64,000 bases of DNA from NCBI GenBank assembly GCA_965113315.1, contig OZ220363.1; one strand, given 5' to 3'. Within the stretch, counting starts at the first letter, position 1; the number at the start of each line of letters is the position of its first letter. Both the position numbers and the translations under genes were made by a program. This DNA comes from Podarcis vaucheri (taxonomy: Eukaryota). Shown here one piece after another: positions 1-64,000 of this stretch. The notes under the pieces are model-generated. The model saw only the letters and a list, made by a program, of their open reading frames with translations. It was not told the DNA's origin and made no database searches.

Positions 1-1152
1 AATTGGGAGGTCAAAATTTTAAAAAGTTAGGTTACAAAAGGGTTTTGTTTAGTAGCTGAGGTCAAGTTTTTATAAAGCTAAAACTTTAACGTAAGTAAAG
101 GCAGGACCATTCTTGTTCAGTCTAAGCCTTGGAGCAATTTCAGCTATTTTAATTAGCTACCATTTTTTTGTTTTAGGTATGCAATCTAACCTGCCTATTA
201 AGGGTACTCATCACTTGTCAACATAATTGACTTTATCACCTTTTTGAAAGTTGAAAAAGGTAATCTCTAGAAAAGTACAAAACAGTGATTTGCTAAATAT
301 AATTATACAAAATATAACTTGTCAAAATTTACCTTCCTGCTGAATGGCAGTGTGCCAAGTATTGTAACATATATGTTTGCTAACTTTGTTTTGGCATGTG
401 CTAATTAAAAACAAGTGACACAGACTAACCTCCCCTGAGCTTAATAACTACTATGGACATTAGCAAAATATTTTAGATGGAATTTTAGATGGTGGGAATG
501 ATTAAAATAGTCTTATCATGTTACCTACAGCACTTTAGGTAAGATGTTCTATAACTTAGGAAATGCTCACCTTAGGTCATACTATTAGACTATAGTACTG
601 TGAATGCTGATGATTTAATAAATTAATAATGATGGGTTGTGACAGATTCTCAGCAGCTCTAGGGCAACCTGTCTAGACTATCTGCACTACAGACTGTCAT
701 ATTTGCAGATATACTGCATTCAATTCTCCTCAACCATAGCTTTCAAAGCTTGTTATGTTTAGGGGCTTCTAATGATAGTACCGATAATTTTAAAACTGTT
801 AAGTAGTCACATTTGTTGTTCTGTATTGTGTGTAATTCAGTATTATCTGTTTATAAAATCATGCTCTGAAAAAAGGCGTATAAATTAAAATAGATTTATT
901 GGAGATCCTGTACTTAATTCTCACATAATTTATTTAAACTGTGAGTAGATACAGCGGACTAACAGTGACTTGTTTTTCCTGCTCCTGCACCAATTATAGC
1001 ATTTAGTTTAGTCTCCTTATTTTCCCCCACTTCTAATATAGCTTCTAAATAGATTAAGAACCTCCATAATAATAATAAACTGAGCCAGTTGCATATTCGG
1101 AACTGGATTGCACACCTTCTGAAATAACAGGTTTGTAGTTTGTGGGTTACTT

Positions 1153-1521
1153 GGGATGCGGGTGGCACTGTGGGTAAAACCTCAGTGCCTAGGACTTGCC
1201 GATCTTATGGTCGGCGGTTTGAATCCCCGTGGTGGGGTGAGCTCCCGTCTTTTGGCCCCAGCTCCTGCCCACCTAGCAGTTCGAAAGCACCCCTAAGTGC
1301 AAGTAGATAAATAGGTACCGCTTTATAGTGGGAAGGTAAACGACGTTTCCGTGTGCTGCGCTGGTGCTGGCTCACCAGAGCAGCTTCGTCACGCTGGCCA
1401 CGTGACCCGGAAGTGTCTCCGGACAGCGCTGGCCCCCGGCCTCCTAAGTGACATGGGCGCACAACCCTAGAGTCGGACACAACTGACCCGTACGGGCAGG
1501 GGTACCTTTACCTTTACCTTT
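1153..1521 (+). mobile_element. Sauria SINE (tRNA-derived head, BovB-like tail)
   Basis: tRNA-like A/B boxes (gtggcactgtgg; ggtttgaatcc), (ACCTTT)n tail, imperfect TSD tagtttgtggg(g)tta. Confidence 0.9.
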
Positions 1522-1539
1522 TAGTTTGTGGGGTTATCC

Positions 1540-2040
1540 TGGATGTTACTCAAGTCTCTGATAGCCTCAGTGGCCAGGCCTGCCTTTTACTAGTTGGTTC
1601 TTGACCATAGTGATTAATGTACTGGTAACCTCAAAACTTAGTTATTGCAACCTGCTCTTGGTTTTTGCAATGTGAGACTACCCTTGGGCCTGGTCCAAAA
1701 GCTCCAGCTGCTGTGAAAGGCTGTGGTTAGACTGTTGGTGGGGATAGGCTTAAAAGCTTGCACTGGCTGTCCATGTTACCAGGTCAAGTTCTGGGTTCTT
1801 GTATTCTTTTACAATGCCGTTAACAACTTGGGTCTAGGATACCCTTAGGACTGCCTGATTCCTTGTAACCCTGCCCGACCACCAAAATCCTCTGTTATTG
1901 GTTCCCTGTGACTTAGCTACATGGCTGTGGGCTGTGCATTCAGTATTATGAGCCTAATTCTGTGGAACTTAAGGTGCTTGATGAGGCTCTTTCTATTTCT
2001 GTTGTCATTTTAAGAAAGTTTCCTGTTTTTATGAGTAATG
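1540..2040 (+). mobile_element. degenerate L2 LINE 3' fragment
   Basis: Eroded similarity to the C-terminal part of the L2 ORF at 7886-9121 (e.g. agttattgcaac, ttgcactggctg, ctgtggaac). Confidence 0.55.
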
Positions 2041-4589
2041 TCAACTGAATTTATCTACTACAGAATTTTTATAATTTCTAGGTACCATGCTTAAGCAGTG
2101 TATAAATAGCTGAAATAGAAAGGAATGTGTATTTGTCTAAACGGATACTTAACATCAGTTCTGTTGGTTCTGTTTTAAAATGCCCCATGCCCTTGGAGCT
2201 TCTTGTTATGTGATAGAGGGAAAATTCACATGAAAACCAGTTTTTAAAAACATTAAGGGACAAATGTGTAGCATGGAAGTTTCTTCCCAGCCAGTCAGAT
2301 CTATGGCAAGTATTAGAGAAGTGCTAACGTGCAGCCAGAACATGAGCATTGACTTCAGGAGACTGCTTCCTTTACCCTCGTAATAAGAAGTTGCCTCTGG
2401 GTGTGCATGTGCTGGGTATTAAGTCCTAATCCAAACCACAAGAAGGTGGAGCTATATGGCAAGTATCATGGGTTGCAGGAGTAACTGACATGGTGCCCCT
2501 GCCCATGTTGTAGGGCTTCAGTTGCCGTCATACTTGACCATGGTCCTGCTTCCTGGGGTTGATGGGAGTTGGAGTCTAACAGCATCTGGAGGATGCCACA
2601 TTGCGGATTTGTGGATCTAGAACTTTTTGCTCAAAAAAATGTATCAGCTTTCTGAGTTTGTGTTCCCATGCGGCTTGCTTTTTCACAAGGATATATTGTA
2701 TAAATAAGAACATGCTTCACTTTCTGATTGTTACTTATATTGTATGGTAGGAAAATGCAGGAGCTAATTTCTGTGGTGTCAAAATACCTGTAGCAAACAA
2801 TGGGATGGGGGGTGGGGGTGGGGGGAGAATGGTCCAGGCTGTGTAGGCTTTGAATAGTAACAGAAGTACTGAAGCTGGGAACAATGGCTGCTATCAGAAT
2901 AGCCCCATATGAGTGCACTTTAGATCTTTTGAATAAACAAAAGTTTAGTGACCTAGAAATGAATCAATAAAAAAAGCTATTCTCTATGTGACAAATTGAA
3001 TAACTGAAGGATTCTTAGAGAAGCATTGACTCTAACCATCCAAGATACATTGTTTGTGAAGGTTTTCTGAAACACATTAAATCCTTTGAGCACTGTAGCA
3101 GACAGTGAGGTGTTCTGTATTTAGGTTGCTCACTGTTTACTCTCAATGAAAGTTTAGCATTAGAGGAACCAAAACACTTATTTTCTTACAGCTCCTTGTT
3201 CTTTTGGAAAACTTGAAAACCTAACATTACAAATGTGAGCTATAAAATGCAGCCTGGCTCATTTAGTAACATAGCAAATGTTATTGCTTCAGTATTTGAG
3301 ACCAATTGCATGGTGTTTATCTAAACCTCAGCTGAAATATTTTTCTTTCAACTAATTGTTATTGATGATTATCAGTATCAAAATTATTGAGCTAATAGAA
3401 ACAAATAGCTCTATCTTAACTAATAAAAAAAATTGCAGCCATGTCCCATTACTAATCAGAGTATCATTTCATGTTGAAATGCTGGAATCAGATTTTTTTT
3501 CTACAACAAACACTGATTATTTAATTTGTGCATTCTTATTCAGACTTTCCTTGAAGCTCAGGACAGTGTACAGCACAACAACCCTGTGAGGTATCTTAGG
3601 CCAATAGATCATGACTGACCCAAGATCACACAGTGGGGTTACTGGTTGAGTGGGGAATTAATTATACACAAAATTAATGGGCAGGTTTCTTAACACCTGT
3701 CTGTTCCATCTGTGCTGGATTAGTTTCAATTGTTGTGTCCTGAGGATGTGGGCAGGCAGCTTGAGGAAGTGTGGCCAACCACCTGCACATTTCTTAAGAG
3801 CTAACTGTAGGGGGTGGATCCAGGGAGTGATCAATGCTGCACTGGAGCAGGTGGTACCGTCCACCTACAAGGAGATGGTGTGTCCCCTCCTTGGATCAAG
3901 AACTGTTCAACAGCTATTGTTCAGTGGTGAACATCAGCTTTTGGGGCAAGAGAGGGTGTGGTGGTCCAGCTTCAGGCATGCTTGGAGGAAACTCATTATC
4001 TGGAGCCATTCCAGACTGGCTTCAGACCCAGTCATGGCCCTGAAACTGCTTTGGTCACTCTGGTTGATGACATTTATATGAAGCTGAATCAGGAGAACTG
4101 GAGTGCATATTATATTCAGCTCTTTCTCTTTGTTCTACATAAATCAGGAGAGGTGGTTGATGTATAAGATGAGTGCTTGGAGGCCATGATGAGCTGGATA
4201 AAGGCCAATGAATTAAAGCTGGCTCCTGAAAATACAGACATGTTTTGTATCCAAGTTCTCAAGTCCTAGAAGTGAGGAGACTGCATGTTCTTAGATTCCT
4301 CTGGAAGGAACAGTTTCATAGCTTGTATGGGCTCAGTGGAGGCTCAGGTGGCTGCAGTGGTTAAGAGTGCCTTTTCGCACCTATGGCTGGTTTACTAGCT
4401 ACAACTCCTTTTAGACAGAGACAACTGATTACTGCACTCCATGCTCTGGTAACTACCAGATTGGATTATTGCAATGTGCATGGAGTTGCCCCAGATTTCT
4501 AGCTGGGGTTTCATTTTAAAACAGGTGCATTACCAGTTTGTTTCTGGGCCCTATTCAAAGTGTTCACTTTAGTGTTTAAAGCCCTAAGT

Positions 4590-4834
4590 CATGGGTATGC
4601 AAACTAAGGCCTGGGGGCCGGATCCAGCCCAATCACCTTCTAAGTCCGGCCCATGGACGGTCCAGGAATCAGCATGTTTTTAAATGAGTAGAATGTGTCC
4701 TTTTATTTAAAATGCAGCTCTGGGTTATTTGTGGGGCATAGGAATTCGTTCTCCCCCCCCAAAAAAAATAGCCCCCCCCCAAGGACTGAGGAACAGTGGA
4801 CCAGCCCCTTGCTTTAAAAGTTTGCTGACCCCTG
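4590..4834. mobile_element. non-autonomous hAT (Charlie/MER58-like) DNA transposon
   Basis: TIRs catgggtatgcaaact / agtttgctgacccctg; perfect 8-bp TSD ccctaagt at 4582-4589 and 4835-4842. Confidence 0.85.
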
Positions 4835-4940
4835 CCCTAAGTGATTGCTTCTTTTTCTATAGAACCTCTTGGGACTGGTGTTAAGATCAACAGAGAGAAC
4901 CCTCATGGTAGTTTCACTGCTCTCTCAGGTTTTGGTAGCC

Positions 4941-5135
4941 AGCCAGCATGGTGTAGTGGTTAGAGTATTAGACTAGGGCCTGGGAGAGACCAGGTTTCAA
5001 GTCCCCACTCAGCCATGAAGCTCACTGGGTGACCCTGGGCCAGCCACTGTTCTTAGAGGAGAACCAGGTATGACAACTCCAATTCGTTAGGGGAAAAGGT
5101 AGGATAAAAACGCAATAAATTAATTAATAAAAATA
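4941..5135 (+). mobile_element. tRNA-derived MIR/Squam3-like SINE
   Basis: A box tggtgtagtggttagag, B-box-like ggtttcaagtcc, core ctcagccatgaagctcactgggtgacc, A/T-rich tail. Confidence 0.7.
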
Positions 5136-7209
5136 GTAATGACCTAGATGAGGACATTCTCTGTGACAGCCTCTAAGTTGTGGGATTCCCTCCCCACAAC
5201 TTAGGTGCATCTGGCACTTTCATTTTACGGTTTTTGTTGCATGCTAATTTGTTTTAAACTGTTTTTAATGCTAGCGGTGCAGCAATAAAACTGCTAGCAC
5301 ATTTGCAAAGCTAGGCAGGGCCCAGTATGGTTTTAAATTGGATTGGGGACCATATGTTGAGATTCCTGCATTGCAATAGGGTTGAACTAGATGGTCCTTG
5401 GAGTCCCTTCCAACTCTGCAGTTCTATGTTGTATTTTAAATTGGTATAACCTACCTTGGGCTCTTATGGTGAAGAGTAGGTAATGAATCACAGTATTATT
5501 ATTATTCATAACAATAAATATCATTGTTAATACTCATGGTAGTTGAAGGGAACCTGTTGTATAATAGGCTACATTCCAGCCATGCAAACGCGCATCCATC
5601 CAGGCAAGTAACATACATTATCATCATTCAGGAAACAGGAAAAATAATTGAGCAGGGCCAGAAAAGGCTAGCCTGGGGAGGGGTGTTACCTGAGCCAGTG
5701 GCGGAGCTTCATGCTCCGGCCCTTGGGGGGCGTGGCGTGGTGTGTCTGAGGTTCTCTGCCCCTGTTCTAAATAGACATCCACAGGATTGTACTATACTAG
5801 TTCCTTAATTAAACTAAACATTTGACTTATTTTTTGTGGCTACATGATGCCAGCAATATACTCTGCATTTTGAAAAATTAAGATAGGTTCGTCTTTTTTA
5901 AAGAGAAAGTTTAAAATCCTTACTGCAGTCTAGAAGTAAGAACTCTAAACAAAAACAAAATTAAGGCATGTGAGTAATCATCAAATATCATTGTAATAAT
6001 TTCAGTAAAATCAGGCCTTCAGTTCTAAAATCCATTTAATTTATTACCACATCCAAAAGTTTTGTTGTACTGGTAAAATTTGGCTAAAGTGGAACATCCA
6101 TTACTATGGTGGTACTTCAGGTCACAGCTGGTATCTAATCCATTTCTCTTACTTCTAAAGTAGCCTAAAGTTGCCTGCAGCCTACATGTCTGAACCCTAA
6201 GCAAAGCACCAAAATATAAATGTTGGTTCAGATCCCCTTATGTCAGATTTTAATATTTAATATCTCTTACAGTTGAATTCTTAAGTTGAAGTCCCCATGC
6301 ACCTTTAAAGATGCAGAAGGATTCTTTCTCTTTGTAGATAAAGAAATTTCTAACAATCTGAATTGATACAAATGACAATGTTTAGGGAAGCCACTACTTC
6401 AGAATTTAGAATGCTGAGGTCTAAAGGTGATTATAGGTCAGCTTTCAGCATGACAGCAAGAGTACATGGTGTCACCTTTGACTAGTTTAGGAAGGCTTTT
6501 ACATGATCCCATACTCCTTGAAGCAACACAGCAGACTATTTTTATTTAGGTTTTCCCCTATTATATTTATAGCAGATCCTATGATTCACAGATATATGGA
6601 TATATGTATAGTTTATTCAACAGAATGCTTAAGGATCCTGATAAGAGCTCAGTACTGTTATGATGGCTAAGATTTCACATTTATTTCTCTACAGAAATAA
6701 ACAAATCAAATATTTTTCTTTGTAATAACATAGCAAATTCTGGAAATTTCTGAAGCCAATGAAGATTGCAGCAGGAGTAACATTCCTTCTTAACCACTAA
6801 AAGCCACAACTGGTTAAACAGTAATTACATATCTCTAATAATGTTCTAAAGAGCTTCTTTAATAGCAATGGAAGTTGTGAAAATGGCATCCTGCTAATGG
6901 TTATGCACAATGTGGTGGTGGTGGAGCTGCTGCTGTCAAGTCTCTCGTATTTTCAGAGATGTGCCTTTTCTAGACTGGCCTAAAAGAAAGGCTTATAACA
7001 CATGATTCTCTAAGATTGGATCTATCCATCTGCTTGGGCTATCTTTTGGGGCCCCTGCAGACCTGTGAATACATATGGAGCAGTATAAGCCCAATGGTAG
7101 AGGCACTGACAGTGCATAGTTGTGGGCTCTTTTGCCATATCTATGTTTCTTCCACACCACCAAATGTGGCTTGTCATGCTAATAATGTGTGTGCTTTGTT
7201 TTTTCACAG

Positions 7210-7331
7210 AGGAAGATGTATACGGTATTTATTCCAATCTGTTGTTCAAGCATTTCCTTTCAGAGGGAATAGTCTGTGGACATCATTTATTTGTTGCTTC
7301 AGATAAAGAGGAGCCTGCTGATATAGTAAAG
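7210..7331 (+). CDS. ELP4: ELP4 coding exon (equivalent to human exon 3), 122 nt
   Basis: ttttcacag| acceptor and |gtaaaa donor; encodes [41 protein letters not shown], matching recalled human ELP4 [41 protein letters not shown]; phase 1 in, phase 0 out. Confidence 0.96.
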
Positions 7332-7885
7332 GTAAAAAACAACAACATCCATGTAATTATTGCTTAATATCTTCTAAGCTAGATGGTGCTAAAAGCAATC
7401 CTAAAGCCGACAGACATTCCCATGCCCTGTATGAGAACTCTGTTAGTAAAGGACTTGTGTGTTACCATAACCAACCATGCCTTGCCTACTCCCTCCATGT
7501 AAAAAGTAGTGTATGGGTCAGGAGAGTATAGCGTTATTAATTACCTAAAATCTTCCTTAATACGTTACCTGTACCTTGATTAAATTCAGTAATTATAGTG
7601 ATTCAGAGAAACTAGGGGTGGAGATTGTGTTGGGAAAATGGGGCAAAGAAAAGAAGTAAAATGACATCACATCTTGAGTTTGAAGTGCTTGTACTTCTCA
7701 TACTAGGTACCAATGAGATTGACCAAACAGGAGCCTGAATGCCATTTTTTATGAAGCATGGGTTGGTGGCACACACAGAGTAGTGTGCACCAGTGTTATG
7801 AATTAGTTTGCCATTTTATATTGTTGTGTTGATTTGTGGGGCCTAGCTTTAGAAATAACTGAAACTAACCATATATAAATACCAT

Positions 7886-9212
7886 TTGGATCCCTTCCAG
7901 TCGGGATTCAGGCCTCATCATGGGACTGAAACTGCCTTGGTCGCACTGGTTGATGATCTCCGGCGGGCTAGGGACAAAGGTGAGAGCTGTTTCCTAGTTC
8001 TGCTGGATCTCTCAGCGGCGTTTGATACCATCGACCATAGCATCCTTCTGGACCATCTTGAGGGGCTGGGAGCTGGGGGCACTGTTATACAGTGGTTCCG
8101 CTCCTTCCTCCTGGGCCGTGTTCAGAAAGTGGTGGTGGGGGATGAGTGTTCAGACCCCTGGGCTCTCACTTGTGGGGTGCCTCAGGGTTCTGTCCTCTCC
8201 CCCATGCTTTTCAACATCTACATGCGGCCGCTGGGAGAGATCATCAGGAGGTTTGGGCTGGGTGTTCATCAGTATGCGGATGATACCCAGCTCTACCTCT
8301 CTTTTAAATCAGAACCAGTGAAGGCGGTGAAGGTCCTGTGTGAGTGTCTGGAGGTGGTTGGAGGATGGATGGCGGCTAACAGATTGAGGTTGAATCCTGA
8401 CAAGACAGAAGTACTGTTTTGGGGGGACAGGAGGCGGGCAGGTGTGGAGGATTCCCTGGTCCTGAATGGGGTAACTGTGCCCCTGAAGGACCAGGTGCGC
8501 AGCCTGGGAGTCATTTTGGACTCACAGCTGTCCATGGAGGCACAGGTCAAATCTGTGTCCAGGGCAGCTGTTTACCAGCTCCATCTGGTACGTAGGCTGA
8601 GACCCTATCTGCCTGCGGACTGTCTCGCCAGAGTGGTGCATGCTCTGGTTATCTCCCGCTTGGACTACTGCAATGCACTCTACGTGGGGCTACCTTTGAA
8701 GGTGACTCGGAAACTACAACTAATCCAGAATGCGGCAGATAGACTGGTGACTGGGAGCGGCCGCCGAGACCATATAACACCGGTCTTGAAAGACCTGCAT
8801 TGGCTCCCAGTACGTTTCCGAGCACAATTCAAAGTGTTGGTGCTGACCTTTAAAGCCCTAAACGGCCTTGGTCCAGTATACCTGAAGGAGCGTCTCCACC
8901 CCCATCAGTCTGCCCGGACGCTGAGGTCCAGCGCCGAGGGCCTTCTGGCGGTTCCCTCATTGCGAGAAGCAAAGCTACAGGGAACCAGGCAGAGGGCCTT
9001 CTCGGTAGCGGCGCCCACCCTGTGGAACGCCCTTCCAGCAGATGTCAAAGCGATAAACAACTACCTGACATTCAGGAGACATCTTAAGGCAGCCCTGTTC
9101 AGGGAAGTTTTTAACGTGTGATATTTTATTGTATTTTTGGTTTTTATGGAAGCCACCCAGAGTGGCTGGGGAGGCCCAGCCAGATGGGCGGGGTATAAAT
9201 AATAAATAATAA

Positions 9213-9256
<44 letters not shown>
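7886..9256 (+). mobile_element. young 5'-truncated L2 LINE with an uninterrupted 411-codon RT/C-terminal ORF (7886-9121)
   Basis: Motifs QSGFR, LLDLSAAFDT, GVPQGSVLSP, YADD, LNPDKTE, RLDYCN, LHWLP; short 3' UTR and (TAA/TTA)n tail. Confidence 0.95.
9195..9256. repeat. (TAA)/(TTA)n microsatellite forming the L2 tail
   Basis: Direct read. Confidence 0.9.
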
Positions 9257-9259
<3 letters not shown>

Positions 9260-9523
9260 AAAACTTCAGTTACCAGAAGTTGAAAATATCAAATACACTT
9301 AATATCAACACATTATATCAATACTCCACAATAATACTTATTTTAAACGTCTTTTAAAAATAATAGTATTATGTAGCAAACTATGAAAAGTAGCTTTTGT
9401 ACTCGTTGTTCTTCCTGGCCTTTATCACCTGAGCCTTAGGATTTGGATATTCATTGATTTCTGTTGGCCCCACAACCTACCTTAAAGAGGTAGGGGCAGC
9501 AGCACAGACAACACTGGGGAGTA

Positions 9524-9937
9524 TTGTTGTTGTTGTTTAGTCGTTTAGTCGTGTCCAACTCTTCGTGACCCCATGCACCAGAGCACGCCAGGCACTTCTG
9601 TCTTCCACTGTCTCCCACAGTTTGATCAGATTCATGTTTGTAGCTTCGAGAACACTGTCCAACCATCTCATCCTCTGTCGTCCCCTTCTTCTTGTGTCCT
9701 CAATCTTTCCCAGCATCAGGGTCTTTTCCAGGGAGTCTTCTCTTCTCATGAGGTGGCCAAAGTATTGGAGCCTCAGCTTCACGATCTGTCCTTCCAGTGA
9801 GCACTCAGGGCTAATTTCCTTAAGAATGGATGCGTTTGATCTTCTTGCAGTCCATGGGACTCTCAAGAGTCTCCTCCAGCACCATAATTCAAAAGCATAA
9901 ATTCTTCGGCGATCAGCCTTCTTGATGGTCCAGCTCT
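9524..9937 (-). mobile_element. BovB (RTE clade) LINE 3' end
   Basis: ORF 9537-9866 (RVPWTARRSN...YFGHLMRR...SLEKTLMLGK...RGRQRMRW); (CAA)n tail; 12-bp TSD cactggggagta at 9512-9523 and 9938-9949. Confidence 0.93.
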
Positions 9938-10322
9938 CACTGGGGAGTACTTCTGGCTAAAAGATAACGTGGCAGCTAGCTGTGCAGTGGACACAAGTCT
10001 CAAAGAGGCCATAGAATAATGAGTCAGTAGATAGATTAGCAAAGCAGAGAAAAGGCTGGAGGAGACTGAGTAAGGAAGCAAGAGGTGAAGGCTTCGAAAA
10101 AGGGAACAAAGAGGAAGAGAAAGTGGAAAAATGAGAAAGAAGAGAATATAGAGGATCAGAGCTGGGAAGCTTTACCTCAATGGAGATTGAGACTAGCAGC
10201 TAGGAGAAAAATAGGGGAAGGTCTGGATCTAACAACCCCAGCGCCGCATCCAGAAAGTCTGAGAGGCAGGTCCCAGCTGTGATCTTTCGTTGTTTGAGGT
10301 AAAGGATAAGATGGTGCCCTAG

Positions 10323-13300
10323 TAGAATCATAGAATCATAGAGTTGGAATAGACCACAAGGGCCATCGAGTCCAACCCCCTGCCAAGCAGAAAACACCAT
10401 CAGAGCACTCCTGACATATGGTTGTCAAGCCTCTGCTTAAAGACCTCCAAAGTAGGAGACTCCACCACACTCCTTGGCAGCAAATTCCACTGTCAAACAG
10501 CTCTTACTGTCAGGAAGTTCTTCCTAATGTTTAGGTGGAATCTTCTTTCTTGTAGTTTGGATCCATTGCTCCGTGTCCACTTCTCTGGAGCAGCAGAAAA
10601 CAACCTTTCTCCCTCCTCTATATGACATCCTTTTATATATTTGAACATGGCTATCATATCACCCCTTAACCTCCTCTTCTCCAGGCTAGACATGCCCAGC
10701 TCCCTTAGCCGTTCCTCATAAGGCATCGTTTCCAGGCCTTTGACCATTTTGGTTGCCCTCCTCTGGACACGTTCCAGTTTGTCAGTGTCCTTCTTGAACT
10801 GTGGTGCCTAGAACTGGACACAGTACTCCAGGTGAGGTCTGACCAGAGCAGAATACAGTGGCACTATTACTTCTAGATGCTATACTCCTATTGATGCAGC
10901 CCAGAATTGCATTGGCTTTTTTAGCTGCCACGTCACACTGTTGGCTCATGTCAAGTTTGTGGTCAACCAAGACTCCTAGATCCTTTTCACATGTACTGCT
11001 CTCAAGCCAGGTGTCACCCATCTTGTATTTGTGCCTCTCATTTTTTTTGCCCAAGTGCAATACTTTACATTTCTCCCTGTTAAACTTCATCTTGTTTGTT
11101 TTGGCCCAGTTCTCTAATCTGTCAAGGTCGTTTTGAAGTGTGATCCTGTCCTCTGGGGTGTTAGCCACCCCTCCCAGTTTGGTGTCATCTGCAAATTTGA
11201 TCAGGATGCCCTTGAGTCCATCATCCAAGTCGTTGATAAAGATGTTGAATAAGACCGGGCCCAAGACAGAACCCTGTGACACCCCACTAGTCACTCTCCT
11301 CCAGCATGAAGAGGAACCATTGATGAGCACCCTTTGGGTTCGGTCAGTCAGCCAGTTACAAATCCACTGAGTGGTAGCATAGTCAAGACCGCATTTTACC
11401 AGCTTCTTTACAAGAATATCATGGGGCACCTTGTCGAATGCCTTGCTGAAATCAAGGTAGGCTACATCCACTGCGTTCCCTTCATCTACCAGGCTTGTAA
11501 TTCTGTCAAAAAACGAGATCAGGTTAGTCTGACATGACTTATTTTTCAGAAATCCATGCTGACTATTGGTGATCACAGCATTCCTTTCTAGGTGCTCACA
11601 GACTGTTTGCTTAATGATCTGCTCCAGAATCTTCCCTGGTATTGATGTCAGACTGACTGGGCAATAATTATTTGGGTCCTCTCTTTTCCCCTTTTTGAAA
11701 ATAGGGACAACATTTGCCCTCCTCCAGTCTGCCGGAACTTCGCCTGTTCTCCAGGAATGCTCAAAGATGACTGCCAGTGGTTCTGAGATCACATCTGCCA
11801 GTTCTTTTAATACTCTTGGATGCAGTTCATCTGGCCCTGGAGACTTGAATACATCTAAACTAGCCAAGTATTCTTGTACTATCTCCTTAGTTATTCTGGG
11901 CTGTGTTTCCTCTGCTGAATCTTTTGCTCCAAATTCTTCAGGTCGGGCATTGTTTTCTTTATCGGAGAAGACTGAGGCAAAGAAGGCATTCAGCCCTTTC
12001 TGTGTCCCCTGTTTGCATGTCACCATCTTCTCCTCTGAGTGACCCCACTGTTTCTTTGTTCTTCCTTTTGCTACGGACATACCCATAAAAGCCTTTTTTG
12101 TTGCTTTTAACCTCTCTAGCAAGCCTGAGTTCATTCTGTGCTTTAGCTTTTCTGACTTTGTGTCTACATGTGCTGGCTATTTGTTTGAATTCCTCTTTGG
12201 TGGTTTCCCCCCTTTTCCATTTTTTGTACACATCCTTTTTAATCTTAACTCAGTTAAAAGTTCTTTAGATAGCCACCCTGGCTTCTTTAGGCACCTTCCA
12301 TGTTTCCGTCTCATTGGTATTGCCTGACGTTGTGCTTTTACTATCTCCCTCTTAACAAACTCCCAGCCATCATGAACTCCCTTTCCTTTTAGTATTACTG
12401 TCCATGAGATCTCACCCAGCACTTCCCTAAGTTTTATGAAGTCAGCTTTCTTAAAGTCAAGAAATTGAGTACTAGTATGCTTGGCTGCTCCTTTCCGCTG
12501 TATAGTAAACTTCAGAAGAGCATGATCACTCGCGCCTAATGATCCTTCCACTTCTCCCCCACTAACCAGGTCATCAACATTGGTTAGGACCAGATCTAAA
12601 ATGGCTGTTCCTCTTGTTGCTTCTCCCACTTTCTGGACAATGAAGTTGTCTGCAAGGCCAGTGAGGAATCTGTTTGACCTTATGCTCTTGGCTGAGTTTG
12701 ACATCCAACAAATATCCGGGTAATTGAAGTCCCCCATTACTACTATCTCCCTTCCTTTTGCATGCTTGGCCATCTGTTCCAGGAAGGCATCATCTATGTC
12801 CTCCGTTTGGCTTGGGGATCTATAGTAAACTCCCACAATGAGGTCTCTGTTATTCTTCTCTCCCTTAATTTTGACCCAAATGCTCTCACTTTGGCTTTGA
12901 GGTTCTAAATCTTGGATCTCTTCACAGGTATACACATCCCTGACATATAACGCCACTCTTCCTCCTTTCTTGTCTGGTCTGTTTCTGTGAAATAGATTGT
13001 ATCCCTCCATTATTACATTCCAATCGTGGGACTTATCCCACCAGGTTTCAGTGATGCCTATTATGTCATATTTGGTTTACTGTACCAAGAGCTCAAGCTC
13101 ATCTTGTTTATTTCCCATGCTTTGTGCATTAGTGTACAGACATTGAAGTCCATTAATCATTCCCCCGTGTCTCTTATTTAAAGATTTTTTCCTCCCACCA
13201 CTAGGTCTGCGTGCTGTTTGCTCCATTTGGTCTATGGCATTTGGATGATCATCTTCATCAATTGATAGACTCCTACCTTCAGGAGCACTGTCTCCCTCCC

Positions 13301-13505
13301 CCACATTAGTCAGTTTAAAGCCCTCCTGATGAGGTTTCTGAGATTTTTGGCAAAAACATTCCTCCCAACCATTGTGAGGTGCAGCCCATCGCTTGCCAGA
13401 AGTCCATCTTCAAGAAACTGCAGTCCGTGATCTAAGAATCCAAACCGTTCTTGTTTACACCATTTCCCTCTCTCCCTGGGCCACGTCGTTCAACTGGGAG
13501 GACAG
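10323..13505 (-). mobile_element. CR1 LINE, 5'-truncated within ORF1, ORF2 frameshifted
   Basis: (ATTCTATG)n 3' tail; RT with FADD (10782-12134); APE endonuclease (12177-13010: GDFNYP, SDH); CLYTNAQS ORF2 start; ORF1 SGNH esterase remnant (LASDGLHL). Confidence 0.95.
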
Positions 13506-14970
13506 TAGATTCAACATACAGAAGATGATCAGACTGGCAGCTGAATCATACTTAAACGCTGATAATGGGTCACTGTGCTCTACTACACCTAAGGACAGCA
13601 GACTAACGTATGGAGTGTATGGCAGACTTCATAGCAGACACAGCTCTGACCTACAACACTTCATTCTCATTCCCATTCCTTCCACCCTCACATCTATAGC
13701 CTGAGGCTCCTACATCTCTCTGCCTAATTGTGGGTTGCCCTGTTGAGAGGGAAATGTTTTGTTGAATATCTGTTATGAAATGTAAATTCACCTTCACTTT
13801 TGTATCCTCATTAGGCTTTTTTCTTGAATTAATACTCTTAAACATGAACAAAAGAGGGAAAGGTTTACTGGAATTTCTGTTTACAGTGACATGTGTATCA
13901 GACATTCATTGAGCACATTAAGGGTTGATTTCATCTGTTATGCTATGATCTTTCACAGAAGATAACTTTTTCCATGGCTGTGGTCAAGCTGGTGGTATCA
14001 GAGGTTTTAAGTCTCCAAATACAAGTTGCTGGGAAACAGAGTCAGGAGAGTTGTGTTGTGCTCATAACCTGCATATGGACTTCCCATAGGCACCTGGCTT
14101 CCGACTATAAGAAAAGAATGAGATGGGCTTTTGGTTTGATCTACCCTTATCTCAATAATCTGGGTTTTATTAGACAGTAGGTTTGGAAATGTTCCAATGT
14201 TACTTACTGTCACTCCATCCCAATAAACCATTGCTCCTTAACAGCATATCATCAGTTTGCAACTAATCCAGTATATGGGTGACTAACAACAAGCTAAGAC
14301 AATTTATACATATGATTCACTGTAGAAATTTTTGAATTGACCTGTTTTAATTTTATGATATGTGATTGGGAGTTTCTTGATCCTATAACCAAGACAAATA
14401 TTGCTGGTTCTAGGAGAGGGAAGAGATGGTTTTATAGACCATAATTATGTTAAAACTGTGTAACTAAAAGACACGTAGAACATAAAAAAGCCCCATCAGC
14501 TGCCTAAGATATATTATATTACCACCCAGCAATTTATCCATCATCCTTTGAAAACACATTCATGCCTATTGTAGTCAAAGCTTCTTCAGGAAGTCAGCAT
14601 TAAGATGTAACATTGTTGAAAAATTACACCCCTGTAAAAATCCTATAGAACAATATACAGGGGGTTTTAAACAGGATATTTAAAACATTTCTCTTCAGTC
14701 ACTTCATCTTTCTAACAGACAGCTGTACTGCTGCATACTAGAACATAATAAATTATAAAGTAAAAACTAAACCAAATCTTTATGTGACCTGATTACAGTG
14801 TCATGCAGAATTATTCTTCAGTATTTTGTAGAATCCAGAAAGTGTGCTTAGGAAGATACATGTGATGAGTTGTAAGTGGGACTCATTTTCATTCTAACAA
14901 GTGAAGGTTAGCAGTGTGCTTCAGTGTTATTGGTTTCATTGGTTTTTGGGTCCGTTTAACCTCTGCTCAG

Positions 14971-15330
14971 AAGGATGCCAGTGGCGCTGTGGTCTAAACC
15001 ACTGAGCCTAGGTCTTGCCAATCGGAAGGTCAGTGGTTCGAATCCCCGCGACGGGGTGAGCTCCCGTTACTTGGTCCCAGCTCCTGCCAACCTAACAAAT
15101 CAAAAGCACGTCAAAGTGCTAGTAGATAAATGGGTACCGCTCGGATGGGAAGGCAAACGGTGTTTCTGTGCGCTGCTCTGGTTTCACCAGAAGCGGCTTA
15201 GTCATACTGGCCACATGACCTGGAAACTGTCTGCACACAAACGTCGGCTCCCTCAGCCAGTAAAGTGAGATGAGCACCATAACCCCAGAGTCGTTCGTGA
15301 CTGGACTTAACTGTCAGGGGTCCTTTACCC
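14971..15330 (+). mobile_element. Sauria SINE (more diverged subfamily)
   Basis: Same head and body as the other copies; perfect 16-bp TSD tttaacctctgctcag at 14955-14970 and 15331-15346. Confidence 0.9.
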
Positions 15331-16843
15331 TTTAACCTCTGCTCAGCCATGAAGCTCATTTAGTGTTCGTAGCCAAATGCTATCAGCCTAGCCTGTCTTC
15401 CAGTGAGAATGCATCTCCAGCCAAGAATTTCCCTAAGACTGCAATCATTATTCCACTTACCTAGGAGTAACCCCCCCCCCGTGAATTCAGAAGGACCTCT
15501 TTTGAGTAGACTTGGAGGGAGGACTCAGGAAAGTGATCCCCTCCTTGACAAGTAATACCACATTCTTGGGGGTGGGCACTGGCTCCACAGGTTCATCTGA
15601 TAGCAGCACTTCTGGGGCTGGTCCTGCATGTCCTTTGCCTTCAGTTTTAGAGTCCTCATCTCTGTCATCCTGTGAAAATGAATCTGACTCCTGGTCCCAG
15701 ACATTAGTCACCAGGTCTTAGTGGCCATGGAAGAGATATTTTTCGTTCATTTTAGCTTATTCATCAAAATCCATTTTAAGTCGCCTTCTCCTTTTTTCAG
15801 CTCCTTCAAATCCATGGTTTTATTTTCCTTTCTTTCATTTGCCTAGATCAAACTTTGGCCCAGTTCAGATATAACAAGCTATGCTTTAGTGTTTTGTGAA
15901 CAAACTGCACAAATAAACAGTACCCTCTTCTACTTAGTGCATGTGTGAAGGAGACTGAAAGCAGTGAAACTCTGAACTAACCACCATTTCCGGTTACATC
16001 GAAACTTGGAAAACTATTATTTATTCTAACAATGTTTAATGTAAACAATCCAGGATCAAACAGTGGTTCTAATCCTCATTTGTTTGAACCAACCACCATT
16101 GAAAGACACAAGAGTTTCCCAACTATGAATGTAATTGTAAAGCCTAGTTTATTTAAAAATTAAAGCTTTCAGTCCCCTTGTGCATGGAAGAGCAGCTGAG
16201 GGGGAGTACAGGAAACCAGTACAGTACAGTACAGACTCAATGTGGTCCATTTTTATAACTCTTAACCAGTGTGGGCCTTTATTATTTTGAATGCTGTTGT
16301 ATTAGCTACCATTGGTTTTCCCCACACTATTTAAAATACTCTTTCAGAAATATTATAATCTGTTAAACCTCTGTGCTGAATGACTATCATAGTGGTTTAA
16401 AATCATGCTAACAGTCTTTAATTATTATTATTTTAACTAGAATGCTTGTATAATTAAGGATTTAAGGTGACTGAAGCAAAATAGTGTTTTGTTTTGTTTT
16501 AGTTTTCTGAATTTGATAATGTTGTGATTGTTATTTCCACCTCTAGTTTTCTGCAAGCTATGGAAAGCATTTACTTACAATTGATATAATTGTAAGGAAG
16601 AATTGTTTAAGGTATTGTTGTTTTACATTCTGGAGATGCTACCAATAATGCTTCCAAATGGAAGCTTGATAATATCCTTAGTTTTAACAGCAGACAGACA
16701 AAGCAGCTAGTTGAAGGTAGTGAGAATTGGTGTGTGAAAGAGGAGGGAAAGAAAGTGTGGCCCTGCATCCTATTCCCAATTCCTCTAATCCTCAGAAGCA
16801 TTACCTCTGCATGGGTCCTCATTTTTAAAACTTAAAGCATTTA

Positions 16844-17066
16844 TAGAGTTGCCATATTTCAAACAGTGAAAATCCAGACAGAAAAGTTGTTAAGCTTTTT
16901 GGGGCAAAAAAATGCAAAAAGAAATAAATGCTATTTTTATGCAAAAACGGCACTGCCAACGTGGGCTGCGATGCGTCTGGATTTTTCCAATTTCCACACG
17001 GACACTGCTGCCGACTGCAGTATTCCAGGAATATGTTTGGAAAAATCCAGATGTATAGCAACCCTA
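16844..17066. mobile_element. old hAT-like MITE
   Basis: TIR tagagttgccata / tatagcaacccta; TSD not recoverable. Confidence 0.5.
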
Positions 17067-17326
17067 ATTTGGTAAGCATTTTCTGGAAGAGCAGACAGAC
17101 TCGACTTATGTGTGTTTAACTAATGCTCAGGGTTTTCCTATTCATCCACTGTAGTCTACCTTTTATGGTAGCCAGAGTTTATCAGATTCAGTTATGTAAC
17201 ATTTTGAAAGCATGCAAGGAATGAAGCAAGTTCTGTTATTACCAATCAAACTTATATTATCAACTAAAATGAACATTTTCTTCTTGCCTCCCCCCCCCCC
17301 CGAAAAAAAGAGCTACGGAGCCTATA

Positions 17327-17568
17327 TAGTGGTACCTCGGGTTAAGTACTTAATTCGTTCCGGAGGTCCAAACTTAACCTGAAACTGTTCTTAACCTGAA
17401 GCACCACTTTAGCTAATGGGGCCTCCTGCTGCCGCCACGCCACCGGAGCCTGATTTCTGTTCTTATCCTGAAGCAAAGTTCTTAACCTGAAGCACTATTT
17501 CTCGGTTAGCAGAGTGTGTAACCTGAAGTGTATGTAACCTGAAGCGTATGTAACCTGAGGTACCACTG
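17327..17568. mobile_element. Tc1/mariner(Tigger)-type MITE, family A
   Basis: TIR (c)agtggtacctcgggtta / taacctgaggtaccactg, TA TSD, internal aacctgaag repeats; reverse complement of the copies at 46366 and 47834. Confidence 0.88.
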
Positions 17569-19804
17569 TATATAGTTCAGATCACTTTGTGCAACCCTTC
17601 TAGCACTAGAGAGTAAATCATCCCCACATTATTCAAAATTTGGTTATTGTAGCTTAGCACATTTTAAATCTGGATAGTGCTGTACAATGCGCATTTTCAA
17701 AGAAGTTCTTTAATATTCTGACAAAGATGGACATTGTAGAAGCAGTGTCCATGACCAGCCACCTTTGTAAAGAAGAATGAGGCCATCTCGAGTTACAGGG
17801 ATTTTGGATGCCATAAAAGTTAGACTACAGTGAATGAATAGGTTAAAATCTGAGTATTAGGCAAACACCTGAGTTTGCTGTGAGTATATATGATGGTAAC
17901 CTTAACTCACTTTCTGATATTTTATGTGCATGCAAAAGTATGCCATCTGTCTTCAGCTTTCTATTCCTTAATGTCAAACCGTTTCCCCCAAGTGGTTTAA
18001 ATTTCAGAGGGACATTTACATTTGTGCTAAATGTATATGTGCTTTAAATATCCAACATCATTTTGAAAATGAACATTTGTGAATATAGAGCCTTTATTTA
18101 AAAAATTATCCATACATGGGTGTGTTTGGTTTTTCACTGAATAAATCCCTGCGTGGTGTTCTTATTGTGCTAATGCTCTTTATTCTATTTTACTCATACT
18201 GTGTCATTGAGATTCTCCTGATCTATCTAGGAGAATAGTGAAAGAGTAGAATAACGGGATTGTCCTTTCATATATATTTTATTATATACTAAAAATTTTA
18301 GTAGTTTAAACATAGAAAATAATAGATTTGACTTAGACCACTTACTCAAAGTCAGTTAGAAGTCACTTTTTTATTATGCTTTTCGTATTGGATCAGATTG
18401 TTATAAAATGTGTGATCTTTGCTGCATATTTTGTTGTTTCTTCAGCTTGTAAACCACCTTGTGTGTAGCAATATAGAAATCTGGTATGCAACATAAAGTG
18501 AAATGAAATGAAATAATAAAAAATGATATCTTCATGTTCAGAACCCAGCTACTGTTCCTCATTTATCATTTAGCTGTTAGAATTTTTGTAGTTAATACAA
18601 AGATTTGAATTTAGATTCTGTTGGCTTCAGTTGGTTTAAATAAATAAAAAAGCATAGGACCAAGTCTCATTTGAAGAAATTAACTATACAATCACTTGTT
18701 TATATTAATTAAAAATAGGGCTTGACTTTGTCCAGGAAAATATATTCCTATTTTTTTAAAAAAATAATTGTTGTTACTATACATAATATACTTTGAAGTA
18801 GTTCCTTTCCTAATTGCCTTTTTTCCAATGTCCTACGTTTAAGGAACAACACTTATTTATGTATCTTTGAAAAATTACTATGTAAATATCACTTCAAACA
18901 GGAATCAATTTAGACTCATACACTTTTTAATGTGTTCTTAATCATAGCTTCAACAAAACTGCAAATGATTATTAGAACATAATAGATAATATTTAAAATT
19001 CATCTTTTTAAAAAAATGAAAGGATCAAAGAAGTTCATTTAAGAGGGATTTCACATACAGCATGAATTATGTCGCTAAATAATAGCACAGTAGTACTTCT
19101 CCAGCATTGTAAAATAGCTTAGAGAGAAGTATGATGCCTGTAGTTAGTGTAATGCATTGGTAATTAAGAGGGTGTAAGGTTAAGCTTCATTAACTGTTGT
19201 AGGACTGTGGCTTGGGTTTTATTATGCCCTAGAGAACAGAAGAAGAGAGAGAGGTCAAACTATTAGAACCTGATTTTGTTTAGTGCATCTGCCAAAGTAG
19301 GCAGAACAATGTAGCAGTTGACATAAGGAACAGAAATTCCTAACAGATATGAGGAAGATGCATTCTGATGTAGAAAAGCAAGATATTTAGTTGTACTGGA
19401 GAAGAAACCATTCCTGTGAAGGGAAGCTGTGAAAGCACATATCATTTTAACTACATTAAACTATCTCTCCCGCCCCTTTCCCCTGTTCCTTTTGTTTACA
19501 TATCTCCCATAAAACCAGTTAATGTGAGGAAATCAGGGTTTTTAAAGTATTAAAATCAAATGGGATGGTCTTTCTGGTGCAGGTGCAGTGCCTGCATGCA
19601 GGTTACAATCTGTTTCTCCCTTCTCTCACATGGGATGAGCCAGGTTGCAGGTATATGATGGGCTGGTATGGAGAACAGATTTCCCCACGCCTCCCATCCA
19701 GTAGCCCTGACATGCTTACACTGCAGTGGTTTTGAAAAATACGTACTGGCGTCCTGTCCCCTACACTATTCCAGTGCATTATTTGTTTCTGTGTACATGA
19801 ACCT

Positions 19805-20168
19805 GGGACGCGGGTGGCGCTGTGGGCAAAAGCCTGAGCGCCTAGGGCTTGCCGATCGAAAGGTCGGCGGTTCGAATCCCCACGGCGGGGTGCGCTCCCG
19901 TTGTTCGGTCCCAGCGCCTGCCAACCTAGCAGTTCGAAAGCACCCTCGGGTGCAAGTAGATAAATAGGTACCGCTTACTAGCGGGAAGGTAAACGGCGTT
20001 TCCGTGTGCGGCTCTGGCTCGCCAGAGCAGCGATGTCACGCTGGCCACGTGACCCGGAAGTGTCTCCGGACAGCGCTGGCCCCCGGCCTCTTGAGTGAGA
20101 TGGGCGCACAACCCCAGAGTCTGTCAAGACTGGCCCGTACGGGCAGGGGTACCTTTACCTTTACCTTT
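19805..20168 (+). mobile_element. Sauria SINE (young, CpG-rich)
   Basis: Intact A/B boxes, (ACCTTT)3 tail, TSD acatgaacct. Confidence 0.93.
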
Positions 20169-20220
20169 ACATGAACCTGGGAGTGAAGAGGAGGGAGGCA
20201 TCAAGTCCTCTGGACTGTCA

Positions 20221-20359
20221 CAGCCTTTCTCAACCTGTGGGTCCCCAGATGTTGTTGAACTACAACTCCCATCACCCCTAGCTAGCAAGGCCAGAGCTCA
20301 GGGATGATGGGAGTTGTAGTCCAACAACATCTAGGGGACCCACAGGTTGAGAACCGCTG
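20221..20359. mobile_element. palindromic hAT-type MITE (MER5/URR1-like architecture)
   Basis: Near-perfect hairpin ttctcaacctgtgggtcccc...actacaactcccatca / tgatgggagttgtagt...ggggacccacaggttgagaa; older relatives near 2470-2620 and 57305-57430. Confidence 0.75.
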
Positions 20360-20899
20360 ATAGAGCATGCTTACGTCTGTACACATGCAGTTGTAAGTGA
20401 GGAGGAGGGAGAATCACGGCTCTCTTGAGCTCTGAGGATCCTTGGGGGGGGGCACCATGTATCATTTTTATAACAACAACCTAATTTAATAGATTTACCT
20501 ATCATTAAATAGCTATTAGATACTTTAAAGAGTCTCTTAAAGTTACTTGTTAATTTTCCGGATACAAGAGGGAAACATTTTGTAAATTTTGTCCAAACAT
20601 TTTACCTTCCCAATGTAGAGATTTAGGTTTATTTGTTTGTTGTTGTTTTTAAATCCTTTCAAAATTCAAGGGACTGTGAGTAGTCATTTATTTATTACAC
20701 TGAAGCCCCACACTTCCTACAGGTTGCTCAGGGTGGTATATATACATTGTCTCCTCCAGGACCCCATTTTGAAGTAGGGGGATTGGCCCAAGTGCACCAG
20801 TGAGCTACATAGCTGAGTGAAGTTTTAAATATGAATCTGTCCGTTTCTGATCTGATACTCCATAGCCACTATGCTAAACTGACATATATCTTAGAGGAG

Positions 20900-21850
20900 C
20901 TATTTTTAATGTGTACAGATTACATGTTTTTAATTGCAACTTCACAATTTTGTTTCAAATTAGGCATATTTACTTATTAGCATCGACAGTTTATTTCTGA
21001 TGAGGACTGTAATTGACATTTTCTTTCTCTGCTCCTTCACCATCATCAGGCTAGTGACACTGGGATGCTATAGTCATACATTGTTGACTGCATTAATTTG
21101 CATTTATAGACTCTGACAGACCTCTATTACACACACGATTTGGGATTGGGGGTGTCTTAAGTATTTGCAAAATATTTGGAGGAAGTCATTTAATGGACAT
21201 ACCTCAATTGTATGTTCCTCAAACATCACCCTGTGAGGCAACCGCATACTTGCTTTCTCATATGTCTGCAGCACAGATCAAATAATGATCTGCATTGTTT
21301 CCGTGTTGTAACAAGAAAAACATTTGGGAATTCTTAAAAAGTGCTACTGGTAAAAACAAGGGGGAGAACGCTGTTTAAGGAGAGACCACATTAAAGTGTT
21401 TCTTCTGGCTCTCAGCCACAAGATTTTAATGTGCAGCCTAGGACATTTGGTCACCTCTGCTACAGTGTGAGGCAGTCATTGCAGCAGCAGGTGTGCCCCT
21501 CATTGTAAGAGGCAGAATATAAAACAATGAGAAGCTTAGTGAGTTAAGTGACTGCTTACATGGGATTTATACTAATGATAATCTCTTCCAGAACAATGGC
21601 CTATGGCTGCACTGAATTGTTTTTGTATATAGCATACCGTTATCTTTATGTCAATTAAAGTGTTGCAGGTGTTACAGAGAAAACGGACGGCAGTTTTATT
21701 GAATACAACACCTGGGAAAGTAATTTAAATTGGATTATAGCTGCAAAAACATTTACATAACATTTGCCTTAAAAAAATTTAAGTAGCTTATTTTAATATT
21801 TGAAACAATGAGTTATATTACAATTAGCTTAACCAAATAATAAAAACAAC
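20900..21850. promoter_or_regulatory. candidate conserved enhancer (PAX6/ELP4 regulatory block)
   Basis: No recognisable TE; clustered SOX (CATTGT/ACAATG), octamer and TGACAG motifs; conservation not verifiable here. Confidence 0.35.
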
Positions 21851-23057
21851 TTTGCTTATAGATGATGAGATTAAAAAAATCAATTCTATTTTTACTTCCA
21901 GATTAGTGTCATTCTATCATTCTGTTTTATACTTGTTTATTCAGAAGTAAGTTTCACTGTGCTAATGGAGTTTCCTCTCAGAAAAAGCTTCCCATAAATT
22001 ACCCCAAAGATTGGTTTAAAAAGCATCTTCTTTCCTTATTATTTCCCTATTCTAAAACCATCTTGCCTTCTAGTAATTCATTTTTCTGGTCAGCAAAGAC
22101 CAGCAAACATTTTTCAAAGACTTTCTTTGCTCTGGGTCATGTCAGTGCATGCAATAAAACTTTGGGGGACTCAAAGTGGGGTCTTCTCTGTGGTGTCGTC
22201 ATGGCTTTGGAGTTAATTGCCCAGGGAAGTTTGTCAGGCTAGTGTAATGTAGGAATCTGAATGTAGAGAATCATTTTTTATTCACCCAAGAGCTTACAAA
22301 ATGGGTCTTTAAAAACGTTTTTTCCTACTGTTGGGTAGCGCTAATATAGCATTTATATTTGTCTGTATCGCTATGAAGATTTTAGGTAGAAATTTGATGG
22401 ATAAATATGATAAATAAAGTCACTGGTCCTTTTCAGATGTTACCATTCCATGTAAAGAAAACAAGGGGGGCAACAGAGACCAAAAAAAAACAGAGGCAAA
22501 ATATGTTCATGGAGCCACCACAGTTACATGAGAAGGCTCCCCACTACACACAGTCACCTCCATGAGCTGAGGGTAATAAGAATGACAAGGCAGAGGGCAA
22601 AGCTAGTGAGCACAACTCTGTTACCCCCCCTCCCCCGCTTCTCAATGCATTTTCTTCTCATGGAAGGGTAATTTTTGTGAGGCAAATTTTACTTAAAAGT
22701 CAGTATTGGATTCTCTGCACATAGCTTGAGTCTTGGGTGCAAATATATATCTGCCAAGGACACAGGAAGCTTCCTTATGCTAAGTCAGAATATTGGTGCA
22801 TCTAGGTTGTTGTCTATACTGACTGGCAGCAAATCAGTAACCCCACTGCCGCAAACACATTTAAAAGGCCTTATAATGATATTTAATTATTTATTGGTTA
22901 TTAGCTGTTCACTAAATATATATCTAGCTACATTTTAGCCTTCATGATATTAGATACATTTCTGAGACCATGGAAAAGACAACATAAAAAATGTACCGGT
23001 AATCACCTGTGTTTGTTTTCTGTAAATATGATGATGAAAAATCAATCCGAACAAAAT

Positions 23058-23290
23058 GGGCTGTAGCCAACAAAATCATCCCATTTGTGCAAAGACTTCC
23101 ACTTGTGCAATAGAACTTGTGCAATAGAACCCTTCCCTCTTTTCTCCCCACACCCCTTCAAGTCCACTCCAGAGGGTTTGGGGAAACCCAAAACAGATGG
23201 GGAAGCACACAGTGGAGAAGGGGGAGGGGAAGTTCCATTGTGCAAGTGGAAGACCTTGTGTGAATGGGACAACTGTGTTGGATACAGCCC
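23058..23290. mobile_element. palindromic MITE, possibly PIF/Harbinger type
   Basis: Long TIRs gggctgtagccaaca / tgttggatacagccc and cttccacttgtgcaat / attgtgcaagtggaag. Confidence 0.65.
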
Positions 23291-23874
23291 TTTAATTATA
23301 TTAACTGCGGGTCTGCAAATGGCAGCCCAGGAAGAGGGTTGATCTGCTTTTGGGCAGGCACTCGATCATACTATTCAAAGCATTTTTACCCACATCTACT
23401 TCTCACACTGCCATTTGTCTTTTGTTGAATCTCCTGTCCCTTAATTAGGAAGAACTCTAGCTCAACTTCTGTAACTTATCTTAGTAACAATGTTACGATT
23501 TGTTCTAATGAGATAAATGGTGAGTGAACTTCAGTAGAATCACTTCCTTGAGCACATCTCATGCCTCTTGATTATAATTCTTATTGTACTCAAGTCTGCT
23601 TGAAGAGTGGGAATCATGAATTCTATATTTAAACCTTGGATCTGTTCCAAGACTCTTACAGATAATTACAAATTCAGTTTGAAACGAGGGAAGAAACTTC
23701 TAGGATGGCAACCTACAATACCAATTTCTGTTTTTTAAAAAAACTAACTTGCTTAATGTGAACTATTGTTGGGTGATTATTCTGTAGGCTTATAATAGAA
23801 CCTGGTAAGAAAACAATTTAACTTTATTTTTATAAATTGACTTTTGAATTCCTATAGTTTGTCTTACTGTAGAA

Positions 23875-24007
23875 TAAGGTTACCAGACATCCCTGTTTCC
23901 CGGGGACAGTCCCCGGATTTACAAATCAGTCCCCTGACAAAATCCATCTATTTAGTAGGGGGTGGAAAAGTCTCCCTGGATTCATTGGAAAAAATCTGGT
24001 AACTTTA
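23875..24007. mobile_element. hAT MITE
   Basis: TIR taaggttaccaga / tctggtaacttta; perfect 8-bp TSD ctgtagaa. Confidence 0.85.
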
Positions 24008-24087
24008 CTGTAGAAAGAAGGAAATTGGATCACTCAGCTGCCCTTAGAGAGGTAGTTCTGGTTTGGGTTATTGGACGTTGGAGTCTG

Positions 24088-24742
24088 CTGGGCATAGTCG
24101 GCCAATCGGTGTTAAAGAAGGACAGAATTTTCTTTATGTATGCTACAACAGCAGCAAGAATACTCATCGCAAAGTATTGGAAGACACAAGATCTACCCAC
24201 TTTGGAAGAATGGCAGATGAAAGTGTTGGACTACATGGAATTGGCGGAAATGACTGGTAGAATCTGAGACCAGGGAGAAGAGTCGGTGGAAGAAGATTGG
24301 AAGAAATTTAAAGATTATTTACAGAAATATTGCAAAATTAATGAATGTTAGAATGATGTTTGATTGAAGTTAAGTGGTTTCTAGCTGTAATGATATAAAA
24401 GAATATGGAAAATTGGATTTCTAAATAGGTAAAAATTTAATGTTACAATATATTAAGATTAAAGATCAGGATAATAAGGAGGGAAAGAAATTGTTGAATT
24501 AATTAATTGAATTGGAACACAAAAAGGGAGGTATGAGGAGGTCAGGGAAACAAGGATATGAATGTAAGATATGGAAAGATTGATTTTTTTTATTTTTATG
24601 TTTTTCCTTTTTTCTGTAAGTGTACTTACTTTTTTATTCTGTATTTTTCTTGTATTTTTATTTTTGTCTTTTACCTTTGTATTTTTTGTTTTTATGTAAT
24701 TCCTCTTTCTGAAACTTTAATAAATATTTTATTTTAAAAAAA
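24088..24742 (+). mobile_element. L1 LINE 3' end
   Basis: ORF2 C-terminus LLGIVG...MYATTAARILIAKYWK...EEW...; AT-rich 3' UTR, AATAAA and A tail; TSD gttggagtctg. Confidence 0.85.
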
Positions 24743-26949
24743 GGAAGTTGGAGTCTGAAACGTTTGGAGGGCACCAGGTTGGGGAAGGCTGCTGTACAGG
24801 CTACAGGGGGAGGAATGTCAGTAGTTGATGTAGCAGAAAGAAGTTCTTTTAGATTTGTCTAACAGATGGCAGTGGATAGCAAGAAGGGGACATAATTTGC
24901 TTACCCACTGTTGTCCTAATGATCAAAAATCTCAACAAAGGTAAGCAAGGAGTGTACACTGTTCCTTGACAATTAAGTCAATTTGATTTATAGAGACACA
25001 ACACTTAATAAAGTATCTTTAAGCCAGACTATTGGAATATTAACGGAGTGTCTTACTACTATTCTGACTAACATATATATTCAGGGAGTAAACTTTTTAA
25101 AAATAATGATTGTTTTAAACATGATATGCCACTTCAGAGCATTCAAAGCATTTCAGATTTATTTTGTTATAATCCTTAGTATTTCTTTAAGCTAGATCAA
25201 TATTCTCCCTGTATTGCAGATGCGGGACTAAGTGGCAGAGGCTAGATTTGAACTAGGAACTTTCTTATTTGCAGCTCAGTTTCTTAGCTGTTGCTCCACA
25301 CCAGCTCTCATTTAGCCTATGTTTGGTATTCTGAGTCGTGATCCCCCTCTGCTTCTGGGTCACTGCATCAAAATTGAGATTGGGTGTCTTGCAAAGGTAC
25401 ACTCTAGCATGCTAATTGCACTCTGGCAACTCATGCCATAGAAATAGGATGCCAGATCCATTAGGTAGGCCCTAGTATTCAAAAAACATTCAACACATTA
25501 TCTCATGCACATAACAGACTGAGATGTCTATTACTACAACACTTGGTCAGCTGCAATATCCTTGCAATCTTTTCAGCTGATTAGCAAGTTAGCTCCCAAT
25601 TGGTAGAATGCCTATGTAACTAGGCCAAAAATAAATAAATAAATAAATCAGTCCTGTCAAGTTGGTATCTGCATTTCCACTGCAGTCACTGGTCTAAAAA
25701 GCAAATGCAAATGTTACAGTCACCACCACAAATCATTTATTGCTACATTTGTACTAACCTTTCTGACGTGTTAGTATTTATTTATAAAACACGTATGCAT
25801 CTTTTATCTTTTTTAAATTCCCCCAGGATAGGAATCAGAGAGAAATGCAAACTTACTTCAGACTTATTTTAAATTTATTTCAGTATGTGAACTGAAACAC
25901 AGTTATCCTTTGTAATTCACACTTCTCAAAAATATTAGTGAAAACAATGTGCAAATATGTGTATGGGGGGAACTGTTGGCAAAAATGTTTTTAATTATAT
26001 TAGGCAAAATGATGTACAAAAATGTGATAGTAGGAGAAATGTGTACGTAAATGTATATTATTTTGTGTGGGGATTTAAGAAACTCAAAGTGATGTGGAAA
26101 GAGAACACATTGAAAAAAATGAGGAACTTAGAAAAACCAAAATCGATAGATTGATCTACCTTCCCCAAGATTATAAAATTATAACATTCAACAGGCATTA
26201 AGATACCGTAATATTTAAAATGTTTATTTATATGGCTCCACAACATAAGAATGTGTGTACATTCAGCTGTAAAATGTCTACATTAGAGAACTCTGCGTAA
26301 GTTATTACATACTCGAATATTGTATTGAGATGTGTTTTGCAACACCACCCATGTCCCTTTTGCATGATAAACCCATTTTGTGTAACAGGTTTGTATATGT
26401 CTGAGGGTGAGTTTGACTTGAGTCAAAGGATAGCAGGTAAATGGGATCATTGGCAATTTTTCAGTTTTAGATCAGGATTCAATTGTCTTGTCGTTTGTGA
26501 ATGAATGGGTTCCTTAATTTTGATGCCTTGGCATGCTTGAAATAAAAGTAAAAGGAGAAAATCCAAACAAATAAATGCATTTGTTGATCCTAATGGTTTA
26601 TTCCGGGCAGATTCTTATTGTATGGCATTTCTCTGCTTTTAGCACTTTCCCCTAATACGGTAATTGGCTTTGAACTGCTGGGACTACCATGCATGTGATG
26701 ACAGGCTCTGGTGGATTGAGCGCACAAGACAAATAGTGGGTCCAGTGGTCATATGCTGTAGAGGGAAATGAGGGGCTCGTGAACCTGGGAAGGTAGCTCA
26801 TCTAGGATAAGGAAAACTCTGATCCTAAACCTTTGCTGCCTTGTGCCAATACTCATTTCTGAGAAAAGCTTAAGGAGTAAAGCTTCAGGAGTAAGTCAAG
26901 AAAAAACCCACATTTGCTGCCTTGCAGCCTCCATAATGTAATCTTATTA

Positions 26950-27790
26950 TTGTTGTTGTTGTTGTTGCTTTTATTTGCTTTTCTATTACAGTTCTTCACT
27001 GGTGTATCAACATTAGTACAACAACTGTTGCATTCAGTGTGTGTGTGTGTGTAAAGGGGGGGGGACTTCTTTTCATGTATTTCCCTTCCACTCCTTCCCT
27101 GGTTTCCTCTACAGTGGTGCCCCGCAGTACGAATGCCTCGCAAGACGAAAAACTCGCTAGACGAAAGAGTTTTCCGTTTTTTGAGTTGTTCCGCAAGACG
27201 AATTTCCCTATGGGTTTGCTTCGCAAGACGAAACGTCTTGCGAGTTCTTGCGAGTTTGTTTCCTTTTTCTTAAAGCCGCTAAGCCGTTAATAGCTGCTAA
27301 GCCGCTAATAGTCGTGCTTCGCAAGACGAAAAAACCGCAAGACGAAGAGACTCGCAGAACAGATTAATTTCGTCTTGTGAGGCACCACTATATTTCCAAC
27401 CTATCCACATCTTCTTGTTCTTCTAAATTTTCCTCTCTCCTCTTTATCGCATGTTATAACTTATGCTGCTGAATTATGCTCATCCTGCTAGATTGTCTTA
27501 TTATAATAATTTTTCACATATTCTATATATAACATCCAGTCCTCATTAAGTTTTTTTATCTGTTTCTTATTCTGTTAATCATACCCGCCAGTTCTGAGTA
27601 TTCCAGCATTTTATGATGCCACTCCTCTTTTGTTGGACCCGCATCTGTTCTCCACTTTTGTGCAAGTAAAATCTGCACAGCTGTGGTCGCATACATCAAT
27701 AGACTCACTTGTTTTGGGAGGAATTCTGTCCTTACTATACCCAGAAGGTAAGCTTCTGGGTTTTTAGGAAAGGATCCTTTAAACTTTTTT
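26950..27790 (-). mobile_element. older L1 3' end interrupted by a MITE
   Basis: Minus strand encodes PEAYLLGIV...LLMYATTAVQILLAQKWRT...EEW..KMLEYSELA, homologous to the 24088 copy. Confidence 0.75.
27112..27390. mobile_element. Tc1/mariner(Tigger)-type MITE, family B (short)
   Basis: TIR cagtggtgcc...; TA TSD; repeated cgcaagacgaa motif; inverted relative to 55899-56844. Confidence 0.88.
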
Positions 27791-28019
27791 TCAGTTCATT
27801 CCATAATGTAATCTAGCTCCTGTCCTATGCTTGCCTTTGTCATTCTCTCAGAATCAGGGAAGAAGGCATGCGACTTACATGTGGTTTGGATTACTTTTGC
27901 CACTGCAAATGTCTCTGATGTAATGCAGGAGCAAAAAATATTCTTGTGGGAGGCCAACCCCAGCCCATGTGCCCATAGTTCACCATCCCTGGAATTAAGT
28001 GTCACTATAAATAAATGAT

Positions 28020-29960
28020 AAATAGCTTTAGAATTGGAATGGGCTTTGTGGGCCAGCTAGTTCATGTCCCTGCTCAAAGCAGAAAATCCATATCTAGAGC
28101 ACCCCCAACACATGACTTTCTAGCCTCTGCTTGAAGACCTCCAGTGAGGACAGCCCATTTCCAGGTAATTGGTTCCCTTGTCAAACTTCTCTTAACATTT
28201 TAACATTTTTCCTAATGTTCAACTGAAGCCTACTTTAATAAAACTTAAACAGAATAGATCTAGTCCTGCCCTCTGGGGTAGCAGAGAACAAAACTTTGTT
28301 GTTAGTTCTTGAGGCATTTGTAGAATGCTAGCATGTCTGCTCTCATCTTCTCTGCATTCAAAGAATATCCAGTTATTTCAACCTTTCCACAGAAGACTTG
28401 TTTTCCATACCTCTGACAGGCTTTGTTGTCCTCCCCTGAACCCATTTCATTTTGTCTCTTATCACAGGCGTACCTAGGCTTCTTTGTACCCTTGGCAAGG
28501 AGTTGTATCGGCGCCATCCAACTCTTGTGCTCTTGGCAAGGAGATGTATTGGTGCCTCCAAAGCCAAGAGAGACCATGAACCAGAAACTAAAAAAGTTTG
28601 TTTTTTGTTACCTTTCCTGCTCCACCAGTGACTTCCTTTGCAGTCATCATGGTTGGGTCAGGTCTACTTTGCTCCTCCTCCTCCTCCTCTTCTTCTTGTC
28701 TGTCTGTCTCTGTCTGTCCGTCTGCCTTCCTCCTCAGAGTGGAGAGGCATGATTTTTGTGGGGCCCCCCAAGCCTGCGCCCTTGGCAGGGGCCAACCTGG
28801 CCAACCCCTGTCTATAATATATCTTCAAGGTGCAGCACCCCAAACTGGACACATATGAGATCAGAATCAAATGGAATTATTACTTCCTGTGATTTTGGTT
28901 ACTATGGTTCTACTAGCAGCCTTGTGCCTGGTATTGCTTGAGAATGCCATCTTGATTGAAAATGGCGTCCAATTGTATCCAAACATAGACAAAAATCTAC
29001 TACTTGATCAATCAAAACTTGGTTCAATTTTTTTAGAGTTGGCCTAATACCTACCAAACTGGTAAACTGATTTCTAAAATATATAATAGGCTAATTAATG
29101 CAGCCTAAAATTGTTTTTTTGGATTTTTTTTAACCATAGCACTCTGTTGATTCATGTTCAGCTTGACAGACCCTTTTCATGGATACTACTGCCAATCCAA
29201 GTATCTCCCATCTTATTCTTGTGCATTTTATATTTGCCTGAATGCAGCTTTACATTTGTCTCAACTGAATTCCAGCCTAGTTTCCTATCAAGATCTTGAA
29301 TTTCAGTCCTGAAGTATTAGCTACCCTTCCTGTTTTTGTGTGTTTTTCAAATCTGATAAAGGTTCTCTCCACCCCTTTATCTAAGTCGCTGATGAAAATA
29401 TTGAAGAGCACCTGGTCCAACCCGAAGGTAGTCCTCTCAAAATTTCCTTGCAGTTTGATTAAAAACTATTAATGAGCACTCTTTGAGTATAGTGTTCCAA
29501 CCAGCTGTAAATCTACATGATGGTATTATTATGTGGCCCACATTTAATTACTTTCCAAACTGAATAGAAAAGGGGACATTGTCAAATGGCTTGCTGAAAT
29601 CATTAGAAATTATATTGACAGGCTTCCCATAGTCTACTAAGTAACCCAATAAAAAAGAGAGATCAGATTAGTCTAGCTAGTAGGATTTATTCTTGACAAA
29701 TCCATGCTGTTTCTTACTAATCACTGCATTGTTATCAGGATGCTTACAAACTGACTCCTCTGGTATTGAAGTGAGACTGACTAGTCTGTAGTCTCCTGGA
29801 TTCTCCTTCCTCCTCTTTTGTGAAAATTGGGGCAAGATTTACCTGTGTCTCTTCCTGTGACACCTTATTCATTCTCTGGAATTTCTCAAATATTATAGAC
29901 CAAGGTTCTGATGGTACATCCACTGGTTCCTTTAGTACCTTGAAGTGAGCTGCCAATACC
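28020..29960 (-). mobile_element. old CR1 LINE (degenerate RT), with an insertion at about 28465-28810
   Basis: Colinear, eroded similarity to the CR1 at 10323-11830 (aaatccatgctg, ttgctgaaatc, gagcacTCTTTG, ctctgcttgaagacctcca). Confidence 0.8.
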
Positions 29961-30054
29961 ATCATTAATGTTTGCTGTGAGCTGTTAAATCTTCTTTAAC
30001 AATATCTCTTTAATAAAAGCAGCTCATTTAAAACATTTATTATTTTTCATTCAG

Positions 30055-30186
30055 GAACTTCCCTCACCTTTGCTGAATACCGCTGTAAATGAAATAGAAG
30101 AAGAAGCAACAGCTGTGAAGTCCAAACAAGATTCTCAGGAATCCATGAGAATAGCCTGGCGTTACCAGAACATACCAAAACTGGAG
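30055..30186 (+). CDS. ELP4: ELP4 coding exon (exon 4 equivalent), 132 nt
   Basis: tttttcattcag| ... |gtaaat; encodes ELPSPLLNTAVNEIEEEATAVKSKQDSQESMRIAWRYQNIPKLE, containing the ELP4 hallmark M-K/R-IAWRY; phase 0/0. Confidence 0.96.
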
Positions 30187-33100
30187 GTAAATTTTATTTC
30201 ATAGTAATTTCTTCAAATAATGGTGTATGGTAAACTGAAAGTATTTCTTGACAAAAATTTCCTGTTAAAATGATAAGCTAACTACACCATTTAGCACTTA
30301 TTCCAAAAAATGTTTTGCCCCACCTTAGGCTTATAATATTAAGTAGCAGAGTGGAAGAGCACTTAATAACTCTTTCATCCTCTGTTGATTAGCCATTGAA
30401 AATATTCTTCCAGTCACTTTGCTGGTGTGGGGAATGGCTGGGGGAGGTATTTTGGGAGGAGAGTCAACATAAATTGTTGAACACCTCTCTCTTTTCTGTT
30501 GATTCTCTCCACAAATGGACCCACTCAACCTTTTGTGTTTTGTGTACAATTTACTATACAGGTTTTCAAGAAGTATCCTTTCCATTTATACAAGAAAGCT
30601 TTATAAATTTATCTGAATATAGAAGCGTTTATATAGGTTGAATGAATTGTACTTAGATCCCTCTAGTGAAAGCATGGAATTGAATCAAGCTGTTGACTTG
30701 CTTATCCATGTGCGTAATAAGTAAAGTAAGCACTTGAGATTATATCAGCTTCACTGTCACTATAAACTAATCGTTATGAAGGCAGCATGTAAGAAACAAG
30801 CCCAGTGGTCAATTCTACAGAGTTTACGGTTGTTAGTGTTTTGTGAATTATATTTCTCCCTAGGCTAGCTATTTCCTTGTGCAGAATAATGGTATGGTGA
30901 AATCTCTAAAATTACATGCAATATTTTGGTGTCCATAGGAACTTGCTTTGTTTGGCTTTAGTATTTTATATATCTGATGTAAGTGTAGTGAACTGCCTAG
31001 TAAGTTCAGGCTTATTCTAAGGAATATAATTGGAATATGACAAAATGATTTTACAAGGCTTGGCATGTTTGGTTTTCTTTGTAATTGCACAGACATGTCT
31101 ATGTATTCATATCAGAGATAAGATTTATATATGATGACATGCCAAATCAAAGACCCTCCAGGATCGTTATGTGACCTCATCAATTTTTATTAATATGAAG
31201 CTTGATATAGCATGTTGAACCATCACAAAACAGACTTAGTTCATATGTGGAGGTAGGGGGAAGGAATACCAAAATTTGAAAAAACTGATATTTTTGAGAA
31301 GTACAGTTAAGCTTCCCAGTTTGCTCCAATAATATACCATGTTTCATTTTATATTATAATGGAGGTTATATGTGATGAAAATTGATGTGAGGTGTAATCC
31401 AATTTAAACTGGTGGTTGCATAGCTAAAACTTTATTAACTAAGACCGGACTGAGGTCAGAGTCGGGAACTACAAGTAAAAACTCTCTAAGGTATCATTGG
31501 GAATGTTCAGCCTCCTGGCAAAATTGTTCGGTCATGATTAATTGTGGTAGAGCAGATATCCTTATACGTTCCTGATGCATGCATAATTCTAGTGTTTGCC
31601 ACTCACCTCTGAACAACTAAATGCCAAGTGCTCATGCTCCAGTTCCAGCCACTCTTTAAAACTACCTTGCAATCCTTGACTCTGAATGGACTACATGATC
31701 CTTGGTGTCCCTTCCAACTCTACAATTCTATGCTTCTATGAAACATTTCTCCTTTACCTACCTTGTCACTTCTGTTTGTCGGTACCTTCCTCTCTGCCTT
31801 GGGTGAGTCTGGACAGAATTCAAAGGGCTGCAAATGCATGAGGGTTTTTCGGCATCCACTTCCAGGGCAGTCTGTCATGACCCACAAACAAGCTGTCCCC
31901 AAAGATCAGAGGGACTCTCTAGGACAGCAGTCTACTAGGGGACTATAACTGGAAAGGGAAATTGGCATGTGCTCAAATCCATACAGAAGTGCTTTGCACA
32001 CCGAAAGCTGTGTTCATCCTGTCAACTGCTCCTGCTCTCCTATTTCCTAGCTGGCACAATTTATTTATTTAAGGTAACTTGTATCAGGGCTTTCAGACCC
32101 GGCACCAGAAGTTTGCATGGTGCAGCAAATGCCATCATGTCTTTGTTTTTTGGTTTTTAAAGTTTTATTAGCACTAGAATTAGGATTCTTATTTTAAGGT
32201 CGGTTACTTATTTCAGGGCACAGCTCTGATAAGAAAAGTCCCCACTGCTGCCCACAGCACCACTGCCACTCCCTACTCCATTCTTTGGTAAGCTTGTGGG
32301 GTGCAGCAGGGAAGTGCTGAAAGGACCAGGAAGGTGTCTTGCCCAGGCCTCCCTGAAACCTTACACCAGTCATGACACCTTTCCAGTATATCTTTAGTTT
32401 TCCTGAGGACTAGTTGGAAAATAAAGAGCAAGTTTTGGGGGGGAAAGAAAGTCATTTTATACATATGTTATGTTTCCAGATTAAATTGGTAGGTATCAAC
32501 CCAACATACCAGAAAATTAAATCTCAGTATCAAAAGTATAGGTAAATGTATCCTAACTAGTAATTGATATTTTTAAAATAAAATGTTTCTTGTAATTTCC
32601 ACACAAGCATAGGGGAGTGAGTAGTGGTAGAGAAATTTGAGAGATCCACATTAGTTTCATCCCCTTCATGCTGCCTTGGGAATTTTAAAGGTGTTAGGAG
32701 GATCTCTGACTTGCAGTTTGACAACTCTAATGTTGCAGGTACATTGTCTGGGCAGCAAATTCCAGAGGCTTGGGTATTTGTTTAACTATTTTATTTGTAA
32801 TTGGCTAACCATTTGATAGGCAAAGTAAAAACAGTAGGTATTCTGTAGCTTGTACCAAGCAGGTAAAGTGTGTGTTCCTTTACCCTGCTGTCCCCCACCT
32901 CTCTCACACAGACACATATACTCCCTCTTTTAATGAATGAACTGCTTGTATTCTTAGGGCAATATATAAACTGTCACAGCATGAAATCAATTTTCTGCCT
33001 TGATTCATCCTAAATCTGAGAATTTCTAGCACATTAGTATTGCAATTAGAAACGTTAACGGCAGACGGTAGCATAAAGACATATTCTGCTCCATGACAAC

Positions 33101-34559
33101 TTAGGTTATTTCTCCTTGTGCAGGCTAGCTCATAGGAATCCAAGGAAAAGGTAGGCTTGAAACCACATTCAGCTAATAAATTTATTATCTCACGCTTAAG
33201 AGAAATGTATTTTTCCCTCCCTTTTGCTCTGTCTCTGTGGTCATGCTGCTGCTAAGATAGATTATTCATGCTTACTTGATTCAGGTGGGCTTTTTGCAAG
33301 CTTCCCCACTAGGCCTGGGAATGTGGTACATTGAGGTCTATTCATAGGCTTCTGACATAGCCAGGCTTTTATTGCCTGGTGTTTTATTGCGACCAAATCC
33401 TAGTCTCCACCCAGTTTGTAGGCACTGTGCTTATTCTTTAGAATCAAGAAAGGTTATCACCTACCTTAATCCATGCAACTGTGTGGATTAGGGACACCAG
33501 TGTTCCCCAGGATTCTCAAAGAGGATCCTGGAAACTTCTTGTTTCTTCTCTTTTGCTGTCTGTACTAAACTCTCTTGGGCCTCAGTGAGGATTTGCATCT
33601 GAAATAGGCAACCTGGAGCTTTTCTCAATGAAGACATCAGATCAAAGTTCAGTTAGTCAAGGCCTTTCTAAAACATTAAGGGGGCTTGGACTTACACAAT
33701 AAAAAGATGAGCTCTGGCAGAGATTGCAGTAAAAACATTCTGATCAGTAATCCGGATAAAGGATAGATTATAGGGCAAAGAACAGCTCTTGTTTAAATTG
33801 CTTTGAGAACGCCCAAACAAAATAACTTGGAACTTCTGAATTTATTTTTAAACAATACTCATATTTTATTTTATTTTATTGACAGATTTTGTTCTATTTT
33901 ATTACACTTTGTAACATTTAATAACTAAAATAAAAACACAGATAGCATTTTTTAAATAATTGCTAAGTACCTTCTGCATTCTGGTATAGTATAAGAAACC
34001 AGCGTTATAAGAAAATTTGTTTCTTGTTAGCAGTGTTGAATTTGTTACTGTTTTTATTTTTTGCTTATTAAAGCTTTGCTTTTTCTGTTACCTTAGTTTT
34101 TTCAAACAATGTATTGTTGGGATTCAGTTTTAATGATCATTTTTTACTGATTGTTTTTAAAATAAAAACCATAATAGACACAGAGATTTGATTAATTTTT
34201 GAATTTATATCATTATAAATACAAAAACCTGGTATTCAGCAGAGCAGTTCTTTATGTATGAATGGCCACCCACAAGTCTGGCCAGTTTTCTATAAAATGG
34301 GCAGGAGGATGTGAAGTTAAGACACACAACAGAACAAGAAGGTTGAGTGACAATGAACAGTGTTTTCTTACTTTTGTATGCGTGCAAAAGTGGAGCTACA
34401 ATAACTTCTAGTTTATGTAAAAATTAAAAAACATTCAAATTGTCATCGTGCTACAATACAACTTTTTCACAGCAAAATTCTGTAGATGTCTACTTAGAAG
34501 TAAATTCTGTTGAGTCCAGTGGCACTTAATCGCATGTAAATGTGTCTAAGATTGCAGCC

Positions 34560-35130
34560 CCAGTAACATATTGTTCGTTTGTTTTCATGTGTTCGAAACG
34601 AGAGAGAGAACACAATAGAAGTTATTCCTCAAAATGTTCATGCATGCAGCCATTAATATTTTAGTTACCTGGCTCATTTACAGTAATTTGAAAGAGTAAA
34701 ACAAAATTCATATTATTTGTAAAATGACTTTTATTATAAAAGTAATTTGAAAATTTGATTCTTGAACTGTTCAAAATATCCAAGTGATATTTTGCCTTTT
34801 CTCTCTGGTTACTGCAATCTGATGAGAACAAATGGGATGAGGATGCATGTTTCTGCAGTTCACATCTCCAGTTACACTGGGAACCATTGCACACACAAAA
34901 AAGCTACATTTGCAGTTCCCTGGGGCTTCTTTTCTTCATTCAGCAGTCAAACTGTGTGCACAGTTGCCAAAATTGGACTGGGAATCATTTTTAGCATCAG
35001 TCACATTATTGTGCCTCTTAGTATTGTCAGCAGCAGTCACATTTTTGGCCCTTTTGGAATATGACTCCAGACCATTTTTCCTTCTCATGTTTCTTGAAGG
35101 AAAGTGGAAAAGGGCTGCTACATAGAGACT
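34560..35130. promoter_or_regulatory. candidate conserved enhancer in intron 4
   Basis: No recognisable TE; repeated CAGTCA, TAAT and ATTGT motifs; position compatible with distal PAX6 enhancers. Confidence 0.35.
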
Positions 35131-36075
35131 TCCCATCCTTCTAAACATGTACCGGTAATTGGTGTTCTCAAGCTGATAGTAATGTCCATGTAATGAGAAG
35201 GCTGAACTGTCTGCATCCTCCAGTGAATCAGGTCATGATGGCTACATAATCTCTCCAGTGCCAGAGGCTACATCCCTCTGAAAACCAGTTGCTGGGGAAC
35301 ATGCCTAGGAAAGGTTCTGGGCTTTCTATAGGCATCCACTTGGCCACTGTGGGAACAGAATGTTGGACAAAATGGTCCACAAAGGCTTCCTATATGTTTT
35401 AGTCAATGTGTCAGCACACTGCTCTTATGTTGTTTTTGTTGTTGTTTTTGTAGAAAGATGGTTATTAGAAAGCAAACTACTATTAGCTAGGATACTAATC
35501 AGTAGGATAAAATATCTTCAGCCTATCAGATAATTCCAAAATTCATGTGTGTCTTTTGTGTATGTAGAAGACTACCTCCACCATATGGATATCTGATGGT
35601 GGCAGCAGAAATAAAGGACCTTTGTTTCTCTTATTGGCTATATGCTGAAACAGCAGGCATAGCTGAACTAAAACATGGGCAAGGAGATGCATGAAGTAAA
35701 CAAAACACAATTGCTGTGTCACCAGTAACATTTGCTGTAGGAAAAAGAGGGAAGACCGAGCTGCAAAACAACAATTCCAGCTTCAGCTTTTGTTTGGAGG
35801 GTGCCTCGAGTACCTCCCTGATAGCCTGGCCTGCATGGTTGCTTAATTCTAACATACACAATAATTCCCCAATGGCTGAGGTTTGCTCCATGGGAAAACG
35901 TGTGTATGTGTCAAAGAGGGGGGTGGTATTGTGACCACTTACATTGGTGTAATGTGCTGACTTTAGTAGTAGTGTACACTTAAAGTGCAGATTATGTGAA
36001 TAACCTGTTGAAAAAGTGGGTATTAAATTTTTTAATTGCATTTTAACAGGGGAAACATATGCATTGTTTTCACAG

Positions 36076-36215
36076 GTGACCCAAGCAGCCTGTTCAAAAT
36101 TTGGACACTACTTTGATTTATCAAAAACAATGGCTCCAGAATTAATCCAGAACATAAAGTGGTATGGCTTTCCCCTTCTTGAAGAAAAAGCTTTGTATCC
36201 TGATATAAAATCATG
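36076..36215 (+). CDS. ELP4: ELP4 coding exon (exon 5 equivalent), 140 nt
   Basis: ttttcacag| ... |gtgagt; encodes VTQAACSKFGHYFDLSKTMAPELIQNIKWYGFPLLEEKALYPDIKS (FGHY-D-SK motif); phase 0 in, phase 2 out. Confidence 0.95.
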
Positions 36216-37796
36216 GTGAGTTTGAAAAGCTTCTAATTTTAGTTGTTTGCACAAAAACTGAGGAGGGTTTGGAGGACCAATTTCATAGACATAAAATTGT
36301 GTGCAAATAATTGTACTGTCAGGAGTAAGTTGGCCAGGCATCAATATTTATAGCAAAACCCTTTCCTTGCCATATTCTAAGCTCCACCCCTTGCAGGAGC
36401 TTCCTCTCTTAAGTGCAGAGATCTTGGACTGGACAATATACATGCTGTAGTAAGGCTGCTTGTGGTCCTTCTCTGTGGGTCCACAAAATGTAGTAGAACT
36501 AATCTGCCAAGACCACTATTATATCTGCTGCAGCTTATTTTTAAAACATCTGTCTAAATTGAGCATTAATAAATCCTGTTGTCTCTGATTAGTGGAGCTT
36601 GTGTGGAAGGAAGACCTGGGCATTGCAAGGGCCCTTGGTGCACCCCATGAGCTCTGCACACAGACGGTCTGAGGATGACTTGAACAATTAGCTTTCTTCA
36701 ATATGCAAATTTGCTTTCAATTTGCATATTGAAGTAGTATGCTGTTTATTGTTTTAATCTGCTGGTGCTAGAGTTTGTTCTTTAAAATATCTTTATACAG
36801 TTTTCAATACAAGCAGAAATATATACTTGCATTGAGAAAAGAGAGAAAAAACGCATAAATACATAAGTTTTAAAAAAAGAATAGGAAACATTCTCTGGCA
36901 TAAATAGTTTTTTTTATTAGGATAATTATATATTTTTTAAAAATATTGAATGCTTTATATATTTTCTAAAAACCTGCTCAGATATGTGAGCTGCTGTAGG
37001 ATGGCTTTGCCCTGAAATTCATTACTGGAAAAATATATATATACTACAGCCTCCATGCAAAGCCATACTAGTTTGGAAGTAGAAGGCAGATTTTCTGTCA
37101 CCATAGTGTCCATGAGCATAACACTATTTTCTGTCTCTCATAAGAATGAACAACAAGTATTAATATAAAAGAGAAATGGGTAGATTTGTGGATATCATGG
37201 GATAGGGATTAATTTCCTCCCGGCTCCATTTACCGCAGCAGTCCTAGTCGCCAGGATCAGACTGATCTGCAGAGCAAATGTTCTATATAATCTATAACCC
37301 AGTGACAATATTTTCATGGGTGGGTTTCCCCCCCCAAAAAATTTAGCATCTGTTTTGATTCATCAAAAGCATGCTCCCGAACTAATCTTGACCATAGCAC
37401 AATGTTACAGAATGTTGGGAACTGGCAAATAATTCTTTCTTTTCCAGATGGTTTTCTTGCCAAATCACTTGTTGGGCTGGATTCAAGTACCCCACTTTGC
37501 TAGAGTAATGGTGAAAAAACAGTTGGGATGAAGATGATATAGGCTAGAACAGCTTGGCTGCCCCCTCAGACAGAAGCCAATATGTTCTTAGGGGGGTTTT
37601 GCCACTGCAGCTGCCACCACGTACAAGACAAGGCAGTTTTAAAATCAGCCTGCTACTACAGCTGTGGGAGCTGCACCACATAAAACAGTAGAGAGAGTCT
37701 CATCATAGAGTACACAGTGTCCTACATTATACAGAAAGAGACTCTTTGGATTGCAGCCATAGGTTTGAGTTAAAGCTAATGGCGATTTCTATAAGC

Positions 37797-38313
37797 CAGT
37801 GGTTGCCATCCTTTTTGGACCAGTGGGTATATTTTGAATTTTGAGAGAATGCTGGGGGTGCAAGTCCCAAAATGGTGGCAATGGGGGTGTGGCATATCAT
37901 ACAATGGCTGTCATAGGGTCTGGCAAAACACAATATTAGAGAGAGTACAATCATGATGCTTTCCTCATAATTTTATTCCCATACAAGAAAAGGCTTAACC
38001 TGTTGAATATCTGCCTAGAAAATAAAGCGGCAGGAGGAAAATCACATTAAAGGGGGGTGCAGTACCTCTTTAGGATCCTAGGAATTCCTATTTCCTGGTG
38101 TCTAAACCACTCATCAGTCACAACTATGACTTCACATATCAGCTAAAACACTGACAAGTGGGAGCATCCAGGCTTGCTCATTTCACAGACATTGCTTAGA
38201 ACGGTACCTTCACATTTTGCTTCATGGTTTTCTTTCTAGGAGGGTTATATACTTGATTCTTTGCGGGGGAGAGTCTGGGGACACAACTGAAGGTGCTTGG
38301 TTGGTGACCCCTG
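37797..38313. mobile_element. old hAT-Charlie-like non-autonomous element
   Basis: Ends cagtggttgccatcctttttgg ... gttggtgacccctg; no clean TSD. Confidence 0.45.
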
Positions 38314-41129
38314 ATAAATAGTCATATCTGATAGCTATATTCCTTTACAGTTGCCACCCAGGTTTCTTAATAATAGGGTATAATACAGATCCAGTATATT
38401 TTAGTATTCCAGAAAGAATATTGAATAATTGATGCTACATTTGCTTGTATTATTTGCTGCTTCGATGGGGTATATATTAAAATGGGCTTAAATGAACATA
38501 GAGCTTGGATTTCCTGATAAATCTGCTAAAACAGCTTAAAATATCTCTCCTAATGGAGTCTGCTCCCCGATAATAGGCCTATTTGTCATACATTTTGATA
38601 ACCTTCCCTTTGTTAAATGTTTAGAAACTATCAATAAGGAAGTCAGAGACTGTGTTGTAACTAGGATACCTCCTTACAAGCTCCTGCTTTATCAGTAACT
38701 AGATGGTTAAACAAAATGGATGAGAACGTATTGTTTAAACACATTAGCTGAATTAAACTGTTGGGGAACAAATCCGTAGGAAAAATAGCTGACTTTCTGA
38801 ATGCAACATAGATATCTGTTGCTCATAAAATATGACAAATCCTACTAACAAGATTATTAGTTGGCTCTAGTTAACAAGTTCACTTCCATCAGCAAATACA
38901 TCACCTGTGAGCATATATATTTTACATATTAAATTATAAATAGGGGATTTAGCTGGGATGTTTCAACTTGCATCTGTTCTATGGAGTCTTTCTGTCTCAC
39001 AGAATAACAGATACAATTTTACAATGATGATTCGCCATTTCTTGACAATATAGAGAAATATTGCTGATCATGTTATGAGTGTGCAGTCATTTTCATTATT
39101 AAGCACTTTCTAAGCTAGACTTTAGGCTACCGTGTTGAACCTCTTTCATCTTGGGGGCTGCATTCCTATCTGGATAATCTTCTGAGGTCCACATCCTGGT
39201 TGTAAGCAGGTGAAAGTGAGTGGACCCACAAATGTAAATTTGACCTGTGTACCATAGTCTAGTTTCTACACATCTTTATACACTCCTCTTTTTCCTTAGG
39301 CATTACCAGAGTTTAAGCACACATTCCACCAATGCAAAAACTCACAGGGCAAATGAAGAGTGTGGTCTGGGGACAGTTTCAAGGACTAGGTAGAGGCCTG
39401 AGGTTCCCAACTCCAGCTTTAGGTCAGTTCCATATTCCATAATCTGTTATCCAGCATAACTCAGATGAAAATCAGGACATTTGTGAAACTAACTGCCTTA
39501 AACAAATAGATAGATTCCACAAGCTTTCCTGCTGCCACCCACATGACCCCTTGCAAACTTTGCATGTTCCTGCCTATGGTTTGCTCATGGTTTTGTGGTT
39601 ATGGTCGCCGCCACCACCGGGGGAGGGAAATGCACCACTTCCCCAGGAAAAGGTCCTAGAGTCCACCCTTCTTCTTTCCAAAACCTAGTAAGCGCTAACA
39701 AGGCTCTGGGAAGGAGCCCTTGTGCCTTCTTCTCAATGCTGCTACCCCAGGAGCTGCTTTTGTGGCCCCTGTCTGCTGGCTGGGAGAAATTGGGGTGCCC
39801 TGAGAGCAAGTCAGAAACTGTGGTGGCTTAACTCATTCTGTGGCCATCCTGGCCAAATTGGAATTGTTGAGGGGTATGTAATCATATTGAAATGAATGCA
39901 CTTCAGCATGTGCAACTGCTAAGCAAAGTATTTTAATTTAATTAATTGTCCAGATGTAAGCATAAGGCTTGATTCAACTAATGGGTTCTGCTAGCACAAT
40001 GGGACTTTCCCCCTTTATTCCTCCACACCCACCCCAAGTGGTTCAGGGGGTCAAGAGAACTCCCAGAACAGGGTGGGAGTGGGGAGGCAGGATCATTCCA
40101 CCAGGCAAGCAGAAATGCTTTTGCTGATAGAACAATCTTCTTAGTGCTATGTTGATTCCTACCATAGAATTTGAGAATATGATCTAAATAAGGTTTTCCT
40201 CTTGGATTTGTTTACACAGTAAATAAAGCAGAGTATGATATGCGTAAAAATAACTTATAAGTATATGAAACTGACAAAAGTGTACAAAAAGAACACTGGT
40301 TGAGAAAAATTGGGTGACTTGGTAGAGAGGTAATGTGGCTGAAACATCAAATAGAACAAAATAGAAGGCATTGTAGTAGTTTGGTGATGTGCTTTTTATG
40401 TTAATTCTATGAAACAGGTTTATGTATGGGTCCATGTTACAATAAGCTTTTCCTTCCAAAGTTGTGCTTTCTTTGTTATAAATGACATTTGAAGTAGTTC
40501 TAAGTTGGAGTACACTAATTAATGTAAAACAATGTCACGCCTCTGCCAAGCTCAGAGAAGGTCACTGGTCCAGGGCAGTTGGGGGTCCAGTTATGGTGCA
40601 CACCGACTGAAATTTAGAACAGGCAGACAGTCATCTAGAGGGTCAGGGACTTATGATCTTGTTGAATGTGGGTTGGTGGTCAGATTCCAGAGCAGCCAAT
40701 GAGAAGGAAAGGTGAGAGAAGCCTATTCAGTTTCCCACACCAACAAGTTGTTCAGACTGATCAGTCAGGCTTTTATAAGACCTGATGGGTCCAGATTGGC
40801 CTGTGAAGTCAACTACCAATACTGAAGCCTGAAGACCCACTGATGTGAGTCTTCCTGGTTTGCTGAGGAATGAGAACATGGAGGATGCAGGAGGTAAGGT
40901 GCCAGATACTGGCTGCTGTATGTGTTCGTTTAAGATAAGACACACTTACAAGCCTTACAAGCAACCTTATTGAGCATGTGTAAATATTCATATGATTAAC
41001 TTGTTCAAAGATTTCATTGTTTGGTGGAGAATTGTAATGTATCACCTTTCATTTGCAAAACTATGTTTTTAATGTTATTCCTGTTGTTAGAATGTATTTA
41101 TTAAGTCAAGTATTCTCCTTTCTCTCTAG

Positions 41130-41214
41130 TAATATGGCCGATGGTTATACCAGACTTCTTCATTCTATTCAGAAAGTCATTCATCAGCAAGGATTTGATG
41201 GCTCCACTCCCCAG
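41130..41214 (+). CDS. ELP4: ELP4 coding exon (exon 6 equivalent), 85 nt
   Basis: ctcctttctctctag| ... |gtatta; completes the TG|T Cys codon, then NMADGYTRLLHSIQKVIHQQGFDGSTPQ; phase 2 in, phase 0 out. Confidence 0.95.
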
Positions 41215-42389
41215 GTATTAAGCAACTTCATCTACAAGCATGCAAATACAATTTTCATACTGTTTGAAAGGGTGATCCAGCAGTGAACATGTGGTTTCCA
41301 AGCTATGATGAAGTAAACAGCAGCTATTTTTTAAAGTTTTTACTGGTAGACCACATGCTTTGTATTCAGAAGGGTCAGTCTCTTACTCTTCTAGTTAAAG
41401 AATCAGATACTTGGAGCTGAGCAGCAGCAGACTTGAAAACTATGGTGACCTGTGTGAGGCCAAATTTGGTGCTGCCTCCACCCGGCTTTGGGAAGGAGAT
41501 GTGAGGGCTCTGACAGGGTCCTAGAGCCCTCCCATCTCCTTCCCAAAGCTGGGAAAGCACTAAGCTTTGGGGAGGAGGTAGGTGGACTCTATGACCCTGT
41601 CAAAGCCACAGGCCTCTGTCCCTAAGCCCTGCGCCTCACCAGGCTTTGAGTCGGCGCCCAGTGCATGCATACCACTCGCATAGCCCTAAATCTGCCCATG
41701 TGCTGAGAGTGGCCTCTGCTTGAGAGTCATTGCCAGCCACAGTTGACAGTATTGGTTAGATAGGCTGATTCTGTGTAAGGCAGCTTCCTACCATGTGAGT
41801 AGCTTTGGCAAATGCAGTAATAATCCATTAATAAATGCATTTTCTATACAACTACCAAATATTAATGAAATATTACACCACTGGTGGTAAGTTACATGTG
41901 ATTACTGTAGCATAAGGTCTTTTTTAAAAGATTTTTTTTTTTGTCTTATTGTTAAAAAAACAAAATCTGAGTCTTACACCATGCCTTTGCCATGGTCTCT
42001 CATGTACACTGCTCCATATGGGAGATATTTTCTGCTGCCAGGATCCCTCCCGTGCATGAAAATCTGCATTCATGGGAGGTCTGGGAACTCTCTATATCAT
42101 CCACTAAATATTATAGACCAAAACAAAACTTCTGATCCAGAGGCCAAGATCAGAGGCATGTGCAAATGCATAAAGTGCTAATGCAGTCATGGGAAGGTGT
42201 GGTAGGGAACTAGCTTTTACTTCCTGCTGCAAAAGCCCCTCATACTAGATTGAATGCTGCTTGAAAGGCCCTTTGAATTTCTGTACATCCTGCACAGCTT
42301 ATCTTCAGGCATCTTTTTATGTAGTCTTAATTTTCAAAAGAAAACAGAATAAGTGTTATTTTATATATGCATTCTTCTACATAGAATAT

Positions 42390-42754
42390 GGGACGCGGGT
42401 GGCGCTGTGGGCTAAAGCCTCAGCGCCTAGGGCTTGCCGACCGAAAGGTCGGCGGTTCGAATCCCCGCGGCGGGGTGCGCTCCCGCTGCTCGGTCCCAGC
42501 GCCTGCCAACCTAGCAGTTCGAAAGCACCCCCGGGGGCAAGTAGATAAATAGGTACCGCTTACCAGCGGGAAGGTAAACGGCGTTCCGTGTGCGGCTCTG
42601 GCTCGCCAGAGCAGCGTTGTCACGCTGGCCACGTGACCCGGAAGTGTCTATGGACAGCGCTGGCCCCCGGCCAATAGATGTGAGATGGGCGCACAAACCC
42701 CAGAGTCTGTCAAGACTGGCCCGTTCGGGCAGGGGTACCTTTACCTTTACCTTT
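42390..42754 (+). mobile_element. Sauria SINE (young)
   Basis: Nearly identical to the 19805 copy; (ACCTTT)3 tail; TSD acatagaatat. Confidence 0.93.
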
Positions 42755-43679
42755 ACATAGAATATATCAATTACCAGAATATAAGCTTTAGGATATTATT
42801 TAATTTATGATTGTTTAATATCCACCATTACCTACAAAATGTATTAAAGTTTATTCTAGCAAGTACCATAAAGTTATGTGCAGAGTTAATTCTGTTATTT
42901 TATTCTGTCCAAAATCAAAGCACTAATGCACTACTCTTGGGAGTTTATTCTCTGGTTAACTTGTCTCTTTAAATATGGATTCTATTTAATGCTTCTGCAT
43001 TCTAGCGTAATTTTTATTAATGTTTATCAAGCAGAATTCTCCCGGTTGTTTTAGTTTTCAGTCTGTACTGAGCATAATGTGCAAGTATGTTTTCCCTTTA
43101 GTAGTTAGCAGTGTCCTTCTGGAGAAGTAAATTGGTCCCTGACAGGCACCTCTGCTTTGGTTACCATAGCAACAGGCATGTCATAACAGTTCCCCTAGTA
43201 CAGTTTGTTGAGCTGCTCCTCCAACATGATGACAGGTCCTTTGGAAGAAGGAAATTGTAGAATATCGGAAGCAACAGCACCAAAGTGACATAAAAACCCT
43301 GGGAGCAGACAGCAAATAACCTGCTACTGGGAAAGAGTTTAATAATAAAAAATGTGTAGACACTGGGTGAGGGATAAAAATAGTACTAAGGTATGTCCCC
43401 AATGCTTTTTTAATAACCCAGAACTCACAACTGGATAAAGCCATTTTTAAGACATGAAGAATTGTTTTCTTCTTTTATAAAAAAAACAACACCACAGCAA
43501 GAGGAGCCAAACACTTCGTTTCTAGTAACTATTCTGTTTCATGATTTAAAATATTTAAATCCCACCTTTTTAAAGTTGTGCTCAAGAGTGCTAACAACAG
43601 TAAATGAAAATTATATTAAGAATTGTAACAGTAGAACACTAAAAGCAGCAGAAAAACATTAAAACATCAGAAGTGGTGT

Positions 43680-45130
43680 TTGTGTGTATAAAAAAGACAG
43701 ACAAATATTAAAGATTCCATGCGAAGGTGGCCCCTCATGGCCCAAAAGCTTTCCTGAAAAGGAAGCTTTTTAACCACCAAGTTGAAGGCCATTGAAGAGA
43801 GGGCAAGACAGGGCTCTGAAGAGGGGGATCTCAAGAGCCTGGTTGCAACCATTGAAAAGGATCTCTTTCTGGATTCAACTAAGCATACGTCTAGGATGCT
43901 GGGTTGCTGCAGGCTCTTAATCTGCCCCTCTTAATCTGTTCGAGGAGCTCTTCGAACATTCATCTTTAGTGGATGACCTCATTTTCAGTATTATGAGAAG
44001 AGAAGATTCTCTCTATCCACTTCCTTCACACCATGCTTAATTTTATACGCCTATATCAATCACATCCTTACCACACCCCCATTTGCCTTTCTGTATAAAC
44101 TAAAAAGCCCAAAACCTTTCCTCATAGGGGAGTTGACCCAGCTAAACAATCATATTGGTTGCAGGTAATGAGAGGCTTTATGCACCAGAGTCAGTGCCTT
44201 AAATTGGGTTCAGTAGCAAATAGGCAGCCAGTACAAAACGTTAAGGATTGGTGATAAATGATCCACTTTGCAGTGCCAATTAGTAACCAGGCTGCTGCAT
44301 TCTGCACCAGCTGCAGCTCCCAGATGTTCTTCATGGCAGTCCCATGTAGAGTGCATTGAAGTAGTCTTAATGACAGCTTACCAAAGCATGTGCAGTTTAT
44401 AGCTAGGCCCTCTCAATCCAGGAAGCACTAGGCTTAGACACTCCTTGCCACTGAAGCTACCTGAACTTGAAGTGACAGTGGCTCTAAGAGCACCTCCCCC
44501 CTCCCCCTAAGCAGTGGCACTTCTCTTTCTGAGGGTGTGGCGATTTATCCCAAACAATCTAACTTCTGAAACCCTGAATCATGGAATTGCTCACCCACAG
44601 TATTCTGTCTTACTGGGATTCAGACTCAGATTTTTGGCCCTCTTCTATTCTGTGACTCCTTCCAGACACTGCCCCAACACCCTCTCCTGATTCAGATGGT
44701 AGAGCTGTGTATTATGCCCATACTGATTACCTTGTGCTCCAGATCCCTGGATGGCAGCTCCATAGAGTTGTTTTTTTTAAAAAAAAAAATCCAGACCAGA
44801 TGAAATCCTACAGAATCCTGCCACCCAAATGTCAAAGGCTGAGCATAAGTTTCCAATTCTACTTTCCTCTCTGGTCGATAAGAGTGAAACCACCATATTC
44901 TAATGCTCTTAACCCATAAAACCATTCCAGGAAGACGTTGCAGTCAGTGCTTTCAAAATCTGCAGAGAGATTAAGGAGGACCAACAACGTAATCCATCAG
45001 GGTGACCAAGGTTGTTTCAATGCTTAATCAATGCTGGAAACCAGCTTGAAATGAGTCTACATAACCACATTCATCCAGACAAGCTTGAAGCTGAGCACCA
45101 CCTCAATCAAGTGATGGTCTCACTCAATAC
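43680..45130 (-). mobile_element. degenerate L2 LINE with an embedded CR1 fragment (about 43990-44140)
   Basis: Reverse complement resembles the L2 RT/C-terminus (aggcagccagtaca, ctgcattctgcaccagctgcagct, gcattgaagtagtc). Confidence 0.6.
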
Positions 45131-45443
45131 ACCTTGCTCATTCTGTTCCCTAGACTGAAAAAACCCTCTCAAAAGAAATGAGAGACTTTAATAATCATAT
45201 AGACGCTTTCTGAGACATCCTCAGATTTTAGCACAGGGGGAGTTGTGGGACAGCTTAGGGGGAAAGCCTGTGAGTGGCAGTGCATTTTGCTCTTGGATTT
45301 CCCTATAAACCCACCTATTCCTTTCTCTCATTTCCACCTCATCCCCCTGCTCCCCGATCCCAACAAGGATATTCTAGAGTTTATTTCTTTCCTTTCAATG
45401 TTTCAAATGTTGCTGAATATGTTACCTTTTTTATATTTGACAG

Positions 45444-45632
45444 AAGAAGCAAAGAAACATTTTGAGGATTGGAATTCAGAGCGTTGGTTCAGTACTATGG
45501 GGTGATGACATTTGTAGCACTGAAAATCCACAAAATATTCATAGTCTCACAAAATTTATGTATGCTCTCCGTGGTCTCCTTAGAACATCTTTGTCTGCCT
45601 GCATTATTACTATTCCAGCTCATCTGATCCAG
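45444..45632 (+). CDS. ELP4: ELP4 coding exon (exon 7 equivalent), 189 nt
   Basis: atttgacag| ... |gtaggc; encodes [63 protein letters not shown], very similar to human ELP4; phase 0/0. Confidence 0.97.
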
Positions 45633-46217
45633 GTAGGCTTATTCTAAGTGCATCTTAATTGTGGTGGATACATAAAGAAAAGCACCGTCAAGCTATTTTG
45701 AATTATTTTTAGAAGACTTCTATGCTGCTTTTTTTTTGACAATCACTTAAATAGATACTTAATGATCAGAATATGCCAAAGTGGTGATATTGAATTGCTA
45801 AAGTCCACCTTATATTAGCTGTATTTTTTCAGTAGCAAATATAGTGTTAAATTATTATCATTATTTTATTTAATATAACTCAATTTAATGATGTAATTTA
45901 AAGTTGTGCTAGGCCATCATAGTCTTATGAGAAAGTGTGATAAATGGGGAAATGGGGTGTTAAGGCTAGTCATTTTTGAAGGGAAAGTTACACTTAACAA
46001 ACTATTGCAAGCTCGTTCCCATATGTATGGTCAGAGGTTAGAATAGAAAAGGAGAATGTGCAAGTTAAATTAAATTGAAACAGTACAGCATGATGACATA
46101 TGTTCAAGGATCCTGAAGATGTTTGCTGGGCGAATCGCACATTGATTAGATATTACTTGGAAGAATTAATAGAGCACTGGAATGGTCACAAAAGATGAAG
46201 GGAGAGCAAATATAGTG

Positions 46218-46810
46218 CCCTCATTTGCATGTAACACTAAGCCAGAACATGACTTTGTGAGAACAGGCAAACATGCTTTTCCACCTCCCCACTAATTCCT
46301 GCTATACTGCACTGAACTAAGCAGTGGTTTTGCTTAGCATGTCATTGGAATATGGGCTCATGATACAGTGGTACCTCGGGTTATAGATGCTTCAGGTTAC
46401 AGACTCCGCTAACCCAGAAATAGTACCTTGGGTTAAGAACTTTTCCTCAGGATGAGAACAGGAATCGTGTGGCGGCAGCAGAAGGCCCCACTAGCTAAAG
46501 TGGTGCTTCAGGTTAAGAACAGTTTCAGGTTAAGAACGGACCCCCGGAACAAATTAAGTTCTTAACCCGAGATACCATTGTATGGCTGTTCTCCAGACAA
46601 ACCACAAGCTGTAAACCATAGGACAAGCCTTGGTTCAGCTTATGATGTTTCTAGAGAGCTAAACCACAAGCCCATGTTCATATGACACACTAAGCCAAAC
46701 CACTGCTTAGCTCAGTACAGCAGTAAAACAATTGAGAAGGAGCAAAGAGTGCTTGCATGTAAGCTTGTCCATACTAAACCATGATTTAGCATAGCATTAT
46801 GTGTGAAGCA
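46218..46810. mobile_element. old palindromic MITE hosting a family A MITE
   Basis: Repeated and inverted acactaagcc / ttagc arms; related element at 62471-62642. Confidence 0.5.
46366..46580. mobile_element. Tc1/mariner-type MITE, family A
   Basis: cagtggtacctcgggtta TIR, TA TSD. Confidence 0.88.
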
Positions 46811-47833
46811 CAATAGACAAGGAATTTCAAATTTTATGCTTGATTTCTGAATTAGGGAACTATTGGAGCAAATACTAAGTGTATATTAGCACTTTTAATT
46901 TCTGAAATAGTGACAAGCAGCCTATATGGTTTCATAAAGAAAAATATTTCAAGGCCAGTCTAATACTTTATTTGATAAAATTAGTTACATAGAGATAAGG
47001 TGAACAACCGTGGATATTTTAGGTTTAAAGTTAAATAGGGCTTTGACCTAGTTGCATTTAAACTTCGCAGGGCATTACAGATGGAGAGAAGGTATTTAAT
47101 CCTGAGGTACCCATTCACATAGCATGTTTCTGACTGTTTCCCAACTGATCTTGCTAGTGGATTTTGAATAGCCCTAGACAGAATATTTTTATTTATTTTT
47201 GAAATGTATATCACACCAGTATGACTTCAGAGCCCTTGAGCACTTTTTGTATTGCATTGCCCCGAAATTAAAACAATTGGTTCTGTTGCAAATTTGGTCT
47301 CTTTGTAATGGATAGTTAAGAGATATGTAGCATACATTGTAACAGCCATTCTACCTAAAACAAATACATTTTGGGTTGGCTAAGGATGAATATTCAAGTT
47401 TTGTACTTATAGGACTTGATTCAGTTGAGAACGGGAGCAGCGTGTGTACATAGGAATCCCATAAGGAACTAATTCAGCCTTGTTTTCCTTCTCCCCTGCT
47501 AATATGAGCACATAAAAGTGGTCTGGAAGGCAGCACTGCAAGGAATTGGGAGGTCCATGCATGACTCCTCCATTCCTGTTGAATCCCTATTTCTGCATCA
47601 TTCAAGTTACTCCTGAAGTGAGCATAAGTCATTCACATGTTGTAAGGGGCAAGATGGAGAGATTGGATGTGCACAGAAAACTCCCTTCCCTGCAGTGGCC
47701 CCTTGGCTCTGCTTGTGGTGCACCTGAGTCCTTGAGCTGGCAGAAGATGGGAAAAACAAGGCTCTATAGACTATGTTCCCACATTCAATTAGTTGAAGCC
47801 CACGGTTTTCAGTTGCAACTATTAATATTGGTA

Positions 47834-48052
47834 CAGTATTCACTTCAGGTTACATACGCTTCAGGTTACAGACTCCACTAACCCAGAAATAATACCTCGG
47901 GTTAAGAACTTTGCTTCAGGATGAGAACAGAAATCGTGCTCTGGCGGCAGCAGGAGGCCCCATTAGCTAAAGTGGTGCTTCAGGTTAAGAACAGTTTCAG
48001 GTTAAGTACGGACCTCCGTAACGAATTAAGTACTTAACCCGAGGTACCACTG
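47834..48052. mobile_element. Tc1/mariner-type MITE, family A
   Basis: Right TIR taacccgaggtaccactg, left TIR eroded, TA TSD. Confidence 0.85.
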
Positions 48053-51000
48053 TATTAACAAATATGAAAGACTACACACATTCATAATCTAAGTAATAGA
48101 ACTTTAATATTGGTATGGACAAATAGTAAAGACTTCATGCATTATTAAGTAAAATAACTTTATAATAGCAAAGAATGCTGCATTTCCAATTGCTAGCAGC
48201 TGATTTATTCTCCTACTTAAATATTTGGTTTCCCCTCCAAACACACACACTTTCCCCAGCATTTTGCAGATTTAATATTAAAACCCTGTGTGTCACCTTT
48301 GACTAGGCTTAGTGAAGAAATGTGTTGTATTAATTTTTATGTATTTGCCACAGTAGTAACATTAAATGTAGCTAGCAATGGTTAAACTTCAAGCATCCTC
48401 TTTCCATTAAGCAGTAGCTTAACAGAATGCTTAAACTGTAGAGCAAACTGTCATCAGGAGGAGCAAAGCGGCTGAGGTTTTCCTATATCCCACATTACTC
48501 AGTTCCCAGAGCCCTGCTGTGTAGTTGTTCCAGTCTCCAAGAAGCCTGTTAAAGAGCCCCCAAGAGCATGTGTCCAGCCCTCCATGTTAATAGTTAATTG
48601 GTGAGGATGGCAAGATGAGAGGACAGCCGAACATGTGGTCTCTCAGTCTCAAGCACTAGACAGACTTTTTAGTTCTAATAACAGCAGCTGCTCACATTCT
48701 CACTACTGAGCTTCTCACAACTCTGTTGCTGGGATTTGTGAGTGGATTAAAAAAACGTAAGGGAAAGATCTTTGTCTAAAAGACAAAAGTTTTCCTTGTT
48801 TCACCTTTGCATAAAAGAGATTCATGTGCAGTTCTATATGTCTATTTATTCAATATTTCCAGTAGAATTAGCTTATTTATTTAATGTATTTATATCTTGG
48901 TTTTCAAGAGCACCCCTTACAAGGCAGCTTACAAAGAAAAATTTAAAACAATAAAACGTCTCCTTTTTTTAAAGCATGTTTAAGAGAAAAACCACTCAAG
49001 GTGTATATAATGCACACAATTGTTTAGCAAATGTAACACAAATGTAGTTATTATTTAATAAATTAACACAATAACTTTTCTCCTATAGCCTTTAGATTAA
49101 ATAACCATTTATGTTCTGTGTAGTTTCCATGGGAGTTTATTGCATTGGGCAGGAACTGTCAGAAAAATTGGGTTGTTAAAGACTGGGGAAACGACAAAAT
49201 TGGTTTCCTAAATTGCTTTATTGCGAGCTGAATCAAAACTTACCACCATAGAGGCCAATAATACAATATATTCTCCAGGAATGTGAATTGGAAGATAACC
49301 CTTTATAGTGCTTCTATTTGCTGTGATCACTGAACAGTCTAAAAGGTCTAGTCAGAGTGATAGACATCTGTAAGGTCCCTGAGCATTTTGTTGCTATTTG
49401 TGTTTGAATATCTTTATCATCTGTGTCTTGCAGTAGAATAACATCAAACTCTACAAAGGGAAGATGTATAGGCTTGGATCTAAAGATTGGATGAATGGAA
49501 CTCACTTATGCCACAGCCCTCAAAAGCCTCTCCTGAGGGTTGAGAAAGCTCTTGAGAAAGACCTGGGATGTGGCCCTGGGTTCTGCAGTGGAAGGAGTAA
49601 TTGGAGAAAAACAGGCAGAGTTCTGCCTGTGCAAGCTGTCTCTCTCCAAATATCTCCAATTTCCCTTCCCTATTGTCATATTCCAACTCTCTCAAAAGTA
49701 GCTTTTTAAGGAGCACAGGCTGTTGCAAGTTGGGGGCAGGAAAGCCCCATGGTGCGTGAGCAGTTACAATTTGCTTTTCTGCAGGGTAGTAAATAGTGAT
49801 TGGAACTATATCTGCTTGGGGGAGAAACTATACTATTTAGTCCTGCAACAAACAGTACAAATTGCTAATTTGTTTAGTTTTGTTGTAGGATCCAACTAGT
49901 TAAAGTGAACCTGTTTCATAAGCGGATAGAATTATTACTCAGCATATACCAAGGGAAACTGATAAACGAAAAGTCAGTAGGAATAAGCCTTGTTATATTC
50001 CTCAAGGATTCAGTGAGGTACTGTTTAGTGTGGTGTTTTCATTATTTCATATGATATGTTTAAAAATGTAGATGGTGAATTATTTATATCTTGCTTCTTT
50101 GAATTCACTGAAGTGAGTACATGTTACATTATGTTTCTCAGTAGAAAGAAAACCAGAAACAAACCTCTTCACATCTATAGACTTTTGTGTTCATGCTGGG
50201 TATTATTGCCTCTAAAGTCTCTTTCAAATCAATTAGAATATTTTAGAACTTATGTTTTGATTATCAAATAGAGCAGGCTATGTGCTTATATATTTTTCTG
50301 TGCTGTTTTATCCTTTAAGCATTTTTATTCTTGGAGGTAAAGAATACCATATAGAACTAATATTTTTTATTCTCTCTATTTTTAAAAATTAAATTTATTT
50401 AAGATTTCTCATGATTTCCCATCTTATAGTCTCTGTACTACACCAGGAAAATGTGTTTGGTGCTCTTCTAGAGGAAAAATATAGAAATTAGTTTTCATGG
50501 TACTAAGACTAGATTTGTGCTACTTTATTTTCTAAATGTAAACAAAATAGAACATTTTGATGACTGCACATGGAGTTATAGAAGGTCATAGAATTGTGGT
50601 ATCATGTTTGCCAGGTTGATAGTAATTATGTAGTAAACCATTTTTTGCTTAAAAAAATATATTCTCAATATTTCAACCATGTACAAAAAAGTAACTTGTC
50701 CTGGACAAGTCACATACCCTCGACCTAATCATCTTTAGCAGGTGTAACAATGAGCATCTCCTAACCACAGCGCTTTCACAAGCAAGTTTCTCCTCCTTTT
50801 CCTTAGTTGCCTGTGAGTATGATTAAGTATTACATCTGTACTGGCACTGTACTTCTTAACATGGTTTTGATATCAGACTTCAAAGCTGATTTCCCATCTT
50901 GGTTAAAGGGATCCCTAGTTTTCCTTGCCAACAGTTAACAGTAGTCAGGACCAACCGAGATTCACTCTAGAGAGGAGAGAAGCTAGAGGGCATAAAACGT

Positions 51001-52526
51001 TTTGCCATCTCCCAGTTTCATAGCTGCAGTTACCATGTTCCTCCCAACTATTACCTCTACGCCAGTCCACAGGAAGAGTTTTATGAAACTAAAACAGTGT
51101 TTATCTGAGTTCCTTAGTGGAAGCTGTAATAAATCATTAACTTATTTGTAAAATTTCACACATGTTATTTAAGAAGATAAACTATACTAAGCAACAAAAA
51201 TAGCATTGGATTTTTGAGCAGAAGGAAGCTTCACACAAGGGAATTCCCTGCCCCAACTCTACTGCAGTCCCTTGTACCACCTACCCTGTAAAAACCTCTC
51301 CTCAGGGTGGGGAAATCTTTGACAGTTGCTTGAGATGGGGCATAGAAGCTTCTGGGTGAAAGAAAAATCACCCAAAATTGGGTGGATGGCATGTTCCACA
51401 AATTCTGTCACCTATGGAAGATTCCTTGTACTTCATTTTGATCCCCCTCCCCACTGTATTACTATCTGATCTTGGTGATAAGACTGAGGGTGGTGGGGAC
51501 ATTTTGACAGTTCTTAAATACTTTTTAAAATTAACTTTGACATTCAGCAGTAGATTAACAGTGTAATCCTAAACATGTCTACTCAAAAGTATTGAGTATT
51601 GAATTCAGTGGGACTTACTTCCAGAATTGCAGTCTAAATTGTCTCAAGAAGATTGCAATCTTCTTTCCTAGGGTCTTTCAAGAAAACATATTTTTGAAGG
51701 ACAGCCTTAGAGCTATATAGTCTCTTTAAAAAAATGTAGATTGAAGTATATGATTCACTGGGTACACTTCAGTTGTGTGGTTCTGAGATTAGCAACAACA
51801 AAACCGAGTTACAGAACAAATGTGTTTGTCTAATCTGAAATAAATTGTAGGGTTCTATAAAATAACTTGGTCTTGTTTAACTGAGAGTCAAGATTTCAGA
51901 ATGAAAACTGCAGCATTGATTGAGATTGTTAGATGTTCTCACAGTATGGTGAGTACTCATCTGTTTAGGCATATGGAGTATTTTGGCTGCTGAGCTAGAT
52001 AGTTAATATAATGTCTAGCATCCAAGTATGGACACAACTGTTACAAAGGCAGAAGGCAGGGAACTCATGTATAGAGCTTATTTAGACAGTTCTGAGAAAA
52101 GGAAAAAGTCTAGTAAGAATAATTAGGATTTGATTATCTGTATTTGGAAAATGAAAGTTTGGTAATGTTTATATTTCTTGAATGTTTTGTGTTATTTATA
52201 AATAAGGTGATGCACTTTTGAAAACCACTGAAGAGTGTTTGCTGCTCAAATGCAGCTTTTTCCAAATAGAACAAATAAACATGATTTTAACATTTAATGT
52301 ATAGTCAAATTTCTGCAAAATACTTTTATAAAGTACAGACTATTGCCTTATTTTCTTAACACCTACCTGCTTATCTCTGTCTTTTAGGTCTGTTCTATTA
52401 ATTACATGATAATTATGATATAAAGGAATGTTGCATCTTTAATGATGTTTTTGTGCCCTGTGTAGTTAAGCTTTAATGCTAGGGGGAGGGAGGGAGATTA
52501 AATTAGCCTTCTAACCTCTTTCTGTT

Positions 52527-52858
52527 NNNNNNNNNNNNNNNNNNNNNNNNNNNNNNNNNNNNNNNNNNNNNNNNNNNNNNNNNNNNNNNNNNNNNNNNNN
52601 NNNNNNNNNNNNNNNNNNNNNNNNNNNNNNNNNNNNNNNNNNNNNNNNNNNNNNNNNNNNNNNNNNNNNNNNNNNNNNNNNNNNNNNNNNNNNNNNNNNN
52701 NNNNNNNNNNNNNNNNNNNNNNNNNNNNNNNNNNNNNNNNNNNNNNNNNNNNNNNNNNNNNNNNNNNNNNNNNNNNNNNNNNNNNNNNNNNNNNNNNNNN
52801 NNNNNNNNNNNNNNNNNNNNNNNNNNNNNNNNNNNNNNNNNNNNNNNNNNNNNNNNNN
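52527..52858. other. assembly gap (332 N)
   Basis: Run of n characters. Confidence 1.
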
Positions 52859-53149
52859 CCTCCTGTTCTGGGAGTTTCTGGTTGGAGTCCAAAATCCTTC
52901 GATTGATGTTTATAAAATGGTCTTACTTCAGCTTATTAACTTACGCTGCAGATCAAATAAGAAATGTTTTTCCACAGTCTTTCTGTTAGAAGCTCTTCAA
53001 AATCCATTCTCCCTACTCCTCCCCCATGAGCTGTGCTTGCATGGCATGAGATTTAGAAATGTCTGTATCGCATGTACTTTAAAGTATATGTTGCGTCTCA
53101 TTCATTATATTTACTTTTAATTTCTGAAACATAAGCAGTACGTTTCATA

Positions 53150-53850
53150 GTTCACATTTTAAAAAAGGTGCTGTTTAATTGTGCAATTTAAAGCAGGAAA
53201 AGCTAGCTGATAAATCCTTCAGCCTTCTCTTTTCTTAAAAAATATTTTCGTAAAATAGGGCATCATGAGTTCAGAAATGTGAAAACACACAGCAACAGAC
53301 CGAAGAAGGAACACTTTGCATTATTTATTGGCTGCATCATTAATATTTAAAGAAAAACTAGTCATTAGTTAAAAATTAAAGCAGATGAGGGCCTTGCCAG
53401 CAGAGGGAGCAGTCATGTCTTCTGTCAGATTCCCATCATTTCCCCACCTATTTCATCTTTTTTCCCAGCCAGTCTCCCATCTGGACCTAGCTTTGGCAGC
53501 CTGTTCCTGATGACAGGCTATAATTTTATACTCAATAAGGGATTAGTGTAAACTGATTGTAAAATTCAGTATCTTTAACCTACCATTTGATTACAAACAT
53601 CAGATGGATGCTCTGCTTGATATTTGCTTGTTGGTGATTGCATATGTAGGCAAGTCGCTGTTTGGTCCTCTATGAATTACTTAATTCCCTCCTTTGAGGA
53701 AGCAGCAGAGATATATAGCTATTTCAAATGCAGCACATTTCTTATATTTAAACTGAATCAGAAAGAGGTATTTGGTTTCTAACAAGAATTCAGATTTCCC
53801 AAAGTCATTCTGCCTCTAATATGATTTCTGTCTTTGAAATGCATAAAAAA
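53150..53850. promoter_or_regulatory. candidate conserved enhancer in intron 7 (PAX6 downstream regulatory region)
   Basis: No recognisable TE; TAAT-rich with TGACAG/CTGTCA and TGATTG motifs; the mammalian DRR maps to the 3' introns of ELP4. Confidence 0.4.
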
Positions 53851-55038
53851 TTAAAATTATAACTAGTAAAGCAGTATTTCTATTCTACCTTGACTACAGA
53901 AAAAACCTGTTCAAAATATGCTACATTTTTCAGACAACTGACAAAGGTATCCAACCTTCTCTTACTCAAGTGTCTTGTCTGTAGTATAAATTAAATATCA
54001 GTGCTAAGGATGTTTTCTTGGAAGAGAGTTCACTTGAAACCAATAGGATTCTCATATCCATCCTTCTTTATTATATACGTAAAAAAAAAAATATGTTGCA
54101 AACAATGCTGGAAGCAATAACACTGATTGGATGAACTTTTGTTCATATTGGAATATAAATTTTCATAGCTCAGTAGTAGCAATCTGATTCCATTTTTGGT
54201 TAAAGTAGAACCCATTCCTTTTTGTATTGGACTGACTTTTCCCAAAAATCCCCCCATCCCTACTAAACCTAAAGGTTCCCCTTCCTTGGCCTAGTCAAAT
54301 ACTGAGGTGCATGCACAATATTTAAATCATATGACCTACATATAATTTAAGAAGACGGCACACGTGGAATAGAGAAACCAAATTTTTGTCCTACATTTTG
54401 CTTACATGGCCTCAGGCAAATGACTTGATTATTATTTTCTGTATCTTTAAGATGACAAAATGGCTTATTCTATCCTGTTACTGTGTTTTGTAACCCTGAC
54501 TGTGTAGTACGTTGCATTTATTAGTAGTTTTACTCCAAAAGTTAGTGTGCTTGCTGTTTTTCTTAATCTGTTATTGCCTCCATAGATCAAGTTGTACCTG
54601 GACCAAATTACAATTCAGAACTATTGCCCTCTTCATCAGATACATGAAGGGTTATTATGTGTTGGGGAGGAGTGTAACCAGTGAAGTGAAAAAGAAATGA
54701 AATGCAGACGGTATGAATAGAGATAAATATATTATTAACAGTAACTATTCACAATAAACAGTTACTGTTGATAACACAGATGTCCTGGCATTGGCACATG
54801 CGGTGCAATTTTTTTTAAAAAAAAAAACTTTGTCTCAGTTCAGTCTTTATGATTTGCAATTCAGCAGTTTCATGTTGCAGTCTTTCTTTGAAATTCCTTT
54901 ATTCAAGGATGACCTTTTTAAGATCAGTTACAGAGATGTGTGCCCACTGGTTTTTGGATATTGCTATTTCTGATGCCAGAAGACTGACCTGGTTGTCCTC
55001 TGTAGAATGCAGATGGTGGCCTACATCATGTTGGAAGC

Positions 55039-55780
55039 TAGGGTTGGGTGATACCAGCTTTTCAACATCACGGTGTATCGCCAGCCAAACATTGCGGTTT
55101 GGCAATATACTGCAATGTTGAAAAAACAAGCTGCATTGGCCTCTGCCTGGGAGGCCCTTGGGGAAACTGCCCCAGCTCTCACGGCAGGAACTGAGGCTAT
55201 TTCACCCAGGCACTGGGACAACACAGCTTGTTTGCGCAGCTCAGCTGGGGAGCGGGAGGATTCCTGCTCTCCAGCTGAGACAGCCCCAGTGCTCCTGCCG
55301 CTCACACAAGAGCGGGCAGAGCATCAGGGCTCCTTTAACTGCTCAAAGTGGGGAGCTCCAACCACACTCTCCTCAGCTGAGCAGTTTCAGGGAGCCCCCC
55401 CCCCCCTCCGGCACATCAGCTCACAGGAGCCAGCACCAGGCTGGGGGCTCATTTAACTGCTGGGCTGTGGTAAGGGCAGCTGCACACTCCTCATCCGAGC
55501 AGTTTAAAGACGCAGAGGGAGGAACAAGGTGTATTGGCACCTTGCTGATACAGCTTGTTTCTCCGTCTTCATTGTATGAGGGCGGAGTGCAATGGCAGTT
55601 TCACTCAGTGATATATTGCTGGTGAAACTGCCGCTGCTCCTGAGTCCCTCTGCTAGCAGTGCCGCTGGTAGAAGGAACCCTAGCGGCCACGACCAGCAGA
55701 GGGACTCAAAAGTGGTGGCATTTTCCCCAGCAATATACAGTACCGCTGAGGGAAGTCCTCGGCGATATATCGCCCAGGCA
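55039..55780. mobile_element. GC-rich non-autonomous hAT-like element
   Basis: Ends tagggttgggtgata ... tatcgcccagg resemble TAGGGCTGGGCGAT-type hAT TIRs; repeated subterminal caatatac motifs. Confidence 0.55.
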
Positions 55781-55898
55781 AAAGCTGATCAAGTGAATGA
55801 ACACCAGATACTGTGAGTGACATTTGGTTCTGCAGTAGTGTTGCCAGATTAGACATGGGGACGAAACTGAGCATCGGGATGTTATCCCTGTCTTTGTA

Positions 55899-56844
55899 CA
55901 GTGGTGCCTCGCAAGACGAAATTAATTCGTTCCGCAAGTCTCTTCGTCTTGCGGTTTTTTCGTCTTGCGATGCACGGTTTCCCATAGGAATGCATTGAAA
56001 ATCAATTAATGCGTTCCTAGGGAAACCGCCTTCAGACCAGGTCCGGGGACAGTCTGTCCCCGGACCTCTTCTGAAGGCTGGGGGGGGGGACAAGGGCTTT
56101 TCTTTCCACCCCCAGCATTTAAAAAAACCCCGGGACAGCGGAGGACTTCTCCGCTGTCCGGGCGATCTTAAAATGCTGGCGGGCGGCATTTTAAAATCGC
56201 CCCGGACAGCGGAGGACTTCTCCGCTGTCCGGGGCGATTTAAAAGCCCCTGGGAAGGCAGGCAGGGGGGACAAAGACTTTTGCTCCCCGCCCGCCTTCAG
56301 AAGAGGTCCTGGACCTCTTCTGAAGGCGGGCGGGGGGCCAAAGTCTTTGCTCCCCCCCGCCTGCCTTCAAAAGGTGTCCCCGCTGCGGCGGGAGGTGTCC
56401 CCTGCCCCCCCGCCCGGCTTCGGAGCACCGGGAGAAGCCATCTCCCCGCAGCCCCTTGCTTCAGAAGAGGTCCGGGGGAAGCGGGGAAGCGAAGCGCTTC
56501 GCTTCCCCGCTTCCCCCGACGTCTTTTGCAGCAAGGGGCTGCAGGGAGATCACTATCTCCCCCTAGCCCCTTGCTTCAGAAGAGGTCCGGGGGAAGCGGG
56601 AAGCGAAGCGCTTCGCTTCCCCGCTTCCCCCGGACGTCTTTTGCAGCAAGGGGCTGCAGGGAGATTGCTATCTCCCCGCAGCCCCTTGCTTCAAAAGAGA
56701 AGACCCGCTGTCCCCGGGGCAAGCTTCGTTTTGCGAAGCAAGCCCATAGGGAAATTCGTCTTGCGAGGGAACTCGAAAACGAAAAAACCTTTCGTTTTGC
56801 GAGTTTTTCGTCTCGCGAGGCGTTCGTCTTGCGGGGTACCACTG
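55899..56844. mobile_element. Tc1/mariner-type MITE, family B (long, CpG-rich, internally duplicated hairpins)
   Basis: TIR cagtggtgcctcgcaagacgaa / ttcgtcttgcggggtaccactg, TA TSD; ends match 27112-27390 in reverse orientation. Confidence 0.9.
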
Positions 56845-56879
56845 TATATCTGTTATGTTGCCTGTTGTTGCTGGTAATC

Positions 56880-57055
56880 TATGATGCAACTGCATTTGGA
56901 ATACTTTGTACAGTTCTGGTCACCTCACTTCAAAAAGGATATTGTCGAGTTGGAAAAGGTTCATGAAAGAGCAACCAAAATGATTGAAGGGGTGGAGCAA
57001 CTCCTGTAAGAAAAGGTTGCAGCATTTGGGATTTTTTTTTAGTTTAGAGACAAGT
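56880..57055 (+). mobile_element. CR1 ORF2 C-terminal fragment
   Basis: Encodes HLEYFVQFWSPHFKKDIVELEKVHERATKMIEGVE. Confidence 0.8.
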
Positions 57056-57789
57056 TTGTATTATTCTTTGTGGAACTATGCTTGAATACCTCTCAGAAAA
57101 TACTGCTGCTCATGTTCTGAATGGGCTCATCTTCCTGGAACATGAGACCCTGCCTTTATTGTTAAAATTGTACTGGCTACCAGTCTGTACCCAGACTCAT
57201 TTACTGATACTGATTATCTAAGGCCTAAATGGTTTGATACTATGATACATAGAGGACTAAGGAAACCTTGTATTACCTTTGTCTGGGGTATGTCAGTGCT
57301 AGAGCAGTGTTTGGGAATTTGTTGCCTTCTAGAAGCTGTTGGACTCCAACTCCCATCAGCCCCAGCCTGTAATAGCCAGTAATCATGGATATTAAGAGTT
57401 AGTTCGGCATTATCTGGAGAGGCATACATTCACTATACTCTGCAGTAAAAAAAAAAAAAAAAGCTTCAGTGTGACTACTTCCAGATTGTGGAAATCTGAC
57501 TCAGGAGAGACTCTGGCTGAGTTTTACTCGCTGGAAAACCCACTACTTTCTCCCCTTTACTGGACCACAAACACAAACTTACTTTGTCTCTCCCCCAACC
57601 TCCAACACTCATTCTCTTCTCCCACTGGAGAAGATAGGCAAGGAAGCAACACACATGCTTAGCTTTTAGGAGAAGTCTAGCCAAAGCTGGCTAGAAAAAT
57701 TTTCTTCTACCAGCTTTCTCCCATTCACAGTTTGCAGAATCCAATACTACATTAGCTGCCTTGTAGCTCTTTCTTCAAGTGAAAGGGCA

Positions 57790-59030
57790 GATATAAGTAC
57801 ACTAGAACCAATCTCTACAGAGAAATGCTTCTTCGGCATCTATTCAATCTCCTTTGTGGTACCCCCAAAAGATGACGTCTCTTGGAGAGCCATCCTGGAC
57901 CTAAAATTTCTGAACCAATAGGTAACCTACAGGAAATTCAAAATGGAAATTCTTTGTCTGTCAAACTCAGCAATGTCCTAATCCATCACAGATTCCATCA
58001 TAGTGAAATCCAGCATCAACAGACAAGGAGGCACCCAATTTTGGGAGCTTCAGGCAGAAGTATGTCTCTTCCTCAGCTGGACAGAACACAACATCCAGTC
58101 AGCCGCAGCCAAGCACATCTCCAGTCTCCTGGACATGCAAGGAGACTGGCCAAGACTGCAGGAAAATGGACCAAGCAAAATGGCAACTGCATTCGGCAAT
58201 TTTCCATCAGCTTCTGTCAAAGTTCAGCCAATGCCATGTTTGCTTCAGACTAGAATCATCAGCTCCCACGGTTCTTTACCAGATTGCCCCACTCTTCCCA
58301 TGGCCACCAGGTCTTTTCTTCCCTCCACTTCCCATTATTCTGAGGGTCCTCCAGAAGATCAGAGAAGAGCTCCTCATCACACCATTCTGCATTCTGGTCT
58401 TGTTGTTATTGGTTCCCTCAAATACTCCACCTGGCAGTCTCCTCTCCGTGGTACTTACCTCACAAATCTCCTGTCTCAGGACCCAGTTCTTTATCTGGAG
58501 CCCAACCAGCTCCAGCTGACTGCGTGGAGTTTGAACGATGACTCTTTACCAAGCTGGACTTACCTACAGATTTCTTTGCTACACTCCTACACTCCAGGAG
58601 GCCCTCCACCATCCACTAGTACCAATCTGCCTGGGAAACCTTTCAGCTCTGGTGTGCAACCACAATACACTTCTCCAAGAAAGTGGAAGTTTTCCACTAT
58701 CCTTTCCTTTCTCCAGGATGGCCTTGGCAAAGGCCCTCACTCAAATACCCTCAAATGGCAAGCAGTGGCTCTCTCTTCCATCCTGCTATAACCACCCACT
58801 GCCCCCCTCTCATTCCATCCACTCTTGAAATGATTCCTTAGAGAGGCAGCTCTAAAGTGTTCCCTGACCAGCCACAGATTCCCATCCAGGAACCTCCACA
58901 AGCCTCCCTTTGAACCACAAGGGGAGGTCTCCTTCAAGGTCTCATTTGTAGTGGCTATCATTTCAGCTCGCAGAATTTCAGAACTCAGAGCTCTGTCTAC
59001 AGCCAAGCACCTCTGCGCCTTTCAAAGTCA
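57790..59030 (+). mobile_element. DIRS-type tyrosine-recombinase retrotransposon relic (internally deleted)
   Basis: In order: RT N-terminus YSISFVVPPKDDVSWRAILDLKFLN..FKME; RNase H INRQGGT; MT-like PLPIILRVLQKIR; YR FLQDGLGKG..NTLK and PFEP..FVVAIISARRISELRALS. Confidence 0.85.
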
Positions 59031-59514
59031 AACGCATCTGATAGCCTGGTTGGGTCTAGTTATTAATAACAATAACAACAACAATAATTAATAATAAAGA
59101 ATATATAAAAAATTACTAATAAAGAATAATAATAGTTTGTTTGGATTTTAGTAGATATCAGTGTTTAGTATCATTACATGTAGGGTTAGTTTGGATGTAG
59201 TAGTACTGGCCTGATTAACAAATCATAGTTTATTAAGCTACAAACAAGTGTCATCCCCTCCTTACATACCAGTTTTGCTATTCCTATCCTGGCTGGTTTA
59301 AACCAGTTTCTCATTGCATCTGAACAAATAAACTGTTGTTTAATATCAGCTTCCTAACTAATATAGTTCAAAAACATCTGGTTCTTTATTTGAGGGTATG
59401 TATTGTATCATTCTCAGTGTCTCAGTCACTGGAAATGAGAGAAAAGCAAGTTTTATTCTGATCAGTTGATCACAGCATAAGTATAAGCTACTCAAATGCA
59501 GATTATTTCATGTA

Positions 59515-59731
59515 CAGTGGTACCTCTGGTTACGAACATAATTCATTCTGGAGGTCCATTCTTAACCTGCAACCGTTCTTAACCTGAGGTACCACTTTAG
59601 TTAATGGGGTCTCCCACTGCCACCGGCGCACGACTTCTGTTCTCATCCAGAGGTAAAGTTCTTAACCTGAGGTACTACTTCCAGGCTAGCGGAGTCTGTA
59701 ACTGAAGTGTCTGTAACCCAAGGTACCACTG
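59515..59731. mobile_element. Tc1/mariner-type MITE, family A (diverged)
   Basis: cagtggtacct / aggtaccactg TIR, TA TSD; same orientation as 17327. Confidence 0.85.
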
Positions 59732-60209
59732 TATTTCTTACCAGGATAGAAAGGCCTTGTTCAGTCCTTATTCAGGAAGAATGAGCTCAGTTAGTAAGTA
59801 TTGAGAACAGGGACTCAGGTGGTTGTTGCAATGGAGAAAGTACCTCGTAAAGAGAGGGGGAGTTGTTTTTAAAAACAGACTGTTAACTTTAGAAAATGAG
59901 GCCTCTGTGGTTATCAACTGCATTCTGAAAATACCTTAACCGGGGGAGGGGGGGCCTGCAATAGAGGATTTGACAGCTGGTCTTACAAGAGCAAATGGCT
60001 ACATATTAAGATTGGAAAAGAGTAGCTTCTGTTAGCACTGCCAAGTTATAGGAAAGCTTTTTTGGAATGTCCTAGGAACAAGGAACTCTCCAAGACTTGA
60101 GCTGGATAAATTTATGGAGGGTATCTTAATATTCTATTTTATTCAGTGCAGAATTCAGCGGCCAGATTGCTCACTGAGACAAGAAAAAATTGAGTATATA
60201 ATGCAAATC

Positions 60210-60700
60210 CTGGCCTGACTTGCAATGGCTGCCAATTAGTTTCTGAGCCCTTTGACCTATAAAGCATTAAACAGCTCAGGACCGCAGTACCTCAAGAAAC
60301 GCCTCTCCCCATACAAACCAATGCAGACCTAACTAAGAGAGCATTCCACAAGTGTGGAGCCACCACAGAAAAGGCCCGTTCTCGTGTGATCATCATCTGA
60401 GACCCTTCTTTGTGTTCCTCCTTCACAAGAGGTCTGGAGGGTAGCATATGAGAAAGGGCCTTTTCTGTGTTGGCTCCCCACTTGTGGAATGTTCTCTTAG
60501 GGAGGCTCGCCTGGCACCTTTGTTGCATATCTTTAGTCACCAGGTAAAAAGATTCCTCTTCTTCCATGCCTTTGGCTAATTAAACAATCTACAGCCTTCT
60601 AAGCTGCGGGGAGGACAGTATTTATGTCTGTTACTATGGTATGCATTTCTGTGTTTTCATATTGTAAACCACCCAGTGATCCTCAGATGAAGGGCAATTT
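60210..60700 (+). mobile_element. L2 3' fragment containing an inverted duplication
   Basis: YKALNSSGPQYLKKRLSPY..., RAFSVLAPHLWN; L2-type 3' end tgtaaaccacccagtgatcctcagatgaaggg. Confidence 0.8.
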
Positions 60701-61139
60701 TATCTTTAAATATACTTTTGAGGTCATCCTTTGGAGAGATAGGACATCATTATGCCCCTAGAAGCATATTATTATATATATTAGCATTCCCTTTTGGAAC
60801 ATTAATAACAGGAGCCAGAAAACAGATTTTTTAACCACTTGAACCTCCTACCTGTAAACAGAGGGGGAGAGTGAGCCCTCATAGTTGAAATATATCATAA
60901 AAACCTATTGGGCATCCCCCCCCCCCAAAGCAGAACATTTCAATCTGCATATTAATCTGAGAATTGTAAGCCAGTAGAGCTTTGAGCTCAAAACCAGCAG
61001 CTTCCTCAGGTCTCTGTCCTTGTTAACCTCCTACAGAAACAGTAGCTTGAGGAATCTGCTCTTGGTGGTGAAGCATGAAAGGAGGTCCCTGGATTCAGAC
61101 ACTCCCACATCCCACTGCAGCCCTTCCCTTCCCTAGGAG

Positions 61140-61730
61140 ATTACCTCAGGACCGCAACACCTCAAGGACTTCAATACTTCTCCTCATATGAACCTACCCA
61201 GACCCTGCAACCATCATGTGAGCCCCTACTTCATGTGCCTCCTCCATGAGAGGCCTGGAAGATGGCAACATAAGAAGAGGCCTTTTCTAGAGTAGCTTCC
61301 CATTTCTGGAATGCTCTTTCCAGGGAGATTCGGCTGGTGCCTTCATTATATACCTTTAGGCACCAAACCAGTGGCGTAGCGTGGGGGGTGCAGGGGGGGC
61401 CGGCCGCACCGGGCGCAACATCTGGGGGTTAGGGGGCGCAAATCCATGGGTTAGGGGGCGCAAATTACTTGCCTTGCCCCGGGTGCTGACAACCCACGCT
61501 ACGCCACTGCACCAAACAAAAACATTCCTCTTCAGCTAGGCCCTTGGCTGATTATGATCGGATACCCTTTTAAATGTGTTGTGGGGGAGGGGGTTATAGG
61601 TTTGTTTCTGTTCTTGTTTTTATTATGTATTTTGTATTTTTTTTAATCTTGTATTTTTGTATTGTGAACTGCCCTGAGATCTATGGATGAAGGGTGGTTG
61701 AATGAATGAATGAATGAATGAGTGAGTAAA
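61140..61730 (+). mobile_element. L2 3' fragment with (TGAA)n tail
   Basis: Homologous to 60210-60700; ends tgtgaactgccctgagatctatggatgaagggtgg(tgaa)n. Confidence 0.75.
61369..61509. mobile_element. young hAT MITE inserted in L2
   Basis: Perfect 17-bp TIR cagtggcgtagcgtggg / cccacgctacgccactg; perfect 8-bp TSD caccaaac. Confidence 0.92.
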
Positions 61731-61732
61731 TA

Positions 61733-61931
61733 CAACCCTGCTCCCATTTATGCGTTTTCAGTATGTGCATTGCGTAAACCCCAGAAGTGACCCTTTTCTA
61801 GAGGCGGAATGGTACGGGGCGGGAAAGGGTGTTTGCAGGTTTTTAAACAACGTTTCAAATATACACAGTTTTACTGATGCACGTAGTGGCTCGGAATGTA
61901 ACCCCCATGTAAATGGGGGTGGCTGGCCTGT
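61733..61931. mobile_element. old Tigger-like MITE
   Basis: TA-flanked; arms cccatttatgcg / catgtaaatggg. Confidence 0.45.
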
Positions 61932-62470
61932 AAATAAATAAATAATAGTTGCATCAAGATCTGCATCCCAGATGTGTCCACCCAGCAGTATCCTTTTGCA
62001 TGTGTGGATCTGAAGGAATGAAGATATTATTGTTTACAAAATGGGAAATTAATATTCATTAATGACTGTTCAGTAATTTGAATATTTAAATATAAGAGTC
62101 CTAAGCTTTTGTGTATCCCAGTTAATCTACCAAAACTTATTCTTTTCTGTACAATATGTGTTCGTGTTCAAGTCTCCCACTGACATTTGCTTGCTAGCTT
62201 GCTTATTAATTAAATTTGTATGCCACCCTTTATCTACAGATCTCAAGTTAGTTCACAACATACAAATACAGTATGAAATACCGGGTAAAAACAAGAACAG
62301 AGAAAACAATAACCCCCCCACCCCCTCTCACAAAAGAATATCGGATATTAATCAGCCAAGAGGGACATTCTCACCTGGCGCCTAAAGGTGCCTAATGAAG
62401 GTGCCAGCCGAACCTCCCTGGGGAAAGCATCTGGGGAGAAATGAATAGAACTTGAAAATGCTTAACTTTA

Positions 62471-62642
62471 GCCTGGTTCACATGGCACCTTAAGCCAAAC
62501 CTTGACTCAGCTCAGAATGGTGTAGCTGCAGAAAGGACTGGGGAGAGGAGCAAAACAGCTATGAGTTTCTCTCTGAGAACCCTTTACAATTGTGCCATCT
62601 TGCCAAGCCAAGCTTTGTCTTGGTGTGTTGTGCAAACCAGGC
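62471..62642. mobile_element. palindromic MITE, possibly Harbinger-like
   Basis: TIR gcctggttcaca / tgtgcaaaccaggc. Confidence 0.5.
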
Positions 62643-62904
62643 CTTTGAGTGGATTGGATTATGTATGTATACATAACGCTTCCTTCAAACTATAATCTAA
62701 TTTTAATAATAAAAATTACATTAGAAAACATTACAGTGTATTCTCTGGCAGAGGAGAGGTAATGCTTCTCACATTTTCAATAATTTCTAGGTATTGATGA
62801 CCTATTTTTCCTTCAAATTGTCATTGAGAATATAAAGGGCTGCTCTTTGAACCTTAATTATCTTTTTCATCATAGGTTGTGCATTTTGTTTCCATGTTTT
62901 ACAG

Positions 62905-63013
62905 AATAAAGCAATTATGGAACGTGTTACAAACTTGTCAGATACGGTAGTTGGTCTTGAATCATTTATTGGCTCTGAGAGAGAAACCAATCCATTATAC
63001 AAGGATTACCATG
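62905..63013 (+). CDS. ELP4: ELP4 coding exon (exon 8 equivalent), 109 nt
   Basis: gttttacag| ... |gtaagt; encodes [36 protein letters not shown]; phase 0 in, phase 1 out. Confidence 0.97.
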
Positions 63014-64000
63014 GTAAGTTCCGTCCTTTCCTTAGCAATGCAAAAAGTGTGCCCTAAGTGCTTCTAGGGCACTTAGCAGTTTACCCTGCAATTGGAATAT
63101 CTGCCATAAAGTAGCATTTGATTTCATTTTTGAATATGCCTCTTAAATGTTTCACCTTGCTAACCAATCTTGATTTAGACATATTTTTTTTACTAAAGTG
63201 CATTAAGGCTGCAAAGGAAACATGGCAACTCCTTGCATGTTGTCAAGCTGTATTACCAAGGCATGGCTCAATCAGATGTACATCTCAACAGGCAGGCTTT
63301 GGGGAATTCACATGCAGAGGAGGCTTGGCAATTGTCTGACCAGTGAGCTGAAATTGTCATGAAATCAATAGTTTTGATCTGCCAAGTTCTAAATAGAGAA
63401 CATGAAGAACAGTTATATATTTTGGTGAACAGACGGCTAAATGATACAGCACAAAGGGAGAATTTTATTTCTAAAGATTGCCAATTAATTTTCTTGAATT
63501 TAACTACGACAAGTTTTTAAAAATCAGAAGATTAGAAGTGTATGGTACAATTTAAATTATATAGAAAACCAGTTTTGCTGTAGAAACTTCTTGCAGTCAA
63601 CTTTTCATGCATTTTCATCAAGAATGTCTAACAACATTTTTGTCTGGATTCTTTTGTACAGATTTTTGTGCAAGTTCTTGGAACACGCTTTCAGAGAGTT
63701 TAAACGTTATTAAGAGTCTAAACTGAATGACAAACAGTTTTAGCTAATCCAGAACAGAGCTTTGAGTGTGCATAAATTACCATTATTATTATTGTACACT
63801 ACTGTAGTTCCATGGAAACCTCCAGTCCAAAGACTGAGCTGCTTATTTGAATCCTGCTGTAAATGTTGTAAGAATGTGTAAATGCTCTTCGGCATAAAAT
63901 GAGAAAACGCAGCTTGGATGGAGTAGTGGCAACTTATTTGCTTCAGCTTGATTAGTGCTGTACTTTTTATGTAACAAACAAATCTCTTGAAATCATTTCC

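What the first reader, a model, noticed from the sequence alone, without database searches (positions are those of the whole stretch)
7332..9213. Potential ELP4-L2 reverse transcriptase fusion via a new in-frame terminal exon
Seen: a consensus branch point ACTAAC (7864-7869) lies in host DNA just before the L2 insertion. The first AG after it is the L2-derived tcccttccAG (7899-7900), about 32 nt from the branch A. ELP4 exon 3 ends in phase 0 (7331) and 7901 is the first base of an L2 codon. A 569-nt intron would therefore join the ELP4 N-terminus in frame to 406 stop-free codons of L2 RT/C-terminus (YADD intact), ending at TGA 9119-9121 and followed by two AATAAA (9201, 9208). Inference: this is a ready-made alternative last exon. 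It would escape NMD and either yield a chimeric protein or attenuate full-length ELP4 by intronic polyadenylation. Caveats: the pyrimidine tract is modest, the ORF may be intact only because the copy is young, and the endonuclease and RT N-terminal subdomains (the YRPIS region) are absent, so catalysis is doubtful.
Basis: partly seen in the sequence, partly recalled or inferred. Interest (0 to 1): 0.8.

Follow-up and report, generated by a model that had tools for sequence, protein, structure and literature searches.

The report
Young L2 insertion in ELP4 intron
A recently inserted, 5'-truncated L2 jumping-gene copy sits in an ELP4 intron of a lacertid lizard and could in principle be spliced in frame, but nothing shows that it is used, so it looks like an ordinary young insertion.

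Summary
The ELP4 (PAXNEB) exon ends in phase 0 at 7331. ACTAAC lies at 7864-7869, and the first AG after it is at 7899-7900. From 7901 there are 406 open codons with YADD, ending at TGA 9119-9121. AATAAA lies at 9201 and 9208.

The element is a 5'-truncated L2-type LINE (about 7883-9256), 570 nt into a 22.7-kb intron. DNA contigs of two related organisms bridge 7882 to 9266 with only 13 letters between. The insertion is therefore absent there and is young and lineage-specific.

The ORF is open because the copy is young. Its well-supported private changes are all nonsynonymous, and one hits the conserved QNAAAR motif. Its private divergence matches that of other young copies.

The acceptor-like site is encoded by the conserved L2 motif DPFQ|SGF, so it is a family-wide feature. 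It is decent by simple criteria. However, a strong donor-like site 79 nt downstream would favour a frame-shifting cassette exon over a 1.3-kb last exon.

The only RNA test showed no junction, but it had almost no power: exon depth was 1-3.5, and the RNA organism may lack the insertion.

Verdict: an ordinary neutral insertion with unproven splicing potential.

The parts
7210..7331 (+). ELP4 exon (PAXNEB profile 43-82). Acceptor ttttttcacag|AG, donor AAG|gtaaaa, ends in phase 0.
   Evidence: Pfam PAXNEB E 1.5e-08, 34.5 bits against a cutoff of 28. Splice contexts. Stranded RNA reads lie on it.
7332..30054 (+). ELP4 intron of 22,723 nt that hosts the insertion 551 nt from its 5' end.
   Evidence: The next exon lies at 30055-30186.
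7864..7869 (+). ACTAAC branch-point-like hexamer in host DNA. Its branch A at 7868 is 32 nt from the AG.
   Evidence: The host flank runs to 7882 in relatives' contigs.
7883..9256 (+). 5'-truncated L2-type LINE copy with its 3' UTR and (ATT)n tail, sense-oriented to ELP4. The right border lies somewhere within about 9252-9265.
   Evidence: Empty-site contigs of two relatives bridge 7882 to 9266 with 13 letters between. Word depth is 1e6-9e6 inside the element against about 50-105 in the flanks.
7886..9121 (+). Open reading frame of 411 codons: RT from motif A onward (YADD present) plus the C-terminal domain. The N-terminal RT fingers and the endonuclease are missing.
   Evidence: RVT_1 profile 38-204 of 205. 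Longer siblings match profile 5-204.
7899..7900 (+). Acceptor-like AG (tcccttccAG|TCG), made by the codons for the conserved L2 motif D-P-F-Q|S-G-F.
   Evidence: Three Varanus gene models are spliced at the same motif.
7977..7985 (+). Donor-like site AAG|GTGAGA (GT at 7980-7981), 8 of 9 matches to MAG|GTRAGT. It would close a 79-nt exon, 7901-7979.
   Evidence: The true exon 3 and 4 donors score 7 of 9 by the same count.
9201..9213 (+). Two overlapping-register AATAAA hexamers in the L2 3' end.
   Evidence: The intron holds 25 AATAAA in total.
9213..9256 (+). (ATT)14.7 microsatellite tail of the element.
30055..30186 (+). Next ELP4 exon (PAXNEB profile 84-121), phase 0 at both ends, with a strong acceptor ttattatttttcattcag|G.

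Best explanation
This is a young, lineage-specific, dead copy of an abundant and recently active L2-type LINE family of lacertid lizards. It inserted by chance in sense orientation 551 nt into a 22.7-kb ELP4 intron.

The acceptor-like AG, the open frame, the AATAAA hexamers and the ATT tail all come from the element's own coding and 3' sequence. The host ACTAAC and the matching phase are coincidences of where the 5' truncation and the insertion fell.

The ORF is open only because too little time has passed for it to break, and it is already collecting amino-acid changes without constraint.

ELP4 is most likely spliced normally from 7331 to 30055, with at most noise-level use of the cryptic sites. 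The insertion, its youth and the lack of constraint are shown. Normal splicing in carriers is inferred.
For: - Empty site in relatives: contigs of two related organisms bridge 7882 to 9266 with only 13 letters between (X17 record 1, X20 record 11). Their flanks differ from the window by about 1.2-2.8%.
- Abundant, recently active family: word depth is 1e6-9e6 inside the element against about 50-105 in the flanks, and about a third of laid contigs are 99% or more alike. The nearest database proteins are Podarcis muralis L2-type fragments at 95-97% identity and Zootoca vivipara at 94%.
- No constraint on the ORF: at five positions nearly all family reads differ from this copy (8055, 8226, 8739, 8908, 9009). 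All five change the amino acid, including A to D in the conserved QNAAAR motif and a CGT-to-CAT change at a CpG.
- Divergence like siblings: private residues are 0.49%, against 0.24-1.4% for the youngest siblings.
- Open frame expected: at 0.3-0.5% divergence since insertion, 406 codons stay open with probability 0.4-0.9.
- Generic acceptor motif: it is present in an old copy at 3998-4070 and in all sibling proteins.
- No RNA signal: no intron reads and no 7331-to-7901 joint appeared in two RNA runs. Reads ending at 7881 continue into upstream L2 sequence, not into the ELP4 exon.
Against: - By simple criteria the acceptor is one of the best in the intron. It is the only site with YAG, at least 12 of 16 pyrimidines and an AG-free CTAAC branch point 18-40 nt upstream. 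Twenty sites pass with the looser YTNAY motif.
- It is the first good acceptor after the donor, 569 nt away, against 22.7 kb for the true one.
- The RNA test cannot exclude use. Exon depth was only 1-3.5. All RNA reads carry T at 7325, like the two relatives that lack the insertion, where the window has A, so the RNA organism may lack it too. The reads tool also drops human-like reads in conserved genes without notice.
- Only the five best-supported private differences were displayed, and 169 more rows were hidden. The 5-of-5 nonsynonymous count is therefore a sample.
Confidence: 0.8

Rival explanations
1. The L2 acceptor at 7900 is used with the element's AATAAA as an alternative last exon. 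That would give an NMD-immune mRNA for an ELP4 N-terminus fused to 406 L2 residues, or would lower full-length ELP4 by intronic polyadenylation.
For: The frame arithmetic, branch point, AG-free gap, pyrimidine count of 12 of 16 and the two AATAAA are all real. The site is proximal to the donor. Sense-oriented intronic L1s are known to cause exonization and cryptic polyadenylation (PMC3192792). Gene predictors spliced three Varanus komodoensis models at the same L2 motif.
Against: No joint or intron read was seen, in a weak test. The base after the AG is T, and GG interrupts the pyrimidine tract. A stronger donor-like site 79 nt downstream competes with terminal-exon definition. The intron holds 25 AATAAA, so the signal is not special. 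The fusion would lack most of ELP4 and the RT fingers, so a working protein is unlikely. The insertion is absent in relatives, and the ORF shows no constraint.
Confidence: 0.07
2. The acceptor at 7900 pairs with the donor-like site at 7980 and defines a 79-nt cassette exon (7901-7979). This shifts the frame, so that the next ELP4 exon is read into a stop at its 12th codon. The result would be a poison exon that lowers ELP4 output through nonsense-mediated decay in the lineage that carries the insertion.
For: AAG|GTGAGA matches 8 of 9 consensus positions, against 7 of 9 for the true exon 3 and 4 donors. Only 12 sites that good lie in 7400-30000. Seventy-nine is not a multiple of 3, and reading exon 4 from its third base meets a stop after 11 codons. 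A short internal exon fits exon definition better than a 1.3-kb last exon (established knowledge of vertebrate exon definition; inference).
Against: No joints were seen, in a weak test. NMD would also hide such transcripts. The same acceptor-donor pair is present in every longer copy of the family, so strong use would make sense-oriented intronic copies widely harmful. Nothing here measures that.
Confidence: 0.08
3. The fused ELP4-RT protein is a selected, functional new gene product (a domesticated RT fragment).
For: Only the open frame and the intact YADD.
Against: The insertion is absent from two close relatives. The private changes are nonsynonymous and hit a conserved motif. RT profile positions 1-37 and the endonuclease are missing. 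Youth explains the open frame.
Confidence: 0.01

Closest known systems
Sense-oriented intronic L1 insertions that cause exonization, intron retention and cryptic polyadenylation in human genes (Kaer et al. 2011, PMC3192792)
   Same: A LINE in sense orientation inside an intron carries cryptic splice sites and poly(A) signals that can truncate host transcripts.
   Different: In that work the effects were shown with endogenous transcripts and minigenes. Here no transcript evidence exists. The element here is an L2-type copy with a microsatellite tail in a lizard, and the candidate acceptor lies inside the RT coding motif DPFQ|SGF.
Annotated host-gene/L2-RT chimeric gene models in squamates: Varanus komodoensis P0017, P0047 and P0062, and a Podarcis muralis MHC class I-L2 model, P0013
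   Same: Host or upstream sequence is joined to an L2 RT open frame. In the three Varanus models the join falls exactly before SGFRP, the same position as 7900|7901.
   Different: Those are database gene predictions whose transcript support I could not check. Two of the three splice within the L2 itself. None involves ELP4.
TE exonization by alternative splicing as a step to co-option (TMPO/LAP2alpha, ZNF451; PMC4495291, seen only as title and start of abstract)
   Same: A TE-derived coding sequence is used as an alternative 3' exon of a host gene.
   Different: The cited cases are, from memory and not checked here, old, conserved and selected. This insertion is absent from close relatives and shows no constraint.

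Membership tests
L2-type LINE (non-LTR retrotransposon), truncated dead copy | Reverse transcriptase domain with the YADD catalytic motif | tested here: met
   RVT_1 E 2.5e-30, profile 38-204; HQYADDTQ is present.
L2-type LINE (non-LTR retrotransposon), truncated dead copy | Member of a multi-copy family with near-identical copies elsewhere | tested here: met
   Word depth is 1e6-9e6 against about 50-105 in the flanks. Podarcis and Zootoca proteins are 94-97% identical.
L2-type LINE (non-LTR retrotransposon), truncated dead copy | An insertion: the orthologous site in relatives is empty | tested here: met
   X17 record 1 and X20 record 11 bridge 7882 to 9266 with 13 letters between.
L2-type LINE (non-LTR retrotransposon), truncated dead copy | 3' end with a short tandem-repeat tail rather than poly(A). 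That this marks the L2/CR1 group is from my own knowledge. | tested here: met
   (ATT)14.7 at 9213-9256.
L2-type LINE (non-LTR retrotransposon), truncated dead copy | Target-site duplication | tested here: inconclusive
   tatataaatac (7872-7882) and tatataaaaac (9254-9264) match at 10 of 11 positions. The 13 letters kept at the empty site do not fit an 11-nt duplication. The tool masked 9197-9265 and did not show the contig letters.
L2-type LINE (non-LTR retrotransposon), truncated dead copy | RT phylogeny places it in the L2 clade rather than CR1 or another jockey-group clade | not tested
No repeat library or clade reference set is available. Database names are generic.
TE-derived alternative terminal exon / intronic polyadenylation isoform | Sequence signals: branch point, pyrimidine tract, AG, open frame, poly(A) signal | tested here: met
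TE-derived alternative terminal exon / intronic polyadenylation isoform | Transcripts that join the upstream exon to the TE acceptor | tested here: inconclusive
   No 7331-to-7901 joint in X23 or X24. Exon depth was 1-3.5, and the RNA organism may lack the insertion.
TE-derived alternative terminal exon / intronic polyadenylation isoform | Locus-specific 3' ends after the poly(A) signal | not testable with these tools
   9197-9265 was skipped as a repeat, and reads inside the element come from many copies.
Domesticated (exapted) TE coding exon | Presence at the orthologous site in related species | tested here: not met
   The site is empty in two related organisms.
Domesticated (exapted) TE coding exon | Purifying selection on the TE-derived ORF after insertion | tested here: not met
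   The five best-supported private differences all change the amino acid. Private residue rate is like that of sibling copies. A full synonymous/nonsynonymous count was not possible.
ELP4 (PAXNEB) gene | Consecutive exons matching consecutive parts of the PAXNEB profile on one strand with compatible phases | tested here: met
   Profile 43-82 at 7210-7331 and 84-121 at 30055-30186, both phase-compatible.

The most novel reading that the evidence does not exclude
In the lineage that carries it, this insertion is spliced at a measurable level, either as a last exon ending at the L2 poly(A) signals or as a 79-nt poison exon. It would then act as a species-specific brake on ELP4 dosage. Because the acceptor and donor are built into the conserved RT coding sequence, every sense-oriented intronic copy of this very abundant family would be a latent gene-breaker.
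Probability: 0.07. Interest if true: 0.45.

Novelty: new member of a known kind. Interest (0 to 1): 0.15.

Why it matters
As it stands it matters little. Young LINE copies with open frames in introns are common in squamate genomes, and this one shows no sign of use or selection.

Two points are mildly useful. First, it is a dated presence/absence insertion in a conserved gene, which could serve as a phylogenetic or population marker in lacertids. Second, the conserved L2 coding motif DPFQ|SGF doubles as a good-looking splice acceptor, with a strong donor-like site 79 nt after it. This may explain why annotation pipelines often produce host-gene/L2-RT chimeric models. If transcripts confirmed its use, it would make L2 orientation bias in lizard introns testable.

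Tried and rejected
- RNA junction test. The only raw RNA runs offered belong to 'organism A'. Its exon reads carry T at 7325, like the relatives that lack the insertion, and exon depth was 1-3.5. The negative result therefore cannot be used as evidence of absence.
- RefSeq 'isoforms' of host genes that are mostly L2 ORF (Rhineura floridana CFAP95 X2 and Sen15 X1, Hemicordylus capensis LRRC39 X1). I checked whether they join at the same acceptor. They do not: L2 sequence continues upstream of DPFQ.
- ACTAAC as a special signal. Rejected, because it is not enriched (25 found against 31 expected).
- Upstream ELP4 exons in 1-7200. None was recognised among open segments of 35 aa or more, so the exon number is unverified.
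- Earlier scan notes held nothing on this locus beyond the finding itself.
- MaxEntScan and SpliceAI are not available. I used transparent counts instead.
- The joined exon-plus-L2 model was deliberately not built or searched. All frame statements come from coordinates and from pieces translated by reference.
only counted columns.
- To locate the next exon I used a four-residue motif from memory as a lead, then verified it by Pfam.

Full report
**Observation**

- An exon at 7210-7331 on the + strand matches Pfam PAXNEB (ELP4) profile positions 43-82 (E 1.5e-08, above the curated cutoff).
- It has a good acceptor (ttttttcacag|AG) and donor (AAG|gtaaaa) and ends on a complete codon.
- I located the next ELP4 exon at 30055-30186. 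It matches PAXNEB 84-121 and is in phase 0 at both ends. The intron therefore runs 7332-30054, or 22,723 nt.
- I found no upstream ELP4 exon in the window, so 'exon 3' is unverified.
- The ORF 7886-9121 (411 codons) matches RVT_1 profile 38-204 and carries YADD.
- Base 7901 starts a codon of that frame, leaving 406 open codons up to TGA 9119-9121.
- ACTAAC is at 7864-7869. Its branch A is 32 nt from the AG at 7899-7900, with no AG between.
- AATAAA lies at 9201 and 9208 and (ATT)14.7 at 9213-9256.

**What the element is**

The closest database proteins are reverse-transcriptase fragments of Podarcis muralis (95-97% identity) and Zootoca vivipara (94%). More distant relatives occur in Varanus, Anolis, Rhineura and snakes. 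The window is therefore from a lacertid lizard, and the element belongs to a lacertid LINE family.

The clade could not be tested here because no repeat library is available. Longer siblings match RVT_1 from profile position 5 and carry NYRPVSN about 30 residues before the point where this copy starts.

**Age and borders**

The single read-laying run gave the most useful result.
- A 2,482-nt contig of related organism D aligns to 6700-7882 and then to 9266-9548, with only 13 of its own letters between.
- A 610-nt contig of organism F does the same (7566-7882, then 9266-9546, with 13 letters between).
- Both contigs have far more than 31 letters on each side.
- The tool masked 9197-9265 as a repeat, so the 13 letters may correspond to the last letters before 9266.
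- Both relatives therefore have the empty site, and the insertion spans 7883 to about 9252-9265.
- The flanks differ from the window by about 1.2% in D (14 of 1,183) and 1.1-2.8% in F.
- The insertion is therefore younger than that split, or is polymorphic.
- The family is very abundant: summed word depth is 1e6-9e6 in the element against about 50-105 in the flanks.
- The family was recently active: about a third of the laid contigs of D and F are 99% or more alike.
- A target-site duplication is unclear. There is a 10-of-11 match (7872-7882 against 9254-9264), but it does not fit the 13 retained letters.

**Is the open frame more than youth?**

No.
- At five positions nearly all family reads, both RNA and DNA, differ from this copy: 8055, 8226, 8739, 8908 and 9009.
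- Read in frame against siblings, all five change the residue: R to H by CGT to CAT at a CpG, Q/K to R, A to D inside the conserved QNAAARL motif, H/R to Q, and V to A.
- The table hid 169 further rows, so this is a sample rather than a census.
- Among 14 lacertid siblings, this copy has 0.49% private residues. The youngest siblings have 0.24-1.4%.
- About 3% of possible substitutions in this ORF create a stop. With 0.3-0.5% divergence since insertion, the chance that 406 codons stay open is 0.4-0.9, depending on the indel rate assumed.

**Is the acceptor special?**

It is partly special.
- The AG is the last two bases of the Gln codon in the conserved motif D-P-F-Q|S-G-F.
- The pyrimidine tract is made by the codons GAT CCC TTC CAG.
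- An old diverged copy at 3998-4070 has ccattccag at the same place, and all siblings encode DPFQSGFRP.
- Three Varanus komodoensis gene models (P0017, P0047, P0062) are joined exactly before SGFRP. Gene predictors therefore like this site, but these are predictions and not transcript evidence.
- The locus-specific parts are the 5' truncation, which placed host ACTAAC 32 nt upstream, and the 1-in-3 phase match.
- Intron 3 holds 743 YAG sites. Of these, 104 have at least 12 of 16 upstream pyrimidines, and 20 of those also have an AG-free YTNAY 18-40 nt upstream. Three have CTRAY, and only this one has CTAAC.
- The true exon 3 and 4 acceptors have 13 of 16 pyrimidines, so the site is not negligible.
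- Against it, the base after the AG is T and GG interrupts the tract.

A donor-like site AAG|GTGAGA begins 79 nt after the acceptor. It matches 8 of 9 consensus positions, while the true exon 3 and 4 donors match 7 of 9. Only 12 sites as good lie in 7400-30000.

If the acceptor were recognised, exon definition would more naturally give a 79-nt cassette exon (7901-7979). That shifts the frame, and the next ELP4 exon read from its third base meets a stop after 11 codons. The product would be an NMD target, not an NMD-immune chimeric mRNA. The AATAAA hexamers are two of 25 in the intron.

**RNA evidence**

Two stranded bulk RNA runs of 'organism A' were laid, with about 1.9 billion letters read from each.
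- Mean depth on the exon was 1.1 and 3.5.
- There were no reads in 7342-7876 and no joint from 7331 to 7901.
- The 89 and 69 reads that end at 7881 continue into upstream L2 sequence (...GGAAGAAGCGG). They therefore come from longer copies elsewhere.

This is not evidence of absence, for four reasons.
- The depth is too low to see a minor isoform.
- All exon reads carry T at 7325 (a synonymous Ile codon), like relatives D and F that lack the insertion, where the window has A. Organism A may therefore lack the insertion too.
- The tool silently drops human-like reads in conserved genes.
- Reads inside the element cannot be assigned to this locus.

**Limits**

- I did not build or search the joined exon-L2 model. 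Frames were derived from coordinates and from pieces translated by reference.
- I built no consensus of the element.

**Comparison with known cases**

Sense-oriented intronic LINEs that cause exonization and cryptic polyadenylation are well described for human L1 (PMC3192792). Squamate annotations contain many host-gene/L2-RT chimeric models. This locus is a new instance with the right sequence signals but without the defining evidence of transcripts. It fails the tests for a domesticated exon, namely orthologous presence and constraint.

**Verdict**

The most likely reading (about 0.8) is an ordinary, young, neutral L2 insertion. About 0.15 is shared by the two splicing rivals. Interest is low.

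Noticed in passing
window 9482-11561 (- strand): Another LINE lies just downstream, on the opposite strand. RVT_1 matches at 10887-11561 (E 1e-25), and a C-terminal ORF at 9537-9866 contains RRRGRQRMRWLDSV, which from memory resembles RTE/BovB-type ends. It is very highly repeated (word depth 5e6-1.5e7). Its edge is present in the relatives' contigs, so it predates the L2 insertion.
   Followed up: partly
window 3931-4164 and 4365-4499 (+ strand): An old, degraded L2-like fragment lies upstream, also in sense orientation to ELP4. It is 79% identical over 73 nt to the 5' end of the young copy and keeps the same ccattccag acceptor-like motif.
   Followed up: partly
window 7325: The window has A (ATA, Ile). 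All RNA reads of organism A and the DNA contigs of organisms D and F have T (ATT, Ile). This synonymous ELP4 difference marks the window's lineage and could serve for allele-specific expression tests.
   Followed up: no
proteins P0017, P0047, P0062 (Varanus komodoensis gene models): Three annotated models are spliced exactly before SGFRP of an L2 RT. Two of them splice from an upstream L2 site (…DKVLGR|), which suggests a recurrent predicted intron inside L2 elements. It may be a gene-finder artefact or real L2 splicing.
   Followed up: no
proteins P0004, P0005, P0049, P0013: RefSeq and Ensembl 'isoforms' of host genes consist largely of L2 RT open frames: Rhineura floridana CFAP95 X2 and Sen15 X1, Hemicordylus capensis LRRC39 X1, and a Podarcis muralis MHC class I model. 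Such chimeric models are common in squamate annotations.
   Followed up: partly
window 52527-52858: A run of 332 N (assembly gap or masked stretch).
   Followed up: no
window 7877-9267, RNA runs X23 and X24: L2 family RNA reads lie on both strands in broadly similar numbers, with some excess of the sense strand toward the 3' end. This fits pervasive read-through transcription of many copies rather than one active promoter.
   Followed up: no
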